DNA of 64,000 bases from Patescibacteria group bacterium (GCA_026004595.1 BPJL01000007.1:12460-76459), one strand, 5' to 3'; numbered from the stretch's first letter, positions 1 to 64,000 are shown. The notes: generated by a model from the letters alone, not told the origin. Numbers and translations are program-made.

Positions 1-2
1 TT

Positions 3-398
3 TACACGGGAATACAAAGCATCAAGACCTATGACTATCTGGTTGTAGTAACTGATAACAGCTGGATAGGAGTAAAAAACGGCAAATTTTACTATCACGG
101 ACTTCACCCATCATGTTATCACGAGTTTAAGCTTGTTGAGATAGCAGTAGAGGAGTATATCAAAGCAAGAATAACTGGAGTAAAAGAGATACCTATTAGC
201 TCTTTTATCAACAACTTAGAAGAAATCAACATTGATAAGCTAAAGTTAACAAGAGAGGGAAAAGAGTATATCATAACAAACGATGGACCAATGCTAGTTG
301 ATAAAGTCGAATTAAAAGACGCTAATCTTAACTACTATTCCAACTACCTCGCTCGAATACTGGCTAGAATAGAAATGCTTTTTAATCGCCGATCTTAG
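3..398 (+). CDS. 3' end of a CDS truncated by the window start (hypothetical protein, ~132 codons visible)
   Basis: Frame 3 is open from nt 3 to a TAG at 396-398 in AT-rich DNA. It is absent from the ORF track only because no start codon lies inside the window. Confidence 0.5.
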   Translation, partial: YTGIQSIKTYDYLVVVTDNSWIGVKNGKFYYHGLHPSCYHEFKLVEIAVEEYIKARITGVKEIPISSFINNLEEINIDKLKLTREGKEYIITNDGPMLVDKVELKDANLNYYSNYLARILARIEMLFNRRS

Positions 399-609
399 GG
401 AAAGAAGAGTACCATGATTTTTTCGCTGCTTCTGCTGTAACCTTTGCGAGTTCCCTAAAGGTTAAAATTTCTCTACTTTTAATTAGGTCATAACCAGCAA
501 TGATAGCAGCTTTTAACGCGTTTAACTTTTTTTCTTCGTTCTCCATTTCCATTATAAATCTACTAGGAATATAAGAATATCCTTTTGTGGTAATGTCTTC
601 CTCGCTCAT
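382..609 (-). CDS. Small hypothetical protein (75 aa)
   Basis: ORF track only. It overlaps the 3' end of the + strand partial ORF. No recognisable motif. Confidence 0.3.
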   Translation of the reverse strand: MSEEDITTKGYSYIPSRFIMEMENEEKKLNALKAAIIAGYDLIKSREILTFRELAKVTAEAAKKSWYSSFPKIGD

Positions 610-643
610 TTTAACTGGTTATATTTTATGTATAGATTGATGT

Positions 644-1861
644 TTAAAACTCTATTATTATTTCCCATTTTTTGTATCTTATCGTGATCCTAATTCTTCT
701 TGTTAGTTTAATATTGTCTTTTACTGCCTTAAGGATCTTTTTTATTTTATCTATAACACCAGCACTAAGTGACTTCTCTAGCCTTTTAGCAACAATCAAC
801 TCCAGAGCATCAAGGTTGGGAACGATTGTTCTTTCTATATCAGCAAACAACATTGAATAAGAGTAAGTCAGCTCTTTATGTAACTCATCAAAGGTACGTT
901 TACTTTTAAGAACATTAACTGTTAAAATAAAGTCCGTGTTAAGTGAACGTATTAGTATCCTTTGTACTACAGGGTCATCATATAACTTATCTGAAGGCAA
1001 AGTTGCTAAATATTGAAAAATACTTATAGCTTTAATCATATCAGGATGATTTAGAAAAGTATTATACATCTGAACGTAGACACTATAAAAATCGCGTATC
1101 GTTTCTGGATGTGTCGGTTTTTTCAACCATTCTATGTATATGTCTATTGTATCGCTGTCTAGTTCATATATCAATGTTAGATATTTCTTTATTAATTCTG
1201 ACAGAATACCAAGTGAACTGATTTTTTCTGCTAATTTCAGCAGCGGACCCGATATGGCATTCTTATTGCCAAATGCGATAAAAAAAACATATGGATTTCC
1301 TAGATTATAAAAAAACTCTGGTGAGTCATTATATATTTCGTGATATTTATCAGTTATTTTACCATTATCATTAATCAGCAATTTAATTAAAGGTGTTGTT
1401 GAGTTTTCTTCGTAGTATGAATTAGCAAGATCAGGATTCTCTATAAGATATGGAAAGTAAAAAACATTTTTGTGCCTGTTACCATCTTCATCGATAAAAT
1501 CAAAATTTTTACCTTTATTCCTAGCAGGAATAATGAATGAAGTCAGCACATCAACTTTCTTCATTTTTTCATTAACGTCGTTTACATTATCGTAATATCC
1601 AACATACATAGAATACAAAAAATATTTAACAAAAAGAACGTATAGTCTATCTTTATATTTATCACCTTCATAGTACTTTTGTCCAACCAATCTTAAAAGA
1701 TTATAAATGGCATAATGATTTCTTTCTGAAATATCGATCTCCTCATTATTACCCAATTGGATTACATCATATTCTTCAAAGGGAAGTCTTTTAGTAAATG
1801 ATTCTATTAAAAATTCTCTTAAAAAGTCATCTGTATTATCAAATGATATTTTCCTCAACAT
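644..1861 (-). CDS. Hypothetical protein (405 aa)
   Basis: Long uninterrupted ORF in AT-rich DNA. No recognisable catalytic motif. Confidence 0.65.
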   Translation of the reverse strand: MLRKISFDNTDDFLREFLIESFTKRLPFEEYDVIQLGNNEEIDISERNHYAIYNLLRLVGQKYYEGDKYKDRLYVLFVKYFLYSMYVGYYDNVNDVNEKMKKVDVLTSFIIPARNKGKNFDFIDEDGNRHKNVFYFPYLIENPDLANSYYEENSTTPLIKLLINDNGKITDKYHEIYNDSPEFFYNLGNPYVFFIAFGNKNAISGPLLKLAEKISSLGILSELIKKYLTLIYELDSDTIDIYIEWLKKPTHPETIRDFYSVYVQMYNTFLNHPDMIKAISIFQYLATLPSDKLYDDPVVQRILIRSLNTDFILTVNVLKSKRTFDELHKELTYSYSMLFADIERTIVPNLDALELIVAKRLEKSLSAGVIDKIKKILKAVKDNIKLTRRIRITIRYKKWEIIIEF

Positions 1862-1984
1862 TTTAACTGTGTTATTTTTTTATATCGAAATCGAGTGTGT
1901 AATTGTTTGTAAGATAAAGACACGGAGCTTTAAACGGAAAAGTTGTTATAAACATAAACTTAAACATTTTAACAAATCAAAAGC

Positions 1985-4900
1985 GTGTTAAAAGGGTTTA
2001 AGTTTTCCAAAAACCAATTAAGCCCGGCTATATCCCGTGTGATTTCTATATTATTTTTTGTGAACAGTTTGTGTAAAAAGTGAGCAGTATATACCATCTA
2101 GTGGCCATAAAAACATGCTTTTTACATCGGGAAGTAGTAGGGTAAAAAAGCATGTTTTTAACAGTTTTTGATCAAAGTTTATCACGAGAATAGTTTTTTT
2201 AAAAAAGAGTGTTTAAGAAAGTGTTTAGAAAAGTGCTTAGGAGAATCACTTAATCAAAGTTTGTTTAAGGGTTTAAAGCACACTAAACGTGTCCCGAAGA
2301 CCAATTATCACCAGCTATATCCCGTGTGATTTCTATATTATTTTTTGTGAACAGTTTGTGTAAAAAGTGAGCAGTATATACCATCTAGTGGCCATAAAAA
2401 CATGCTTTTTACATCGGGAAGTAGTAGGGTAAAAAAGCATGTTTTTAACAGTTTTTGATCAAAGTTTTATCACGAGAATAGTTTTTTTAAAAAGACTGTT
2501 TTAGAAAGTGTTTATCGAAAAGTGCTTAGGAGAATCACTTGATCAAAGTTTGTTTAAGGGTTTAAAGCACACTAAACGTGTCCCGAAGACCAATTATCAC
2601 CAGCTACATCCCGTGTGATTTCTATATTATTTTTTGTGAACAGTTTGTGTAAAAAGTGAGCAGTATATACCATCTAGTGGCCATAAAAACATGCTTTTTA
2701 TAACGGGATATACTGGGATAAAAAAGTATGTTTTTGGCGTTTTTTGATCAAGTTTTATCACGAGAATAGTTTTTTTTAAAAAGACTGTTTTAGAAAGTGT
2801 TTATCGAAAAGTGCTTAGGAGAATCACTTAATCAAAGTTTGTTTAAGGGTTTAAAGATCATCAAGCATGTCTCACAGACTAATTATCACCAGCTATATCC
2901 CGTGTGATTTCTATATTATTTTTTTGTGAACAGTTGTGTAAAAAGTGAGCAGTATATACCATCTAGTGGCCATAAAAACATGCTTTTTACATCGGGAAGT
3001 AGTAGGGTAAAAAAGCATGTTTTTAACAGTTTTTGATCAAAGTTTTATCACGAGAATAGTTTTTTTAAAAAGACTGTTTTAGAAAGTGTTTATCGAAAAG
3101 TGCTTAGGAGAATCACTTGATCAAAGTTTGTTTAAGGGTTTAAAGCACACTAAACGTGTCCCGAAGACCAATTATCACCAGCTACATCCCGTGTGATTTC
3201 TATATTATTTTTTGTGAACAGTTTGTGTAAAAAGTGAGCAGTATATACCATCTAGTGGCCATAAAAACATGCTTCTTTCAACGGGATATACTGGGATAAA
3301 AAAGTATGTTTTTAACGTTTTTTGATCAAAGTTTTATCACGAGAATAGTTTTTTTAAAAAAGAGTGTTTAAGAAAGTGTTTAGAAAAGTGCTTAGGAGAA
3401 TCACTTAATCAAAGTTTGTTTAAGGGTTTAAAGATCATCAAGCATGTCTCACAGACTAATTATCACCAGCTATATCCCGTGTGATTTCTATATTATTTTT
3501 TTGTGAACAGTTGTGTAAAAAGTGAGCAGTATATACCATCTAGTGGCCATAAAAACATGCTTTTTACATCGGGAAGTAGTAGGGTAAAAAAGCATGTTTT
3601 TAACAGTTTTTGATCAAAGTTTTATCACCGTCAAAATTATTTTTAAAAAGTCTTTTTAAGAGAGTGTTTATCGAAAAGTGCTTAGGAGAATCACTTGATC
3701 AAAGTTTGTTTAAGGGTTTAAAGCACACTAAACGTGTCTCACAGACCAATTAAGCCCGGCTATATCCCGTGTGATTTCTATATTATTTTTTGTGAACAGT
3801 TTGTGTAAAAAGTGAGCAGTATATACCATCTAGTGGCCATAAAAACATGCTTTTTACATCGGGAAGTAGTAGGGTAAAAAAGCATGTTTTTAACAGTTTT
3901 TGATCAAAGTTTTATCACGAGAATAGTTTTTTTAAAAAGACTGTTTTAGAAAGTGTTTATCGAAAAGTGCTTAGGAGAATCACTTAATCAAAGTTTGTTT
4001 AAGGGTTTAAAGCACACTAAACGTGTCCCGAAGACCAATTATCACCAGCTATATCCCGTGTGATTTCTATATTATTTTTTGTGAACAGTTTGTGTAAAAA
4101 GTGAGCAGTATATACCATCTAGTGGCCATAAAAACATGCTTTTTACATCGGGAAGTAGTAGGGTAAAAAAGCATGTTTTTAACAGTTTTTGATCAAAGTT
4201 TTATCACCGTCAAAATTATTTTTAAAAAGTCTTTTTAAGAGAGTGTTTATAGAAAGTGCTTAGGAGAATCACTTGATCAAAGTTTGTTTAAGGGTTTAAA
4301 GCACACTAAACGTGTCCCGAAGACCAATTATCACCAGCTACATCCCGTGTGATTTCTATATTATTTTTTGTGAACAGTTTGTGTAAAAAGTGAGCAGTAT
4401 ATACCATCTAGTGGCCATAAAAACATGCTTTTTATAACGGGATATACTGGGATAAAAAAGTATGTTTTTGGCGTTTTTTGATCAAGTTTTATCACGAGAA
4501 TAGTTTTTTTTAAAAAGACTGTTTTAGAAAGTGTTTATCGAAAAGTGCTTAGGAGAATCACTTGATCAAAGTTTGTTTAAGGGTTTAAAGATCATCAAGC
4601 ATGTCTCACAGACTAATTATCACCAGCTATATCCCGTGTGATTTCTATATTATTTTTTTGTGAACAGTTTGTGTAAAAAGTGAGCAGTATATACCATCTA
4701 GTGGCCATAAAAACATGCTTTTTACAACGGGATATACTGGGATAAAAAAGCATGTTTTTAACGTTTTTTGATCAAAGTTTATCACGAGAATAGTTTTTTT
4801 TAAAAAAGACTGTTTTAGAAAGGTGTTTATCGAAAAGTGCTTAGGAGAATCACTTGATCAAAGTTTGTTTAAGGGTTTAAAGCACACTAAACGTGTCCCG

Positions 4901-5480
4901 AAGACCAATTATCACCAGCTACATCCCGTATGATTTCTATATTATTTTTTGTGAACAGTTTGTGTAAAAAGTGAGCAGTATATACCATCTAGTGGCCATA
5001 AAAACATGCTTTTTACAACGGGATATACTGGGATAAAAAAGCATGTTTTTGGCGTTTTTTGATCAAGTTTTATGACCGTCAAAACTATTTTTAAAAAGTC
5101 TTTTTAAGAGAGTGTTTATAGAAAGTGCTTAGGAGAATCACTTGATCAAAGTTTGTTTAAGGGTTTAAAGACCACTAAGCGTATAACGCGAACCAATTAT
5201 CACCAGCTATATCCCGTGTATTTTCTATATTATTTTTCTTAAAAAAAACTTATTAAAAACAAGCAATACCATCTAGTGGCCACAGCTTTAGCTCTCAACG
5301 GGAGTTAACGGTGTAAAAAAGTATGTTTTTAACGTTTTTTGATCAAAGTTTATCACGGTCAACAAAACTGTTTAAGCGTCTCACAAACCAATTAAGACCG
5401 ACTATATCACGTGTGTTTTATATTCTTTGCATAAAGCTTTGATATCATGTGGCCATAAAAGCGTGTTTTATCACGAGATA
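1985..5480. repeat. Tandem repeat array 1: ~12 copies of a ~288-290 bp unit (degenerate last copies), non-coding
   Basis: Recurring blocks '...CCCGTGTGATTTCTATATTATTTTTTGTGAACAGTTTGTGTAAAAAGTGAGCAGTATATACCATCTAGTGGCCATAAAAACATGCTTTTT...AAAAAGCATGTTTTTAACAGTTTTTGATCAAAGTTT...' recur with period ~290 (unit starts near 2015, 2303, 2590, 2880, 3170, 3460, 3750, 4040, 4330, 4620, 4910, 5200). Each unit contains a perfect 15-bp inverted repeat AAAAACATGCTTTTT/AAAAAGCATGTTTTT separated by ~21 nt. Confidence 0.95.
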
Positions 5481-5567
5481 TTAAAACTGGATGTGCTTCG
5501 GCGATATCAAAGCGTGTTTTAGGTGGTGCTTATCAAATTATGATTTAAAGTGGATCTTTAAAACACG

Positions 5568-6308
5568 ATGAAAAAAGCCATACTATCTGTTTTTGATTAC
5601 TCAGCTGTACCTCAGTTTTCTCATTTACCCTCTGCTGAAAGAGATTTGAGTCTAGCTTTCAAGATAGCAAAAGAGATATTAAAAATAGATGACATAACTG
5701 TTATCACTGATATCGACGTGACTAGCGGTTACAATATTATTAAACTGGATTACCCTGATAAAACAGCTGTTGTGAGGGAACTCAAAAGGATTGTAAAAAA
5801 CACGAGTAAACCGACTGACGTTTTTGTGTACTTTTCTTGTCACGGTGTTAAAAACGCTCTCTGTTTCTCTAATGAACTTTTTAGTTCAAAAGAGTTTTTT
5901 GATATATTTTTCAATAACGGATTACCCATTGGATCAACCATGCTAGTTGTTTTTGATACCTGTCATTCAGGTAGCATGAGTGATTTTCACTTCAGATATG
6001 ACCCCTTTACTAGGACGATGGAGAAAACAAAAGAGCTACCGACTGGCATCTATTATCCTTTGTCCGTTTCACTTTCAGCATCAGACGATGATAGAAAAGC
6101 AATTTCGACTCATAAAGGGTCGCCTTTTACTTATACGTTATACAGGCTTCTTAATGAACTGGACTGCGGGATAACAATAGAACAGTTGCATGACAGACTA
6201 TATGAAATGTTACCGACTGTTGCAAGGATTATGAACCCTACTATCTGTTCTACATCATCGAGGGAAAGAGCAAAGATACCGTTTTTTCATAATCTGGATA
6301 ACTGTTAA
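5568..6308 (+). CDS. Metacaspase/caspase-like cysteine peptidase (C14 family)
   Basis: Catalytic dyad motifs 'YFSCHGV' (His) and 'VFDTCHSGSM' (Cys, D-x-C-H-S-G as in metacaspases/paracaspases) at the expected spacing (~45 aa). Confidence 0.75.
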   Translation: MKKAILSVFDYSAVPQFSHLPSAERDLSLAFKIAKEILKIDDITVITDIDVTSGYNIIKLDYPDKTAVVRELKRIVKNTSKPTDVFVYFSCHGVKNALCFSNELFSSKEFFDIFFNNGLPIGSTMLVVFDTCHSGSMSDFHFRYDPFTRTMEKTKELPTGIYYPLSVSLSASDDDRKAISTHKGSPFTYTLYRLLNELDCGITIEQLHDRLYEMLPTVARIMNPTICSTSSRERAKIPFFHNLDNC

Positions 6309-6318
6309 GATCTTTTTT

Positions 6319-9300
6319 TTGAAACATCATTTAAATGTTAATAGTAAAATGGACAAAAATTTTTTCGTTGTTACGTTAAGTAGTAATGACTATTTACAGT
6401 CGAAAGAAAGAAACACAATCCCCCCTCTTCCGACAACTGAAAAATCAGAGTTTTATCTCCCTCGTGATTGGGATATGCTTCTCAGTATTTTAAAGAACAG
6501 AGCAAATATGTATATTACTGACTCGTTAAGAACCCAGAAAAATTTATCCGTTTTGAAGAAAGCTATGGGTAACTTGGACTGGCTGAATGATCTTTATAAT
6601 GACCAGTTAAACAATGCAATAAAACAGAATAACTTTGTACTTATAGGAGACATAAAGAATGTACTTGCGACCTTTGCCAAGAAACATCATGTGATTAAAC
6701 TGGATCTTCTTGAGACAATAAACACTAAGATACTTGATATTGTCGATGCGATTTTACAAAAAGAAGAAAACATCGAGTTTCAAAGAAACATTGAACAGTT
6801 AAGGGCTCTAAGAAGTGAAATAAACACTGATATTTTAAGCGAGGTTAACATTAAAGGAGTTGTAGTAGACGTGTCTAACATGATTGGAAGAAAATATGAC
6901 ATGTTAAGAATGGTAAAAACTGAAGACGCAGAAACAGCAAAACTTTTCCTCAGAGTAAGACAACGGTTGGTTGATTTTTTTAGGAAAAAAGGCTGTTCAA
7001 TAAGAACAGTAGGTGGTCTTCAGGCCAGGATAGATGATATAGAAGTGTATCAGTACGATGTTTCTAACAGACATTTAACTAAATTTTTGGAAGAAAACCT
7101 ATATCAAGAAGCCAAAGTTAACACTGATGTTGGAATTAAGCGTGAACGCAAACGCGAACGCGAACGCGAACGCAAGCGTAAACGTAAACTTGAACGTGGA
7201 AAGAAAAAAGAAACCGAACGTAAAGCCAAAGCCAGAGCCAGAGCAGAACGTAAAGCCAAAGCTAAAGCTGAAGCTGACGTTGAAGAGTTAGCCAAATCTG
7301 ACGGTGAAGCTGAAGCATTAGCCAAAGCTGAAGAGTTAGCCAAAGCCAAAGCTGAAGCTGACGGTGATACCGAAGGCGAAGCCAAAGCGTTAGCCAAAGC
7401 TGAAGCCGAAGCGTTAGCCAAAGCTGAAGCTGACGGTGATACCGAAGGCGAAGCCGAAGGCGAAGCCAAAGCGTTAGCCAAAGCTGAAGCCGAAGCGTTG
7501 ACCGGAGCGTTGGATGAAGCGTCACCGTCAGACAAAGACGAAGCCGTAACCAGCGACACTGACAGCGACGCCGGTGCCGAGCCAAAAAGTTTTGGAGAAG
7601 AAGCTATAGAAGAGATCCTCAAGAAATCAGGCGTTTCTTATGAAACACTTGAAGAGATATTTTCTGGTTCTTTAAGTGTGAAAGATGCTTCAAAGTATTT
7701 AAGAGAAGTAATAATCTGTTTACCATCGGCTGAAATATATAACCTGATTAAATCTGCTCAGATAAAGCCGGTGGAGTTTGTTCTCAAGCCGTGGCAGAAA
7801 ACGTTTTACGAGAAAATCATCAAAGGTGAGTCAGTGATTGTTATTTCTTCTACTTCCACTGGTAAAACATTTATAGCCATGTCAAGCATTGAAGCGATAA
7901 TAAGTGACGAAGACTTTGAAAGTAGCGTGTGTTTCATTGCTCCAACTTTTGACCTCGCTTTCCAACTTTTCAACAACTCATTTATAACCATGATGAACCC
8001 TATGAAAAAGATTGGATTTATAACGGAAAAGGCAATCTTCCTGCCTGAAAATGTTGACAGTGTTAAAATCTGGATTGGAACACCTGTACCCGTTTGGACT
8101 TTCTTCAAAACAAACAACATAACTGCTGAAAGAATATTTATCGACGAGATACATACTATAGCAACCAACTTGGGAGACAAAATCATTTCAGAAGCGATCT
8201 ACAACATTGCCAAAACGGGAAAACAGTTAGTGGGACTTTCTGCTACGATAAGGAACGAAGACTTAACAAGACTGATTGAGTTTCTTGACAAAAACATAAT
8301 AATTATCAGAGGACATGAAGAAAGACCTGTTAGACTGGAACGTGAAAGACTAAACCAGCTCTATGAAGATCCAGAGGAACTGTTTTGGTTTATTAAAAAC
8401 GAACTTCTTGGTAAAGAGAGAACACCTGCTGTGATTTTTGAAGAGGATGATAAAACGTGTCTTGAACAGTACAGAAAGTTGGTAGAGTGGCTGGATAAAA
8501 CCAATTCACATGAATTTGGAGAGTGTATAAATATGGGAAGAGAGTTTGAAATGGAGTTAAACGATCAGCTTGAACGTTTGAAAGCGTACGATGATCAAGA
8601 AGATGATATAAAGAACCTAGCTATATCCAAAATGAAAAAGAGGTTCAGAAACAAGATGGTAAACCTTATAGCAAAAGTGCTAAGAGGCCATTATAACATA
8701 AAGATTAAGCTTACACAAGGTGAGATTGATACGCTGAAAAGTATACTTTTTCCACCTAAGACAAAAAAACCCAAAAAGATTATCATCAAAAAGGTAAAAA
8801 AGAAGGAAGAGTCATCGTCTTCAGAAGAGACGATTGACGAAAGTAAACTTTCTATCGAGGAAATGCGAAGACTGAGAAAAAAGAGAAAGAAAAAAGAGAA
8901 AGAGGAGCGAATTCGTAAAAAGGAGAAGGAACAAGAAGAACTTGAAGAGATAGAAAGACTAAAGACGGCAGAGAAAGAAAAATCAAGAAGGATTCTTTTA
9001 TCAACCATAAGCAACCAAGCCGTACACAATATATCATTAGAAAACATTGAGTATTTTCCCGTTTGCATAAGGGACATTCTAAGAGACTACAATTCAAATA
9101 GACCTTTTTATGATGAGGTTAGTCACTTCTTTAAAATAAGTGAGGGTATTGACAGAGAAGACTTTATCATGATGAAAAAATCACTAGAAGATAAAGTTGC
9201 GATTTTTACTAGCAGAAAGAGTAAAGGTGAGAATGAGTCCTACAAAGAACCAGATAAAGAACTGTTTATACAGTCACCGAAAAAGAGAAAGTCAGACATA

Positions 9301-10128
9301 TACGACAATCTTGTTTCCGCGGAAAAGATAAGAAAATCTGAACTTGTTGACCTTGTTACACTTCTGATAAAAGGGTTAAAGTTTGGCGTTGGAATCATTT
9401 TACCATCTCTTCCTTTTGTTTTTTATGTCTTTATCATCAAGCTTCTAGCACAGAAAAAGATTCAGCTTATTTTTACTACTAAAGTCTTTTCTGTTGGTAT
9501 AGACTATCCGATCAAAACAGTGGTGATAAGAACAAGAAACGCAAAAAACATAGAGTTGGTACAGATGGAGGGAAGAGCAGGCAGGTGGAGAAGTCAAGAC
9601 GTTGGTTTTGTTTATCACTGGCAGGACTTACCTCACGTTGGAGATACTGAAGTTTTTGAGTCACTTGAGTTTCCATCAAAGGCTGGAACCGGGATGAGAC
9701 TGGGTGACGCGTTTGCCATAGCCGAAGAGATAGAAAAGAACAGGTTTCATGGAGAGACCGTGGGAATGGGTTCTAACTCTATTTTAAGCGCTCTTAACAG
9801 ACTTGATGGAAAAGATGAAGGCGGTTCAGTTGATATGCTAAAGATAAGGAGAACACTTGGAGGAATAAACAATCATTTTATCGTAGAAGATGTAGAAGAG
9901 TACATGGTAGTGATTGATGTTGTTGAACTGATTATCAACAACAAGATAACTCCAGATATAAAGGACAACAAATATGACCATATAAAGAAGATACAGAAAT
10001 ACAAACTTCTTATCCAGGAGTTATACATAAGAACATCAAATACAAAAAATCTTAACTACCTTGAACTTCTGAAATCAGTTTATGAACTGTTCCACAGGGT
10101 AGAAAAGAAGCTATTGTTAATACGATAA
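6319..10128 (+). CDS. Superfamily-2 DExH-box helicase with an N-terminal unknown domain and two low-complexity (RE/AKAEA and K/E-rich) insertions
   Basis: Motif I 'SSTSTGKTF', motif II 'IFIDEIHT' (DEIH), motif III 'LSATIRN' (SAT), motif V 'FTTKVFSVGIDYP', motif VI 'QMEGRAGRW'. It starts 10 nt after the metacaspase stop on the same strand. Confidence 0.75.
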   Translation: MKHHLNVNSKMDKNFFVVTLSSNDYLQSKERNTIPPLPTTEKSEFYLPRDWDMLLSILKNRANMYITDSLRTQKNLSVLKKAMGNLDWLNDLYNDQLNNAIKQNNFVLIGDIKNVLATFAKKHHVIKLDLLETINTKILDIVDAILQKEENIEFQRNIEQLRALRSEINTDILSEVNIKGVVVDVSNMIGRKYDMLRMVKTEDAETAKLFLRVRQRLVDFFRKKGCSIRTVGGLQARIDDIEVYQYDVSNRHLTKFLEENLYQEAKVNTDVGIKRERKRERERERKRKRKLERGKKKETERKAKARARAERKAKAKAEADVEELAKSDGEAEALAKAEELAKAKAEADGDTEGEAKALAKAEAEALAKAEADGDTEGEAEGEAKALAKAEAEALTGALDEASPSDKDEAVTSDTDSDAGAEPKSFGEEAIEEILKKSGVSYETLEEIFSGSLSVKDASKYLREVIICLPSAEIYNLIKSAQIKPVEFVLKPWQKTFYEKIIKGESVIVISSTSTGKTFIAMSSIEAIISDEDFESSVCFIAPTFDLAFQLFNNSFITMMNPMKKIGFITEKAIFLPENVDSVKIWIGTPVPVWTFFKTNNITAERIFIDEIHTIATNLGDKIISEAIYNIAKTGKQLVGLSATIRNEDLTRLIEFLDKNIIIIRGHEERPVRLERERLNQLYEDPEELFWFIKNELLGKERTPAVIFEEDDKTCLEQYRKLVEWLDKTNSHEFGECINMGREFEMELNDQLERLKAYDDQEDDIKNLAISKMKKRFRNKMVNLIAKVLRGHYNIKIKLTQGEIDTLKSILFPPKTKKPKKIIIKKVKKKEESSSSEETIDESKLSIEEMRRLRKKRKKKEKEERIRKKEKEQEELEEIERLKTAEKEKSRRILLSTISNQAVHNISLENIEYFPVCIRDILRDYNSNRPFYDEVSHFFKISEGIDREDFIMMKKSLEDKVAIFTSRKSKGENESYKEPDKELFIQSPKKRKSDIYDNLVSAEKIRKSELVDLVTLLIKGLKFGVGIILPSLPFVFYVFIIKLLAQKKIQLIFTTKVFSVGIDYPIKTVVIRTRNAKNIELVQMEGRAGRWRSQDVGFVYHWQDLPHVGDTEVFESLEFPSKAGTGMRLGDAFAIAEEIEKNRFHGETVGMGSNSILSALNRLDGKDEGGSVDMLKIRRTLGGINNHFIVEDVEEYMVVIDVVELIINNKITPDIKDNKYDHIKKIQKYKLLIQELYIRTSNTKNLNYLELLKSVYELFHRVEKKLLLIR
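7140..7520 (+). repeat. Coding microsatellite/low-complexity tract inside the helicase gene ((CGCGAA)n then GCCAAAGCTGAAGC-type repeats encoding RERERE... and AKAEAEALAKAEA...)
   Basis: Directly visible hexamer and ~27-nt imperfect tandem repeats. They generate the spurious antisense ORFs 7104..7622 and 7262..7585 in the track. Confidence 0.8.
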
Positions 10129-10149
10129 AAACATATTCTATAATAAAAA

Positions 10150-10596
10150 ATGAGCAGACTTGAACGTTATAGTAATCCTAGAGTAATTGGTCCGGGAGTG
10201 TGGTGGTTAATTCACGCTCTTTGTGGAAAAGCCGTGAAAACAGGAGAAAAAGAAGACTTTATAATGGCATACCTTCTGATAAAGTTTATTAGAGACAATT
10301 TTCCCTGTAAAAACTGTAGAGAACATATACAGATCTTCTGTGAGAAAAACCCGATTGAGAACTTTAAGTACGGAGAAGAAAAGGAGTATGATTCAAAGGG
10401 ACTTTTCCATTGGAGTTACTTGTTACACTCCAATGCAAATAGCTATACCGGCAAAGAAAATGAGGACTACGATGATGTGCTTCAGTATTTTCTCGAAGAC
10501 AATGTTTGTCAAGACTGTGGAGAAGATGAAATCCTCTTTAAAAAAGAAGAGATTCTAAAAGGAGTGTTTCAGATGCTTCAGGGAAAGTTTGACTAG
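10150..10596 (+). CDS. Erv1/ALR-family FAD-linked sulfhydryl (thiol) oxidase
   Basis: 'GPGVWWLIHALCG...FPCKNCREHIQIF', i.e. the W-x3-H plus FPC-x2-C-x2-H core of Erv1/ALR and poxvirus E10-like oxidases. Confidence 0.7.
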   Translation: MSRLERYSNPRVIGPGVWWLIHALCGKAVKTGEKEDFIMAYLLIKFIRDNFPCKNCREHIQIFCEKNPIENFKYGEEKEYDSKGLFHWSYLLHSNANSYTGKENEDYDDVLQYFLEDNVCQDCGEDEILFKKEEILKGVFQMLQGKFD

Positions 10597-11297
10597 ATAA
10601 ATATGTTATCATCATCTGATTCAGAACTCTCTTCTTTTATTCTATAATCATCTATGTTAATCTTTGGCTGTTCAGTCTCCTCAAACAGCTCACGATACAT
10701 TAAAAACATGTTGGCCCAATCATTTGGATCAACTGTTTCTGGTAAAGTGTTAAGTAAAAGATCCTGCCACTTCTTTTCCTTTGTTGCGATAAGTTTACTG
10801 TAAATAACACCAAAAGTCTTTAGCATCATGTTTCCCAGAATTTTGTTTTTTAATGTTTCAACACTGTTTTTTGCCTTAAGAAGATTAATGGCGTTGTCTA
10901 TCAGTTTTAACTTTCTGCTTTCAAGCTCTAGTTTATACTCCTCTTTTCTTATCAATGACTGTATAACTTTTAACTGTTCCGTGTTACCGTTGAGTTTTTC
11001 TTGTTGTTCCATTTCCCTTAGTCTAGAGAGGTTACCCATCTCAAGAGAGGTAATCTCCTTTTTCAAAGAGCCGACAACTTCGACAAGCTTTCTACAGTTA
11101 GCTATCTCTGCTCTATATCTGTTGTACTCTTTCAAGTACGAACGTGCTTCTCTGTACACGTGGTCATCAGCAGGTTCAATAACTTTAAAGTCAGGCGTTT
11201 TAAGCAGTTCTGTAAAATATAAACTTCTATTCTGGTTTACTTTGACTATATCTGATTCATCAAACATGTTTTCTATAGAAGTATATTTTTTTAACAA
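10593..11297 (-). CDS. Coiled-coil hypothetical protein (234 aa)
   Basis: Long ORF, heptad-like charged sequence. Convergent with Erv1, overlapping by 4 nt. Confidence 0.6.
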   Translation of the reverse strand: MLKKYTSIENMFDESDIVKVNQNRSLYFTELLKTPDFKVIEPADDHVYREARSYLKEYNRYRAEIANCRKLVEVVGSLKKEITSLEMGNLSRLREMEQQEKLNGNTEQLKVIQSLIRKEEYKLELESRKLKLIDNAINLLKAKNSVETLKNKILGNMMLKTFGVIYSKLIATKEKKWQDLLLNTLPETVDPNDWANMFLMYRELFEETEQPKINIDDYRIKEESSESDDDNIFI

Positions 11298-11298
11298 A

Positions 11299-12441
11299 TC
11301 AGATATACATGTTGTTTATCTCCTTCACCTCATTGATTCCACTTAGTTTCTTATACCTTTCAAAGGCTGTTTTAAGTATCTCATCGTCTATCACCAGTTT
11401 AGGTGGTTTATTTTGATTTTTAAAATTCTTAAAGACGTTACCCGAGTAAACCTGCTTTGCGTGAAAAGAGAGTCTAAGTGTGTCGCCTCCATAGTGTGGA
11501 AAGTACTTCTCATTTCCCTTGAAAAACTTTTCCAAGTCAACCGTTGTAGTCCAGCCAGACTTTTCCAACTGAGTCTGAAACACTTTTGCTAATCCCCTAT
11601 AACTGTAACCCGGTATTTCAAAAAGAAAGGTACACCTTCTTTTTAGCCCTGGCTGTGCTTTGAAAATGGTGTTTTCTATCATGTCTTTATAACCAGTGAA
11701 GTAAACTATTATGTCGTTGGGGTTTTCGTCCATAAAACGGTTTAACTCAGTCAAAGCCTCTAAACCAAACTGGTCTCTTTCACCCGTGTAAAGGGAGTAG
11801 GCCTCTTCTATTATTATCATCTTTCCCTTATTGCTGTTTAGAAAGTTACGACACTTGATTGAAGTTTGGCCGGCGTATTCAGCAACGAGTTCGGGTCTAC
11901 CGCAAATCACGATGTATGACTCGTCCTTGTCTTCATGTAAACCCTTTGGTATCTGATCAACGTTGGTGATATCAAGTACCTCATCATCCACGTCGTTTAT
12001 CATCTTCATTGCTATCTCCTGTATTTCGTCTAGAAGTCTATTCTCATAGGTCTCCTTCAGTTTTTCTACCCGAATCAGAATCTCAGAAAGACTCATTGAT
12101 CTATCATACGTGTCCATTTTAACACTCTTTTGAACACCGATGCTGTTAAATATTTTAGCTATTATTTTTGCTACTGAAGTCTTACCTACGCCAGGCGGAC
12201 CGTAAATTACCCCGTGTAACATTTGACCTTCGAACTTTCCATTGTTTTTGTAAGCAAGAACAAGCATCATCTGAATCTGTCTCACTATTGCATTTTTTAT
12301 ATCATCCATCTCTACCATGTCCTTCAGTTCATGGAGAGCATTTATCAGTCCGGCCATGTCTTTTATTATTTCTACTAAACAAAAGTTTAATTTATTCATC
12401 TCGTTAAGAGACTTGATGAGTTCTTCGAGCTCATTCTCCAT
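11299..12441 (-). CDS. AAA+/P-loop ATPase
   Basis: Walker A 'GPPGVGKTS'. Walker B-like 'KMIIIEEAYSLY'. No helicase motifs. Confidence 0.65.
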   Translation of the reverse strand: MENELEELIKSLNEMNKLNFCLVEIIKDMAGLINALHELKDMVEMDDIKNAIVRQIQMMLVLAYKNNGKFEGQMLHGVIYGPPGVGKTSVAKIIAKIFNSIGVQKSVKMDTYDRSMSLSEILIRVEKLKETYENRLLDEIQEIAMKMINDVDDEVLDITNVDQIPKGLHEDKDESYIVICGRPELVAEYAGQTSIKCRNFLNSNKGKMIIIEEAYSLYTGERDQFGLEALTELNRFMDENPNDIIVYFTGYKDMIENTIFKAQPGLKRRCTFLFEIPGYSYRGLAKVFQTQLEKSGWTTTVDLEKFFKGNEKYFPHYGGDTLRLSFHAKQVYSGNVFKNFKNQNKPPKLVIDDEILKTAFERYKKLSGINEVKEINNMYI

Positions 12442-12450
12442 TTTAATTGG

Positions 12451-13311
12451 TTATAAAAAAGTTCTATCAAGTATTCCCTCGTCAAACACAGTAGAAAAGA
12501 GTATGTCCATTAAGAACCTTGTTTTGCTGTCGATGATGTTGTCTTTCACTATACAGTCCATAGAACAGTAACAGCCAACCCAAGATCCCTCTACCAAAGG
12601 AAGCCTTAAAGCGTGACTTATGTCTCTTATGTCACTTTTGCAGTAATCACACTTACCAGTAAACCATTCTCCTTCTTCTCTACAGTTACAGGTTAGCATA
12701 CGACAGCCACCAGGTGCTATGCTACCCTCACAACTTCTTCTACCGTTTACCGGTCCAAAAAGCCTATCAGGGTTATATGGACAGTCACTCACCATAAGAA
12801 TGTTATCTAACACAGACATCACTTCGTCCGTTATGTCTTCGTTGTTGGAAGTAAACTTTAGAGGAGGCCTTTCTTCTTTAAGCACCACGTCTTTCCAGGT
12901 AGACTTTTCCAAAAGCTCTTTCGTTTCGTCTGACTTTTTGCTGACCCAGCTGGGGTAGTCCGCGTAGTTCTTTTCCTCTCTTAGCAACCAGTGCCTGATG
13001 GGTGATTTCTCGTCTAACAGTGAAACAATATAGTTTTTTTCTATGTCACCCAGCGTTTCTTCTTTTAAGCATTTTTTTATAGCAAGCGGTATAAGAAACT
13101 CTTTACCGGTTCTTATCAGGTGCTCAAGAACGTCCACTAACTCTACGTCAGAGGGCAGCTCTTCATCGTAAAGGTAGTGTGTGATTAGCTCAGAGTAAAC
13201 CGGTACCTTACCGTACCTTTTTATCAGCTCATCAAGTGAGGGTGTATTACTTCTTAAATAAGAATCAACTTCTTGTTCCATTTTATATTTCTGTGTATAT
13301 AAATCACTCAA
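12451..13311 (-). CDS. Cys-rich putative zinc-binding protein (286 aa)
   Basis: C-terminal cluster 'CEGSIAPGGCRMLTCNCREEGEWFTGKCDYCKSD...CYCSMDC'. Confidence 0.6.
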   Translation of the reverse strand: MSDLYTQKYKMEQEVDSYLRSNTPSLDELIKRYGKVPVYSELITHYLYDEELPSDVELVDVLEHLIRTGKEFLIPLAIKKCLKEETLGDIEKNYIVSLLDEKSPIRHWLLREEKNYADYPSWVSKKSDETKELLEKSTWKDVVLKEERPPLKFTSNNEDITDEVMSVLDNILMVSDCPYNPDRLFGPVNGRRSCEGSIAPGGCRMLTCNCREEGEWFTGKCDYCKSDIRDISHALRLPLVEGSWVGCYCSMDCIVKDNIIDSKTRFLMDILFSTVFDEGILDRTFL

Positions 13312-13461
13312 TATTTATACGTTGTAACATTACCCAGCCTTGATACTACCATTCCAAACCCATAGGTAAAGAAAAGATACATCAAGAATGTGATAAAAAG
13401 AGATACCATATATAAAGGATAGCTAAACTCTGTTCCCCTCATTTTATTATAGTCAGATAAA

Positions 13462-14883
13462 ATGATAGTCTACAAACATTTAGAAAACTTTTGGCCATAT
13501 AATGACAAGCCACCGTTTGATCACAGACTTGATAACGAAACGTTGGTTGTAATCGATGCTGAACCGGGGGAGTATACTACTGATCAGGGAAACGTTGTTA
13601 CTCTGTATGACTATCGTAAGGTCCCAGTCTCTGACACAAATAAACTGGGTAGACACAAAAACGAGTTTACCTGCGTTGACGTGGTGTTTTCTACAACAGA
13701 AACCGACGAGAGGGGCTTTTGGAACAACTGGAGGTACGACCTAAGGGAGTCCACTTTAGCTGAACTTGTTATGAGTCTTGTTGAAGGGCTAGAGAACGAG
13801 TATGAAGTTGTAAGAAAGCTTGTTGTAAAAGTAAACGAGATTCTCGAGGGCTGTTGGGACTGTGAAAAGTTTAACGAAAATACGAGCCCGCTTAGATGGA
13901 AAAGGACAAGAGAGATAACAAGAGAGTACCATGTCAACCGTTCTCCAGTGAAGTACGGTCAGTGTTGGGTTTTCTCTGAACTGCTTACGTCAATGTTTAG
14001 GTTTCTTGGAATAAAGTCCAGAACCGTTTTCATAAAGAACGCGAGAATTGACAGAGGGGAGAACTCTGGAATTGACATAGAACTTGTTACAACCAAGGGA
14101 GATGATTTTATTGAACTTGACTTTAAACCCAGTTTTTCATCTGTTCCCTGTAACGATAACTTCTCAGCAAAAGTCAACAGAACATTCTATCACCATGGCT
14201 ATAAAGAGATGATAGACACGTGGGACTACATAGTAAGAGGCGACACTAAGTGGAATTATCACCTCTGGAACGAAGTCTTTTTGGATCAAGAGTGGTGCTG
14301 TCTAGATGGTTCTCCTACTAGAAGAACGAAAATAGAAGACAAGTACTATGATCACTTTGGCTCTGGACCGGTTCACGTTTCCTGTATTAAGTTTGGGGAG
14401 GTTTGTAACGGAGACTTTGACTACTTTAACTCAACAGTAAATTCAGTCTTTAGGTACTGGAGAACAGAGGTGATTGATAACAGACCGTTCGTTATACCGT
14501 TTAAGATAGTCTACTCCTCTGATCACCAGCACCCAATAAAAATTTTAACAAACTCTACTGGAGTTTTTGGAAAAATCGTTATTGACAGGAATTACAAACC
14601 AGAAGATGCTAAAGAGCATCACCTTAAGAACCATCCAGTTTTGATTGAAAGGGTGGGAAAAAAGATCAAGCTGTTAATAAGGAAAAAACTGGAAGGTGAT
14701 TTTTATTTCCAGTTTTGTCAGTTAAGACATAACTTTGATGAGTATCAGGTTGTTTCATTAAACGTAAAAAGACTAAATAGAACAATGGACTATAAACTAC
14801 CTAAGATACGCTCAGACGTTAACCTTTTGTCGTTGCTTATGATAGACCTTAACACACGTAAATGGTGGGCATCAGTCTGCTAA
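13462..14883 (+). CDS. Transglutaminase-like (papain-fold) enzyme with intact Cys-His core
   Basis: 'GQCWVFSELLTSMF' (catalytic Cys in the canonical G-Q-C-W-V-F context) followed by 'WNYHLWNEVFLD' (His in Y-H-x-W-N-E-V), as in the transglutaminase core domain. Confidence 0.7.
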   Translation: MIVYKHLENFWPYNDKPPFDHRLDNETLVVIDAEPGEYTTDQGNVVTLYDYRKVPVSDTNKLGRHKNEFTCVDVVFSTTETDERGFWNNWRYDLRESTLAELVMSLVEGLENEYEVVRKLVVKVNEILEGCWDCEKFNENTSPLRWKRTREITREYHVNRSPVKYGQCWVFSELLTSMFRFLGIKSRTVFIKNARIDRGENSGIDIELVTTKGDDFIELDFKPSFSSVPCNDNFSAKVNRTFYHHGYKEMIDTWDYIVRGDTKWNYHLWNEVFLDQEWCCLDGSPTRRTKIEDKYYDHFGSGPVHVSCIKFGEVCNGDFDYFNSTVNSVFRYWRTEVIDNRPFVIPFKIVYSSDHQHPIKILTNSTGVFGKIVIDRNYKPEDAKEHHLKNHPVLIERVGKKIKLLIRKKLEGDFYFQFCQLRHNFDEYQVVSLNVKRLNRTMDYKLPKIRSDVNLLSLLMIDLNTRKWWASVC

Positions 14884-15389
14884 ACAAACACATATGAGAT
14901 ACCGCTTTTTATTTCTTCAAAGTACTTTCTGGGATAGTAAACCTTCTCAATAATTCTAAGTGCCTCTTTCTTGATTTCATTGCCTATTCTACTTCTTGTT
15001 GTCATAAAAAAGACGCCAGAGATGGTAACCTGCTCGTTTGTATCAGGGTTTTTAGCACTGACATTAAACTCTATTTTCGCTCTGTAGCGTGGCTCAAACT
15101 GTCTTCTCGGGCGTGTAAACCGGCGCACGCTTCCCCGCCTCCGGTCGTCAGTGTGATAAAAGAACCTACAGTGATCCTCGTTGTCTATATCACGGCACGC
15201 GTTTCCAAAACGACACCTTTTCTTGTAGTCACAGATAAACCTTTTCCTGTGCTCTGGATCATCGCGCTTGTTGCACCTGTAGTGATGAACACAGTACTTT
15301 CTCCTAGTGTCTAGATCGCTCAGCGGCACTGACCTTTCACTGGCGGGGCTACTTCTTCTTGGACTTGAACTACTCTCTGTATCTGACAT
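14880..15389 (-). CDS. Basic Ser-rich N-terminus, Cys/His-rich putative zinc-finger protein (169 aa)
   Basis: 'CVHHYRCNKRDDPEHRKRFICDYKKRCRFGNACRDIDNEDHCRFFYH' (CCCH-like spacing). Its stop codon overlaps the TGase stop (convergent). Confidence 0.55.
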   Translation of the reverse strand: MSDTESSSSPRRSSPASERSVPLSDLDTRRKYCVHHYRCNKRDDPEHRKRFICDYKKRCRFGNACRDIDNEDHCRFFYHTDDRRRGSVRRFTRPRRQFEPRYRAKIEFNVSAKNPDTNEQVTISGVFFMTTRSRIGNEIKKEALRIIEKVYYPRKYFEEIKSGISYVFV

Positions 15390-15395
15390 TTTTGT

Positions 15396-15932
15396 TTAGG
15401 TTTTATCAAACAGTTTCATTTTTATACCAGTTGTTAAACCTTTTATCTCGAAAGTACCGGGTCCGTCTATAACACTGAAATCATTGAAGCACTCATCCAG
15501 CTTTGTCCAGTCTTTAGTGTTAAAGATAATCACTCTCTCCTTGTCACCCAGAACAACTTTTTCGTTCAGTTCGTGTAGTTTAAGGTAATTACTTCTCTTT
15601 ATACCAGAAACAATAAAGTATCTTGCTTCTGGTTGTGCATCACTGTTGATGACTAGTCTGTAAGTTCCAGTCTTACCAGGTGAAATGTAAATTGTGTTCC
15701 AGGTGGACAGCCTTAAGTTGCTAACGTAAAACCTGTCAACAAGTACTTCCCTGTTATCACTGGTAACCTCAAACAGCTCCACGTACCAGAAACAGAAGTT
15801 AACGTTAAATTTCAGGTCTAACCTAATTGACTCGTGATACTTAAGATAAAACAGGTCACCGGTAGAGTCTTTTTTACAAAAGAGTATCAGGATTATAACT
15901 AATAATAAAAATACAACAAAATAGATTAACAT
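15396..15932 (-). CDS. Membrane-anchored hypothetical protein (N-terminal TM)
   Basis: 'MLIYFVVFLLLVIILILF' hydrophobic N-terminus. Its start codon is 7 nt from the divergent start of the next gene. Confidence 0.55.
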   Translation of the reverse strand: MLIYFVVFLLLVIILILFCKKDSTGDLFYLKYHESIRLDLKFNVNFCFWYVELFEVTSDNREVLVDRFYVSNLRLSTWNTIYISPGKTGTYRLVINSDAQPEARYFIVSGIKRSNYLKLHELNEKVVLGDKERVIIFNTKDWTKLDECFNDFSVIDGPGTFEIKGLTTGIKMKLFDKT

Positions 15933-15939
15933 CTTTTAA

Positions 15940-16812
15940 ATGAGGACATCAAATATTGTTCTTGTGGCAAGCATTGAAAACCAGACGGGAAACCTTATTG
16001 ACCTTTTTGACACCATGGCTATTCACAAAGTAAACTTTGTTGTTGGCTCTAAAACAAAGAATAGAGAACCGGTCCCCTTCTTTGGAATAAACAACGTGAT
16101 AGTCGGTATCTGTCTTAACGGAAAAAACAGAGGCATTAGTCGTAACAAAAGACAGCTGCCTAACCTACTACAGCTTGACTACCAAGTCTTTGACAGAAAC
16201 GTTAGTGTTAAAATGGGTGAAAGGATGATTCATCTCACTGGGCTAAAGAACAAGGATCAGGGTGTGAAGGTTATGGAATCATTGTTTGAGCATGTTGCAA
16301 TGACTAAGAACAATGTTGAACTGGTAGTCAACTGGGACGAAGAAACCAAAAGAAATGCTCTGGAGCAGCTGAAAGAGCTGTTTTACAACAAAGAGGCCAT
16401 ACACAACCTTGACAGCCGCGGGTTAAAGTATCTAGCCGTGTTCTCCTATGAGTATGATAACGTAGAAGAATACCTTGAGAAAGTAAAATCCATTTTGTAT
16501 AATAGAAGAGAGATAAGCATTCCAAGAGTAAAAGATATAAACATATGCAATGGAGTCTATATCTCCTCTTTCAACTGCTCTATCCCATTGTTAAAAACAG
16601 CACAGATGTTATCAAAGCTCAACAAATATGAAGTTCTGTTTCATAACTGGAACTCAAAAAGAAACATCTGCATTGCTATCAACAGGCTTGGTAAAACGCA
16701 CAAGTTCACGATACACAGAAACGGCTCGGTAAAGCAGTACTCTCCTTCTGACTTTGACGAAGCAGAGAAGGTGCTTGATGAGGTAACCAGAGACATACTA
16801 ACAGTTATATAG
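15940..16812 (+). CDS. Hypothetical protein (290 aa)
   Basis: Long ORF, no secure motif. There is faint two-repeat resemblance to TBP-like folds, which I do not claim. Confidence 0.6.
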   Translation: MRTSNIVLVASIENQTGNLIDLFDTMAIHKVNFVVGSKTKNREPVPFFGINNVIVGICLNGKNRGISRNKRQLPNLLQLDYQVFDRNVSVKMGERMIHLTGLKNKDQGVKVMESLFEHVAMTKNNVELVVNWDEETKRNALEQLKELFYNKEAIHNLDSRGLKYLAVFSYEYDNVEEYLEKVKSILYNRREISIPRVKDINICNGVYISSFNCSIPLLKTAQMLSKLNKYEVLFHNWNSKRNICIAINRLGKTHKFTIHRNGSVKQYSPSDFDEAEKVLDEVTRDILTVI

Positions 16813-17505
16813 TTTGATCAACACGTCACTCCCGTAAACCTTTACCATCCCTTCAGTGAAAACCCTTCTTACTTCCCCAAAAATGTAGGCGTACCTACCT
16901 GTTTCCAGATTGTTTACTATCTCTTCACCGTCGTACATCATCTTCTCTTCTTTGTAACTGGTTGACAGTATCAGATTGTTATTGTAAACTCTTACTATTT
17001 TAGCAGTTTTGTTTTGTGGTACTAATTCACCGTCCCTGTTAAGTTTGAAAAGCTTATCATCCATTGTTGTTATGTACAGTTCACCGTTAAGCACGTCAGA
17101 GTACCTTATCTTCTCAGGTGATTTTATTGTTTCCTTTAACTTAGTGAAGTCTTTATCCCACACTTCAACTGTGTCTTTTCCAAGCAGTGATATGTATAAC
17201 AGGTCGTTGTAATATGAGACCGATGTTACCTTCTTCTCAATCCTTTTACCAAAGACACTAAAGGAACAGTAAACCTGTTTAAACGCATCAACGACGCAAA
17301 TGCCGTCTTCACAGTGAGTACCCGGTCTGCACTCTTCATTAGAAGTACAGGAACCAAACCTTGGTGCATAGCAGTTTCCATGAAAGCACACCTTATCTTT
17401 AGGACAATCTGAGTTAAAGCTACATCCACTGTGATGAAAAAACAGTACAGCAAAAACGGTTATAACGATAATGATTATAATGATAATTAGAAAAACGATA
17501 TACAT
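16798..17505 (-). CDS. Signal-anchor/TM protein with Cys-rich (EGF-like) ectodomain
   Basis: N-terminal 'MYIVFLIIIIIIIVITVFAVLFF' then 'CSFNSDCPKDKVCFHGNCYAPRFGSCTSNEECRPGTHCEDGICV'. Confidence 0.6.
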   Translation of the reverse strand: MYIVFLIIIIIIIVITVFAVLFFHHSGCSFNSDCPKDKVCFHGNCYAPRFGSCTSNEECRPGTHCEDGICVVDAFKQVYCSFSVFGKRIEKKVTSVSYYNDLLYISLLGKDTVEVWDKDFTKLKETIKSPEKIRYSDVLNGELYITTMDDKLFKLNRDGELVPQNKTAKIVRVYNNNLILSTSYKEEKMMYDGEEIVNNLETGRYAYIFGEVRRVFTEGMVKVYGSDVLIKLYNC

Positions 17506-17510
17506 TTTAA

Positions 17511-18032
17511 ATGAAGCAGATATTAAAGCTTATCGAAGTTAGAGGCTTTACTCTGGACATGGAAACAGCAAGAGAAATCGCAAAAAAACATGAGATAGAA
17601 GAGGAAAGACTCTTTTTTGCTAGAAAGGACAAAACTGGTCTAGTTGTTTTTATTGCGCGTGATGACGAAAAAAAGATATACGCAATAGCTCTAGACCAGT
17701 TAGATGATGTTAGATACATATGTGTTACTGAAGACCAGGTAAGACAGTCAGTGATAAGACATCCAAAACTTGACACAATTGACATAACTTTCTTTACAAA
17801 AGAGGAGCTTCTTTTTAATCCGTTAGAGCACGTCTACAACGGACTTAATGCCAGTATAGTAAAGCTTGATAACATTGACGTAACTAAGTTTCCAAGGATA
17901 TCACGCAATGATCCAACGGCAAAGTACCTCGGAGCTAAACCGGGTGAGGTTATTCGTTTTGAAGTCACTTCTCCTATCCCCGGTACACTTCTTGACAAAG
18001 AGATAACGTTTAGGTACGTTGTTGATTCATAA
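17511..18032 (+). CDS. RPB5: RNA polymerase subunit RPB5/RpoH-like
   Basis: The C-terminus 'DPTAKYLGAKPGEVIRFEVTSPIPGTLLDKEITFRYVV' matches the conserved RPB5 C-terminal domain (…DPVARYYGLKRGQVVKIIR.SETAGRYITYRLV). Confidence 0.65.
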   Translation: MKQILKLIEVRGFTLDMETAREIAKKHEIEEERLFFARKDKTGLVVFIARDDEKKIYAIALDQLDDVRYICVTEDQVRQSVIRHPKLDTIDITFFTKEELLFNPLEHVYNGLNASIVKLDNIDVTKFPRISRNDPTAKYLGAKPGEVIRFEVTSPIPGTLLDKEITFRYVVDS

Positions 18033-19491
18033 AGTCTTCTTTCACCGTCTGAAAGTCATATGGCACATAGTTTTTAATGTAACTCTCAACAAGTTTCGTT
18101 ATTCCTGGAATGTTCAACTTTTCCTGACAGTAAATTGCCAGCATAACCCTAGTCGCGTTTGGCTTTCTGTAATTGACTTCCCGCACCGAAAGTTCACCTC
18201 TGAGAAGTTTATCATACTTTCCCTTTCCTATGACGTAGTGCCCAGTGAGTATAAGGGTGAGTCCTATCAAAAAGTCCTGTGGCAGTTCTTCGTCAAACAC
18301 TGTCTTGTAGAACTCAGAGAGCGTTGGCTTTTTTCCTCTACCGCGAGCACGACCATACCTGTCAATATCTCTCTTGTTATAGATAATTTTTACCTGTTTC
18401 TCTGGTTCAAAGTCAATCGCCTTTTCAACGTTGTTTAAGTACCTGCCGTAACGGCGTACCAGGTACCTTTTCCTTTTGTCATCATGCTCTGGTATGATTT
18501 CCGTTGAGTCTTCGACGAAGATTCTAAACCCGAGTTCCGAGTACTTCTTAATCCTCCTGTTGATAAACTTGTTTCCTTCTATCAGTGATTTTAAGTACTC
18601 CTTTCTCAAGTAAGAGATACGATTAAGCGTTTCGACTGGTTTTGACGCCCCAAGGTTCCACCCGTTGAACCAAACCTCACAACAGGTAAGGTCAAAGTTG
18701 TTAACGACTTCTAGGGGAGACTTTTCAACCAACATAATATCAATGTCAATGTCCTTTAGTAGAGCCCTGGCAATAATACCATTTTTTCTGAAGAATGATA
18801 TCCCATAAGACCTAACTGAGAAGTCTTTTACTGTTATCTCACCGAAGATCTTCTCGAGTTCCTCTCGCTTTGAAACGTGAACATAAAGATCAACATCGCC
18901 GAAGCCCTTTCTCAATATTTCAGCTTCATGTTTTCTTATTTTAACGGTTGGACTCTGAACGGCTTCTCCCTTGATTTCCAGTTCTGGAGGCTTAACACCT
19001 GACTCGGCGAAAAGTCTTAGCATGTAACCACCGGCTATTAGGGCATCGTTGTTCTCTTCGTTACCGTTGAGACGCTTGAGCACGTCCGTTAAAAACCTAA
19101 ACCTTTCCCCGTCGGCCTTTCGTAAACATTCATCCAGAAACTCAACTGATTTGTACTCTCTACCATAGCTAAGAACCATTTCAACTAAAAACCTGTACTT
19201 TGACATGGTTAACACGTGCTTTTCCCACGGTTTATCATCAAAGTTTACTAGGATGTCAAGATACTGCTTCCATGCTCTTCTGCAGTAGTATGTGTCACGA
19301 ATTTCTCTTTCCTCCTTTACTTTATAAATGAACTCATTCAGTGTTATTTCACATGAAAACAGCTTATCCTCTAGCTTTTTAAGCTCCATTTCAAAGAGCT
19401 TCCAGAACTCGTACTTGTCAAAGTCTTCAGTGTATTTTTTAAAAAGTACTCTTTTAACCCTTTCAACAATGTTTTTATTTTTGTCTGCCAT
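18010..19491 (-). CDS. Hypothetical protein (493 aa)
   Basis: Long ORF. It contains 'GFGDVDLYVHV', but the spacing does not fit a nucleotidyltransferase signature. Function unknown. Confidence 0.6.
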   Translation of the reverse strand: MADKNKNIVERVKRVLFKKYTEDFDKYEFWKLFEMELKKLEDKLFSCEITLNEFIYKVKEEREIRDTYYCRRAWKQYLDILVNFDDKPWEKHVLTMSKYRFLVEMVLSYGREYKSVEFLDECLRKADGERFRFLTDVLKRLNGNEENNDALIAGGYMLRLFAESGVKPPELEIKGEAVQSPTVKIRKHEAEILRKGFGDVDLYVHVSKREELEKIFGEITVKDFSVRSYGISFFRKNGIIARALLKDIDIDIMLVEKSPLEVVNNFDLTCCEVWFNGWNLGASKPVETLNRISYLRKEYLKSLIEGNKFINRRIKKYSELGFRIFVEDSTEIIPEHDDKRKRYLVRRYGRYLNNVEKAIDFEPEKQVKIIYNKRDIDRYGRARGRGKKPTLSEFYKTVFDEELPQDFLIGLTLILTGHYVIGKGKYDKLLRGELSVREVNYRKPNATRVMLAIYCQEKLNIPGITKLVESYIKNYVPYDFQTVKEDFMNQQRT

Positions 19492-19517
19492 TTTGTATGG
19501 TTGTATAATTTTTTACT

Positions 19518-22130
19518 TCAAAGATCGCGTTCTATTATTTCAAAACCTTTCCATCTTCCATTTGAACACGGTTTTCCAATGTGATCCTCTAGTGCGTTTT
19601 TAAAGTTCGGTCTTGATATCATTGGATAGTTAGGAAAGTTTTGACAGTACCATGTTTTAAAAACATTATACAGATAAGTACAGGAAAAGCTTTTATCCCC
19701 TTTTGTGATCTTTTCTTTTACAAAACGCCTTATCGGATCGTTTTCTTCCCAGTGTTTCTCAGTGTATTCCACGATAGCTCTTGGCTTAGTTAACCCTTCT
19801 TTCTTATAAAAAGAATAATAGTTAACCAGTATCCAACCGAACGCCTGCGCCAGTTCATCAAGTCTACTATCGAAAAAGGGGTCAAGTTTAAACCTTCTCT
19901 GTTCAAACTGTTCCTCTTCGTCGTCTGGTGCGTCATCTGTCCAAGTGCTAAGAAAGGGTACGTAAACAAAACGGTTTATAAGAGCCTTTGATACCGTTGT
20001 AAACTCTGGTATCCTGTTGCAGAGTATCACGACTTTAATGCTTATATCAAACGAACTACCGTTGTCGTAGCAGAAGCGTGCAAAAAGCTTGTCATTGCCC
20101 GTAAGTCTTTTTACTGTTCCCTCTTTTATTTTTTCCTCATTCTCAGTCTCGGGAACAAAACCAACTTTAGCCCCTTTCGTTTGAGCCAGCTCGGGTGAAG
20201 GGCCGTTTGCGCTACTTTTGCCAGTGAGAATTGACGGGGGTAAGTCAACAGCGTAGTCACCAAGCGTTAGTTGAACCAGCTTTGATAACATTGTCTTCGA
20301 GTTGTTCCCATCACCACACCAACATCTTAGTATCTTTTCTGAGTTTTTACCGTAGAGAAAAGAGGAAAAGTCCTTTAGCATGTAGTGAATAAGCTCCTCA
20401 TCATGAAAGATCTGCCTTATCCACTTCATAACCTCAACAACGTGTTTACTTTCCCACGAGTAGTCAGTCCTAAAGGGTATTTTTGTTGACTTTGTGATAA
20501 AGTCCTCAAGTTTACCTTCAGTAGGGAAAGCCTTGTCTTCCGTACAGACAATAACACAGTTACTCCAACCCGTTTTTGTTGGGTCAGCATCACGATACTT
20601 GTCAAAGTCTTTAACCTCAAAGTACTGTTGACACGCCTTTACGATTGTCGACTTCCAGTTATGATTTCCCATTTTCTCAATCAACTTCGTTATCTCTTTT
20701 ATGTACTGTTCTGATTGGCGTTCCTCTGAAGGGGAGTCAGTGTTTGATGACATGTCTTGAAACCTTTTTCTTAACTCTTTGTAACAACGTACCACCTTTT
20801 CTTTCATGTCTCTTCTTAAGTCAACTGCTTCAGACTGTTCGACTAGTCTGTTGTTATCAAACCTGTACCACCTTTTCCCTCCAGCCCAGATGTGATCAAG
20901 CCAGAGAACTCGATAAACAGCGTCTGCCACGTCGTCGTGTATAAGTGTTAAAGCGTCAAGTAGACTTTTCTTGTACCAGTTCTTGTGCCAGGTTTCGTAT
21001 TCTCTCGGAGAGTCTCTTCTCGCGTACCAACCAATAGTCTTTATGGTAAGGTGATTAGGGTTAAGTGAGTAGTAGTAATCACGGCAGTTGTCAGCGAACT
21101 TTGATGAAATGAGACGAAACAGCCTAAAGCCCTCGTCGGAACCGTTGTGAATATTATAGATACACTGTCCAATCTCTTTCCAGAAGTGTATCTGATTTAT
21201 TCTTGTTTTTGAAATAAGAGGCAACAGGTATTTTAACATCGTCTTTGGGTTGTCGTGAGTAACGTCCTCGTCAAACGATGCCGTTGGGCTGTTCGGGACT
21301 ACTTCCCTCACCGTTGTTTCTCCTGACCAAAAGTGTATTGACCTTAACAGGGGATACCAGTAGTAGAGATCACCATTCGTTTCCAGAAACGACGATGATA
21401 TCAACTTCTTGTATATAAACTGATAGTTCTCCGGTATAAAGATGTTTCTGCTAAGCTTGTACTCCTTTGGGTTGTATACGTTGTCTATTACTCCATAGAT
21501 AGACGTTAGTCTACAGGGAGCATGCTTTGGATCAAACTTTCCCCTATACATCGGTACATAATTTTCTATCTGAATAATCTCCCAGTCAAAGGGTAAGAAA
21601 GACATAAGAGAATGCTTTACCTCTTTTGTTATAACTTCTTTTAGGTAATCAACGTTTACGTGACAGTAGGGGAATATAAAGTTCACATTAAAATATATAT
21701 CCCTTCCAATCTTGTACCCTCTCGATTCTTCAACAAAAAGAATCAAGTTGTTTTTTGAAACGTTTAGCTTCTGCATAAGAATGTTCTGAATCATCGAACC
21801 TAATCTTACTATCAGAAACTTGTCATATTCGTCCTTTAGTATAAGGTGTATCATAACCGGCAGTTTATCGGTTATGATTTCTGATAGACTATGACCCAAC
21901 AGTGAAAAGTTAAACTCATAAGGGTTGCTTGGAAGCGGAAACTCATCATCTTCATCATCGAAAATCATTGTTTCCTTTAACTCGTCTTGATAAGTTAGCT
22001 CACAGAAACTGCTGAAAAACTCTCCCAAGAGCTTATAGTCAATGATAAACTTTTGACCATTAAACATCACTGGAATACCAGTATCATTCGGTATGAACTG
22101 TTTAAATTTTTTGTTGACAAGGTTTTCCAT
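19518..22130 (-). CDS. D5-like superfamily-3 helicase (NCLDV primase-helicase type)
   Basis: Walker A 'WCGDGNNSKTML' (G-x-G-x-N-x-K-T), Walker B-like 'VGFVPETEN', SF3 motif C 'VVILCNRIPEFT...INRFVYVPF'. Large N-terminal domain typical of D5-like proteins. Confidence 0.75.
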   Translation of the reverse strand: MENLVNKKFKQFIPNDTGIPVMFNGQKFIIDYKLLGEFFSSFCELTYQDELKETMIFDDEDDEFPLPSNPYEFNFSLLGHSLSEIITDKLPVMIHLILKDEYDKFLIVRLGSMIQNILMQKLNVSKNNLILFVEESRGYKIGRDIYFNVNFIFPYCHVNVDYLKEVITKEVKHSLMSFLPFDWEIIQIENYVPMYRGKFDPKHAPCRLTSIYGVIDNVYNPKEYKLSRNIFIPENYQFIYKKLISSSFLETNGDLYYWYPLLRSIHFWSGETTVREVVPNSPTASFDEDVTHDNPKTMLKYLLPLISKTRINQIHFWKEIGQCIYNIHNGSDEGFRLFRLISSKFADNCRDYYYSLNPNHLTIKTIGWYARRDSPREYETWHKNWYKKSLLDALTLIHDDVADAVYRVLWLDHIWAGGKRWYRFDNNRLVEQSEAVDLRRDMKEKVVRCYKELRKRFQDMSSNTDSPSEERQSEQYIKEITKLIEKMGNHNWKSTIVKACQQYFEVKDFDKYRDADPTKTGWSNCVIVCTEDKAFPTEGKLEDFITKSTKIPFRTDYSWESKHVVEVMKWIRQIFHDEELIHYMLKDFSSFLYGKNSEKILRCWCGDGNNSKTMLSKLVQLTLGDYAVDLPPSILTGKSSANGPSPELAQTKGAKVGFVPETENEEKIKEGTVKRLTGNDKLFARFCYDNGSSFDISIKVVILCNRIPEFTTVSKALINRFVYVPFLSTWTDDAPDDEEEQFEQRRFKLDPFFDSRLDELAQAFGWILVNYYSFYKKEGLTKPRAIVEYTEKHWEENDPIRRFVKEKITKGDKSFSCTYLYNVFKTWYCQNFPNYPMISRPNFKNALEDHIGKPCSNGRWKGFEIIERDL

Positions 22131-22258
22131 ATTTTCTAAAAAACATGTTATATTTAAACTTCAAATGTTCTCCAGACTGACAAAGAAGAAAAAAAGAAAA
22201 AAGAGCATATTACTTAAAACTGTTTCACAAATAGTAGAAGAGGCTTTAAGAAACGAAT

Positions 22259-22855
22259 TCAGTCGAGTGTTTCGCAAGTTTCTTCTTCTAGTATTTGAGA
22301 TAGCTCTTCTTCTGTCTCTTGGTGTACTAATTCAGCAAGTTTTTTACGGAATCCCTTGATTGACTTGTACACATGACTGTGAAAGTCGTCGCTGTTAACC
22401 GACTCGATACTAACCCATTCACCGTTTTCCAGTTCAAACGGCTCTTCAACCTCAACCACTATCATAACATAGTAATATTTCCCCAGCCAATAACAGCACT
22501 TAGATTCACGTATCTTTTTTTCTAGTTGATCTAACACATCTTTTCGAGTAACAAGTTCCTCCCGTGTTTCTCTTATCGCCGTATCCCTAAAACTTTCAAG
22601 AAAAATAAACTGTTTTTTGATCACGGCTTCCCTTTTCCCAGACGGTATCCCTTTTTTCTTTTTATCTATTATAACACAGATCTTATCGTCGGGAGTGATA
22701 AACAAAACGCCAGCGGCACAAAACCCGGCTTTATCAACGTCGAGTAAATCACCTGATAGATATGAGTTTGTAGAACACAGCCTTTTTCTTTTGATAAAGG
22801 ATTCACACTTTCTAAAATCGTGAAAGTTACCACAGCAACAGAATTCTGTTATCAT
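22259..22855 (-). CDS. Nudix-family hydrolase (putative mRNA decapping enzyme type)
   Basis: Nudix-box-like 'GKREAVIKKQFIFLESFRDTAIRETREELV' (E-x7-RE-x2-EE with the terminal Gly replaced). The actual start is probably an internal Met. Confidence 0.45.
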   Translation of the reverse strand: MITEFCCCGNFHDFRKCESFIKRKRLCSTNSYLSGDLLDVDKAGFCAAGVLFITPDDKICVIIDKKKKGIPSGKREAVIKKQFIFLESFRDTAIRETREELVTRKDVLDQLEKKIRESKCCYWLGKYYYVMIVVEVEEPFELENGEWVSIESVNSDDFHSHVYKSIKGFRKKLAELVHQETEEELSQILEEETCETLD

Positions 22856-23194
22856 GATTTAAGTTTAATTTATAATTAGAATATGAATCAATGCGGATAG
22901 TTGTTTTGTTTAAATGAACGCGTTTGTCATATTTAGGAGAAGGTGTACCTGTTCAGTTCCAATCGGACTGCTTCAGGAAAGAATAGAAAACGGTGAGTCG
23001 GTACCAGGCTGTGATAAAATGTGTTGTAAACTTAACATCCTTCACGCCCCTTTCTATTTTGTCGTCAACGTTGATGATGAGAGACTGGTTGTTAAAAAAG
23101 ACACAGGTATGGCAAGAAGAGAAGAGTCAACACCAGACTATGAAATCAAAGCACCAAAAATAGGATCCATAAAGCTTTAAACAGACTTTTGTTG

Positions 23195-25890
23195 ACTTCT
23201 TCTATCGTGATAAACTTTGATCAAAAAAAGCCAAAAACATACTTTTTTATTCCGTTATCACCCGTTGAGAAAAGCATGTTTTCATGGCAACATATATACT
23301 ACTCGGTTCGCAAAGCGTCGCAAAGCGTAACAAGTTTTTACGCAAGCGTTACAAAAATTAAAACAAAAAACACACGGATATAGTTGGGCTTAATTGGTTT
23401 TTGGGATACGCTTAGTTATCAAACAAACCTTGATCAAGTGTTTCTTTGAAGCTTGCACTGTTAAACCCTTTCTAAAACAAATTTTTTTAAGTTTGTTTAT
23501 CGTGATAAAACTTGATCAAAAAACGTTAAAAACATGCTTTTTTATCCCTTTATCACCCGTTGAGAAAAGCATGTTTTCATGGCCACTAGATGGTATATAC
23601 TGCTCAGTTTTAACAAGTTTTTTTAAAAGAATTAAGACAAAAAACACACGGGATATAGCCGGGCTTAATTGGTCCGCGTGACATGCTTGATTTTCAAACA
23701 AACCTTGATCAAGTGATTCTCCTCATCTCACGTTAAACCCTTTCTAAAACAGTCTTTTAAAACATTTGTTGTCAGTGATAAAACTTGATCAAAAACCGTT
23801 AAAAACATGATTTTTTATCCCTGTTTTTCCCGTTCAGAAAAGCATGTTTTTATAGCCACTAGATGGTATATACTGCTCAGTTTTAACAAGTTTTTTTTAA
23901 GAAAATTAAGACAAAAAACACACATGATATAGCCGGGCTTAATTGGTCTGTGAATAATCTTAAACACTCAAACAAACATTGATCAAGTGTTTCTTCGAAG
24001 CTTGCCCCGTTAAACCCTTTCTTAAAGCAGTCTTTTAAATATTTTTTATCCGTGATAAAACTTTGATCAAAAAACGTCAAAAACATGCTTTTTTAACAGG
24101 ATACACTGGGATAAAAAAGTATGTTTTTATAGCCACTAGATGATATATACTACTCGTTTTTAACAAACTGTTAAGAAAAAATAAGACATAAAACACACGG
24201 GACATATTCGGGCTTAATTGGTTTGCGATACACACTTGTGAGACTTTAAGACACTTAAACAAACCTTGATCAAGTGATTCTCCTCATCTCACGATAAACC
24301 CTTTCTAAAACAGTCTTTTTAAAAAAAACCTATTCTCGTGATAAACTTTGAACAAAAACCGTTAAAAACATGATTTTTTATCCCGTTAACTCCCGTTAAG
24401 AAAAGCATGTTTTTATAGCCACTAGATGGTATATACTGCTCAGTTTTAACAAGTTTTTTTAAGAAAATTAAGACAAAAAACACACATGATATAGCCGGGC
24501 TTAATTGGTCTGTGAATAACTTTAAACCCTTAAACAAACATTGATCAAGTGTTTCTTCGAAGCTTGCACTGTTAAACCCCTTTCTAAAACAGTCTTTTTA
24601 AAAAATCTATTCTCGTGATAAAACTTTGATCAAAAAACACCAAAAACATGCTTTTTTATCCCAGTTTATCCCGATGTAAAAAGCATGTTTTTATGGCCAC
24701 TAGATGGTATATACTGCTCGTTTTTTATAAGTTTTTTTTAAAAAATTAAGACAAAAAACACACGTGATATAGCCGGGCTTAATTGGTCTGCGTGATACTC
24801 TAGACACGCTTAGTTATCAAACAAACTTTGATCAAGTGATTCTCCTTATCTCACGTTAAACCATTTCTAAAACATTCTTTTTAAAAAAACCTATTCTCGT
24901 GATAAAACTTTGATCAAAAAATGCTAAAAACATGCTTTTTTATCCCAGTTTATCCCGATGTAAAAAGCATGTTTTTATGGCCACTAGATGGTATATACTG
25001 CTCGTTTTTTATAAGTTTTTTTAAAAGAATTAAGACATAAAATAACCCGTGATATAGTCGGGCTTAATTGGTTCGCGGGACATGCTTAGTGAGCTTTAAA
25101 CAAACCTTGATCAAGTGATTCTAAGCTTACCCGTTAAACCCTTTCTGAAACAGTCTTTTTAAAAAACTTATTTCTGTGATAAAACTTTGATCAAAAAATG
25201 CTAAAAACATGCTTTTTTATCCCAGTTTATCCCGATGTAAAAAGCATGTTTTTATGGCCACTAGATGGTATATACTGCTCGTTTTTTATAAGTTTTTTTA
25301 AAAGAATTAAGACATAAAATAACCCGTGATATAGTCGGGCTTAATTGGTTCGCGGGACATGCTTAGTGAGCTTTAAACAAACCTTGATCAAGTGATTCTA
25401 AGCTTACCCGTTAAACCCTTTCTGAAACAGTCTTTTTAAAAAACTTATTTCTGTGATAAAACTTTGATCAAAAAACACCAAAAACATACTTTTTTATCCC
25501 AGTTCATCCCGATGTAAAAAGCATGTTTTCATAGCCACTAGATGGTATATACTACTCAGTTTTTACAAAGTGTTTTAAAAGAATTAAGACAAAAATTACA
25601 CGGGATATAGTCGGGCTTAATTGGTCTGTGAATAATCTTAAACACTCAAACAAACATTGATCAAGTGTTTCTTTGAAGCTTGCACTGTTAAACCCTTTCT
25701 AAAACAGTCTTTTAAATATTTTTTATCCGTGATAAAACTTGATCAAAAAACGCCAAAAACATACTTTTTCACCCTACTACTTCCCGTTGTAAAAAGCATG
25801 TTTTCATGGCCACTAGATGGTATATACTATTCGTTTTCTATAAGGTTTTTTAAAAGAATTAAAACAAAAACACAAGGGATATGACAAACG
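23195..25890. repeat. Tandem repeat array 2: ~9-10 copies of the same ~290-bp unit family, in inverse orientation relative to array 1
   Basis: Units contain 'AAAAGCATGTTTT(C/T)ATGGCCACTAGATGGTATATACTGCTC', the reverse complement of the array-1 core. Period ~285-295. The many 60-95 aa ORFs listed here in the track are repeat artefacts. Confidence 0.95.
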
Positions 25891-25978
25891 CGGTGAGCTT
25901 TAAACCTTCATTGATTCACCGAAGCATTTACACACGACGTGATAGCTGGTTTTAGCTTATATCATATGTTACACTTCG

Positions 25979-28045
25979 TTACTGTTTCTCGTGAAAAAAC
26001 ATGTACATTGTTAATGGTATTGGCTTTATACCTTCGGGAAAGTGATATGAAGGAGGAATAACACCCTCTTTAACCTCTTCTACTTCCTCCTCTTCTTTGG
26101 TTTCAAGTCCTTTTTTGGCTATAGAACTCCATCCCCCAGCTGATGGTGTTATGATGATTCCCTTACTTAAAGCTTTGGATTCATCATAGAGATCATCTTT
26201 TCTAATCGGTTTCTGGAAGTACCTTCTTTTTTCTTTAGCCTCTTGTTTTATCATGGTAAAGTTACTTCTTCGTTCATACCTTGCTGCCTTTTTCTCTTTG
26301 TAGTTAAAATGTACCGTTTGAGTGGTTTTTAACTCAAGAAGTTTTATGATTAGACCTTTTATTTCTTCCCAGTCTGGTATTTCATCTGTCTCATAGGCCA
26401 AGTCGTCTTTTAAGTTAAAATATAGCTCATTAAATACTATTTTTGCAAACTGTTTTCTGAAAAAGTCTCTTTCCTCTTCGCTGAATTCTTCTTCGTCAAG
26501 TAGACGCTTTATGTAAGGTGGTGTTCTGTTTCTGTACACTATTTCCAGTGACTCGTTTTCGGGAAACAGCTTAAATAGCGTCTCTATGTCTTTTGAAATC
26601 ATCTCTTCGGAAACCTCGTCCTGATTATAGTATCTTTTTATCTCATCGTCCTCTTTTAGAACCTTCATTTCGATGGTAGCGTGACTATTATTTTTACAGA
26701 AAATGTCTTCCAGTATTAGTGATCTTATCCCAGGCGCTGTTATTTTATTTAACATGGTTTCCACTGTGACGTCTGGTGTAAAGTCACGAAGCCTTTCTTT
26801 TAAATCCTCTACGGGAGACCTGGATAACACCAAACCCTTTAATTCATTTGGAGAATCAAAACTGTTAAATAGTCTAAAGAGCTCTTCTTCTATGTTTTTC
26901 ACCGACTCTCCTTTCTTATCAAGTTTCAATAACCTTTCGTAAAGGGGTATTATCTTTTTATCTATTATGGTCTTAAATCCATAGATCAATATCTTAAGTT
27001 GTGATTTCTCTTTGTCTGTTAGGTTGATTTTTGGTCTATAGTTTTTCAACTTTTCTAGTATTATGTTAGTGATGTGGTTTCTTTCTTTCACGTTCTCTGG
27101 TATCTCTATCTCGAATGATCTCTTGAAAAGAAGAGCATAAGCTGCATCAGTGGGCCTTTTTTCCGAGAAGCAAACTTCAGCGACGTTACCCGGCAGAATC
27201 TCTATTTTTGGGTACCTTCTTTCCCTTATTCCCCTTGAATCCAAAATAACTTCATCACTCGTGGAAAACCTGCTAAATAGATCACGAATGATGTTAGTGT
27301 TATAGTGACTTGGAATGTCCTTTGAAACGATAATGTTGGGAATATACTTTTGTCTGTCGGGCATGTTTTCTCTGACTACGTCAACAACTATCCACCTCAC
27401 CATTTTTGCGGTTCTTTCTATTTCTTCTTCTGGGGGCTTTGTCAAGGGTATATTATTAGCAAAGTAGTGCCCCTTTGTCCTTTCAATATGTTTAACTAAG
27501 CTTTCGTCTTCAACTTTATCAAAGAGTCCTTCAATCAAAAGTTTTTGCTCGTAAATCTGTCTAGTTGTTAAATGAGAATCAAGTTTGAGTGTTATTCTTT
27601 CACGTTTAGCCTTTTTCTTCTTTTCTACGGTTTTAAACTCTTCTTCATCTTCTTCAATTCTGTAAGGTATCTCGCCGTTAGGAAGCTTTCCGGTTAGCAT
27701 ATTAAACATTTTTTCTGAGTTACTCACGTGAACATAGCTATGACCATAGTGAAAAAACTGGTTTTCCTTTCTCCTTAGCATTCTTGATGGGTCAAAAGGC
27801 ACCTCTTTCTTTCTGTTTACAACAACGTTTACAAGGAAATCTGCTGTCGAAATATCGTTTAACACATCTTCAAGTTCATGTTTACCATAGATCCTTTTGC
27901 ATATTTCCATCGCTTGTTCCTTTGCACGTTTAAACGCCCTCAAAATCTGATCGTGATTAAGTACTCCTGTAAAGCAATAAAGCGTTCTCCTTGTTTCGTC
28001 TACTCTTTTATCCATTTGATTATACACGAAAAAGTTATATTTCAA
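25979..28045 (-). CDS. Hypothetical protein (688 aa), K/E-rich
   Basis: Long ORF. No secure motif. Confidence 0.65.
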   Translation of the reverse strand: MKYNFFVYNQMDKRVDETRRTLYCFTGVLNHDQILRAFKRAKEQAMEICKRIYGKHELEDVLNDISTADFLVNVVVNRKKEVPFDPSRMLRRKENQFFHYGHSYVHVSNSEKMFNMLTGKLPNGEIPYRIEEDEEEFKTVEKKKKAKRERITLKLDSHLTTRQIYEQKLLIEGLFDKVEDESLVKHIERTKGHYFANNIPLTKPPEEEIERTAKMVRWIVVDVVRENMPDRQKYIPNIIVSKDIPSHYNTNIIRDLFSRFSTSDEVILDSRGIRERRYPKIEILPGNVAEVCFSEKRPTDAAYALLFKRSFEIEIPENVKERNHITNIILEKLKNYRPKINLTDKEKSQLKILIYGFKTIIDKKIIPLYERLLKLDKKGESVKNIEEELFRLFNSFDSPNELKGLVLSRSPVEDLKERLRDFTPDVTVETMLNKITAPGIRSLILEDIFCKNNSHATIEMKVLKEDDEIKRYYNQDEVSEEMISKDIETLFKLFPENESLEIVYRNRTPPYIKRLLDEEEFSEEERDFFRKQFAKIVFNELYFNLKDDLAYETDEIPDWEEIKGLIIKLLELKTTQTVHFNYKEKKAARYERRSNFTMIKQEAKEKRRYFQKPIRKDDLYDESKALSKGIIITPSAGGWSSIAKKGLETKEEEEVEEVKEGVIPPSYHFPEGIKPIPLTMYMFFHEKQ

Positions 28046-28050
28046 AAAAT

Positions 28051-29037
28051 ATGGACACGAGACTTATTTTAAGAGGACCTCCTGGTCCCTGTATCTGTAG
28101 TGAGAAGTGTGATTACTGGTTCACAAAAGTGATCAACAAGAACCCAACGCGGGCAAGCGAACCCTTGATAAAAACGGATTTTAAAAAGTTCGGCGAATCA
28201 AGTATTGAACAGGGCTGGAGCTTTGAAACGGTTAACCCCGTCGATTCATCACCTTTCCCGTGGTTAGTTATGGTAAATGGAAAAGGTGGAAAGCTATTAC
28301 TAAGAATGAACCCAAAAGTCGTTAACGTTAATTACAATGGAACTATTTTGAGGGCTATTGTCTTTTTGCCTCTTGATAAACTGGTAAACAACACTAGCAG
28401 TGTTTTGCTTGACAATGTTGTAACAACAAGCTTTATATTTCCAAAGAGTTATCAGGTTAAAAGCTTTTTTGATATAGTCGACGGGGATAAACTTTTTAAG
28501 GAAAGGATTGTTTTTGTTCCACTTAATCACAGCATAATCAACTTGACGATAAACAACACAGTGATCAAGATCAATCCGGATGACGTGAGAAACAAAGACA
28601 TGTTGGGTCCCTATTACATCGACGGTGAATCAAACCAGTTGGACATAACACTCTACGTTGGAAAGGTTACAAAAAAGAAAAAATATTATATGTTCTCTTT
28701 TGACTATGATGGCAAAGATATAGTTAATCCACCACAGTATGCTTTCGAGGTGGTTGGTTTGGTTGAGAGGCCTGATGCAAAAGGTGAACTGAAATACTTT
28801 ATAGACAGTGCGGTTGTCGATGTTAACAACAGGAAAAAGATCAAACTTGAAATGATACAGCCAAAAAAGATTAAAGTGTCTCTGGAAGAGGATATAGAAA
28901 GTGATTTTGCCTATAGCATGTCACCGGACATGTCTATAACGGAAATACAGACACAAGAACCCTGGATAATTTTTGTATCGCAAAAAGCGGTTAAGGTGTT
29001 TGGACTCTTTATAACAGAGGAATGGGTTGCTTTGTAA
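28051..29037 (+). CDS. Hypothetical protein (~329 aa from ATG at 28051)
   Basis: The track ORF begins at 27991 and overlaps the divergent upstream gene. The first ATG free of that overlap is at 28051 ('MDTRLILRGPPGP'). Confidence 0.6.
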   Translation: MDTRLILRGPPGPCICSEKCDYWFTKVINKNPTRASEPLIKTDFKKFGESSIEQGWSFETVNPVDSSPFPWLVMVNGKGGKLLLRMNPKVVNVNYNGTILRAIVFLPLDKLVNNTSSVLLDNVVTTSFIFPKSYQVKSFFDIVDGDKLFKERIVFVPLNHSIINLTINNTVIKINPDDVRNKDMLGPYYIDGESNQLDITLYVGKVTKKKKYYMFSFDYDGKDIVNPPQYAFEVVGLVERPDAKGELKYFIDSAVVDVNNRKKIKLEMIQPKKIKVSLEEDIESDFAYSMSPDMSITEIQTQEPWIIFVSQKAVKVFGLFITEEWVAL

Positions 29038-29061
29038 ACAACATTATTCACGATGATATAA

Positions 29062-29640
29062 ATGGGATGGCAAAAACTAGTCTTGATACTGATAACTATC
29101 TTAATAATATTGATAGCTCTCGATAACTTTACAAAAAGGGAAATCAACGTACCCCAATTGACTTCTGTTTATAGACCAACCAAAGTGATCTCTACTGGCC
29201 AAGAGTTAACCTGCAAAGCACTGAGCCTGATAACAAAAAGGCCTGTTGTTTATAACTATAGAAAGGCTGGCATCATTAACCCTAAAACAAAAAAGCCTTT
29301 GGAAATAGACTGTTTTGATGGTAAAATTGGAGTCGAGTATAACGGCATTCAGCACTATGTCTTTCCTAACAGGTTTCACGTTAGTGCTGAGGAATTTGAA
29401 GCACAAAAAAGAAGAGACAGAGAGAAACTTGAACAGGCGAGAAAGCTTAGGATACCCCTTATCATTGTTCCCTATTACATTGACAGCTGCGTGATGACGC
29501 CCGAGGGACCGAAAAGAAAACAGTTACCGAAAGAAACACGCTTTGTAAGGATATACTCCTATCTTAAACATGTGATACGACACTGGGACTCAGGGAACGT
29601 ACCTCCTCACGAACTTTCTCAATTGTGTAACTGTAAATAG
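29062..29640 (+). CDS. Membrane-anchored protein with DUF559/Vsr-like (PD-(D/E)xK superfamily) endonuclease-like motif
   Basis: N-terminal TM 'LVLILITILIILIAL', then 'EIDCFDGKIGVEYNGIQHYVF...EEFEAQKRRDREKLEQARKLRIPLIIVPY', resembling the DUF559 pattern (IE-x-DG-x-QH ... D..R...L...G..hhRh). Confidence 0.35.
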   Translation: MGWQKLVLILITILIILIALDNFTKREINVPQLTSVYRPTKVISTGQELTCKALSLITKRPVVYNYRKAGIINPKTKKPLEIDCFDGKIGVEYNGIQHYVFPNRFHVSAEEFEAQKRRDREKLEQARKLRIPLIIVPYYIDSCVMTPEGPKRKQLPKETRFVRIYSYLKHVIRHWDSGNVPPHELSQLCNCK

Positions 29641-30412
29641 GAAGGTATACAACATTGGGACTAACACCGTATAACACCTGTTCAACGTCAACCGTTCTTT
29701 CAGTAAAAAGGGAGAATATTTTATCGTTTCTGTTTGGTAACTCAACCGGTTTATCGTCTATGTAGATCTTTGATAAAACGTTAGCCGTCTTTTTCCTGTT
29801 TGGAATAAGTATCAGGGCGGACTGGTTTTTACCAACTATGGGCTTAACTTTCATCGTTGTTATCATAAGTGACCTTCTTGCGTTAATTATTCTTTTCGAA
29901 CCCATCGCGTTGTTAAGTTTACCTTCTATTCTGTTAAAGTAACTTGTGAAACTAACTGCTGCGTCGTTATAGTATCTTTCGTCTGACTTAAAATCAACGT
30001 CTTCGTACTTTTCAAGTTTAGAATAAAAAATTCTTTTTGGTATTAGTTCAGCATCGATTTTATACCCCTCTACAACGTTTATCATGATTGTGTATTTGCC
30101 CTGAGGTAGATCATAGGGTATTCTAACAGCTGCTTCTTTAAGATAAGGAATAGTAAAGATACAGATGTCCTTTTCGTGAGAGTAGAGTGAAACATCAAAG
30201 TAGGTACCCGGGTGTTTTACTCTTAAAACAAAGCTTTTATGTTCAACTGGTCCTATGCTATACAGGTCTGTTCCGGTGAGCTGAAGGGCGGGTAAAAGCT
30301 TAGTATCAGTTTTCTTTATTTTTATCGGTTTTTCTCTAAAAACCACTAAATATACAATAATGGGTATAATAAGAATAACTAGAACGATAACAAAAACTAC
30401 AAAAAAGTTCAT
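29564..30412 (-). CDS. Type II membrane hypothetical protein (282 aa)
   Basis: 'MNFFVVFVIVLVILIIPIIVYLVVF' N-terminal anchor. Confidence 0.55.
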   Translation of the reverse strand: MNFFVVFVIVLVILIIPIIVYLVVFREKPIKIKKTDTKLLPALQLTGTDLYSIGPVEHKSFVLRVKHPGTYFDVSLYSHEKDICIFTIPYLKEAAVRIPYDLPQGKYTIMINVVEGYKIDAELIPKRIFYSKLEKYEDVDFKSDERYYNDAAVSFTSYFNRIEGKLNNAMGSKRIINARRSLMITTMKVKPIVGKNQSALILIPNRKKTANVLSKIYIDDKPVELPNRNDKIFSLFTERTVDVEQVLYGVSPNVVYLPIYSYTIEKVREEVRSLSPSVVSHV

Positions 30413-30434
30413 TTTTATAAAATCTTATAATATT

Positions 30435-30854
30435 TCAACAAAACCAGATTATACTAGTAAAGTATGTTAACCAGATAAGCAGTGGTAATGTTGAAACTCT
30501 TCTATTGTTATCATTCCATGCCAGTTTAAGTGAAAAAAGTGTTGTGATGATAGACGAGAGCAAAAAGTAAGACGATATTTTAATCTGCTTGATAGAAAGA
30601 AAATAAAAAGACAAGATAATAAGAACTGTCGTGATGAAAAAGGTTGAGTTAGGAAACGACGAGTAAGAATAGAGAAAATAGCCCATGAAAAAGCTTGTTA
30701 TCAACAGAGAAGTTGAGTTTCCCCACTCTGGTTTATGAATGCTTTCCCACCAGTCCATTTTATCAAACATTAGGGAAAAGATGATAAGAGAGACCACTAC
30801 GGTTATAACCATGTGTATTATTAGATTTTTAGCACTCATTTTAAGTGAAATCAA
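30435..30854 (-). CDS. Small polytopic membrane protein (139 aa, ~4 TM)
   Basis: Four hydrophobic segments. It overlaps only the unlikely 5' extension of the topo II track ORF. Confidence 0.45.
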   Translation of the reverse strand: MISLKMSAKNLIIHMVITVVVSLIIFSLMFDKMDWWESIHKPEWGNSTSLLITSFFMGYFLYSYSSFPNSTFFITTVLIILSFYFLSIKQIKISSYFLLSSIITTLFSLKLAWNDNNRRVSTLPLLIWLTYFTSIIWFC

Positions 30855-30876
30855 GTTGTTTTGTAAAAGTAGACAA

Positions 30877-33800
30877 ATGAGAACAATAAACGACTACCAA
30901 CAGCAAACACTTTACTCAAAGTGTCTGTCTGATCCTGACCTTTTTATAGGCGACAGTTCAAAGGAGAAAAGAACGGTTTTCCTATTTGACTTTAAAAGGT
31001 TTTACCCAACTGAGATAACACTGCCTCCCTGTATTGAAAGGCTTTACCTTGAAATACTTTCCAATGCCGGGGACAACGTTGAAGCGACTCGTCAAATGGG
31101 GCGTGATCCAGGCGTGATAGATATTCACATGGACTCAAAAAGAATAAAAATAGTGAACGGCGGGGAACCGATACCACTCGACCCAATGAAAGACGGACGC
31201 TTTGTACCCGAGATGATATTTGGTACCCTTTTAACATCATCTAACTACGACACGAAAAAAGTTAGAATAGGCGTCGGCAAAAACGGTCTCGGTGCTAAGT
31301 TAGCCAACATTTTCTCGTCTTATTTTCATGTTGAAGTCGGTGATAAAAAAAGAAACAGAAGGTGGGCTGGGACTTGGAAAAATAACATGACAGAAAAGGA
31401 GATAAGCGTTGAAGAAAACTACACCGGAGAGGACTATGTGTTAGTCGAGTACGAACTAGACTTTCCCCGCTTTGGTTACGACTGTTACCCGGCTGAAACG
31501 GAGCAGCTTTTCGCTCGTCACGCCGCCGACGTCGCTTTAACATGTAAAGTACCCGTTTACTTTAACGGTAACCTTCTTAAGTTTAAAAGCATAAAAGAGT
31601 ACTCTAAGTTTATTTGGGAAGAGGAGAAAAGAAGCCTCTATTATCATGATGATACGACTGAAGCGCTGTTTGTTGACACGCCTGACGACGCTGTTGTCTT
31701 CTCTTACGTTAACGGCTTAATGGTTGAAGGGGGAGTACACGTTAACGCTGCCTACAAAAGCTTCGCTGACCTTATAGGTGAAACGGTGAAAACTGTAAAG
31801 CGAAACGTGTCACTAGTGATAAGCTGTCGTCTGCCTAACCCAAAGTTTAGAGGACAAACAAAGGAGTACTTAACCTCTCCAAAGCCCAGTATAGTATTCC
31901 CAAAAAACACTAAAGTTGACTGGGGGTTCAGTGTAAAGGTGCCAAAGTTAACAAAAAGGGTGTTAATAGAAAAGGGAATTGACGCAAACGATGCTGGTGG
32001 ACCAAAGTCCTCCGAGTGCGTGCTGTACATCGTCGAGGGTAACTCCGCCGCCTCTTACCCCAAAAAGAGAATATCAATGATGGAAGGAAACAAGGATAAG
32101 TCCGGTTACTATCCGATCAGGGGAAAGTTTCCAAACGTTTCTAAAATCTCAAAAACACAACTTAGCAACAACAAGGAAATAAAGGAGATAAAGCTTCTTC
32201 TCGGGCTTAAGGACGGAATAAAGTACGAAAAAGACGAGGAGATAGCAAGTCTAAGGTACGGGCTTATCGTGTTAACAACTGACATGGACTCAGACGGAAC
32301 ACACATAAGAACTTTACTGTTAAACTTTTTCAATCAGTACCCGGGAATAATAAAGCGTGGAATGCTCTGTTACCTTATGACTTTTGCTGTACGCCTTTTT
32401 GACGGTAAAAAGCCAGTGTTACGCTTTGCTACTGAACAGGAGTTTGAACAGTGGCAACGTGAGAACCCTAATCACAGGTACAAGGTTAAGTACTACAAGG
32501 GACTTGGTACGTCAAGGGACTCAGACATAAGGGACGACATTGACAACGCTCCGCTTATTTTTTGTCTTTATGACGACAGTACTGATAACAGTCTTAACAT
32601 TGCTTTTGGTAAAGGGTTGGCGGACTTAAGGAAGGATTGGCTAGCGAAGTGGAGAAGCTTTTTCAGAAACCCAGAAATAAAGTTTTTACCAACATCAAAG
32701 CTTATAGGAGTAAGAACAATAACCGACATAATAAACAAAGACCTTATACAGTACACAATTGACTCACTTTTCCGTTCCATACCGTCGGTGTATGACTTTC
32801 TTAAGAAGTCACAGAGACAGTCGCTTTATTACATGTTAACCCATTGGCGTTACGGTAAGTCAAGACAGGGCTCAGTTAAAGTTGACAGAATTGCTGCTGG
32901 TGTAGCCCAGTTGACAAAGTATCACCACGGCCCAAAGTCAATGGTTGACACTATAATCAGAATGTGCCAGTCGTTCGTTGGGTCAAACAACCTTCCTTAC
33001 TACCGCGAGGAAGGGCAGATGGGAACGAGAGACGCCGGAGGTGACGATGCGGCCGACGCCAGGTACTCAGAAACAATGCCACACGACTGGCTCTATGAAG
33101 TTATAGACGAGGAATTGGTTGAACTGGTGCCAAAGAGAATAGTAGACGGAGAGGAAGCCGAACCCGTTTTCATACCCTGTGACATACCGGTTGGTATCAT
33201 CAACGGCTTTACGGGAATGGCGACTGGTCACTCCTGTTTCTGTCCTCCTCACTCACCAAAACAGGTAGTAGAGTACCTTAAACTACTTTGTCAGGGAAAA
33301 GAACCTAAACCGCTTTACCCCTTTTACAAGGGCTTTAAGGGTGATGTTATAGTTAATGGTAAAAAAGTGATAACCAGGGGAAAGTTTGTTTCTAAAAGGG
33401 TAGGTAAAAGGGTTGACGTTGTTATCACGGAACTTCCAATACAGCGCTGGACAGAGGACTATCACCGTTGGCTTCAGTCTTTACAAAAAGAAAACAGGAT
33501 AAAAAGCTTTAGAGACAACTCAACTGTCGACGACATACTGTTTACAATTAAGGGTGTTAACTTTCCGGTTGACTATGATTCACTGAGGCTACAGACCATG
33601 TTTAACTATAATATCACACTGATAGACAACGAAGGCTTTCCCATCAAGTTTGATACTGTAGAACAGGCAATCAGGGTCTACTTCGAAAACATGCTAAATT
33701 TGTACGAGAAATACAGAAACCATAAGATAGAACAGTTTAGAAAAAAGTTAAACGATTATGATAAGATGATACTTTTTATAGAAAAGGTTATATCAGGTGA

Positions 33801-34035
33801 AATAAAGGTTTTTAAACAGAGTATAAATCAGATACACAATCAGATGGAAAGCTTTGATATTCCAAAGCACATTCTCCCCAAGGTGAAACTAACCGACTTA
33901 ACTAAAGAGAGAATAGAAGAGCTTTTCAAACAGAAAGAAGAGGCTGAGAAAAAGCTTAACTACTTCGAAAACAGTACAGCAAACAGCCTTTGGCTCGAAC
34001 GGCTTGAAAGACTTTGTGAAAAGGGGTTTTTTTAA
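30877..34035 (+). CDS. DNA topoisomerase II (type IIA: GHKL ATPase + TOPRIM + DNA-gate domains)
   Basis: Bergerat ATP-lid 'EILSNAGDNV', 'GKNGLGAKLANIFS', TOPRIM 'LYIVEGNSAAS', 'VLTTDMDSDGTHI', active-site Tyr region 'ADARYSETMP'. The likely start is 'MRTINDYQQQ' at 30877 rather than the track start at 30739. Confidence 0.9.
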   Translation: MRTINDYQQQTLYSKCLSDPDLFIGDSSKEKRTVFLFDFKRFYPTEITLPPCIERLYLEILSNAGDNVEATRQMGRDPGVIDIHMDSKRIKIVNGGEPIPLDPMKDGRFVPEMIFGTLLTSSNYDTKKVRIGVGKNGLGAKLANIFSSYFHVEVGDKKRNRRWAGTWKNNMTEKEISVEENYTGEDYVLVEYELDFPRFGYDCYPAETEQLFARHAADVALTCKVPVYFNGNLLKFKSIKEYSKFIWEEEKRSLYYHDDTTEALFVDTPDDAVVFSYVNGLMVEGGVHVNAAYKSFADLIGETVKTVKRNVSLVISCRLPNPKFRGQTKEYLTSPKPSIVFPKNTKVDWGFSVKVPKLTKRVLIEKGIDANDAGGPKSSECVLYIVEGNSAASYPKKRISMMEGNKDKSGYYPIRGKFPNVSKISKTQLSNNKEIKEIKLLLGLKDGIKYEKDEEIASLRYGLIVLTTDMDSDGTHIRTLLLNFFNQYPGIIKRGMLCYLMTFAVRLFDGKKPVLRFATEQEFEQWQRENPNHRYKVKYYKGLGTSRDSDIRDDIDNAPLIFCLYDDSTDNSLNIAFGKGLADLRKDWLAKWRSFFRNPEIKFLPTSKLIGVRTITDIINKDLIQYTIDSLFRSIPSVYDFLKKSQRQSLYYMLTHWRYGKSRQGSVKVDRIAAGVAQLTKYHHGPKSMVDTIIRMCQSFVGSNNLPYYREEGQMGTRDAGGDDAADARYSETMPHDWLYEVIDEELVELVPKRIVDGEEAEPVFIPCDIPVGIINGFTGMATGHSCFCPPHSPKQVVEYLKLLCQGKEPKPLYPFYKGFKGDVIVNGKKVITRGKFVSKRVGKRVDVVITELPIQRWTEDYHRWLQSLQKENRIKSFRDNSTVDDILFTIKGVNFPVDYDSLRLQTMFNYNITLIDNEGFPIKFDTVEQAIRVYFENMLNLYEKYRNHKIEQFRKKLNDYDKMILFIEKVISGEIKVFKQSINQIHNQMESFDIPKHILPKVKLTDLTKERIEELFKQKEEAEKKLNYFENSTANSLWLERLERLCEKGFF

Positions 34036-34047
34036 CCTTTTTAAAAA

Positions 34048-34668
34048 ATGTTTAAGGTAAAAGTTTTAAAAAAGAGTGCTATAGACACTTCAATTCTAAA
34101 GAAAAGAAAGGTACACTTTACCTCCAGTGATATAAAGCCGTTCGCCGACCAAAAGCTTGAGTGGAAAAACGAGGAACTGCCTGATGAACTAAAGAAGCTT
34201 TGCGAACAGGTTAAGTTAATTTTCTCTTTACAGGACGAGGTAAAGGGCTATAACGTACGTTTCATTCCCCCATCAAGGACTGTTAACAGGGGTAAGACTG
34301 TAATCATAGAAAAGGCCACCGGAATGACTGTTTGCTCTAGGGTTGTCATAACACTTGGCTCAATGGAGTCAATTGGTTTAAGGCTAGAGAACGAGGAAGC
34401 GGAAGTTGTAATTCCTTCTAACTCGGGCTTTCAAATTCCACTGTTTATGGTAGCAGCGTTTGATATAAAAGTTGATGACAAAGACAGCTTTAAAATAAAA
34501 ATCGGTTCTAAAGAGAAAACAGTTGCAAAAAGACCAAACAGACGCTACATAATGGTGATAGACTTTCTAACCAACGACACAACTCTTAACAACGTTTTAA
34601 CAAAGTCTGGTTTATCGGAAAATACAATCAAGGCAATTAGAAGAAACCTTTTTGACAAAGGCAAATGA
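34048..34668 (+). CDS. Hypothetical protein (206 aa)
   Basis: ORF. Its last ~110 nt are duplicated at 36770-36880 upstream of the second BspA-like gene. Confidence 0.6.
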   Translation: MFKVKVLKKSAIDTSILKKRKVHFTSSDIKPFADQKLEWKNEELPDELKKLCEQVKLIFSLQDEVKGYNVRFIPPSRTVNRGKTVIIEKATGMTVCSRVVITLGSMESIGLRLENEEAEVVIPSNSGFQIPLFMVAAFDIKVDDKDSFKIKIGSKEKTVAKRPNRRYIMVIDFLTNDTTLNNVLTKSGLSENTIKAIRRNLFDKGK

Positions 34669-34699
34669 TTGTTTTTTTAAAAAAAAGACAAGCCAAAAA

Positions 34700-36742
34700 A
34701 TGGATAAAATAAAACTACCAAAAGACAGCACAGGGTACTTTAGTGGTAAAAGAATAACAAACGAGTTAATTAAAAAATATGACGCTTCCCAAGTTGAGAT
34801 AATGAACGACATTTTCAAAGATGCAACGTTCGAAGACGTTGACTTAAACTCTTGGGACGTATCAAGGGTTAAGTCGATGAAGGGTGCTTTTATGAACAGT
34901 TTGGGAACCGTAAACATCTCACAGTGGAACGTGTCAAAGGTAAGGGACATGAGTCACATGTTTAAAAACTCGTCTTTTAATGGCGACATTTCAAATTGGG
35001 ACGTGTCAAACGTGAGAAACATGAGCTTTATGTTCTGTAAAACAAAGTTTAACAGCGATATATCACATTGGAATGTTTCAAACGTTAGGTTTATGATTGG
35101 CATGTTCACTGAGTCGGAATTCAACGGCGACATATCACGTTGGAATGTTTCAAACGTGATAAGCATGAGACAAATGTTCACTATGTCAAAGTTTAACGGA
35201 GACATATCACGTTGGAACGTTTCAAACGTGAAAAACATGTCGTCCATGTTCGCCCGTTCACAGTTTAACAGGGACATATCAGATTGGAACGTTTCAAAGG
35301 TAAGGGATATGAGCTACATGTTTTATCAATCACGTTTCAACGGAGACGTTTCAAATTGGAATGTTTCGAACGTGAGAAACATGATTCGCATGTTCTGTAG
35401 GTCTGATTTTAACAGTAACATTTCAAATTGGGACGTGTCAAACGTGAGAAACATGAGCAGTTTGTTTGAATCAACAAAGTTTAATGGAGACATATCAAAA
35501 TGGAACGTGTCGAAAGTGAGAAACATGAGTCGCATGTTCTGTAGGTCTGATTTTAACAGGGACATTTCAAATTGGAACGTGTCAAACGTGAGGAACATGA
35601 TCGATTTGTTTGGAGGATCAAAGTTTAATGGAGACATATCACGGTGGGACGTGTCAAACGTGATAGACATGAGCTTTATGTTCTGTAAATCAAAGTTCGA
35701 TGGAGACATTTCAAATTGGAACGTGTCAAACGTGATAGACATGAGATATATGTTTTATGAATCAAAGTTCGATGGAGACATTTCAAATTGGAACGTGTCG
35801 AACGTGAGAAACATGAGCTGTATGTTTTATGGATCAAAGTTCGATGGAGACATATCAAAATGGAACGTGTCGAACGTAAGGGACATGAGTCGCATGTTCT
35901 GTAGGTCTGTTTTTAACAGGGACATTTCAAATTGGGACGTGTCAAACGTGAGGTACATGAGATTTATGTTTGATAACTCGTCTTTTAATGGCGACATATC
36001 ACGGTGGGACGTGTCGAACGTGAGAGACATGAGCTTTATGTTTTACGGATCAAAGTTCGATGGAGACATTTCAAATTGGAACGTGTCGAACGTGAGAAAC
36101 ATGAGCTGTATGTTTTATAAATCAAAGTTCGATGGAGACATTTCAAATTGGAACGTGTCGAAAGTGAAGGACATGAGTAGCATGTTCTGTAGGTCTGTTT
36201 TTAACAGGGACATTTCAAATTGGGACGTGTCAAACGTGAGGGACATGAGTCACATGTTTGATAACTCGTCTTTTAATGGCGACATATCACGGTGGGACGT
36301 GTCGAACGTGAGAGACATGAGCTTTATGTTTTACGGATCAAAGTTCGATGGAGACATTTCAAATTGGAACGTGTCAAACGTATGGGGTATGAGTCACATG
36401 TTTTATGAATCAAAGTTCGATGGAGACATTTCAAATTGGAACGTGTCAAACGTGATAGACATGAGCCATATGTTTCATGAATCAAAGTTCGATGGAGACA
36501 TTTCAAATTGGAACGTGTCGAACGTAAGGGATATGAGTCACATGTTTGCTCTTTCGAGGTTCGACGATGACATATCCAAATGGGACGTTTCAAACGTCGA
36601 AGACATGAGCTATATGTTCTTTCAATCAAAGTTCAACGGCGATATATCACGGTGGAACGTTTCAAACGTGAAAAACATGACCAACATGTTCCTTCTTTCG
36701 GATTTCAACGGCCACTTTTCACCTAGAATATCTCAAACGTGA
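34700..36742 (+). CDS. BspA-like / DUF285 ('Mycoplasma-type') leucine-rich-repeat protein, ~26 tandem 24-aa repeats
   Basis: Repeating 'FNGDISNWNVSNVRNMSHMFxxSx' units (72-nt period). ATG 'MDKIKLPKDSTGYFSGKRI' at 34700. The track start at 34652 is a TTG. Confidence 0.8.
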   Translation: MDKIKLPKDSTGYFSGKRITNELIKKYDASQVEIMNDIFKDATFEDVDLNSWDVSRVKSMKGAFMNSLGTVNISQWNVSKVRDMSHMFKNSSFNGDISNWDVSNVRNMSFMFCKTKFNSDISHWNVSNVRFMIGMFTESEFNGDISRWNVSNVISMRQMFTMSKFNGDISRWNVSNVKNMSSMFARSQFNRDISDWNVSKVRDMSYMFYQSRFNGDVSNWNVSNVRNMIRMFCRSDFNSNISNWDVSNVRNMSSLFESTKFNGDISKWNVSKVRNMSRMFCRSDFNRDISNWNVSNVRNMIDLFGGSKFNGDISRWDVSNVIDMSFMFCKSKFDGDISNWNVSNVIDMRYMFYESKFDGDISNWNVSNVRNMSCMFYGSKFDGDISKWNVSNVRDMSRMFCRSVFNRDISNWDVSNVRYMRFMFDNSSFNGDISRWDVSNVRDMSFMFYGSKFDGDISNWNVSNVRNMSCMFYKSKFDGDISNWNVSKVKDMSSMFCRSVFNRDISNWDVSNVRDMSHMFDNSSFNGDISRWDVSNVRDMSFMFYGSKFDGDISNWNVSNVWGMSHMFYESKFDGDISNWNVSNVIDMSHMFHESKFDGDISNWNVSNVRDMSHMFALSRFDDDISKWDVSNVEDMSYMFFQSKFNGDISRWNVSNVKNMTNMFLLSDFNGHFSPRISQT

Positions 36743-36769
36743 AGGCTTGGATCAGGTTGAAACTATGCA

Positions 36770-36880
36770 AAAAGACCAAACAGACGCTACATAATGGTGA
36801 TAGACTTTCTAACCAACGACACAACTCTTAACAACGTTTTAACAAAGTCTGGTTTATCGGAAAATACAATCAAGGCAAAT
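36770..36880 (+). pseudogene. Duplicated 3' fragment of gene 34048..34668 (with a 25-nt internal deletion), part of the segmental duplication carrying the BspA-like gene
   Basis: 'CAAAAAGACCAAACAGACGCTACATAATGGTGATAGACTTTCTAACCAACGACACAACTCTTAACAACGTTTTAACAAAGTCTGGTTTATCGGAAAATACAATCAAGGCAA' is identical to 34525-34636. 36725-36775 is also repeated at 39800-39850. Confidence 0.8.
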
Positions 36881-36912
36881 GATTGTTTTTAAAAAAAAGA
36901 CAAGCCAAAAAA

Positions 36913-39801
36913 ATGGATAAAATAAAACTACCAAAAGACAGTACAGGGTACTTTAGTGGTAAAAGAATAACAAACGAGTTAATTGAAAAATATGACGCTT
37001 CCCAAGTTGAGATAATGGACGACATTTTCAAAGATGCAACGTTTTCGAACGTTGACTTAAACTCGTGGGACGTATCAAGGGTTAAGTCAATGAAGGGTGC
37101 TTTTATGAACAGTTTGGGAACCGTAAACATCTCACAGTGGAACGTGTCAAACGTGAGGGACATGAGTCACATGTTTGAAAACTCGTCTTTTAATGGCGAC
37201 ATATCACAGTGGGACGTGTCAAACGTGAGAAACATGAGCTTTATGTTCTGTAAATCAAAGTTTAACAGCGATATATCACATTGGAATGTTTCAAACGTTA
37301 GGTTTATGATTGGCGTGTTCACTGAGTCGGTATTCACAGGCGACATATCCAACTGGGACGTTTCAAACGTCGAAGACATGAGACAGATGTTTGCTGAATC
37401 AAAGTTTAACGGGGACATATCACGCTGGAACGTTTCAAACGTGAAAAACATGTCGTCCATGTTCTGTAGGTCTGTTTTTAACAGGGACATATCAGATTGG
37501 AACGTTTCAAACGTAAGGGATATGAGCTACATGTTTTATATATCAAGTTTCAACGGAGACATTTCAAATTGGAATGTTTCGAACGTGAGAAACATGAGCT
37601 ATATGTTCCATGGATCAAAGTTTGAAGGAAACATATCACGATGGGACGTTTCAAATGTAAAAGATATGAGCGGTTTGTTTGAAGGAGCAAAGTTTAATGG
37701 AGACATATCAAAATGGAACGTGTCGAAAGTGAGGGACATGAGTCGCATGTTCTGTGGGTCTGTTTTTAACAGGAACATTTCAAATTGGAACGTGTCAAAC
37801 GTGAGGGACATGAGTCACATGTTTGATAACTCGTCTTTTAATGGAGACATATCACGGTGGGACGTGTCGAACGTGAGAGACATGAGCTTTATGTTTTACG
37901 GATCAAAGTTCGATGGAGACATTTCAAATTGGAACGTGTCAAACGTGATAGACATGAGATATATGTTTTATGAATCAAAGTTCGATGGAGACATTTCAAA
38001 TTGGAACGTGTCGAACGTAGGGGATATGAGTCACATGTTTGCTCTTTCGAGGTTCAACGGTGACATATCCAACTGGGACGTTTCAAACGTCGAAGACATG
38101 ATCTATATGTTCTATCAATCAAAGTTCAACGGCGATATATCACGGTGGAACGTTTCAAACGTGAAAAACATGTCGTCCATGTTCGCCCATTCACAGTTTA
38201 ACAGGGACATATCAGATTGGAACGTTTCAAACGTAAGGGATATGAGCTACATGTTTTATGAATCAAGTTTCAACGGAGACATTTCAAATTGGAATGTTTC
38301 TAACGTGAGAAACATGAGCCATATGTTCCATGGATCAAAGTTTGAAGGAAACATATCACGATGGGACGTGTCGAAAGTGATGGACATGAGTCGCATGTTC
38401 TGTTGGTCCGTTTTTAACAGGAACATTTCAAATTGGAACGTGTCAAACGTGAGGAACATGAGTCACATGTTTTATAACTCGTCTTTTAATGGCGACATAT
38501 CACGGTGGGACGTGTCAAACGTGAGAAACATGAGCTATATGTTCTGTGAATCAAAGTTCGATGGAGACATTTCAAATTGGAACGTGTCAAACGTGAGAGA
38601 CATGAGCTTTATGTTCTGTAAATCAAAGTTCGATGGCGACATATCACGGTGGGACGTGTCAAACGTGATAGACATGAGCCATATGTTTCATGAATCAGAG
38701 TTCGATGGAGACATTTCAAATTGGAACGTGTCAAACGTGATAGACATGAGCCATATGTTTCATGAATCAAAGTTCGATGGAGACATTTCAAATTGGAACG
38801 TGTCGAACGTAAGGGATATGAGTCACATGTTTGCTCTTTCGAGGTTCAACGGTGACATATCCAACTGGGACGTTTCAAACGTGACAAACATGAGACAAAT
38901 GTTCAATATGTCAAAGTTTAACGGGGACATATCACGCTGGAACGTTTCAAACGTGAAAAACATGTCGTCCATGTTCACTAAATCACAGTTTAACAGGGAC
39001 ATATCAGATTGGAATGTTTCAAACGTAAGGGATATGAGCTACATGTTTTATGAATCAAGTTTCAACGGAGACATTTCAAATTGGAATGTTTCGAACGTGA
39101 GAAACATGAGCCATATGTTCCATGGATCAAAGTTTAATGGAGACATATCACGATGGAACGTGTCGAAAGTGAGGGACATGAGTCACATGTTCTGTAGGTC
39201 TGTTTTTAACAGGGACATTTCAAATTGGAACGTGTCAAACGTGAGGGACATGAGTCACATGTTTGATAACTCGTCTTTTAATGGAGACATATCACGGTGG
39301 GACGTGTCAAACGTGAGAGACATGAACTATATGTTTTATGAATCAGAGTTCGATGGAGACATTTCAAATTGGAACGTGTCAAACGTGAGGGACATGATCT
39401 GTATGTTCTGTAGATCTGTTTTTAACAGGGACATTTCAAATTGGGACGTGTCAAACGTGAGGGTCATGAGTAACATGTTTGATAACTCGTCTTTTAATGG
39501 CGACATATCACGGTGGGACGTGTCAAACGTGAGAAACATGAGCTATATGTTCTGTGAATCAAAGTTCGATGGAGACATTTCAAATTGGAACGTGTCAAAC
39601 GTGAGGGACATGAGCTTTATGTTTGCTCTTTCGAGGTTCGACGATGACATATCCAACTGGGACGTTTCAAACGTCAAAGACATGAGCTATATGTTCTATC
39701 AATCAAAGTTCAACGGCGATATATCACGGTGGAACACTTCAAAAGTCGAAGACATGACCGACATGTTCCTTCTTTCGGATTTCAACGGCCTTTTCATCTA
39801 G
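36913..39801 (+). CDS. BspA-like / DUF285 repeat protein, paralog 2 (~38 tandem 24-aa repeats)
   Basis: The N-terminus 'MDKIKLPKDSTGYFSGKRITNELIEKYDASQVEIMDD' matches paralog 1 apart from isolated substitutions (K→E, N→D), followed by the same 72-nt repeat family. Confidence 0.8.
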   Translation: MDKIKLPKDSTGYFSGKRITNELIEKYDASQVEIMDDIFKDATFSNVDLNSWDVSRVKSMKGAFMNSLGTVNISQWNVSNVRDMSHMFENSSFNGDISQWDVSNVRNMSFMFCKSKFNSDISHWNVSNVRFMIGVFTESVFTGDISNWDVSNVEDMRQMFAESKFNGDISRWNVSNVKNMSSMFCRSVFNRDISDWNVSNVRDMSYMFYISSFNGDISNWNVSNVRNMSYMFHGSKFEGNISRWDVSNVKDMSGLFEGAKFNGDISKWNVSKVRDMSRMFCGSVFNRNISNWNVSNVRDMSHMFDNSSFNGDISRWDVSNVRDMSFMFYGSKFDGDISNWNVSNVIDMRYMFYESKFDGDISNWNVSNVGDMSHMFALSRFNGDISNWDVSNVEDMIYMFYQSKFNGDISRWNVSNVKNMSSMFAHSQFNRDISDWNVSNVRDMSYMFYESSFNGDISNWNVSNVRNMSHMFHGSKFEGNISRWDVSKVMDMSRMFCWSVFNRNISNWNVSNVRNMSHMFYNSSFNGDISRWDVSNVRNMSYMFCESKFDGDISNWNVSNVRDMSFMFCKSKFDGDISRWDVSNVIDMSHMFHESEFDGDISNWNVSNVIDMSHMFHESKFDGDISNWNVSNVRDMSHMFALSRFNGDISNWDVSNVTNMRQMFNMSKFNGDISRWNVSNVKNMSSMFTKSQFNRDISDWNVSNVRDMSYMFYESSFNGDISNWNVSNVRNMSHMFHGSKFNGDISRWNVSKVRDMSHMFCRSVFNRDISNWNVSNVRDMSHMFDNSSFNGDISRWDVSNVRDMNYMFYESEFDGDISNWNVSNVRDMICMFCRSVFNRDISNWDVSNVRVMSNMFDNSSFNGDISRWDVSNVRNMSYMFCESKFDGDISNWNVSNVRDMSFMFALSRFDDDISNWDVSNVKDMSYMFYQSKFNGDISRWNTSKVEDMTDMFLLSDFNGLFI

Positions 39802-39903
39802 AATATCTCAAACGTGAAGGCTTGGATCAGGTTGAAACTATGCAAAAAATCACGATTAAACGGCTTTACTAGTGAATACAAAACAATCCGCGTGTTTGTA
39901 AAA

Positions 39904-40140
39904 TGGTTAAAAAACCGGTTGAAAAGCTTCCAAAGGACTCTACTGGGTTCTTTATTAACAAAATTATAACTAAAAGTCTGATAAAAAAGTACGATGCTTC
40001 TCGGACCAAATTTTGTCGAAGAGGTTGACTTAACATTAGGGATATGTTAAGTCATTAAGAGGAGCCTTTTTCGAAGCAAGGGGTAAGACACCCGATGGGT
40101 TGCACCAAGATTGAGAAAAGCTGCTTAGATGTTTAACATG
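39904..40140 (+). pseudogene. Decayed remnant of a third BspA-like gene copy (N-terminal fragment, stop/frameshift)
   Basis: It translates 'MVKKPVEKLPKDSTGFFINKIITKSLIKKYDASRTKFCRRG*', homologous to 'MDKIKLPKDSTGYFSGKRITNELIKKYDASQVEI'. A following out-of-frame 'EVDLTLG' matches 'DVDLNSWD'. Confidence 0.6.
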
Positions 40141-40167
40141 TCAATCGACAACAGCGATTCGTCTGAC

Positions 40168-41733
40168 TCAAGACTGTTTAACTGGGAATACTAGTGTTTT
40201 ATCGAATATAACCTCGTCGTGTGTTATCATTATCACGGTTGCATCAATGTCCTTTATTAGTCTTATAACCTTTTCTTTTGTTAGTTTGTCAAGCGATGAC
40301 GTCGGTTCATCAAGGATAAGAACTTTCATATCAGGGTTTAACACGGAATGAAGTATATGGATAAGCTGTTTCTGTCCTCCTGATAGTTCGTCAACGTTGG
40401 GTTCGTATTGTTTATCCAAAGGCACCAATTCGCCCAAGTCATATCTTTTTATTATCTCTTCTACCTTTTGTCTAAGGTTATCACCCTTTATCCCGAAGGT
40501 GATTATTTCGTATACGGTCTTTGAGAGAAGTACTCCGGGATTCTGTTTGGCTATGCTAACGGCAACGTTAATTGATTCCCTGTCCAACTCGTTCACGTTC
40601 TCTCCTCCCAAAAATATGTTTCCCGAAACGGGTTTAAGTTTTCCCCTAATAAGGTTGATAAAGGTAGACTTGCCTGATCCAACGTGACCGACTATGTTCA
40701 CCTTTTCCTTATCAGCTATGTAAGTACTATAGTTGTTAAAGATGATTTTATCACCGTAGCTAAAGGTAACATTAGAAAACAGTATTGAACCGTTTTTTAT
40801 GTCGACTTTTTTCTTTTCCTCTTTTTTGAAAAGTTCCTGTAAAAACTGTCTGTTGCTTTTTAGAATAGAAAACACCCTCAAAATTTTCGGTGTATAATAA
40901 CCCATGTCATAGAAAAAATTATACAGTCTTCCTATCACTACTATGTTTTTACCAAAACTATCCTGATCTATCTCTTTTTTTCTTAAAAGCCTTAGCATAT
41001 ACAATACTGTGAAGGCATAAAATAGTACTCCGGTTGAAATTCCAAGGCTTTGCTTTTTTCCATCGTTGTTCACTATTTTTAGTATTGAATCGCGGAAGTC
41101 TATTGTTACTTTGTCTACCTCTTCTTTTATTAGATCAACACCGTTGCGTGTTGATGTGATAAAATCAATGTTCTGAATTATGTTATCCACTGCTTTTAAC
41201 ATCACGTCTTTGTGTATTTCTAAGTTGTCATCTTTACTATTGATAAAATAGAGTATAATGGCAAAGATAACAAGGGAAGTGATAGTTTGTACCCAAATTT
41301 TATAGTTAAATTTAAATACTCGTATAAAAGCTACTACTGAAACAGCTATAAGAGGTATCATCTTAATAAAAACATAATAGAAAGCACTGTTTACCGAACT
41401 TGAAATCATCACGGCTTTGTCTATCGCTTCTGTCGGCGTGAAATCAACCATCTCTTTTTCAACTATTCTTTTTGCTATCTCTCTTAGAGTATGATTATAA
41501 AGCAGTGGTTCTATCTTGTTTCCAAAGTAGTTAGATGAAATATAAAACAGTTTTTGTATGACAACAACCGTCAGAAACTTTCTAACCGTTTTTTTGTTTA
41601 CGTTCTTTATCATGTCAACGAGATAGTTTGGTATAATCACGATATCAATAATGTTGGATATCGATGATAGAATCACGGTGCCATAGATAATGGTTTTATT
41701 TTGATTAACAAAGTCCAAAATAAGACTGTTCAT
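40168..41733 (-). CDS. ABC transporter, half-transporter type (N-terminal 5-6 TM permease domain fused to ATP-binding cassette)
   Basis: Walker A 'GHVGSGKST', Q-loop 'IAKQNP', ABC signature 'LSGGQKQL', Walker B 'VLILDEPTSSLD', H-loop 'MITHDE'. Hydrophobic N-terminal ~300 aa. Confidence 0.8.
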   Translation of the reverse strand: MNSLILDFVNQNKTIIYGTVILSSISNIIDIVIIPNYLVDMIKNVNKKTVRKFLTVVVIQKLFYISSNYFGNKIEPLLYNHTLREIAKRIVEKEMVDFTPTEAIDKAVMISSSVNSAFYYVFIKMIPLIAVSVVAFIRVFKFNYKIWVQTITSLVIFAIILYFINSKDDNLEIHKDVMLKAVDNIIQNIDFITSTRNGVDLIKEEVDKVTIDFRDSILKIVNNDGKKQSLGISTGVLFYAFTVLYMLRLLRKKEIDQDSFGKNIVVIGRLYNFFYDMGYYTPKILRVFSILKSNRQFLQELFKKEEKKKVDIKNGSILFSNVTFSYGDKIIFNNYSTYIADKEKVNIVGHVGSGKSTFINLIRGKLKPVSGNIFLGGENVNELDRESINVAVSIAKQNPGVLLSKTVYEIITFGIKGDNLRQKVEEIIKRYDLGELVPLDKQYEPNVDELSGGQKQLIHILHSVLNPDMKVLILDEPTSSLDKLTKEKVIRLIKDIDATVIMITHDEVIFDKTLVFPVKQS

Positions 41734-42398
41734 TTATTTATGGATACATTTGCATTAGGGTTTTTAGAACCACCTTTCTTGAACATTGGAACAATGATAA
41801 CAAGTAGAACAACAACAGCGATGATGACGGCTATCAAAGCAACCCCCGCCGCGAGTAGACTCACGTAAGTAGAACTTTGTGATGCTTTGTTGGAAATCGA
41901 CGAACTGGCAGCAGCTTTAGCTGTATTAACACTATTACAGGTTATATTTGATACTTCACCCTGTTGTCCTAAATCAAGGTCACCGTTATGGTTTACCAGT
42001 ATATAAGTATTGTTATCTTTTATGTTTTCTGATTCATTTTTGCAAGTTGCTGCCAAAAGCTGTGTGATTTTGTTTACTATTTTGGTATTTAGAAAAGTAA
42101 TTTGTTCAGCAGCGTTAACATCAAGACTTAGCCCAGAAAACACTTTTGAGTACTGTGTAGCAGTGTTATTTATTATGTCAGCTATGCTCGTTTGAAAAGA
42201 TGATTTAAAAAGACATGATGCATCATTTATGGTACAGCTCTGTGTTGCGTCCACGTTACCTGAGCCACCGATTATTATAACGGTGTTTCCATCCATTATG
42301 TTTCTGCAGGACATTTCACAGTACTGAACAGTTGCTTGAAGAATCTCAGTCATTGCAGAGTTTTCAATAAGTTGAGCCTGAACAAGAGCAAATCCCAT
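41730..42398 (-). CDS. Putative myristoylated, C-terminally anchored membrane protein (poxvirus L1/F9-like architecture)
   Basis: N-terminal 'MG', scattered conserved Cys, Thr/Ser/Asn-rich body, C-terminal TM 'LLAAGVALIAVIIAVVVLLVIIVPMF'. Assigned by architecture only. Confidence 0.35.
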   Translation of the reverse strand: MGFALVQAQLIENSAMTEILQATVQYCEMSCRNIMDGNTVIIIGGSGNVDATQSCTINDASCLFKSSFQTSIADIINNTATQYSKVFSGLSLDVNAAEQITFLNTKIVNKITQLLAATCKNESENIKDNNTYILVNHNGDLDLGQQGEVSNITCNSVNTAKAAASSSISNKASQSSTYVSLLAAGVALIAVIIAVVVLLVIIVPMFKKGGSKNPNANVSINK

Positions 42399-42415
42399 TT
42401 ACAATGAACTAAAAT

Positions 42416-43042
42416 TTAATCAAGATTGTATTCATCTTTAAGTTTCATTAGTTCCCTAACAAGTGCTTCGTTGTTTTTGATGTACTCTTCTATCAACTCT
42501 TCTAGACTGTGCTTTTCATAGACAAACTTAAACAGAATACCAAGAAGTGGAGAAGAAGCATTAAATATATTTCTTGCAGTGTAGTTGTTGACGATATCTA
42601 TGCTGGTAAAGCTGCTGGGAAAAAGCATTGATAAAATGTTCCACAGTTTAAGGTAAACTTTAGCAACGTGAGGGTGTATATAGAAACCCTTTTCGAATAT
42701 CTTGATCACGACCTGTTCTCTTGTTGTTAGGTTTATGGCGTTTCCGTTTTCATCAATGATGTAGTAGTGATTATCACCATAGACAACTATTCCTCCCGGT
42801 GAATAGGAGCTAACAGAGGCATACGGGTTTAAGATTGATATAGCCTTGATTAAAAAGCTGGCAGTGTTGATAACGTCTTTTACCATCGATTGTTTAAGCG
42901 AGGGATACAGCTTTTCTCCGTCAGTAAAGCAGTCCTTGCCGATGTACTCTTTTGGCATTGTTATTGACTTGTACTCTTTGCCAACTCTGTAGTATCCATA
43001 GAAGTTACCTTTAGTGTACTCAACATAATCAATCTTGTACAT
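42416..43042 (-). CDS. Hypothetical protein (208 aa)
   Basis: ORF, no motif. Confidence 0.55.
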   Translation of the reverse strand: MYKIDYVEYTKGNFYGYYRVGKEYKSITMPKEYIGKDCFTDGEKLYPSLKQSMVKDVINTASFLIKAISILNPYASVSSYSPGGIVVYGDNHYYIIDENGNAINLTTREQVVIKIFEKGFYIHPHVAKVYLKLWNILSMLFPSSFTSIDIVNNYTARNIFNASSPLLGILFKFVYEKHSLEELIEEYIKNNEALVRELMKLKDEYNLD

Positions 43043-43051
43043 TTTAATTGA

Positions 43052-44341
43052 TTATATAACTATTTTATGGCCGTTTATTTCACTTATTGATATGTCTGGT
43101 TTTTCGTAGCCCAACCGAGGAGGGTAACTGTATCTAACACAGCTAAAGGGGTTCCAACGGGTTGTCCTGTATTCAATGTAATCACTGATGCTTTGCTTGT
43201 TTAGCTCAAAGTCAAACTCCACATTGTTTATATCAACCAGTTTAACATTTTTCACCTCTTCAAATACACAACTGTTAAGCTGTACGTTGTTCAGTCTTAG
43301 AACAGTTCCGTTAGACTTTAAAGCAAAAGTTGAATCGCCGTTATCAACTATGCTAATGTTAGTTTTGTTGTTAAGCATGTCTTCAACGTTTAAATTCTTC
43401 CAGACAATTGTGTCTTTGTCGGCTAGAAGAACACCGATTCTACCTCTTGAAAAAATGCCATAAAGACCCTCAACAAAAACGATGCTGTCACAGTGACCAG
43501 TACCTTTGTTTGTTAAGTTTTCTGTTGGTAAATCAAAGGTTAAATAACCCGAGTCAATCTTTATAATAAAGAACTTAATATCATCTCTGATGTAAAGGCC
43601 ATACTCAATACACTTTACTTTACCGTTGTCGTTGTATAGTGTTTTATCACGAATCGCCTCAGATATGTCAGTCGTTATTCCCTTTGTAGAACAGGCTTTT
43701 CCGCTGCACTCCATGTCAACAAAGTAGTACCCCACTTGAAAGTTCTCTGTTACTCTAGTGTGATCAACTAGACTGTAAAGCTCTGACCTGATGTTGTAGG
43801 GGGAAAAGTTTGTGTCACAGTCCCCAACCCATTCACCGCACTCTGGAAGGTCAGGTATACAGTCTGTTTCAACTGTTATTTTAACTCCCTCCTGGCAGTA
43901 GTAGACGCCGTTCGCAGGAAAACAGCCTTCGTGATAAGTGTCAAATATGCAACCGTTGTTGCCAACAAGGTCCTTTTTCACGCAGAACATTTCCCTAGTC
44001 ATCCTTCCCAGTTCGTATGGTCTAACACACACGTCATCGAACTTGCACTCTGAGAATGGAGAAGTCTTCCAAACGGTTCTTTGGCACCTTGGCAAACAGG
44101 ACACAATTTCGATTTTGTCTTTCATAAACCTTTGGTTGCCAAGAACACACCCATGCTTCTCTCTGCAAATATAGCCTATTTTCTTTTTGGAGTTTACATC
44201 AGTGCATGACTCGCCCTTACACTCGGTTTCAATTATGCTAATGTTATTTGAACCAGAAAAAAGTTCAAATCGGTAATAAAAAATCAGAAACACGGTTACA
44301 GTAATAGCAATTGCTAACGTGGTTAATTGAGTCTGAAACAT
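43052..44341 (-). CDS. Type II membrane protein with large Cys-rich ectodomain (429 aa)
   Basis: 'LTTLAIAITVTVFLIFYY' anchor. More than 20 Cys in the remainder. Confidence 0.6.
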   Translation of the reverse strand: MFQTQLTTLAIAITVTVFLIFYYRFELFSGSNNISIIETECKGESCTDVNSKKKIGYICREKHGCVLGNQRFMKDKIEIVSCLPRCQRTVWKTSPFSECKFDDVCVRPYELGRMTREMFCVKKDLVGNNGCIFDTYHEGCFPANGVYYCQEGVKITVETDCIPDLPECGEWVGDCDTNFSPYNIRSELYSLVDHTRVTENFQVGYYFVDMECSGKACSTKGITTDISEAIRDKTLYNDNGKVKCIEYGLYIRDDIKFFIIKIDSGYLTFDLPTENLTNKGTGHCDSIVFVEGLYGIFSRGRIGVLLADKDTIVWKNLNVEDMLNNKTNISIVDNGDSTFALKSNGTVLRLNNVQLNSCVFEEVKNVKLVDINNVEFDFELNKQSISDYIEYRTTRWNPFSCVRYSYPPRLGYEKPDISISEINGHKIVI

Positions 44342-44361
44342 AGTTTGTATATGATAAAAAA

Positions 44362-45273
44362 ATGTGGTATAGACTCAATGATCTTATCAACTCCATAGTT
44401 ATAACAAACAACACAATAATCGTTTCAAGACACCTTAATAAAATAAGCTTTCATTGGTTTGATAACTATGTTGATCTGTTTAGAAAGTTAAACAAAACCG
44501 AACCAAAAACCTTTTTTGAAGTGATTCTCGGTGATAGAAAACAGAAAGTTTACTTTGATATAGACCATGCTGATCTTAGCACTGATGGAAAACAGTTAAT
44601 AGAGAACATAAAGGTTTCCCTTCTACAACTTTTCCCTTTTATCAACCCAAACAAGATTTTAGTGTTTAGTTCCAACAAGGGAAAAGAGATTAAAAAGCTT
44701 TCTTATCACATAGTCGTTGATGGGTGGTGTGTTTCTAACAACTTGATAAACAAGGAAATAGCAAAAAGGATAAACAACGATGCAATTGACCTTTCAGTCT
44801 ATAAGTCAGTACAGCAGTTGAGAATACTATGGAACAGTAAATATGGAGATGACAGAGTTAAAATACTCGACCCGGTTTGCAATGAGAAAACAGACTATGA
44901 ACCACTTGAGCTGTTTAGCAGTTCACTTGTAACAAACGTTAACGATTGCTCGCTAATACCCTTTGAGCAGCCTGTTATAAAACAACCGGTTTTTAAGGTT
45001 GATAACATTAACGTGGAAAAGGCCTTAGATCTTCTATCAGAGTACCTTAAAACGGAAGATATGCCCTTTAAGTTCAGTAAAATAGTAAACAATTTAATTA
45101 TTCTTAGAAGAACAAGGTCTTTTTACTGTGAAAAGTGTGAAAGAGTTCATGACTCGGAAAACCCTTTCATAGCAATTATAAACGGAGACTATTACTATTT
45201 TTGTAGAAGAAATGTAAAGGGAGTAAAGCTCAATGATAGAAAAAAACTTTGGATGAAAGTGCTACTCAGTTAA
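44362..45273 (+). CDS. Archaeo-eukaryotic primase (AEP/Prim-Pol-like) with C-terminal zinc ribbon
   Basis: Motif I 'KVYFDIDHAD' (DxD), motif II 'LSYHIVVDG' (sxH), motif III region 'YKSVQQLRILWNSKYG', then 'CEKCERVHDSENPFIAIINGDYYYFCRR'. Confidence 0.55.
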   Translation: MWYRLNDLINSIVITNNTIIVSRHLNKISFHWFDNYVDLFRKLNKTEPKTFFEVILGDRKQKVYFDIDHADLSTDGKQLIENIKVSLLQLFPFINPNKILVFSSNKGKEIKKLSYHIVVDGWCVSNNLINKEIAKRINNDAIDLSVYKSVQQLRILWNSKYGDDRVKILDPVCNEKTDYEPLELFSSSLVTNVNDCSLIPFEQPVIKQPVFKVDNINVEKALDLLSEYLKTEDMPFKFSKIVNNLIILRRTRSFYCEKCERVHDSENPFIAIINGDYYYFCRRNVKGVKLNDRKKLWMKVLLS

Positions 45274-45527
45274 AAATGAGTTCAAGGTTTTCGTTTCCAG
45301 AACAGAAAGATATACTGCACACAGAGACAGATGATCTTCACAGCTTTAAAAGCATAGTAAACATAGTACACATATTGAAGACTGTTGATGTGGAAAAGCT
45401 AGAGAAAAACGAGTACTCTTTTTACAAATTAAAAAAGATAGCAAAGATGCTTAATATGATAACCACATCCAATGATAAACGTTTGCTCTCAAGCAGATTA
45501 AAATTTAAGATCTCTTATCTAAAATGA
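45249..45527 (+). CDS. Small hypothetical ORF (92 aa) overlapping the primase 3' end in another frame
   Basis: Track ORF only. It could be a frameshifted C-terminal extension of the primase or spurious. Confidence 0.2.
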   Translation: MDESATQLKMSSRFSFPEQKDILHTETDDLHSFKSIVNIVHILKTVDVEKLEKNEYSFYKLKKIAKMLNMITTSNDKRLLSSRLKFKISYLK

Positions 45528-45531
45528 GTAC

Positions 45532-47370
45532 GTGATTAAAAGTAGCTTCTTAAAAATGGAAACCAACATAAGAGAAGAATTAGAGAAACTTATACCAGAA
45601 ATCAGGTCCCCGATAAAAGAGATATCAGACCTGGCTAGAGAACAGATAATCGACAAACTAGCAATAATACTAAGTGATAACATTATGGACGATAAGTTAA
45701 AAAGACTTATCGTTACCTCTTTTTACAGGAGCAGAGCTGAGCCCGGTCATCATGTGGGAATAGAGGCATCAGAAGGTCTAGCCGGTCCAATGACACAGAT
45801 GACGCTATCCGGTTTTCATCAAGCCGGTTCCGCTGCTAACATTAGCTCCGGCATAGAAGCCCTAAAAGAGATACTTAACATCACCAAGAAAAGAAAGGCA
45901 GAAAGGACAACAATACACTTTAAAAACAGATACCTTTTACCCAACGAGATACTTGATCTAAAAAAAGAAATAGTAGGAGTGACAGTGAAAGACCTATTGA
46001 TTCAGTCGCCGAGAGACTTTTTGAACAAAGAAGAGGACAGTTGGTATGAAGCATTCAAAAGAATATTTTCAATAGAGTCCTTACCTCCAATATCAACACG
46101 GCTAAGACTAAACAGAAACAAGCTATTCGAATACGAGATAACAACGTATGAAATAATAGAAAAGATAAAGAAACAGTTTAAGGAGATAATTGCAATACCA
46201 TCTCCAATATCAGGTGAAAGTATCTATATTGACGTTTTTCCAACTGCTGAAGTTGTAAACAAGCACAGCAAAAAGCTTTCATCGGCGGGTAACCTGGAGG
46301 ATAAAATGCAACTCTTTCTTACTCAGGTGTTTAAACCGTCACTTGAGACAATAGTTATAAAGGGAATACCCGGAATAAGTGAAATCTTTCCAGAAACGGT
46401 AAGGGTTACCAAGATGATAAAAAACGTCTCAAGAAAAAACGACTGGTACATCTGGCTTGATAACATCAAGATGTTATACGGTGGGATCGATCGGGAAAGG
46501 GTTGCCGAGGTGATAGAAGCATCGGGAATAGAGATCGTAGAAACAATAAAAAGCGAGAAAATATGGATACCAATGGGCTTTAGGGTAAAGGCAGATGAAA
46601 ACCCATTAGAACTAATAAACAGAAGACTCAACGAGGAAGAGGAAAAACTAAGAGAAACGGGTGTGTCGTCTGACCTGTATAGAAAGGGAAATTACAGTTT
46701 TGTTTATGCTAACGGAAGTAACTTAAGAAAAGTTTTAACACACCCTTTAATAGACCCAAGAATTTCCATATGCAATAACATACTCGAAATAAACTCAGTA
46801 ATTGGTATACAGGCTGTTAACAACTTTATAATAAAAGACGTTTATGAGACAATAACCAACTCTTCGTCTTACTGTTCACCAAAACACATAGTACTTCTTG
46901 CAAACTTTATGACTGCGATAGGGTTGGTGCCGGTAACGTCAAGTGGTGTTTCAAAACACAACAGAGGTGCTTTCACCGATGCAACGTTTGAGCAGACAGT
47001 AGAGGCCTTTTTCAACGCAGCCTTAATAGGAAGATGGGAAGAAACAAGTGCAACATCAACGTCACTTTTCATAGGAGAGAGGGGAAGGTATGGAACGGGA
47101 ATATGCGAAGTTGAATTTGATGAAGAGGGAATGAAGGCGTTAGTCGGAGAAGAGAAAGAAACGGAAACCTTTAAAGAAGAGGTTACCGGAGCACAGATAA
47201 ACCCAGTCATTTTGGAGGAAAACGAAAACGACTATATATCAGAGAAGGTGATGCTTGAAACAAGCAAAGCAATGCTATTGGAACAACAGTCAGATGATGA
47301 GTCAGAAGACGTAGAAGAGATAGTAGACGAGAAGGTCATGAAACTAATCCAGGAACTTGCAAACGGCTAA
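45532..47370 (+). CDS. RPB1: RNA polymerase largest subunit, C-terminal portion (A''-like: trigger loop/domains G-H) with acidic tail
   Basis: 'AEPGHHVGIEASEGLAGPMTQMTLSGFHQAGSA' matches the conserved RPB1 trigger-loop region (…GEP.TQMTLNTFH.AGV…). Also 'GVSKHNRGAFTDATFEQTVE…'. There is no NADFDGD in this gene. Confidence 0.75.
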   Translation: MIKSSFLKMETNIREELEKLIPEIRSPIKEISDLAREQIIDKLAIILSDNIMDDKLKRLIVTSFYRSRAEPGHHVGIEASEGLAGPMTQMTLSGFHQAGSAANISSGIEALKEILNITKKRKAERTTIHFKNRYLLPNEILDLKKEIVGVTVKDLLIQSPRDFLNKEEDSWYEAFKRIFSIESLPPISTRLRLNRNKLFEYEITTYEIIEKIKKQFKEIIAIPSPISGESIYIDVFPTAEVVNKHSKKLSSAGNLEDKMQLFLTQVFKPSLETIVIKGIPGISEIFPETVRVTKMIKNVSRKNDWYIWLDNIKMLYGGIDRERVAEVIEASGIEIVETIKSEKIWIPMGFRVKADENPLELINRRLNEEEEKLRETGVSSDLYRKGNYSFVYANGSNLRKVLTHPLIDPRISICNNILEINSVIGIQAVNNFIIKDVYETITNSSSYCSPKHIVLLANFMTAIGLVPVTSSGVSKHNRGAFTDATFEQTVEAFFNAALIGRWEETSATSTSLFIGERGRYGTGICEVEFDEEGMKALVGEEKETETFKEEVTGAQINPVILEENENDYISEKVMLETSKAMLLEQQSDDESEDVEEIVDEKVMKLIQELANG

Positions 47371-47394
47371 GATTGCATGGTCAAAAACGCCAAT

Positions 47395-49995
47395 ATCCCG
47401 CTATAGCCCGTTAAACCCTTTCTAAAACAAATTTTGTTATCAATGATCAAAAAACGCTAAAAACATGCTTTTTTATCCCGATATCACCCGTTTTAAAAAG
47501 CATGTTTTCATAGCCACTAGATGATATATACTACTGTGTTTCGCAAAGCGTTTTAAAAGAAATAAGGCAAAAAACACACGTGAAGTGTCTGGTGATAAAT
47601 GGTCTTTGAGAAACATTTGATAGCTTTAAACTCTCAAACAAACTTTGATCAATTGTCTCACCGAGGCGTGTTTCGTTAAACACTTTCTAAAACAGTCTTT
47701 TAAATAATTGTTATCTATGATAAAACTTTGATCAAAAAATGCCAAAAACATACTTTTTTATCCTAGTTTATCCCGATGAGAAAAGCATGTTTTCATGACC
47801 ACTAGATGGTATATACTACTCACTTTTACGCAAGCGTTACAAGTTTTCTACAAAGAATTAAAATAAAAAACACACGGGATATAGTCGGGCTTAATCGGTT
47901 TTGGAAAATGCTTGTGATACTTTGAAAAACACTTGGTTATCAAACAAACGATTCACCGACGCATGTTTCGTTAAACACTTTCTAAAACAGTCTTTTAAAA
48001 AAATTGTTGTCAGTGATAAAACTTGATCAAAAAACACCAAAAACATGCTTTTTTATACCTGTTTATCCCGTTAAGAGCTAAAGCTATGGCCACTAGATGG
48101 TATTACTATGTTTCGCAAAGCGTAACAAGGTTTTTTATAAAAAATAAGATATAAATCACACATGATATAGCCGGTGATAATTAGTCTGTGAGACATGTTT
48201 GATAATCTTTAAACCCTTAAACAAACTTTGATCAAGTGTCTCACTGAGGCACGTTTCGATAAACACTTTCTAAAACAGTCTTTTTTAAAAAAACTATTCT
48301 CGTGATAAACTTTGATCAAAAAACGTTAAAAACATACTTTTTTATCCCAGTATATCCCGTTATAAAAAGCATGTTTTTATGGCCACTAGATGGTATATAC
48401 TGCTCACTTTTTACACAACTGTTCACAAAAAATAAGATATAAAACACACGGGATGTAGCTGGTGATAATTGGTCTTCGGGACACGTTTAGTGTGCTTTAA
48501 ACCCTTAAACAAACTTTGATCAAGTGTCTCACTGAGGCACGTTTCGATAAACACTTTCTAAAACAGTCTTTTTTAAAAAAACTATTCTCGTGATAAACTT
48601 TGATCAAAAAACGTTAAAAACATACTTTTTTATCCCAGTATATCCCGTTATAAAAAGCATGTTTTTATGGCCACTAGATGGTATATACTGCTCACTTTTT
48701 ACACAACTGTTCACAAAAAATAAGATATAAAACACACGGGATGTAGCTGGTGATAATTGGTCTTCGGGACACGTTTAGTGTGCTTTAAACCCTTAAACAA
48801 ACTTTGATCAAGTGTCTCACTGAGGCACTTTTCGATAAACACTTTCTAAAACAGTCTTTTTTAAAAAAACTATTCTCGTGATAAACTTTGATCAAAAAAC
48901 GTTAAAAACATACTTTTTTATCCCAGTATATCCCGTTATAAAAAGCATGTTTTTATGGCCACTAGATGGTATATACTGCTCACTTTTTACACAAACTGTT
49001 CACAAAAAATAATATAGAAAACACACGGGATGTAGCTGGTGATAATTGGTCTTCGGGACACGTTTAGTGTGCTTTAAACCCTTAAACAAACTTTGATCAA
49101 GTGTCTCACTGAGGCACGTTTCGATAAACACTTTCTAAAACAGTCTTTTTTAAAAAAACTATTCTCGTGATAAACTTTGATCAAAAAACGTTAAAAACAT
49201 ACTTTTTTATCCCAGTATATCCCGTTATAAAAAGCATGTTTTTATGGCCACTAGATGGTATATACTGCTCACTTTTTACACAAACTGTTCACAAAAAATA
49301 ATATAGAAAACACACGGGATATAGCTGGTGATAATTGGTCTTCGGGACACGTTTAGTGTGCTTTAAACCCTTAAACAAACTTTGATCAAGTGTCTCACTG
49401 AGGCACTTTTCGATAAACACTTTCTAAAACAGTCTTTTTTAAAAAAACTATTCTCGTGATAAACTTTGATCAAAAAACGCCAAAAACATACTTTTTTTAA
49501 CGGGATACACCGGGATAAAAAAGCATGTTTTTATGGCCACTAGATGGTATATACTGCTCACTTTTTACACAAACTGTTCACAAAAAATAAGATATAAATC
49601 ATACGGGATGTAGCCGGGCTTAATCGGTTTTGGAAAATGCTTGTGAACTTTAAACCAAACGTGCATCAAGTGATTCCGACGCATGTTTCGTTAAACAAGT
49701 TTCTAAAACATTTGTTGTCAGTCATAAAACTTGATCAAAAAACGTTAAAAACATGCTTTTTTATCCCAATATCACCCGTTGTAAAAAGCATGTTTTCATA
49801 GCCGCTAGATGGTATATACTACTCGTTTTTACGCAAGCGTTAACAAAAAATTAAAATAAAATTACACGGGATATAGTCGGGCTTAATTGGTTTTCGGGAC
49901 ATGCTTGATTTTACCGAAATGTTTTGTTAAACCCTTTCTAAAACATACTTTTTATCCCTTTATCACCCGTTGAAAGAAGCATGTTTTTATGGCTG
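47395..49995. repeat. Tandem repeat array 3: ~9 copies of the ~290-bp unit family (same orientation as array 2), including 4 near-identical homogenised units (48390-49570)
   Basis: 'AAAAAGCATGTTTTTATGGCCACTAGATGGTATATACTGCTCACTTTTTACACAA...' recurs with period ~290. The last degenerate unit supplies the stop codon of gene 49987..51606. Confidence 0.95.
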
Positions 49996-51606
49996 ATGCT
50001 GTATGTTTAACTTATCGTAAAAGTCCTGGGGTAAATCTGGTAGTTCTACATCTTCGTAAACGGGATTGTCTGGTATGTTAGTCTTGTCGTTAACAACTTT
50101 TACTGTCCCTTTTATATGCAAGTCTCCTATAAAATATTCTTCCTCATTGTCTGCATAAAATATGTACAGTGTTCCCTTCTTTTCTATTACCGGGTGATTA
50201 AGTGTTATTAAAAACCTTGTTCCCTCTTTCGAAGAAAAGGCTATTATCTTCTCTGGGGGTTCTTCGTAGTAGTAAACTGGATTAAGCAGGTTAAGTGAAA
50301 AGTAAACTCCATTTTTATCCATATAGATACTGTCTCTTGCTCTTACCATAATTCTTTTTGAGTAGTTTTTCTCTAACAGCTCCTGATCAATCTTTGTTTC
50401 TATTTCTCCCTCTGGCATCTCTCCAAAGATATCAACGATTGATCTGTCGATATGCTTTCTGATGTTTTCATCATAATGATAAAGCTTTAATAGTGTTACC
50501 AGATCAGATGTTTCGGCTTTATCATTTTTTTCTTTCCATTTCTCACGACTGGAAAGCCTGTACTTTTCAAGAAAGCTTTCTCCCTCGTCTATCACTGAAG
50601 GAAATTTCCTTAAGAGTGGCTCAGACTTTTCTATTATTGCCACTATTGCTGCTCCGAGTAGTTTGTTTTCCTCATACCTTTCATACCAGTCGTATAGAAA
50701 CGAAGCACTGTCGATTGAAATCTTTTTCTTGAAACTGAGAACAAAGTCTCCTCTTGATGTTACCATATTATCATTTATCATGTTTCTCTTCTTTAGTCTC
50801 TTTAGAGACTTTAAGCAGTAGTATTCATCAAACACTGTTTTCGGGTCTATTTTAGTCTTAAACAACTCCAGTATTCTAATGTCATGTGATTTTACTACCT
50901 CTTTCTTTTTCAGATAAACAATCTTTTTGTAAAAGTCTTTGGGCATCATTCTGTAGCAGAAGCCTTTCGTTAGTATCGCTGCTCTGCTTTTTATCGAAAC
51001 TCTACAGGCTATTCTGTTAAACTGATAGACGCTACCCGTGTCGGAAACGTTAATTTCGTTTTCCAGCATAAGATCAAACAGTCCCGTTACTGATTCTAAT
51101 TCAACGTTTTCCAAGAAGTCAGTTGAAACAACAAGTTTAAACTTTTCACTGTCCTGTTTAAGTATTTCAAGAGTTATTGATATTGGTGTTTTTATGCTTA
51201 TAAAGTGACTTGTTAAGTCCTTAAACTTTGGAAACACCATTTCGCTTGGAACGATAACAAGCCATAGTTCACCCGGTTTCCCCCTTTCTTCAATAAACCT
51301 TTTTATGGTATCAATGGAATCCCTGAAAATAATATCGTTCTCTGTAGAAAAATAGTACCTGTCATGATAGATCATCTCTATGTTTTTTTTCACACTTGGT
51401 TTCACCTTGTTCAAATTAACTCCCCTTGACTTAAGTAGTTTTATTACCATTTCACCATCAGCTGTTTTTAGCAGGTTATCAGTGTAAGTGTACTCATTGT
51501 CAACTGAGTCTGATAGTATTTTCTCCTTGAGTCTATCAACCGATATTGATCCTTCAACACCTAAAGCCTTTTTCAGCAAAACTACTGTTTCACTTGGTTC
51601 TATCAT
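49987..51606 (-). CDS. Hypothetical protein (539 aa)
   Basis: Long ORF. Its 3' end (…NIQHQP*) lies inside the terminal repeat unit. Confidence 0.65.
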   Translation of the reverse strand: MIEPSETVVLLKKALGVEGSISVDRLKEKILSDSVDNEYTYTDNLLKTADGEMVIKLLKSRGVNLNKVKPSVKKNIEMIYHDRYYFSTENDIIFRDSIDTIKRFIEERGKPGELWLVIVPSEMVFPKFKDLTSHFISIKTPISITLEILKQDSEKFKLVVSTDFLENVELESVTGLFDLMLENEINVSDTGSVYQFNRIACRVSIKSRAAILTKGFCYRMMPKDFYKKIVYLKKKEVVKSHDIRILELFKTKIDPKTVFDEYYCLKSLKRLKKRNMINDNMVTSRGDFVLSFKKKISIDSASFLYDWYERYEENKLLGAAIVAIIEKSEPLLRKFPSVIDEGESFLEKYRLSSREKWKEKNDKAETSDLVTLLKLYHYDENIRKHIDRSIVDIFGEMPEGEIETKIDQELLEKNYSKRIMVRARDSIYMDKNGVYFSLNLLNPVYYYEEPPEKIIAFSSKEGTRFLITLNHPVIEKKGTLYIFYADNEEEYFIGDLHIKGTVKVVNDKTNIPDNPVYEDVELPDLPQDFYDKLNIQHQP

Positions 51607-52400
51607 CTTTGACTAACACTGTCTAGCAGACCTTTTTCAGTTATTCTTAGTCTTTCGTAGTTGTTTTTTATCAACTCACGTACGTCACCCGTAAAGTCGT
51701 CTTCAATTAGTTTTAACTTTTTACAAAAGTCAACAAAACGCTTATCTCTTTTGGCAAGGTTAAGAAGGATTGACACTAGGCTATAGTTGTAACACCATTC
51801 ACAAGGGTACCCGGAAAGCATTCTGTCTACCAGGTTTCCAGTCGGGTTCTCATAGAAACCAACGTATCTTGTATTATCAAAAGTCAAACAAGAGTCTTCG
51901 TTGGGAATTAACACTGGTTTATCATTGATAAACATAACCTCTTCTATCACTGGGTAATTTAACTTTTTTAGCATTCCGACTATTTTAGACGTGATGTTTT
52001 CGGGTCTGTCTTTACTGGTGTTTTCTGTTTTTCTGTTTATCAGGAAAAGGTCATTTTTGCAAACCCATGCAAAGACAAAGTCAGTGATAAGATCCGAGCA
52101 AGAAAGCAACGTTGATATAACGGCTCTGTGCTCAAGTGGTGTATTCATAGCCCTAAAGAACAAAGTTTCATTAAAACTGTCCAAGATGTAATTTGAAAAA
52201 CATCTGTATGGATACTTTGTAACTGTGTATCCCTCGTTTGATTTTATCATAAAGTCTTTGAAAAGGTATGAAGCCCTTAAACAACCACTACAAAGAGAGT
52301 GACTTCTTGAACAGCAGGTCGATGTGGGAAAAATGGATTTAAGTGGATTCATATCACAACTCACATTCTTATGTAATAAATAAAATTTATTTTTGTCCAT
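51603..52400 (-). CDS. Hypothetical protein (265 aa), Cys-rich N-terminus
   Basis: ORF overlapping the previous gene by 4 nt (ATGA). Confidence 0.6.
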   Translation of the reverse strand: MDKNKFYLLHKNVSCDMNPLKSIFPTSTCCSRSHSLCSGCLRASYLFKDFMIKSNEGYTVTKYPYRCFSNYILDSFNETLFFRAMNTPLEHRAVISTLLSCSDLITDFVFAWVCKNDLFLINRKTENTSKDRPENITSKIVGMLKKLNYPVIEEVMFINDKPVLIPNEDSCLTFDNTRYVGFYENPTGNLVDRMLSGYPCEWCYNYSLVSILLNLAKRDKRFVDFCKKLKLIEDDFTGDVRELIKNNYERLRITEKGLLDSVSQR

Positions 52401-52421
52401 TTACTATACAAATAATAAAAA

Positions 52422-54845
52422 ATGACTTCACAATATGAGAAACTGTTCATCAATATCCCCCAGGGTAAAATTAGATATTCCATTGTTAATCTTCCTGTAC
52501 CAAAAAGACTGATGGTTGCCAAGGCTGAAAAGAAAAACAGAATAGAACACTATGACCCGTCTAGTGGGACGGTTGATAGTCTGGTCTTTGGGACTACGGT
52601 CGATGAGTTCGACTGTGATACCTGTAAACTAAACAGGCTATGGTGCCCGGGACACCTTGGTTACATAGACCTTTCAAAGTTCCCGGTTATAAACCCAAAA
52701 CTTAGAAAAAAGTTGGCCAAAATACTTAACTGTTTCTGTGTTGAAACCGGCGAACCAAAGTTTGATACCAACCGCTACAACCTGTTTTTGCATCTAAAGT
52801 TTCTTAACGAAAAGTATAAGGGTGCTAAGTGTCACGAGGGCCACGAAAGAGTCATTTTTGTTGTTACCAAACAGAATAGAAAGAACGTTATTTTTAAATA
52901 TGTTGGAAAAAACACTGAAAAGGTTTCAGTTTCACCAATGGAAATCATAAAGTACCTTGATAGAATAGACAGCAGATACAAAATCAAGCCGTTGAACAGG
53001 GCTCTTGTTATAAAGAGATTACCAGTTATTCCTCCTTGTGTTCGCTACTACGGTGTCTTTAACGGTGATAAAAAAATTGCTCATCCAATAACAAGACATT
53101 ACAACGGAATACTCCAGAGAATAGAAAGGCTAAAGTCAAGTCGTGTTGACAGGGAATCAAACGCAAGAAATGACATATTTTCTCTTGTATCAGAGCTTTT
53201 TAACGAGATAGAGAATGAACTAAAAAACAAAAAGGGATACATAAGAGCATCAGTCATGGGTAAAAGGGTAAACTTTAGTGGCAGAACAGTGCTCGGTCCC
53301 TATAACAGGTTAGACTTTGGAATGATAATGATACCAAAGCTAATGAAGTACGTTCATACGATTCCAATAACGGTTACAACTTTTAATCAGAATGTTATGA
53401 GAGAGTTTCTCAGAAGAAGAATGGTAAAAACTGTTATTCTTGGTGACAGACAGGTGTTAAAGGGTGTTACAATAAAGCCCGATAGCAACTATACACCGTT
53501 ACCCGGAGACGTGCTTGAAATTTATGGTAGACAGGGAGACGAGGTGATTTTTAACCGTCAACCAACCCTTGATAAGCAGTCCATTATGGGTTATAGAGTA
53601 CAGTACCTTGATGACTACTACTGCTTTGGTCTTCACTCTTCTTACACTACACCTCATAACGCTGATTTTGACGGCGACGAGGGTAACCTGCATAAGATTC
53701 AAAACGTTGAAGCCCGTGCTGAAGTGAGACACATTGTTTCCGTTGAAAACTGTCTTATGAACCCAAAGACTAACCGTCCAGCTTTCGGACTAGTTTACAA
53801 CTGCATTTCAGCCGGTTATCTGATATCAGAAGCAGAAATTGATAAAAAGTGGTTTATAAGTTTAGCAGAAAAACTGGGGTTACTTGAGGATAAAAGACTA
53901 AATAGATGGTTAGAAGAGAAAAGAAAGTTAACCGGAAAGGAACTTTTCAGTCTCTGTTTACCAGACGACTTTAACTATAGCAACAGATCAGTAGTGATAA
54001 TAAACGGTGTTTTTACGTCTGGTAGACTAACCTCATCACACTTAGCCCCAACGGAACACTCAATTTTGCATCGTATCTATAAAACACGCGGAAAAAAAGA
54101 TGCTGTTAGGTTTCTTACCCTTGGGCAACGTATACTAGACGAGTTTCTTGGATACTATGGTCTTTCGATAGGCATTTCCAGTCTGGTGCCAAAGAAACTT
54201 AGTATAATCAAGAAGCTTGTTGAGAACGTGATTCAGAAAACCATATTTAATATAAAGGCTATACCAGAGGGGTCTATAAACAGAGAGAACAAAATCTGTA
54301 ACGCGCTTAACACAGTTACAAGAATAGGAATACAGATAAGCAAAAACGTACTTAAACCAGAAAACCCTCTTAACGTAATGTCACTCTCGGGCGCGAAGGG
54401 AAAAGAAGCAAACACTGCTCAAATAATTGGAAGTCTGGGTCAACAGTACATTTTTGGATCAAGACCGGAGAAGACGTTAACACTAAAAACAAGGTGCCTT
54501 CCGTACTTTGAACCGAACAGCCCTGATCACGACATAGAATCAAGGGGCTTTGTAAAAGAGTCGTTTATGGAAGGAGCTGACCCTCCAGGGTTTATCTTTC
54601 ACATGATGGCTTCAAGGGTTGGTCTTATCGACTCAGCGATAAAGACTGGAGACATTGGCTACTCTCACAGAAAGCTTGTTAAGTCGTTAGAAAACCTTGT
54701 GCTTGAATACGACGGAACAGTGAGGGATAACAGAGGTAACATTTTCAATTTCTCATATACAGACGGGTTCTACGCTGGAGAGCTGTTAACCGTTAGCAGC
54801 GCACAGTTAACAACACTCTGTTTTGTTTACCCGAAAGAATTTTGA
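52422..54845 (+). CDS. RPB1: RNA polymerase largest subunit, N-terminal portion (A'-like: clamp/zinc, active site, bridge helix), paralog 1
   Basis: Zinc motif 'CDTCKLNRLWCPGHLGYIDL', 'RASVMGKRVNFSGRTVLGPY', catalytic 'YTTPHNADFDGDEGNLH', bridge-helix region 'ESRGFVKESFMEGADPPGFIFHMMASRVGLIDSAIKTGDIGYSHRKLVKSLEN'. It ends just after the bridge helix. Confidence 0.85.
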   Translation: MTSQYEKLFINIPQGKIRYSIVNLPVPKRLMVAKAEKKNRIEHYDPSSGTVDSLVFGTTVDEFDCDTCKLNRLWCPGHLGYIDLSKFPVINPKLRKKLAKILNCFCVETGEPKFDTNRYNLFLHLKFLNEKYKGAKCHEGHERVIFVVTKQNRKNVIFKYVGKNTEKVSVSPMEIIKYLDRIDSRYKIKPLNRALVIKRLPVIPPCVRYYGVFNGDKKIAHPITRHYNGILQRIERLKSSRVDRESNARNDIFSLVSELFNEIENELKNKKGYIRASVMGKRVNFSGRTVLGPYNRLDFGMIMIPKLMKYVHTIPITVTTFNQNVMREFLRRRMVKTVILGDRQVLKGVTIKPDSNYTPLPGDVLEIYGRQGDEVIFNRQPTLDKQSIMGYRVQYLDDYYCFGLHSSYTTPHNADFDGDEGNLHKIQNVEARAEVRHIVSVENCLMNPKTNRPAFGLVYNCISAGYLISEAEIDKKWFISLAEKLGLLEDKRLNRWLEEKRKLTGKELFSLCLPDDFNYSNRSVVIINGVFTSGRLTSSHLAPTEHSILHRIYKTRGKKDAVRFLTLGQRILDEFLGYYGLSIGISSLVPKKLSIIKKLVENVIQKTIFNIKAIPEGSINRENKICNALNTVTRIGIQISKNVLKPENPLNVMSLSGAKGKEANTAQIIGSLGQQYIFGSRPEKTLTLKTRCLPYFEPNSPDHDIESRGFVKESFMEGADPPGFIFHMMASRVGLIDSAIKTGDIGYSHRKLVKSLENLVLEYDGTVRDNRGNIFNFSYTDGFYAGELLTVSSAQLTTLCFVYPKEF

Positions 54846-54857
54846 GCGAAGCTCGTT

Positions 54858-55076
54858 CTAGCATTCGAGTTCAGACTTGATAACAAAAATCAAAACCATA
54901 CCAGTAAAATAAAGCCAGTTATAGATAAGCCTTTTACAGACATTATAGTTACTAAGGATAAAAAAGAAAAATATAATCTCGTAGATAATAGACATGATAA
55001 TAAACCTTATCAGATTGATGCTGTTTAGCATGATTCCACTAAACATTCCAGCGCAGAAGGAAAGGATGATAAACAT
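54858..55076 (-). CDS. Small hydrophobic ORF (72 aa) in the spacer between the two RPB1-N paralogs
   Basis: Track ORF. AT-rich spacer, could be spurious. Confidence 0.2.
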   Translation of the reverse strand: MFIILSFCAGMFSGIMLNSINLIRFIIMSIIYEIIFFFFILSNYNVCKRLIYNWLYFTGMVLIFVIKSELEC

Positions 55077-55108
55077 TTGAATATACGCAGATTAGTTTAT
55101 TTAATCAA

Positions 55109-57496
55109 ATGTACAGACATAGTTTTGATGAAATCAAACACGGAAAGATAAAGGCTGTTAGTGTTAGTCTCTTGAGCCACGAGGAGCTTAGTAGTTTAAA
55201 GCTTGTGGTATGCAACAACCCTGAGTACGAGGGGTTAAACAGTCCCAACGATCCAAGGCTTGGTACTGTTGAACCGGGGTCACTGTGCTATAGCTGTCAT
55301 CAGACGCCGTTTTTCTGTCCCGGTCACCTTGGCATGATAGAGTTAAACGAATGGTTTATACACCCTAAACTTACTGACGTTGCGATAAAGATTCTGATGT
55401 CAATCTGTAACTCATGTGCTTCACTGCTTATACCACCTGAAGTGATTGACAAGCTTGACTTGTCTAGCATGTCTTTCCAAGCTAGACTAAGAGAAATAGC
55501 TAACATGTCAGTTAAGATAAAGAGGTGCACTAACAAAAGCGTTGACCCGCTAGGAATAAAAAGACCGTGCTTGCCTAACCCAAAGTTTTTCCCGTTGGAA
55601 TCAAAGGGCTTACACGTGGTGATCTGTGAGTACAAAAACGGTGTTAAGTTAGAGAAAAAGGTAAAAGACATTTACGATCTTTTTTCCAGAATGGACGAAA
55701 GGTCTATAAGGGCGTTGGGTTTCACGGGTAAAACTCACCCAAAGGACCTTATCATAAGGTCTTTCCCCGTTATTCCTCCTAGAGCAATACCACGTATGTA
55801 CAGGGACGACAAAATACTCTATGATCACATAACCTCTGCTTACGTGGACATAATAAGACAGAATAACCTGCTTAAAACGATGTTACAGAAGCAAGTAGAT
55901 CACACTGACATTGATATAAAAAGAGTAACTAGAAACATCTATTTTTATATGTCACATCTGATAGACAATAACGACAAAAAGTACACCAGATCAAGGGAAG
56001 AACCGATACAGTCTTTAGTGGAAAGACTAACGAACAAAGATGGGTTAATAAGGTCAAGTGTAATGGGTAAAAGGGTGAACTTTGTTTCACGGGCTGTACT
56101 GGGACCGTATAACAAAGTTGAGTTCGGTAAAATTGTTTGTCCTTCTGTTTTGAAAAGGTATCACACGTTGCCAATAGCTGTCTGTAAGTTTAACATTGGT
56201 TATCTGAACAGACTGTACAGAAGTGGAAAGGTAGTCAACCTAATTTTACCCAACGGGAACATTTATGAGATAAACAATAACACTAGAGATAAACACAAAC
56301 TTACTATAGGTGCAACGGTTGAGGTGGAGGGGAAAAATGGAGACGAGGTGATTTTTAACCGTCAGCCTACCCTTGACAAGCAGTCCATTATGGGTTATAG
56401 AGTACAGTACCTTGATGACTACTACTGCTTTGGTCTTCACTCTTCTTACACTACACCTCATAACGCTGACTTTGATGGTGACGAGGGTAACCTACACAAA
56501 ATTCAAAACGTTGAAGCACGTGCTGAAATAAGACACATTGTTTCCGTTGAGAACTGTCTTATGAACCCAAAGACCAACAGTCCGACTTTTGGTTTGGTTT
56601 ACAACTGTGTTTCGGCTGCTTACCTTTTATCAAAGACTAACCCTGACCTCTTTTCTGTATTATTACCTGAAGACTTCTGTTACAAAAAGGGTGATCTGGT
56701 TATAAAAAACGGTAAAATAGTATCAGGCTATATCACGAAGGAGCACATTGGCACTTCAGACGGGTCGATAATGCAAAGGCTATACAAGGAGTACGGTAAG
56801 AAAAGGGCTGTTAAGTTTCTTACAGAGGGACAGATACTGCTTGATCAGTTCCTAATGTATTATGGTCTCTCGGTTGGTTACTCTTCAATAATACCAAAGA
56901 ACGCCTCTTTGATAGAAAAGCTAATAGACAATATGATAGACAAAGCCAAAATGAGAATAGTAGCAATCAAAGACGAAACGAAAATACTGAACAGCCTTAA
57001 CATGGTATCCAGAATAGGACAACGTATTTCGCTTAAAGCCCTTGATGAACTTTCACCACTCAATGTTATGTGCAGATCTGGTGCTAAAGGAAAAGAGGTT
57101 AACATAGCACAGATAATAGGCTGTTTGGGTCAACAGTACATTTTCGGATCAAGGCCGGAGAAAAGCTTCACACTTGGTTCAAGGTGTCTTTCTTACTTTG
57201 AGCCCCACTCCGAAGAAATAGAATCAAGAGGATTTGTGAGAAACTCGTTTGAAAAGGGGTTAGACGTTACCGAGTTTATTTTTCACATGATGGCATCAAG
57301 GGTTGGTTTGATGGACTCCGCGTTAAAAACAGCTGACATTGGTCATCTTCATCACAAGATTGTTAAGTCAATGGAGGACATAGTATTAGAGTACGACGGT
57401 ACAGCAAGAAACTGTAACGGTATTGTGATAGACTTTATGTACGGGTTTTACAGTTCAGAATTAACCAGGCGAAATGGTCTACTTACGTTTTTCTAG
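55109..57496 (+). CDS. RPB1: RNA polymerase largest subunit, N-terminal portion (A'-like), paralog 2
   Basis: 'CYSCHQTPFFCPGHLGMIEL', 'RSSVMGKRVNFVSRAVLGPY', 'YTTPHNADFDGDEGNLH', 'ESRGFVRNSFEKGLDVTEFIFHMMASRVGLMDSALKTADIGHLHHKIVKSMED'. ~60% identical to paralog 1 overall, with a ~100-aa block that is ≥95% identical. Confidence 0.85.
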   Translation: MYRHSFDEIKHGKIKAVSVSLLSHEELSSLKLVVCNNPEYEGLNSPNDPRLGTVEPGSLCYSCHQTPFFCPGHLGMIELNEWFIHPKLTDVAIKILMSICNSCASLLIPPEVIDKLDLSSMSFQARLREIANMSVKIKRCTNKSVDPLGIKRPCLPNPKFFPLESKGLHVVICEYKNGVKLEKKVKDIYDLFSRMDERSIRALGFTGKTHPKDLIIRSFPVIPPRAIPRMYRDDKILYDHITSAYVDIIRQNNLLKTMLQKQVDHTDIDIKRVTRNIYFYMSHLIDNNDKKYTRSREEPIQSLVERLTNKDGLIRSSVMGKRVNFVSRAVLGPYNKVEFGKIVCPSVLKRYHTLPIAVCKFNIGYLNRLYRSGKVVNLILPNGNIYEINNNTRDKHKLTIGATVEVEGKNGDEVIFNRQPTLDKQSIMGYRVQYLDDYYCFGLHSSYTTPHNADFDGDEGNLHKIQNVEARAEIRHIVSVENCLMNPKTNSPTFGLVYNCVSAAYLLSKTNPDLFSVLLPEDFCYKKGDLVIKNGKIVSGYITKEHIGTSDGSIMQRLYKEYGKKRAVKFLTEGQILLDQFLMYYGLSVGYSSIIPKNASLIEKLIDNMIDKAKMRIVAIKDETKILNSLNMVSRIGQRISLKALDELSPLNVMCRSGAKGKEVNIAQIIGCLGQQYIFGSRPEKSFTLGSRCLSYFEPHSEEIESRGFVRNSFEKGLDVTEFIFHMMASRVGLMDSALKTADIGHLHHKIVKSMEDIVLEYDGTARNCNGIVIDFMYGFYSSELTRRNGLLTFF

Positions 57497-59102
57497 TGAA
57501 AAAAAGTCTTATTTCTTCTCTAACGGCGATAAACTCATCTTTTCTTTCTTTTTTAACAACAATGTTTTCTTTATCAGTCTTTTTTACTTTTCCCACAGCT
57601 TTTATTAAAAGTAAAGGGTTAATAAAGGGTATTAAGGGAACCTGGTGAAAGTCATTATGCCTTGCCTCGTTCTCTATCTGAAAGTTTATTGGGGCGAACG
57701 GTTCAAGCTTTCCTCCCGGTTCTATCAGAGGTGCTAACTTTCCGATAATACTGCTGTGAGAAGGCGGTATTACTGCGACGAGTTGATGTGGTATTTCCAG
57801 TTTTACATCAGGAAAGTCAAACTCTGGTTCACCACAATGATGATAAAGGTCTCTTATAAGTGGTGCTCTGTAGTAGCTGTAGACAAAACCGTCTGTCCCC
57901 CTTCCAGAGTAGTAACTCATAACCCATTGAAGGCCGTAAAGGTACAGTTTAGACATACGTTCTATGTCGTCAGCGTCTGGCTCCGTCGGAGAACAGATGA
58001 CTTTGCCGGTTGACGTTTTTGGTTCCTGTTCCTTTAGGTACCAGTGCTTGCGAAAAGTTTCATAGTTTTCAACGAGGTAAAGTAGCTCTGAACCGAACCT
58101 AAAGTTTATTTTTGACTTTTTTATCAAAAGTTCATGTTCGTGAGAGGACATCACCCTAAGTAGACTTTTAAGCGACCTCCAGTTAATTTTATAGTTTTCA
58201 ATGTTAACTAGTGGCCTTGTGCATATCTTTTTAACAAAAACAGCATTGTAGAGACAGATTAGGTAAGAAACTGAAGTCTCAACGTCAGTAAAGGCAAAAA
58301 GTTTTGGTAGAAAATCATTACCCAAAAAGGTTATCAGTAAAACAAAGTCTGCTACTATGTTTTCTTTAGTTAGGTTAGTGCCACTTCCCATCTTTTCAGC
58401 GAGGTAGTCTGTGAACTGCTTAATGCTGATAAAACCGTCTACTGATTCCTGGGAAACAACTATTTTGTCTCTAAAGGGGCTTAAAAGTGACAGTATGTTT
58501 AGATCACTGTCCTTAGAAAATATAATATGATAGCCATTTCCATCCTCTATTTCACCTTTTCTTATCAAGTCTATGATCTTATGTTCGCCTTCTCCCTTTA
58601 CAGCATAAGACGAATAAATAACCTTTTCACATGGGAAATCACTGCTTCTTATCCAGTCAACTATCTTTTTGTCTATGCTTTTCATAAGTTCTGTACCGGG
58701 TGTTATCTCAATCGGCGAGACCACTGTCGTGTCTTTTAGTGATGCTATGTACCTTCTAGTCCTTTGCTGTGTTATCTTTGCAAAGGGAGCCACACCGTCA
58801 ACTGAAATCACTACTGTTTTAGACGGCTTGTATTCGTTGATAAGAAAGTTTAGTATCTCCACTATCACCATTAGCATTTCGTCTATAAGCTGTTTCCTTT
58901 TTATTTTTGCTAATGCCTTTTTTCTGTTTTCGTACTCTTGATCATTAGAAAACAGTGTTCTGTCAGAAGCAGTAACATAGTTCCTAGCAGTGTGAAGTAT
59001 GCCGTTAGCGTCTATCAGTAGACTTAGTACGCTACTACATGTTCTGCTAACATTGACGATTCTAAGTCGTCTAATCCAAAAGTTAAACGTGTCTATACCC
59101 AT
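57483..59102 (-). CDS. XRN-like / PIN-domain 5'-3' exonuclease (539 aa)
   Basis: The N-terminus 'MGIDTFNFWIRRL…LLIDANGILH' matches XRN N-terminal motifs (MG[IV]PKFFRW…LY[LI]DMN[GS]IIH). Acidic residues lie downstream. An FEN1/XPG-like alternative is not excluded. Confidence 0.5.
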   Translation of the reverse strand: MGIDTFNFWIRRLRIVNVSRTCSSVLSLLIDANGILHTARNYVTASDRTLFSNDQEYENRKKALAKIKRKQLIDEMLMVIVEILNFLINEYKPSKTVVISVDGVAPFAKITQQRTRRYIASLKDTTVVSPIEITPGTELMKSIDKKIVDWIRSSDFPCEKVIYSSYAVKGEGEHKIIDLIRKGEIEDGNGYHIIFSKDSDLNILSLLSPFRDKIVVSQESVDGFISIKQFTDYLAEKMGSGTNLTKENIVADFVLLITFLGNDFLPKLFAFTDVETSVSYLICLYNAVFVKKICTRPLVNIENYKINWRSLKSLLRVMSSHEHELLIKKSKINFRFGSELLYLVENYETFRKHWYLKEQEPKTSTGKVICSPTEPDADDIERMSKLYLYGLQWVMSYYSGRGTDGFVYSYYRAPLIRDLYHHCGEPEFDFPDVKLEIPHQLVAVIPPSHSSIIGKLAPLIEPGGKLEPFAPINFQIENEARHNDFHQVPLIPFINPLLLIKAVGKVKKTDKENIVVKKERKDEFIAVREEIRLFFTRKT

Positions 59103-59138
59103 TTTAAACTGTTTCTTTTATTGTTACTTTTTAATTAA

Positions 59139-59567
59139 ATGGATAAAGAGTTTCAAGGTAGCACTGTTCATACAAAAAGAGATGAGGGAAATAAAATAGC
59201 AACAGTTTCTCAGAAAAAAGATATCAGACAGGTTATCAGTTGGTTAGACGGGAAAGAGGTAAAAGACCCTTTTCTTCTGTATGAAGCTGAAGTCACCGAG
59301 GGGCTAAAAGAGCTTATCAGAAACAGTGAAAACAGGGGAAGGCGAATCATCTTTGACTTACCCTGTTTTGATTCGTGTAGACGTCACTATGAAGAGGAAA
59401 AGAGAAGAATACTTTCCAAAACTAACATGATAACCGGTTTCTACGCCTGTAAGAAGTGTAAAAGCCAGAACACAAGGACAACTATAATACAGATGGCAAG
59501 AGGAGACGAGGCCGATACTCATATCACAGAGTGCTTTAACTGTGGCTACAGGTGGTCAGAAACCTAA
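59139..59567 (+). CDS. TFIIS/RPB9-type zinc-ribbon transcription elongation/cleavage factor
   Basis: C-terminal 'FYACKKCKSQNTRTTIIQMARGDEADTHITECFNCGYRW' matches the TFIIS_C ribbon (C-x2-C…Q[TM]RSADE…C-x2-C-x3-W) including the acidic hairpin (DE). Confidence 0.7.
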   Translation: MDKEFQGSTVHTKRDEGNKIATVSQKKDIRQVISWLDGKEVKDPFLLYEAEVTEGLKELIRNSENRGRRIIFDLPCFDSCRRHYEEEKRRILSKTNMITGFYACKKCKSQNTRTTIIQMARGDEADTHITECFNCGYRWSET

Positions 59568-59761
59568 ATAAAGAAAGAAACTGCTATAGCTCCGATCCCA
59601 AGCAGAAGCATTAAACCAGATGCTATGTATATACCATAGTAAGCATATTCCCAGTTTTTACTTTTGTCTTTACGTTTTTTTACAAAGAACACGTTAACTA
59701 TTAACGCGACTAAAGCCAGTACAATCATTATTGATCCAACTGAAATGATAATGATGTTCAT
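59564..59761 (-). CDS. Small single/double-TM protein (65 aa)
   Basis: Hydrophobic track ORF filling the gap between TFIIS and HNH genes. Confidence 0.3.
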   Translation of the reverse strand: MNIIIISVGSIMIVLALVALIVNVFFVKKRKDKSKNWEYAYYGIYIASGLMLLLGIGAIAVSFFI

Positions 59762-59774
59762 TTTAAGTTGTGTT

Positions 59775-60581
59775 CTATTTTTTTAAACTATTAACTATTT
59801 TGTTATAATATTCCATCATCCTGTTTGGAACTGGGAGTTTTGTTTTAACGTTTTTACCGGGTAGCTGTTTGTCTAACTCTGAGAAAAGGTACAGAGCGAG
59901 TGCTGTGGTGTAGTGTGGATCACTTGGGTCAATAAAGTTTAAACCGGGAAGGTCGTTTACTATCATCCACTCGTAAGCATGCATTGTTCCCATTCCCTTT
60001 CTTCCCTTGTTACAGTTAGCACAGGAGATTCTTAGGTTTGAAACCTCATCCTTCCCGCCAAGGCAGTAGGGTACTATGTGAGCAACGTCACAGGAATCAA
60101 TATTTACCCTTTGAAGGCATGCGAAGCAAGACCTTGATTTGTGATCAGAAAGACTTCTGTTTCTCCACTGAAGTCCCTCTGTTCTATTTCCCTCTTCGCA
60201 CCATACTTCCATCTTTAGCTTTGGAGTTATCGGTGTCCTTTGCGTTTTTGATTCCTTAACCATGGGTAAGTTTTTAGTTATCTTTGATGAACTTGAGTTG
60301 GGAATACCGTTGAGTTCAACACACCTCAAAAAGGGAACAAAGTACTTAAGAAACTCTATCAGATATTTTTCATCATCGTACGTCAGCTTTATTTTTTCGT
60401 TAATACTATAAACCCCTCTACAGGGTTTACAGTTCCATCTTAAGGTTTCCAGTTTAAAGTACTTGTTTTCAACTGGAACAGATGCTGATATAAGACCGTC
60501 CCTGAATTTAACTTTGTCTTTCCAGAGATCAGTGTTAATAACTTCTGTGTTTCCTTCGTATATTTTTTTGGCTATGTCCAT
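59775..60581 (-). CDS. HNH endonuclease-domain protein
   Basis: 'CFACLQRVNIDSCDVAHIVPYCLGGKDEVSNLRISCANCNKGRKG', the HNH ββα-Me core (H…N…C-x2-C-N). Confidence 0.65.
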   Translation of the reverse strand: MDIAKKIYEGNTEVINTDLWKDKVKFRDGLISASVPVENKYFKLETLRWNCKPCRGVYSINEKIKLTYDDEKYLIEFLKYFVPFLRCVELNGIPNSSSSKITKNLPMVKESKTQRTPITPKLKMEVWCEEGNRTEGLQWRNRSLSDHKSRSCFACLQRVNIDSCDVAHIVPYCLGGKDEVSNLRISCANCNKGRKGMGTMHAYEWMIVNDLPGLNFIDPSDPHYTTALALYLFSELDKQLPGKNVKTKLPVPNRMMEYYNKIVNSLKK

Positions 60582-60620
60582 TTTTTAGAAATAAAAAATG
60601 CTCAAAAATTATATTTTAAA

Positions 60621-61283
60621 ATGGGAACGTTTGAAAAAACAGTAGATAAAGTCTTAAGTAGCTTAAGCTTAGATAAAGACAAACTAAATACCACGAAGAT
60701 CAAAGCTATAATGATTGTTTATGAAGATGAACATTTTAAGGATATAATTAGTTTTATAGAAAAAAATGACATAACAGATGAGTTTGTTGAAATAGCCTTT
60801 CTAGCGAAAAGGGTAAATGCTCTGAAAATATTAAAAGAGAAAATTAATACCATAAACAGTAACCCTAAATTCTATCTCAAGTATTTTCTCTTTGCTTCAA
60901 TAGTACCAGACGTGCTTAAAGCAACATCTATTAACAACGAAGACGATCTGCACAAGTTTATGAAAAACTCTATCTTTGGTGACGAAGCTCTTATATCTCC
61001 ACCGCTTAAGGTTGAGATATTGGATTATAAAAAGGAAACAAACATAAGGAGCACACTTGAAGCAATAGAATCAGAAAGCCCAAAAAGAAAAGTAGACCCA
61101 GATAGACTGTATAAAATGATGAAAGAAACCATCATGCTTGATGATGATTTCGAAAAAGAATCACATAACATATATGCTTTAATCTATAAAGCCGTAAAGA
61201 TACTTAGTGATAAAGGTGGTTCGGTAAGATTTGGTTTTAGTTTCTTAGACACCAAAAGGCTTGTCAGGATAACTATTATCTAA
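60621..61283 (+). CDS. Hypothetical protein (220 aa)
   Basis: ORF, no motif. Confidence 0.55.
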   Translation: MGTFEKTVDKVLSSLSLDKDKLNTTKIKAIMIVYEDEHFKDIISFIEKNDITDEFVEIAFLAKRVNALKILKEKINTINSNPKFYLKYFLFASIVPDVLKATSINNEDDLHKFMKNSIFGDEALISPPLKVEILDYKKETNIRSTLEAIESESPKRKVDPDRLYKMMKETIMLDDDFEKESHNIYALIYKAVKILSDKGGSVRFGFSFLDTKRLVRITII

Positions 61284-62916
61284 TGCACCTTTTCAAGCTT
61301 CTCCCATCGTCTTTATAGCTCACAATCAAACCTTCACACCTAACACAAAGCTCGTTTGTATTGCACCCGCCGCAAAGGTGCTGAGGGAAGCCCTTGGAAG
61401 TCGTGTAAAATCCGTGATCAGGTTTCGACAAAGAATCAAGGCTGATACAGTGGTAATCAGTTCTGTCTTCGCAGGGCTTATCTGTTTCAGTCTCAACAAT
61501 CGGTTGATAAACACAGTTTTCAGAGACTGTTCTGCTTATCAGCTCAACTAACGGTATAAGTGATCTGCTTGTTGTTGTGTCGCCTTTTGTAACCTCAAGA
61601 TCATAGCTAAGCAATAGCAAAAGAACGTCTCCCTTGATTGACATTGTACCAGTCAGGTTAACAAAGTGTACAAAACCGCTTAAAAGTGTCACATTAACAC
61701 TAAGTTCACAAGCAAACTGAACCATTTCAAAGATTAACCCTTCAACAACAATCGAATTTGTCTTAACGTTATGAGAAACGCCGTTTAAAACAGTTGTAAC
61801 AGTAGCCGGACCGGTTGAAATCCTTTCTATCATTTTACCCACATAGTTAACTTCTCCCGAGATTGTACCAGAAGCGTTGTAAATCAGGTCCGAACCGTCT
61901 CTAACAATAACACTAAGGGTTTTAACTGGTAGTTTCGATGCTTTTGGTGCAACGTCGGTGATAATAATGGTAAACATTGAATCGACACCTGAGGAAACTT
62001 CGCCGCTGAAGCTTGTTACATCAGTGTAAGTAGCTGAAACTTTTGTTATTTTTCCATTGGTTTTGTCGTATTCAAAAGTCAGTTCGAGATTGTTATAAGT
62101 CAAAAACGCTTTTACATATGGAGGAGACGCTCTGGGATCATGATCAAGTTTAGTGATGACAGTCAAGCTTTTACTGTCGATGGTACCCATGAAATCTAAT
62201 AGATCAACCTTTGTGACTAATATTGTGCCGTCTGTTAGTTTAGTATATGTAATGTTTGCGTAAAGTTTCTCAAAGGTTAGCGGTTTGTTGGTACTACTAC
62301 CACTATCAGTCAACGTCAGTTCAACTTTATTGTTAAGTTTAACACTGAGCAGCTTGAAGGTAGTCTGTTGTCCTGTGGAAGTCAGCTTAATTGGTTGATT
62401 GATTTCGCTGATGCCACTAACCCAGCTGTTTGTCGAAGTGTCACAGTGAACAGTTTGAACTTCTGAGTGACTCCTCAGAGTTGGCCTAAGAGCACAGCTA
62501 CAGTCAGAAAGACGATAATCACCACACGGCATAGACTTTCTACAAACACATTGGCATGTAGTGTTATCGACATACCCATTGACACACACGGGACGACTAC
62601 ACTCCCAACCCTCACCATTGCACCTGGCAGGGCAACCGTAACAGTAGGGAACACCAGTGCAAACCTGGTGATAAACACACCGACAACCATCAGTGGTCTT
62701 TAAGCAGACTACATTTCTAAGGTTACTCTCAGTGAATGTTGGATCATAGCGTCTTATGCTATCAAGATTTAGGCTCCTTAGCTGAAGCGATTGTTTAGCT
62801 TGACAGCTACACGCCTTTTCTCCCTCTTCTCTCGATGAAAATCCAACATAATCAACTTGACATTGTGAAAGATAAAGAATATATGTTAGTATGATTAGTT
62901 TAGTCTTAAGTTCCAT
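61276..62916 (-). CDS. Secreted/surface Cys-rich, Ser/Thr-rich protein (signal peptide + EGF-like Cys clusters at both ends)
   Basis: 'MELKTKLIILTYILYLSQCQ' signal-like. 'CRCVYHQVCTGVPYCYGCPARCNGEGWECSRPVCVNGYVDNTTCQCVCRK', S/T-rich core, C-terminal 'CGGCNTNELCVRCEG'. Confidence 0.6.
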   Translation of the reverse strand: MELKTKLIILTYILYLSQCQVDYVGFSSREEGEKACSCQAKQSLQLRSLNLDSIRRYDPTFTESNLRNVVCLKTTDGCRCVYHQVCTGVPYCYGCPARCNGEGWECSRPVCVNGYVDNTTCQCVCRKSMPCGDYRLSDCSCALRPTLRSHSEVQTVHCDTSTNSWVSGISEINQPIKLTSTGQQTTFKLLSVKLNNKVELTLTDSGSSTNKPLTFEKLYANITYTKLTDGTILVTKVDLLDFMGTIDSKSLTVITKLDHDPRASPPYVKAFLTYNNLELTFEYDKTNGKITKVSATYTDVTSFSGEVSSGVDSMFTIIITDVAPKASKLPVKTLSVIVRDGSDLIYNASGTISGEVNYVGKMIERISTGPATVTTVLNGVSHNVKTNSIVVEGLIFEMVQFACELSVNVTLLSGFVHFVNLTGTMSIKGDVLLLLLSYDLEVTKGDTTTSRSLIPLVELISRTVSENCVYQPIVETETDKPCEDRTDYHCISLDSLSKPDHGFYTTSKGFPQHLCGGCNTNELCVRCEGLIVSYKDDGRSLKRCIR

Positions 62917-62971
62917 TTTTATTTATGTTATATATTTTTTTGGAGAAAAATAAAATTTTAATATCGAAACA

Positions 62972-63999
62972 TTAGAACTGAACTGTTATCAGTGTGTTTT
63001 TGTCTTTTACCGAGACTCTGGCTGATTTAACATTGTCTTTTATCATGCTTAAACTAATAGGTCTACCTAGTCTTTTAGCAACAAGATTCTCTAAAACATT
63101 GATTTCTAATTCTCTGTTAGACAAAGAGTCAAAGATCATTTGACAAGAATAAACGGTTTCGAACTGTTTCTCGTCAAATGTTAATTTTGACTTGAGTTTG
63201 TTTATGCTAGCAATGAATTCCATTTCAAGAGGCCTCACCAGCGATCGTATTTTCTTTAAAAAAATACTTTTTTGTTTGGAATTAGTGTTCTGAACGAAAA
63301 GTAGATAGCTGTAAATGAGTCTTTCTATCTTATTAGACGAAGGAGGTATGTTAATTTTTTCGTTTTGTAAAAAGTCTTCAACCACGTTGATAAAATCAGA
63401 GTCAATATTTTCTGTGGTATATTTTATGTATTCTTCTTCAACTGTTTTCTGAATATTGTTTAGTACTGTAGGATCAATATTATCATCTAAACTCATTAAA
63501 TAATTTCTAAAGTTTTCATCAGTAACGTAATCACTTAGAAGCTTTTCCATATTAAATATTATATCTTCATTCGAGAAAGCATTGTTATATTCATCTAGCA
63601 GTTCGTTATTATTGTTAATTAGTTTTCCTATAACGGTTTCAGACCTATCCTTGTAAATTATTTTATCTGGAGAAATATCACCTGTGATTAACTTAACTAT
63701 AACATCATGATTTACAACTTCATCATTATAATGAAAATTTTCTATACCCTTTTTAATCATGTAAGAGACCAGTATTTCGGCTTTTCCTTCATCAAGCAAA
63801 CCTTCATCCTTGTAATAGCCAAGGTAAGTTTCGGGAAACAGAGCATTCTTAATGCTAAGCACGTCTAAGTATTTTTGTTTTTTATCTGTATAGTACTTGT
63901 TACCTATCTTTGTTAGAAGCCTATGAAGAGAATATCCAAGTTTTGTTTTGTCTAGTGCGAAATATCCCTCTCCCGATATAAATATTATGTCGCTTTTTT
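62972..63999 (-). CDS. Hypothetical protein, 5'-truncated by window end
   Basis: The track start (63862) is a GTG. The same frame stays open with no stop to the last base of the window (…EKSDIIFISGEGYFALDKTKLGYSLHRLLTKIGNKYYTDKKQKYLDVLSIKNALF…), so the gene continues beyond the window. Confidence 0.6.
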   Translation of the reverse strand, partial: KSDIIFISGEGYFALDKTKLGYSLHRLLTKIGNKYYTDKKQKYLDVLSIKNALFPETYLGYYKDEGLLDEGKAEILVSYMIKKGIENFHYNDEVVNHDVIVKLITGDISPDKIIYKDRSETVIGKLINNNNELLDEYNNAFSNEDIIFNMEKLLSDYVTDENFRNYLMSLDDNIDPTVLNNIQKTVEEEYIKYTTENIDSDFINVVEDFLQNEKINIPPSSNKIERLIYSYLLFVQNTNSKQKSIFLKKIRSLVRPLEMEFIASINKLKSKLTFDEKQFETVYSCQMIFDSLSNRELEINVLENLVAKRLGRPISLSMIKDNVKSARVSVKDKNTLITVQF

Positions 64000-64000
64000 C

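Follow-up and report, generated by a model that had tools for sequence, protein, structure and literature searches.

A pithovirus-like giant virus encodes the RNA polymerase largest subunit in separate N-terminal and C-terminal parts

The locus and its genomic setting

The window analysed here comprises 64 kb out of a 79-kb contig that was deposited in a bacterial genome bin labelled Patescibacteria; its source is a pithovirus-like giant virus (Nucleocytoviricota). Genes of virus type within the window include Erv1, RPB5, NUDIX, Topo II, XRN, TFIIS and a metacaspase, and no capsid or PolB gene was found in the 64 kb. The highest identity of this virus to any protein found is 33-47%. The best named relative of the C-part described below (33% identity) is carried on an 855-kb permafrost scaffold; scaffolds of 715-855 kb have been compared with isolated Pithoviridae (PMC9546926). 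The MAG name KatS3mg101 suggests the PacBio HiFi study PMC9671151 (read N50 10.5 kb) as the origin of the data. We infer this attribution, since the string 'KatS3mg' is absent from the text of that paper. Going by the same name, the habitat is probably a hot-spring sediment at 52 degC.

The genes and features considered are as follows.

45556..47370, + strand: C-part of the largest subunit, A''/Rpo1C-like, 604 aa (Pfam Rpb1_5 positions 67-265)
47444..49901, no strand: tandem array, 289-nt unit, 8.6 copies (repeat search); context, not polymerase
49987..51606 and 51603..52400, - strand: two ORFs of 539 aa and 265 aa (ORF call); context, not polymerase
52422..54845, + strand: N-part paralog A, A'/Rpo1N-like, 807 aa (Pfam Rpb1_1-4, Rpb1_5 positions 2-64)
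52614..52655, + strand: paralog A, Zn clamp motif (motif check)
53535..53832, + strand: paralog A, gene-conversion tract in the active-site region, 298 nt, 90% identical to 56339..56635
53658..53684, + strand: paralog A, catalytic NADFDGDEG (motif check)
54591..54662, + strand: paralog A, bridge helix (motif check)
55109..57496, + strand: N-part paralog B, 795 aa (Pfam Rpb1_1-4, Rpb1_5 positions 1-63)
55286..55327, + strand: paralog B, Zn clamp motif (motif check)
56339..56635, + strand: paralog B, gene-conversion tract, partner of 53535..53832 (same 90% match)
56462..56488, + strand: paralog B, NADFDGDEG (motif check)
57275..57346, + strand: paralog B, bridge helix (motif check)
17511..18032, + strand: RPB5 homolog, a further subunit of the same polymerase (Pfam RNA_pol_Rpb5_C, E 4.9e-9)
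59139..59567, + strand: TFIIS-type transcript-cleavage factor, a partner of such polymerases (Pfam Zn_ribbon_TFIIS, E 3.5e-8)

The first-pass annotation had described three separate genes for pieces of RPB1, arranged in inverted order with the C-part 5 kb upstream of the N-parts and an array and two minus-strand ORFs between them. Both the order and the three ORFs (45532..47370, 52422..54845 and 55109..57496, all intact) were found as described. The repeat family of the array is also present at 2013..5237 (inverted) and 23349..25882, and neither of the two minus-strand ORFs has a Pfam match. Pithovirus likewise carries kilobase tandem arrays between its genes, a trait common to that virus and this window.

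Each N-terminal gene was said to run from the zinc clamp through NADFDGDEG to the bridge helix and then to stop, and all of these motifs could be located accordingly. Paralog A is deposited at NCBI as GIW70096.1 with the annotation 'subunit A'', and paralog B as 'hypothetical protein KatS3mg101_0845'. The C-terminal gene had been placed with its start shortly before the trigger loop. The ORF and the motif hold, and the start probably needs revision: read from a GTG at 45532, the ORF encodes 612 aa, as in the NCBI call, but the ATG at 45556 (604 aa) is the more likely start because of its A-rich 'AAAAATG' context, which is that of most genes of the window.

Domain content and break point

Taken together, the three proteins contain Rpb1 domains 1-5 in order, with the catalytic, Zn-clamp, bridge-helix and trigger-loop motifs intact. 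All Rpb1 domain matches exceed the Pfam gathering scores, with E-values far beyond chance. As predicted, domains 1-4 map to the 807- and 795-aa proteins and domain 5 to the C-part (Rpb1_5 positions 67-265 of 267, E 5.5e-25). The Rpb1_5 domain is divided at profile position 64/67, its first part lying on the N-parts and the remainder on the C-part. The C-part consists of the trigger loop (GPMTQMTLSGFHQAGSA, 45784..45834), a jaw-like middle region, a cleft/clamp-core C-terminal region and an acidic tail in which a motif check found no CTD heptads. In Foldseek, the AF2 model of the C-part hits Pol II Rpb1 at E 1.5e-15.

Paralog A aligns to residues 325-876 of yeast Rpb1 and the C-part to residues 1049-1129 and 1307-1462, while residues 877-1048, the foot, are without counterpart in either the N-parts or the C-part. 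This region measures about 70-85 residues here, ~78 in Sulfolobus and ~172 in yeast; judged by alignment, the eukaryotic foot domain is cut down to archaeal size in this polymerase.

The break point had been equated with that between archaeal A' and A'', and the alignments agree. Residue 781 of the 807-aa protein aligns to residue 852 of 880 in Sulfolobus A', leaving 26 residues versus 28; in PRK08566, the profile for archaeal A', it corresponds to position 854 of 883. With the C-part counted in its 604-aa form, its residue 14 is matched with residue 8 of A'' from Sulfolobus solfataricus (2pmz_C), and the alignment to chain 36rp_C pairs its residue 6 with residue 7 of that chain. On this sequence evidence, the N-part ends and the C-part start coincide with the archaeal A'/A'' ends within about 10 residues. 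In the archaeal enzyme, A' carries the bridge helix, and A'' the trigger loop and the jaw (PMC2675907). This enzyme resembles the present one in its two-piece largest subunit, the position of the cut and the small foot. At 604 aa, the C-part exceeds archaeal A'' (about 392-397 aa) by ~200 aa and has a larger jaw-like insert in addition to the acidic tail.

Separate genes and probably separate polypeptides

The pieces were originally described as separate genes and not exons. This view stands: each has its own ATG and stop codon, with an A-rich ATG context like that of other genes of the window; opposite-strand genes lie between them; no intein is present; and in relatives the parts occur alone. 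A single full-length chain, split at the DNA level only and restored by RNA trans-splicing or a split intein, is nevertheless conceivable. Trans-splicing of a split core gene (terminase) in mirusviruses has been reported, according to a citation in 10.1101/2024.03.23.586382. Inteins are known in this protein family (L090; P0062 and P0133 with PF14890), and in one fused relative, P0300, a linker of roughly 10 residues suffices to join both parts. However, a Pfam scan that recovered the L090 intein, and so had its positive control, found neither intein nor Hint domains in the N-parts or the C-part. The N-part tails extend just 16-26 aa past the last RNAP-homologous residue, and the ~50 aa at the head of the C-part are alignable to the N-terminus of archaeal A''; halves of a split intein would thus find no space. 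Both the stop codons and the ATG are placed at the archaeal subunit ends, and the C-part head is kept together with its own ATG in 149 stand-alone representatives, as expected of independently translated proteins and not of exons. Rejoining is therefore very improbable; separate polypeptides are likely, with indirect support from the start and stop codons that each gene has for itself, from the lack of inteins and from the dispersal of the genes.

An artefact, whether through mis-assembly across the array, chimerism of the contig or decay of a once intact RPB1 into pseudogene fragments, would have some grounds. A second assembly (Logan DRR290133, contig L168) ends at the array's edge, ~110 nt past the stop of the C-part, and consequently the deposited contig is the sole basis for the physical linkage of the two sides. 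This contig was moreover mis-binned as Patescibacteria, and both N-parts are ~130 aa shorter than their relatives. Against this, the split is independent of the linkage, each ORF ending or beginning at the break point on its own flank. The C-part flank, with the gene and its upstream neighbours, is reproduced by the second, independent assembly. The three ORFs are intact and keep their catalytic, zinc, bridge-helix and trigger-loop motifs, and the same architecture recurs in hundreds of independent metagenomic proteins and in cultured cedratviruses. If the MAG indeed comes from the Katase study (PMC9671151), its HiFi reads would span the 2.5-kb array. The artefact reading is already largely refuted, and we give it next to no credence.

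Two paralogs of the N-part

Paralogs A and B share 44% identity in pairwise alignment. They diverge most over the first ~260 residues (20-40% identity) and are most alike in the active site and the bridge helix. Paralog B is without ~33 aa of domain 3 that are found in A and in most relatives (consensus of relatives), and its Rpb1_3 match begins only at profile position 67. In a neighbour-joining tree without support values, the two fall into separate clades, each with many environmental members. The duplication of the N-part is ancient.

The active-site region departs from this pattern. Within the 298-nt tract the encoded protein block is 100% identical between A and B, and synonymous third positions are 76-93% identical, versus about 30-60% over the remainder of the gene pair. 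Recent gene conversion has homogenised this active-site block.

Conservation of the split in relatives

All of the best 120 N-part homologs stop after the bridge helix, 65-260 aa beyond it where the motif could be located, and the trigger-loop motif was found in none of these 120. Conversely, 149 among the best 150 cluster representatives of the C-part stand alone, without N-part similarity; all of them start with M, at a median N-terminal offset of 16 aa. In relatives the N-part or C-part gene sits alone on contigs among unrelated neighbours. The pithovirus-like pattern of one or more N-part-only genes of about 800-1000 aa plus a stand-alone domain-5 gene is matched here. The split layout is thus a lineage-wide and already annotated trait of pithovirus-like viruses, neither new nor unique to this genome.

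Compared by description, the Pithoviridae (Pithovirus sibericum, P. massiliensis, Cedratvirus) likewise have two RPB1 genes of N-part size and a domain-5 gene. The present virus is very divergent. With 795/807 and 604 aa its parts are the shorter ones, and its N-parts lie in tandem with the C-part 5 kb upstream. Duplicate RPB1 genes have been reported in Cedratvirus and both Pithovirus isolates (PMC5127014). Cedratvirus virions contained peptides of two ~107-kDa RPB1 products and of a 78-kDa 'RPB1 (Domain 5)' product, the masses being computed from gene models and not measured (PMC12724359). The presence of both N-type proteins in virions fits poorly with a simple early/late division.

Other viruses provide further comparisons. 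Contiguous Nucleocytoviricota RPB1 has the same domains in the same order, also without a CTD heptad array, at 27-30% identity, but is one gene, in which the foot of ~160 aa separates the sites that correspond to our N-part end and C-part start; ASFV and vaccinia Rpo147 are among the PDB matches (8q3b, 6rfl). The Iridoviridae belong to the same order as these viruses (Pimascovirales), and their core gene 176R/343L is presumably the largest RNAP subunit. Among the iridovirid core genes given in PMC5923455, ORFs 176R and 343L of Invertebrate iridescent virus 6 form a single entry, a putative parallel to the split described here. Cyanobacterial and plastid beta' (gamma/RpoC1 and beta''/RpoC2) is a further largest subunit that nature has divided into two chains. 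The N-part bridge-helix region aligns to residues ~165-235 of beta''/RpoC2, and hence the beta' split precedes the bridge helix, unlike the one described here.

Origin of the split

The locus had been called 'archaeal-style', a term that holds for the architecture and not for the ancestry. Eukaryotic Pol II gives the higher scores with both parts, at 272 bits versus 223 for archaeal subunits with the N-part and 130 versus 106 with the C-part. The archaeal equivalog cut-offs were unreached: for TIGR02390/PRK08566 (819) the 807- and 795-aa proteins score 349.6 and 419.4, and for TIGR02389 rpoA2 (420.65) the C-part scores 120.5 (E 8e-35). Archaeal A' and A'' genes are adjacent in an operon, in that order; here the genes are dispersed, the C-part comes first and the N-part is duplicated. 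Membership in the archaeal RpoA1/RpoA2 orthologs was rejected, the scores being far under the cut-offs and A'-A'' adjacency absent.

These data bear on whether the split is ancestral, that is, whether a two-gene subunit of A'/A'' type was inherited from an archaeal or proto-eukaryotic donor before fusion, with a homologous break. The break point shared within about 10 residues and the foot of archaeal size would fit such a history, as would the age and spread of the split in the clade and its presence in the more distant GVMAG L109 (profile break 66/67). However, the scores given above, both the preference for Pol II and the distance from the archaeal cut-offs, argue against it, as does the dispersal of the parts. 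In IMG/VR, contiguous full-length RPB1 was found at 69 of the 80 loci of an N-part scan and at nearly all loci of a C-part scan. The fused P0300 lies among split N-parts at 41-44% identity. We consider an ancestral split improbable. The closer likeness of the sequences to eukaryotic Pol II than to archaeal RNAP, together with the existence of a fused relative, leads us to favour convergent fission over retained archaeal ancestry.

A probable two-piece largest subunit with alternative N-parts

The likely explanation is a largest subunit in two pieces, non-covalently assembled like archaeal Rpo1N (A') and Rpo1C (A''), with two alternative N-parts and one C-part. From sequence we infer the non-covalent assembly, the sharing of the C-part and the specialisation of the paralogs. 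The N-part would provide the clamp, the funnel and the bridge helix along with NADFDGDEG, the motif of the Mg-binding active site; the trigger loop and jaw would come from the C-part, as would the C-terminal elements of the cleft and the clamp core. The cut falls in the surface region that is the foot domain in eukaryotes, of which the N-part tail and the head of the C-part each hold a share.

A plausible scenario begins with gene fission in an ancestor of a large pithovirus-like clade. Both parts would then have been dispersed across the genome, and the N-part alone would have been duplicated long ago. Such a succession would leave two alternative N-parts and one C-part within this window. 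The outcome would be two polymerase isoforms with a common C-part, differing mainly in the clamp and dock surfaces to which initiation and elongation factors bind. If so, one may conjecture that the isoforms serve distinct gene classes or infection stages.

Gene content and layout of the RPB1 locus

The three open reading frames (ORFs) that the first-pass annotation had assigned to a split RNA polymerase (RNAP) largest subunit, RPB1, are present in the window and agree with their description in every particular (45532..47370, 52422..54845 and 55109..57496). The distribution of domains that it expected was recovered with Pfam, Rpb1 domains 1-4 falling on the 807/795-aa proteins and domain 5 on the 612-aa protein. 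Both longer proteins (N-parts) carry domains 1, 2, 3 and 4 and the initial 63-64 positions of the domain-5 profile; the 612-aa protein (C-part, 45532..47370) covers positions 67-265 of that profile and has no other Pfam match. A motif check found the functional signatures all intact in the three proteins.

RPB1 genes and the elements between them (window coordinates)
45556..47370 (+), C-part, 604 aa; trigger loop GPMTQMTLSGFHQAGSA starting at 45784
47444..49901, tandem array of 2.46 kb with a 289-nt unit, between the C-part and the N-parts
Two ORFs (-) without family match, between the C-part and the N-parts
52422..54845 (+), 807-aa N-part; one zinc motif C..C...C.GH, NADFDGDEG starting at 53658 and bridge helix starting at 54591, all intact
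55109..57496 (+), 795-aa N-part; one zinc motif C..C...C.GH, NADFDGDEG starting at 56462 and bridge helix starting at 57275, all intact

The most likely start of the C-part is the ATG at 45556, giving 604 aa. It is favoured by its 'AAAAATG' context, as found at most genes of the window, and was also chosen by an independent gene call (P0001). Six-frame motif searches of the window detected neither RPB2 nor extra RPB1 fragments. Hidden RNAP pieces beside the C-part were ruled out by the lack of Pfam RNAP matches in a 303-aa ORF (44362..45273) and a 92-aa ORF starting with TTG (45249..45527; 83 aa from its first ATG). The 83-aa form (45276..45527), directly upstream of the C-part, is a called gene in the independent L168 assembly as well; apart from a weak TPR-like hit below threshold, it lacks family matches. 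Modelled alone, the C-part gave a mediocre AF2 structure (pLDDT 62.6), with low confidence where it packs against the N-part, and a Foldseek search with this model added nothing beyond the established resemblance to the C-terminal region of Pol II Rpb1.

Genes around the N-parts are tightly packed. The 3' ends of the 795-aa N-part gene and of a convergent XRN exonuclease gene (57483..59102, -) share 14 nt (57483..57496), and the divergent pair 51603..52400 (-) and 52422..54845 (+) is separated by only 21 nt. The sole large non-coding gaps in the window are three tandem arrays of one repeat family (unit ~277-289 nt), each 2.5-3.2 kb long (2013..5237, 23349..25882 and 47444..49901), which match dips in GC content. 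The first is inverted relative to the third, and every repeat unit contains a 14-nt hairpin, AAAACATGCTTTTT / AAAAAGCATGTTTT. Pithovirus has interspersed repeat arrays, of which those in the window are reminiscent.

Separate genes

As the first-pass annotation had proposed, the parts are separate genes and not exons. The C-part lies upstream of both N-parts, with opposite-strand genes between them, so that ordinary cis-splicing cannot restore the order. The same arrangement, together with the absence of an intein domain, excludes a frameshift, intron or intein within one gene: a Pfam scan detected no Hint/intein domain in any of the three proteins. The N-parts extend just 16-26 residues beyond the last polymerase-homologous position, and the head of the C-part aligns with the N-terminus of archaeal A''. 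As a positive control, an intein was readily detected in locus L090 (IMGVR 3300011264_000061, 6119..10648), a 1509-aa N-part-only gene in which Intein_splicing and LAGLIDADG homing endonuclease domains are located in the bridge-helix region. The N-part-only RPB1 genes P0062 and P0133 carry an intein too.

We conclude that the largest subunit of this virus is probably made of two polypeptides, as in Archaea. Joining of the halves by RNA trans-splicing is an unlikely alternative at the level of sequence, for which there is a precedent in the mirusvirus terminase gene, reported to be trans-spliced in work cited in 10.1101/2024.03.23.586382. Against it, the start and stop codons are located at the ends of the archaeal subunits and the C-part head, including its ATG, is conserved; these two observations argue for independent translation.

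Position of the break and its ancestry

To locate the break, the C-terminal 160 residues of the 807-aa protein, and then the head of the C-part, were aligned to all PDB chains. Residue 781 of this N-part corresponds to residue 852/880 of Sulfolobus A' and 874/906 of Thermococcus A', which leaves 26 residues in the virus versus 28 in Sulfolobus; the NCBI archaeal A' profile is matched up to position 854/883. On the other side (604-aa numbering), C-part residue 14 aligns with position 8 of A'' from Sulfolobus solfataricus (2pmz_C), and C-part residue 6 with position 7 of chain 36rp_C. Both new termini thus coincide with the archaeal subunit ends within ~10 residues, which bears out the claim that the break is that of archaeal A'/A''. 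In yeast Rpb1 numbering, the N-part ends at ~876 and homology of the C-part restarts at 1049. The intervening foot, ~172 residues in yeast (Pfam Rpb1_6 region), is represented here by ~70-85 residues of N tail and C head (~78 in Sulfolobus). Archaeal RNAP carries its bridge helix on Rpo1N and both the trigger loop and the jaw on Rpo1C (PMC2675907), exactly the division seen between the N- and C-parts of the window. By contrast, the beta' split of cyanobacteria and plastids is cut elsewhere, before the bridge helix.

We favour convergence as the explanation of the match with Archaea. Scores against Pol II Rpb1 are higher than those against the archaeal counterparts for both the N-part (272 versus 223 bits) and the C-part (130 versus 106 bits), and both parts fall far below the archaeal equivalog cut-offs. 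The coincidence of the break points is striking and might instead reflect an inherited split. This is quite unlikely in view of these scores, of the contiguous RPB1 genes of most other nucleocytoplasmic large DNA viruses (NCLDV), and of a fused RPB1 (P0300) found among the split forms. An inherited split would imply a viral polymerase predating the A'/A'' fusion in the eukaryotic stem. The foot, being peripheral and length-variable, is a plausible site of recurrent fission. A limited literature search returned annotations of the viral RPB1 split and one sentence on duplicates; it found no account of the viral break point or its archaeal match, which may be published.

Two N-part paralogs and a gene conversion tract

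The 807-aa and 795-aa N-parts are 44% identical overall. Identity is lowest, at 20-40%, over the initial ~260 residues (clamp) and highest around the active site and bridge helix. A 298-nt tract covering the catalytic block (53535..53832 versus 56339..56635) shows 90% DNA identity, compared with ~45-55% outside it, and synonymous third positions are 76-93% identical in the tract versus ~30-60% elsewhere. The tract is thus one of gene conversion, beyond mere constraint at the protein level. Left unmasked, the tract would distort any phylogeny of the N-part paralogs.

With the tract masked, the two paralogs fall into different clades of a neighbour-joining tree, which carries no support values and includes neither archaeal or eukaryotic outgroups nor sequences of Pithovirus, Cedratvirus and Orpheovirus. 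The 795-aa paralog groups with P0015-P0027, and the 807-aa paralog with P0035, P0039, P0049, P0071, P0075 and P0102; P0015 and P0039, one from each clade, come from different scaffolds of one metagenome. Since both clades hold N-part-only proteins, the simplest order of events would be fission followed by duplication of the N-part.

We also infer, though less firmly, that both N-parts use the one C-part and that the virus thereby has two isoforms of the enzyme. The differences between them would lie in the clamp and dock surfaces, where initiation and elongation factors bind; such a swap of subunits inside the catalytic core would be possible solely with a split largest subunit. More tentatively, the shared C-part, paired with either anciently diverged N-part, might provide two polymerases with differing clamp and dock and so a choice of factors or promoters. 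In cedratvirus, the virions contain both N-type proteins (PMC12724359), which argues against a simple division into a virion and a late enzyme.

Distribution of the split among relatives

Wherever the bridge helix could be located in the 120 best N-part homologs, the protein ends 65-260 residues beyond it, and the trigger-loop motif is absent from all 120. An exhaustive HMMER search with the C-part retrieved 5,610 proteins at E <= 1e-3, including 523 at E <= 1e-30. All but one of the 150 best cluster representatives lack N-part similarity; these 149 stand-alone C-parts all begin with M, have a median length of 780 aa and start a median of 16 residues ahead of the query-start position. On the inspected contigs of relatives, the N-part or C-part gene is always alone among unrelated genes, and flanks of 10 kb contain neither tandem N-part pairs nor N-C linkage, except at locus L109.

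In IMG/VR, the six loci closest to the N-part (31-37% identity) are all split, whereas more distant ones (27-30%) mostly encode a contiguous RPB1 with ~160 residues between the two break positions. The distant locus L109 (IMGVR GVMAG-S-3300010158-109; 28% identity) has the same break (Pfam Rpb1_5 position 66/67), with the C-part gene (6864..8495) 1.5 kb upstream of the N-part gene (9971..12697) on the same strand. The inverted, C-first order that had been reported is thus real in the window but not peculiar to it. At four more distant IMG/VR loci (L094, L099, L125 and L165), the N-part match is followed, 2.6-4 kb further along the same strand, by a C-terminal segment of RPB1; this spacing suggests either large insertions, be they introns, inteins or inserted genes, or additional splits of independent origin.

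The fused RPB1, the cluster representative P0300 (1688 aa), was found in two runs (L172/L173, 274..5340; Logan SRR31418083 and SRR31418082). Split N-parts share 41-44% identity with its N region, and N-tail-like sequence passes into the conserved C-head motif via ~10 residues. Either P0300 was re-fused, or an unsplit form has been retained within the split clade.

Pithovirus-like giant viruses typically have RPB1 split in this way, as annotations of isolates already show. The sizes of the relatives' proteins (N-part ~920-970 aa, C-part median 780 aa) agree with those of the cedratvirus proteins, two RPB1 products of ~107 kDa and a 78-kDa 'RPB1 (Domain 5)' product. The cedratvirus masses are calculated from gene models, and the proteome shows expression and packaging, not physical separateness (PMC12724359). 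Within the window, the finding is real and its original interpretation essentially right: the virus is a very divergent pithovirus-like case of a known split RPB1. A further locus, 176R/343L of invertebrate iridescent virus 6, is presumably the RNAP largest subunit of that virus. One iridovirid core gene is written '176R/343L' in this virus (PMC5923455).

Origin of the contig

GenBank holds identical copies of the 795-aa and 807-aa proteins on a 79,304-bp contig of the 'Patescibacteria group bacterium' MAG KatS3mg101, whose protein records include GIW70093.1 and GIW70096.1. One N-part is annotated there as 'RNA polymerase subunit A'', the other as 'hypothetical protein' and the C-part likewise as 'hypothetical'. 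Judged by its gene content, the window is that of a giant virus (NCLDV), not of Patescibacteria. This content comprises Erv1/Alr thiol oxidoreductase, RPB5, TFIIS, NUDIX hydrolase, type II topoisomerase, XRN exonuclease, a DEAD-box helicase, a metacaspase and two large DUF285-repeat proteins. The latter are specified by adjacent genes (34652..36742, 696 aa; 36883..39801, 972 aa) and consist almost wholly of DUF285 repeats, 14 and 18 copies, which at the DNA level form arrays with 72-nt and 288-nt periods. Among named relatives, the one nearest to the C-part (33% identity) is encoded on an 855-kb 'uncultured virus' scaffold.

An independent Logan assembly also contains the C-part, along with its four neighbours on the upstream side, and ends at the array. 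The MAG prefix would fit the Katase hot-spring study (PMC9671151), although 'KatS3mg' is absent from its text; that study sampled a 52 degC spring with PacBio HiFi reads (N50 10.5 kb). Giant-virus contigs appear to hide in bins of small-genome prokaryotes. Another N-part homolog, P0321 (954 aa), is on an 88.7-kb contig labelled 'Candidatus Aenigmatarchaeota archaeon'.

Significance

What the analysis adds is the agreement with the archaeal cut at residue level, the conversion tract and the recognition of the contig as that of a giant virus, as well as the demonstration that the split and the duplication of the N-part are ancient and very widespread. Public prokaryote MAGs contain such contigs under wrong names, and RPB1 phylogenies and marker pipelines need to join the parts, pick between paralogs and mask conversion tracts. 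For the evolution of RNAP, the virus provides a second natural fission at the archaeal A'/A'' site, for which an independent origin is favoured, and the fused P0300 is available for comparison; together they mark the foot as the permissive place to cut the enzyme. The two-piece RPB1 with its duplicated front half is not an oddity of a few amoeba isolates but an ancient feature that a very large environmental clade has conserved. At 50% identity, this clade numbers no fewer than 149 clusters of stand-alone C-parts, and it reaches into what is probably a 52 degC hot spring.
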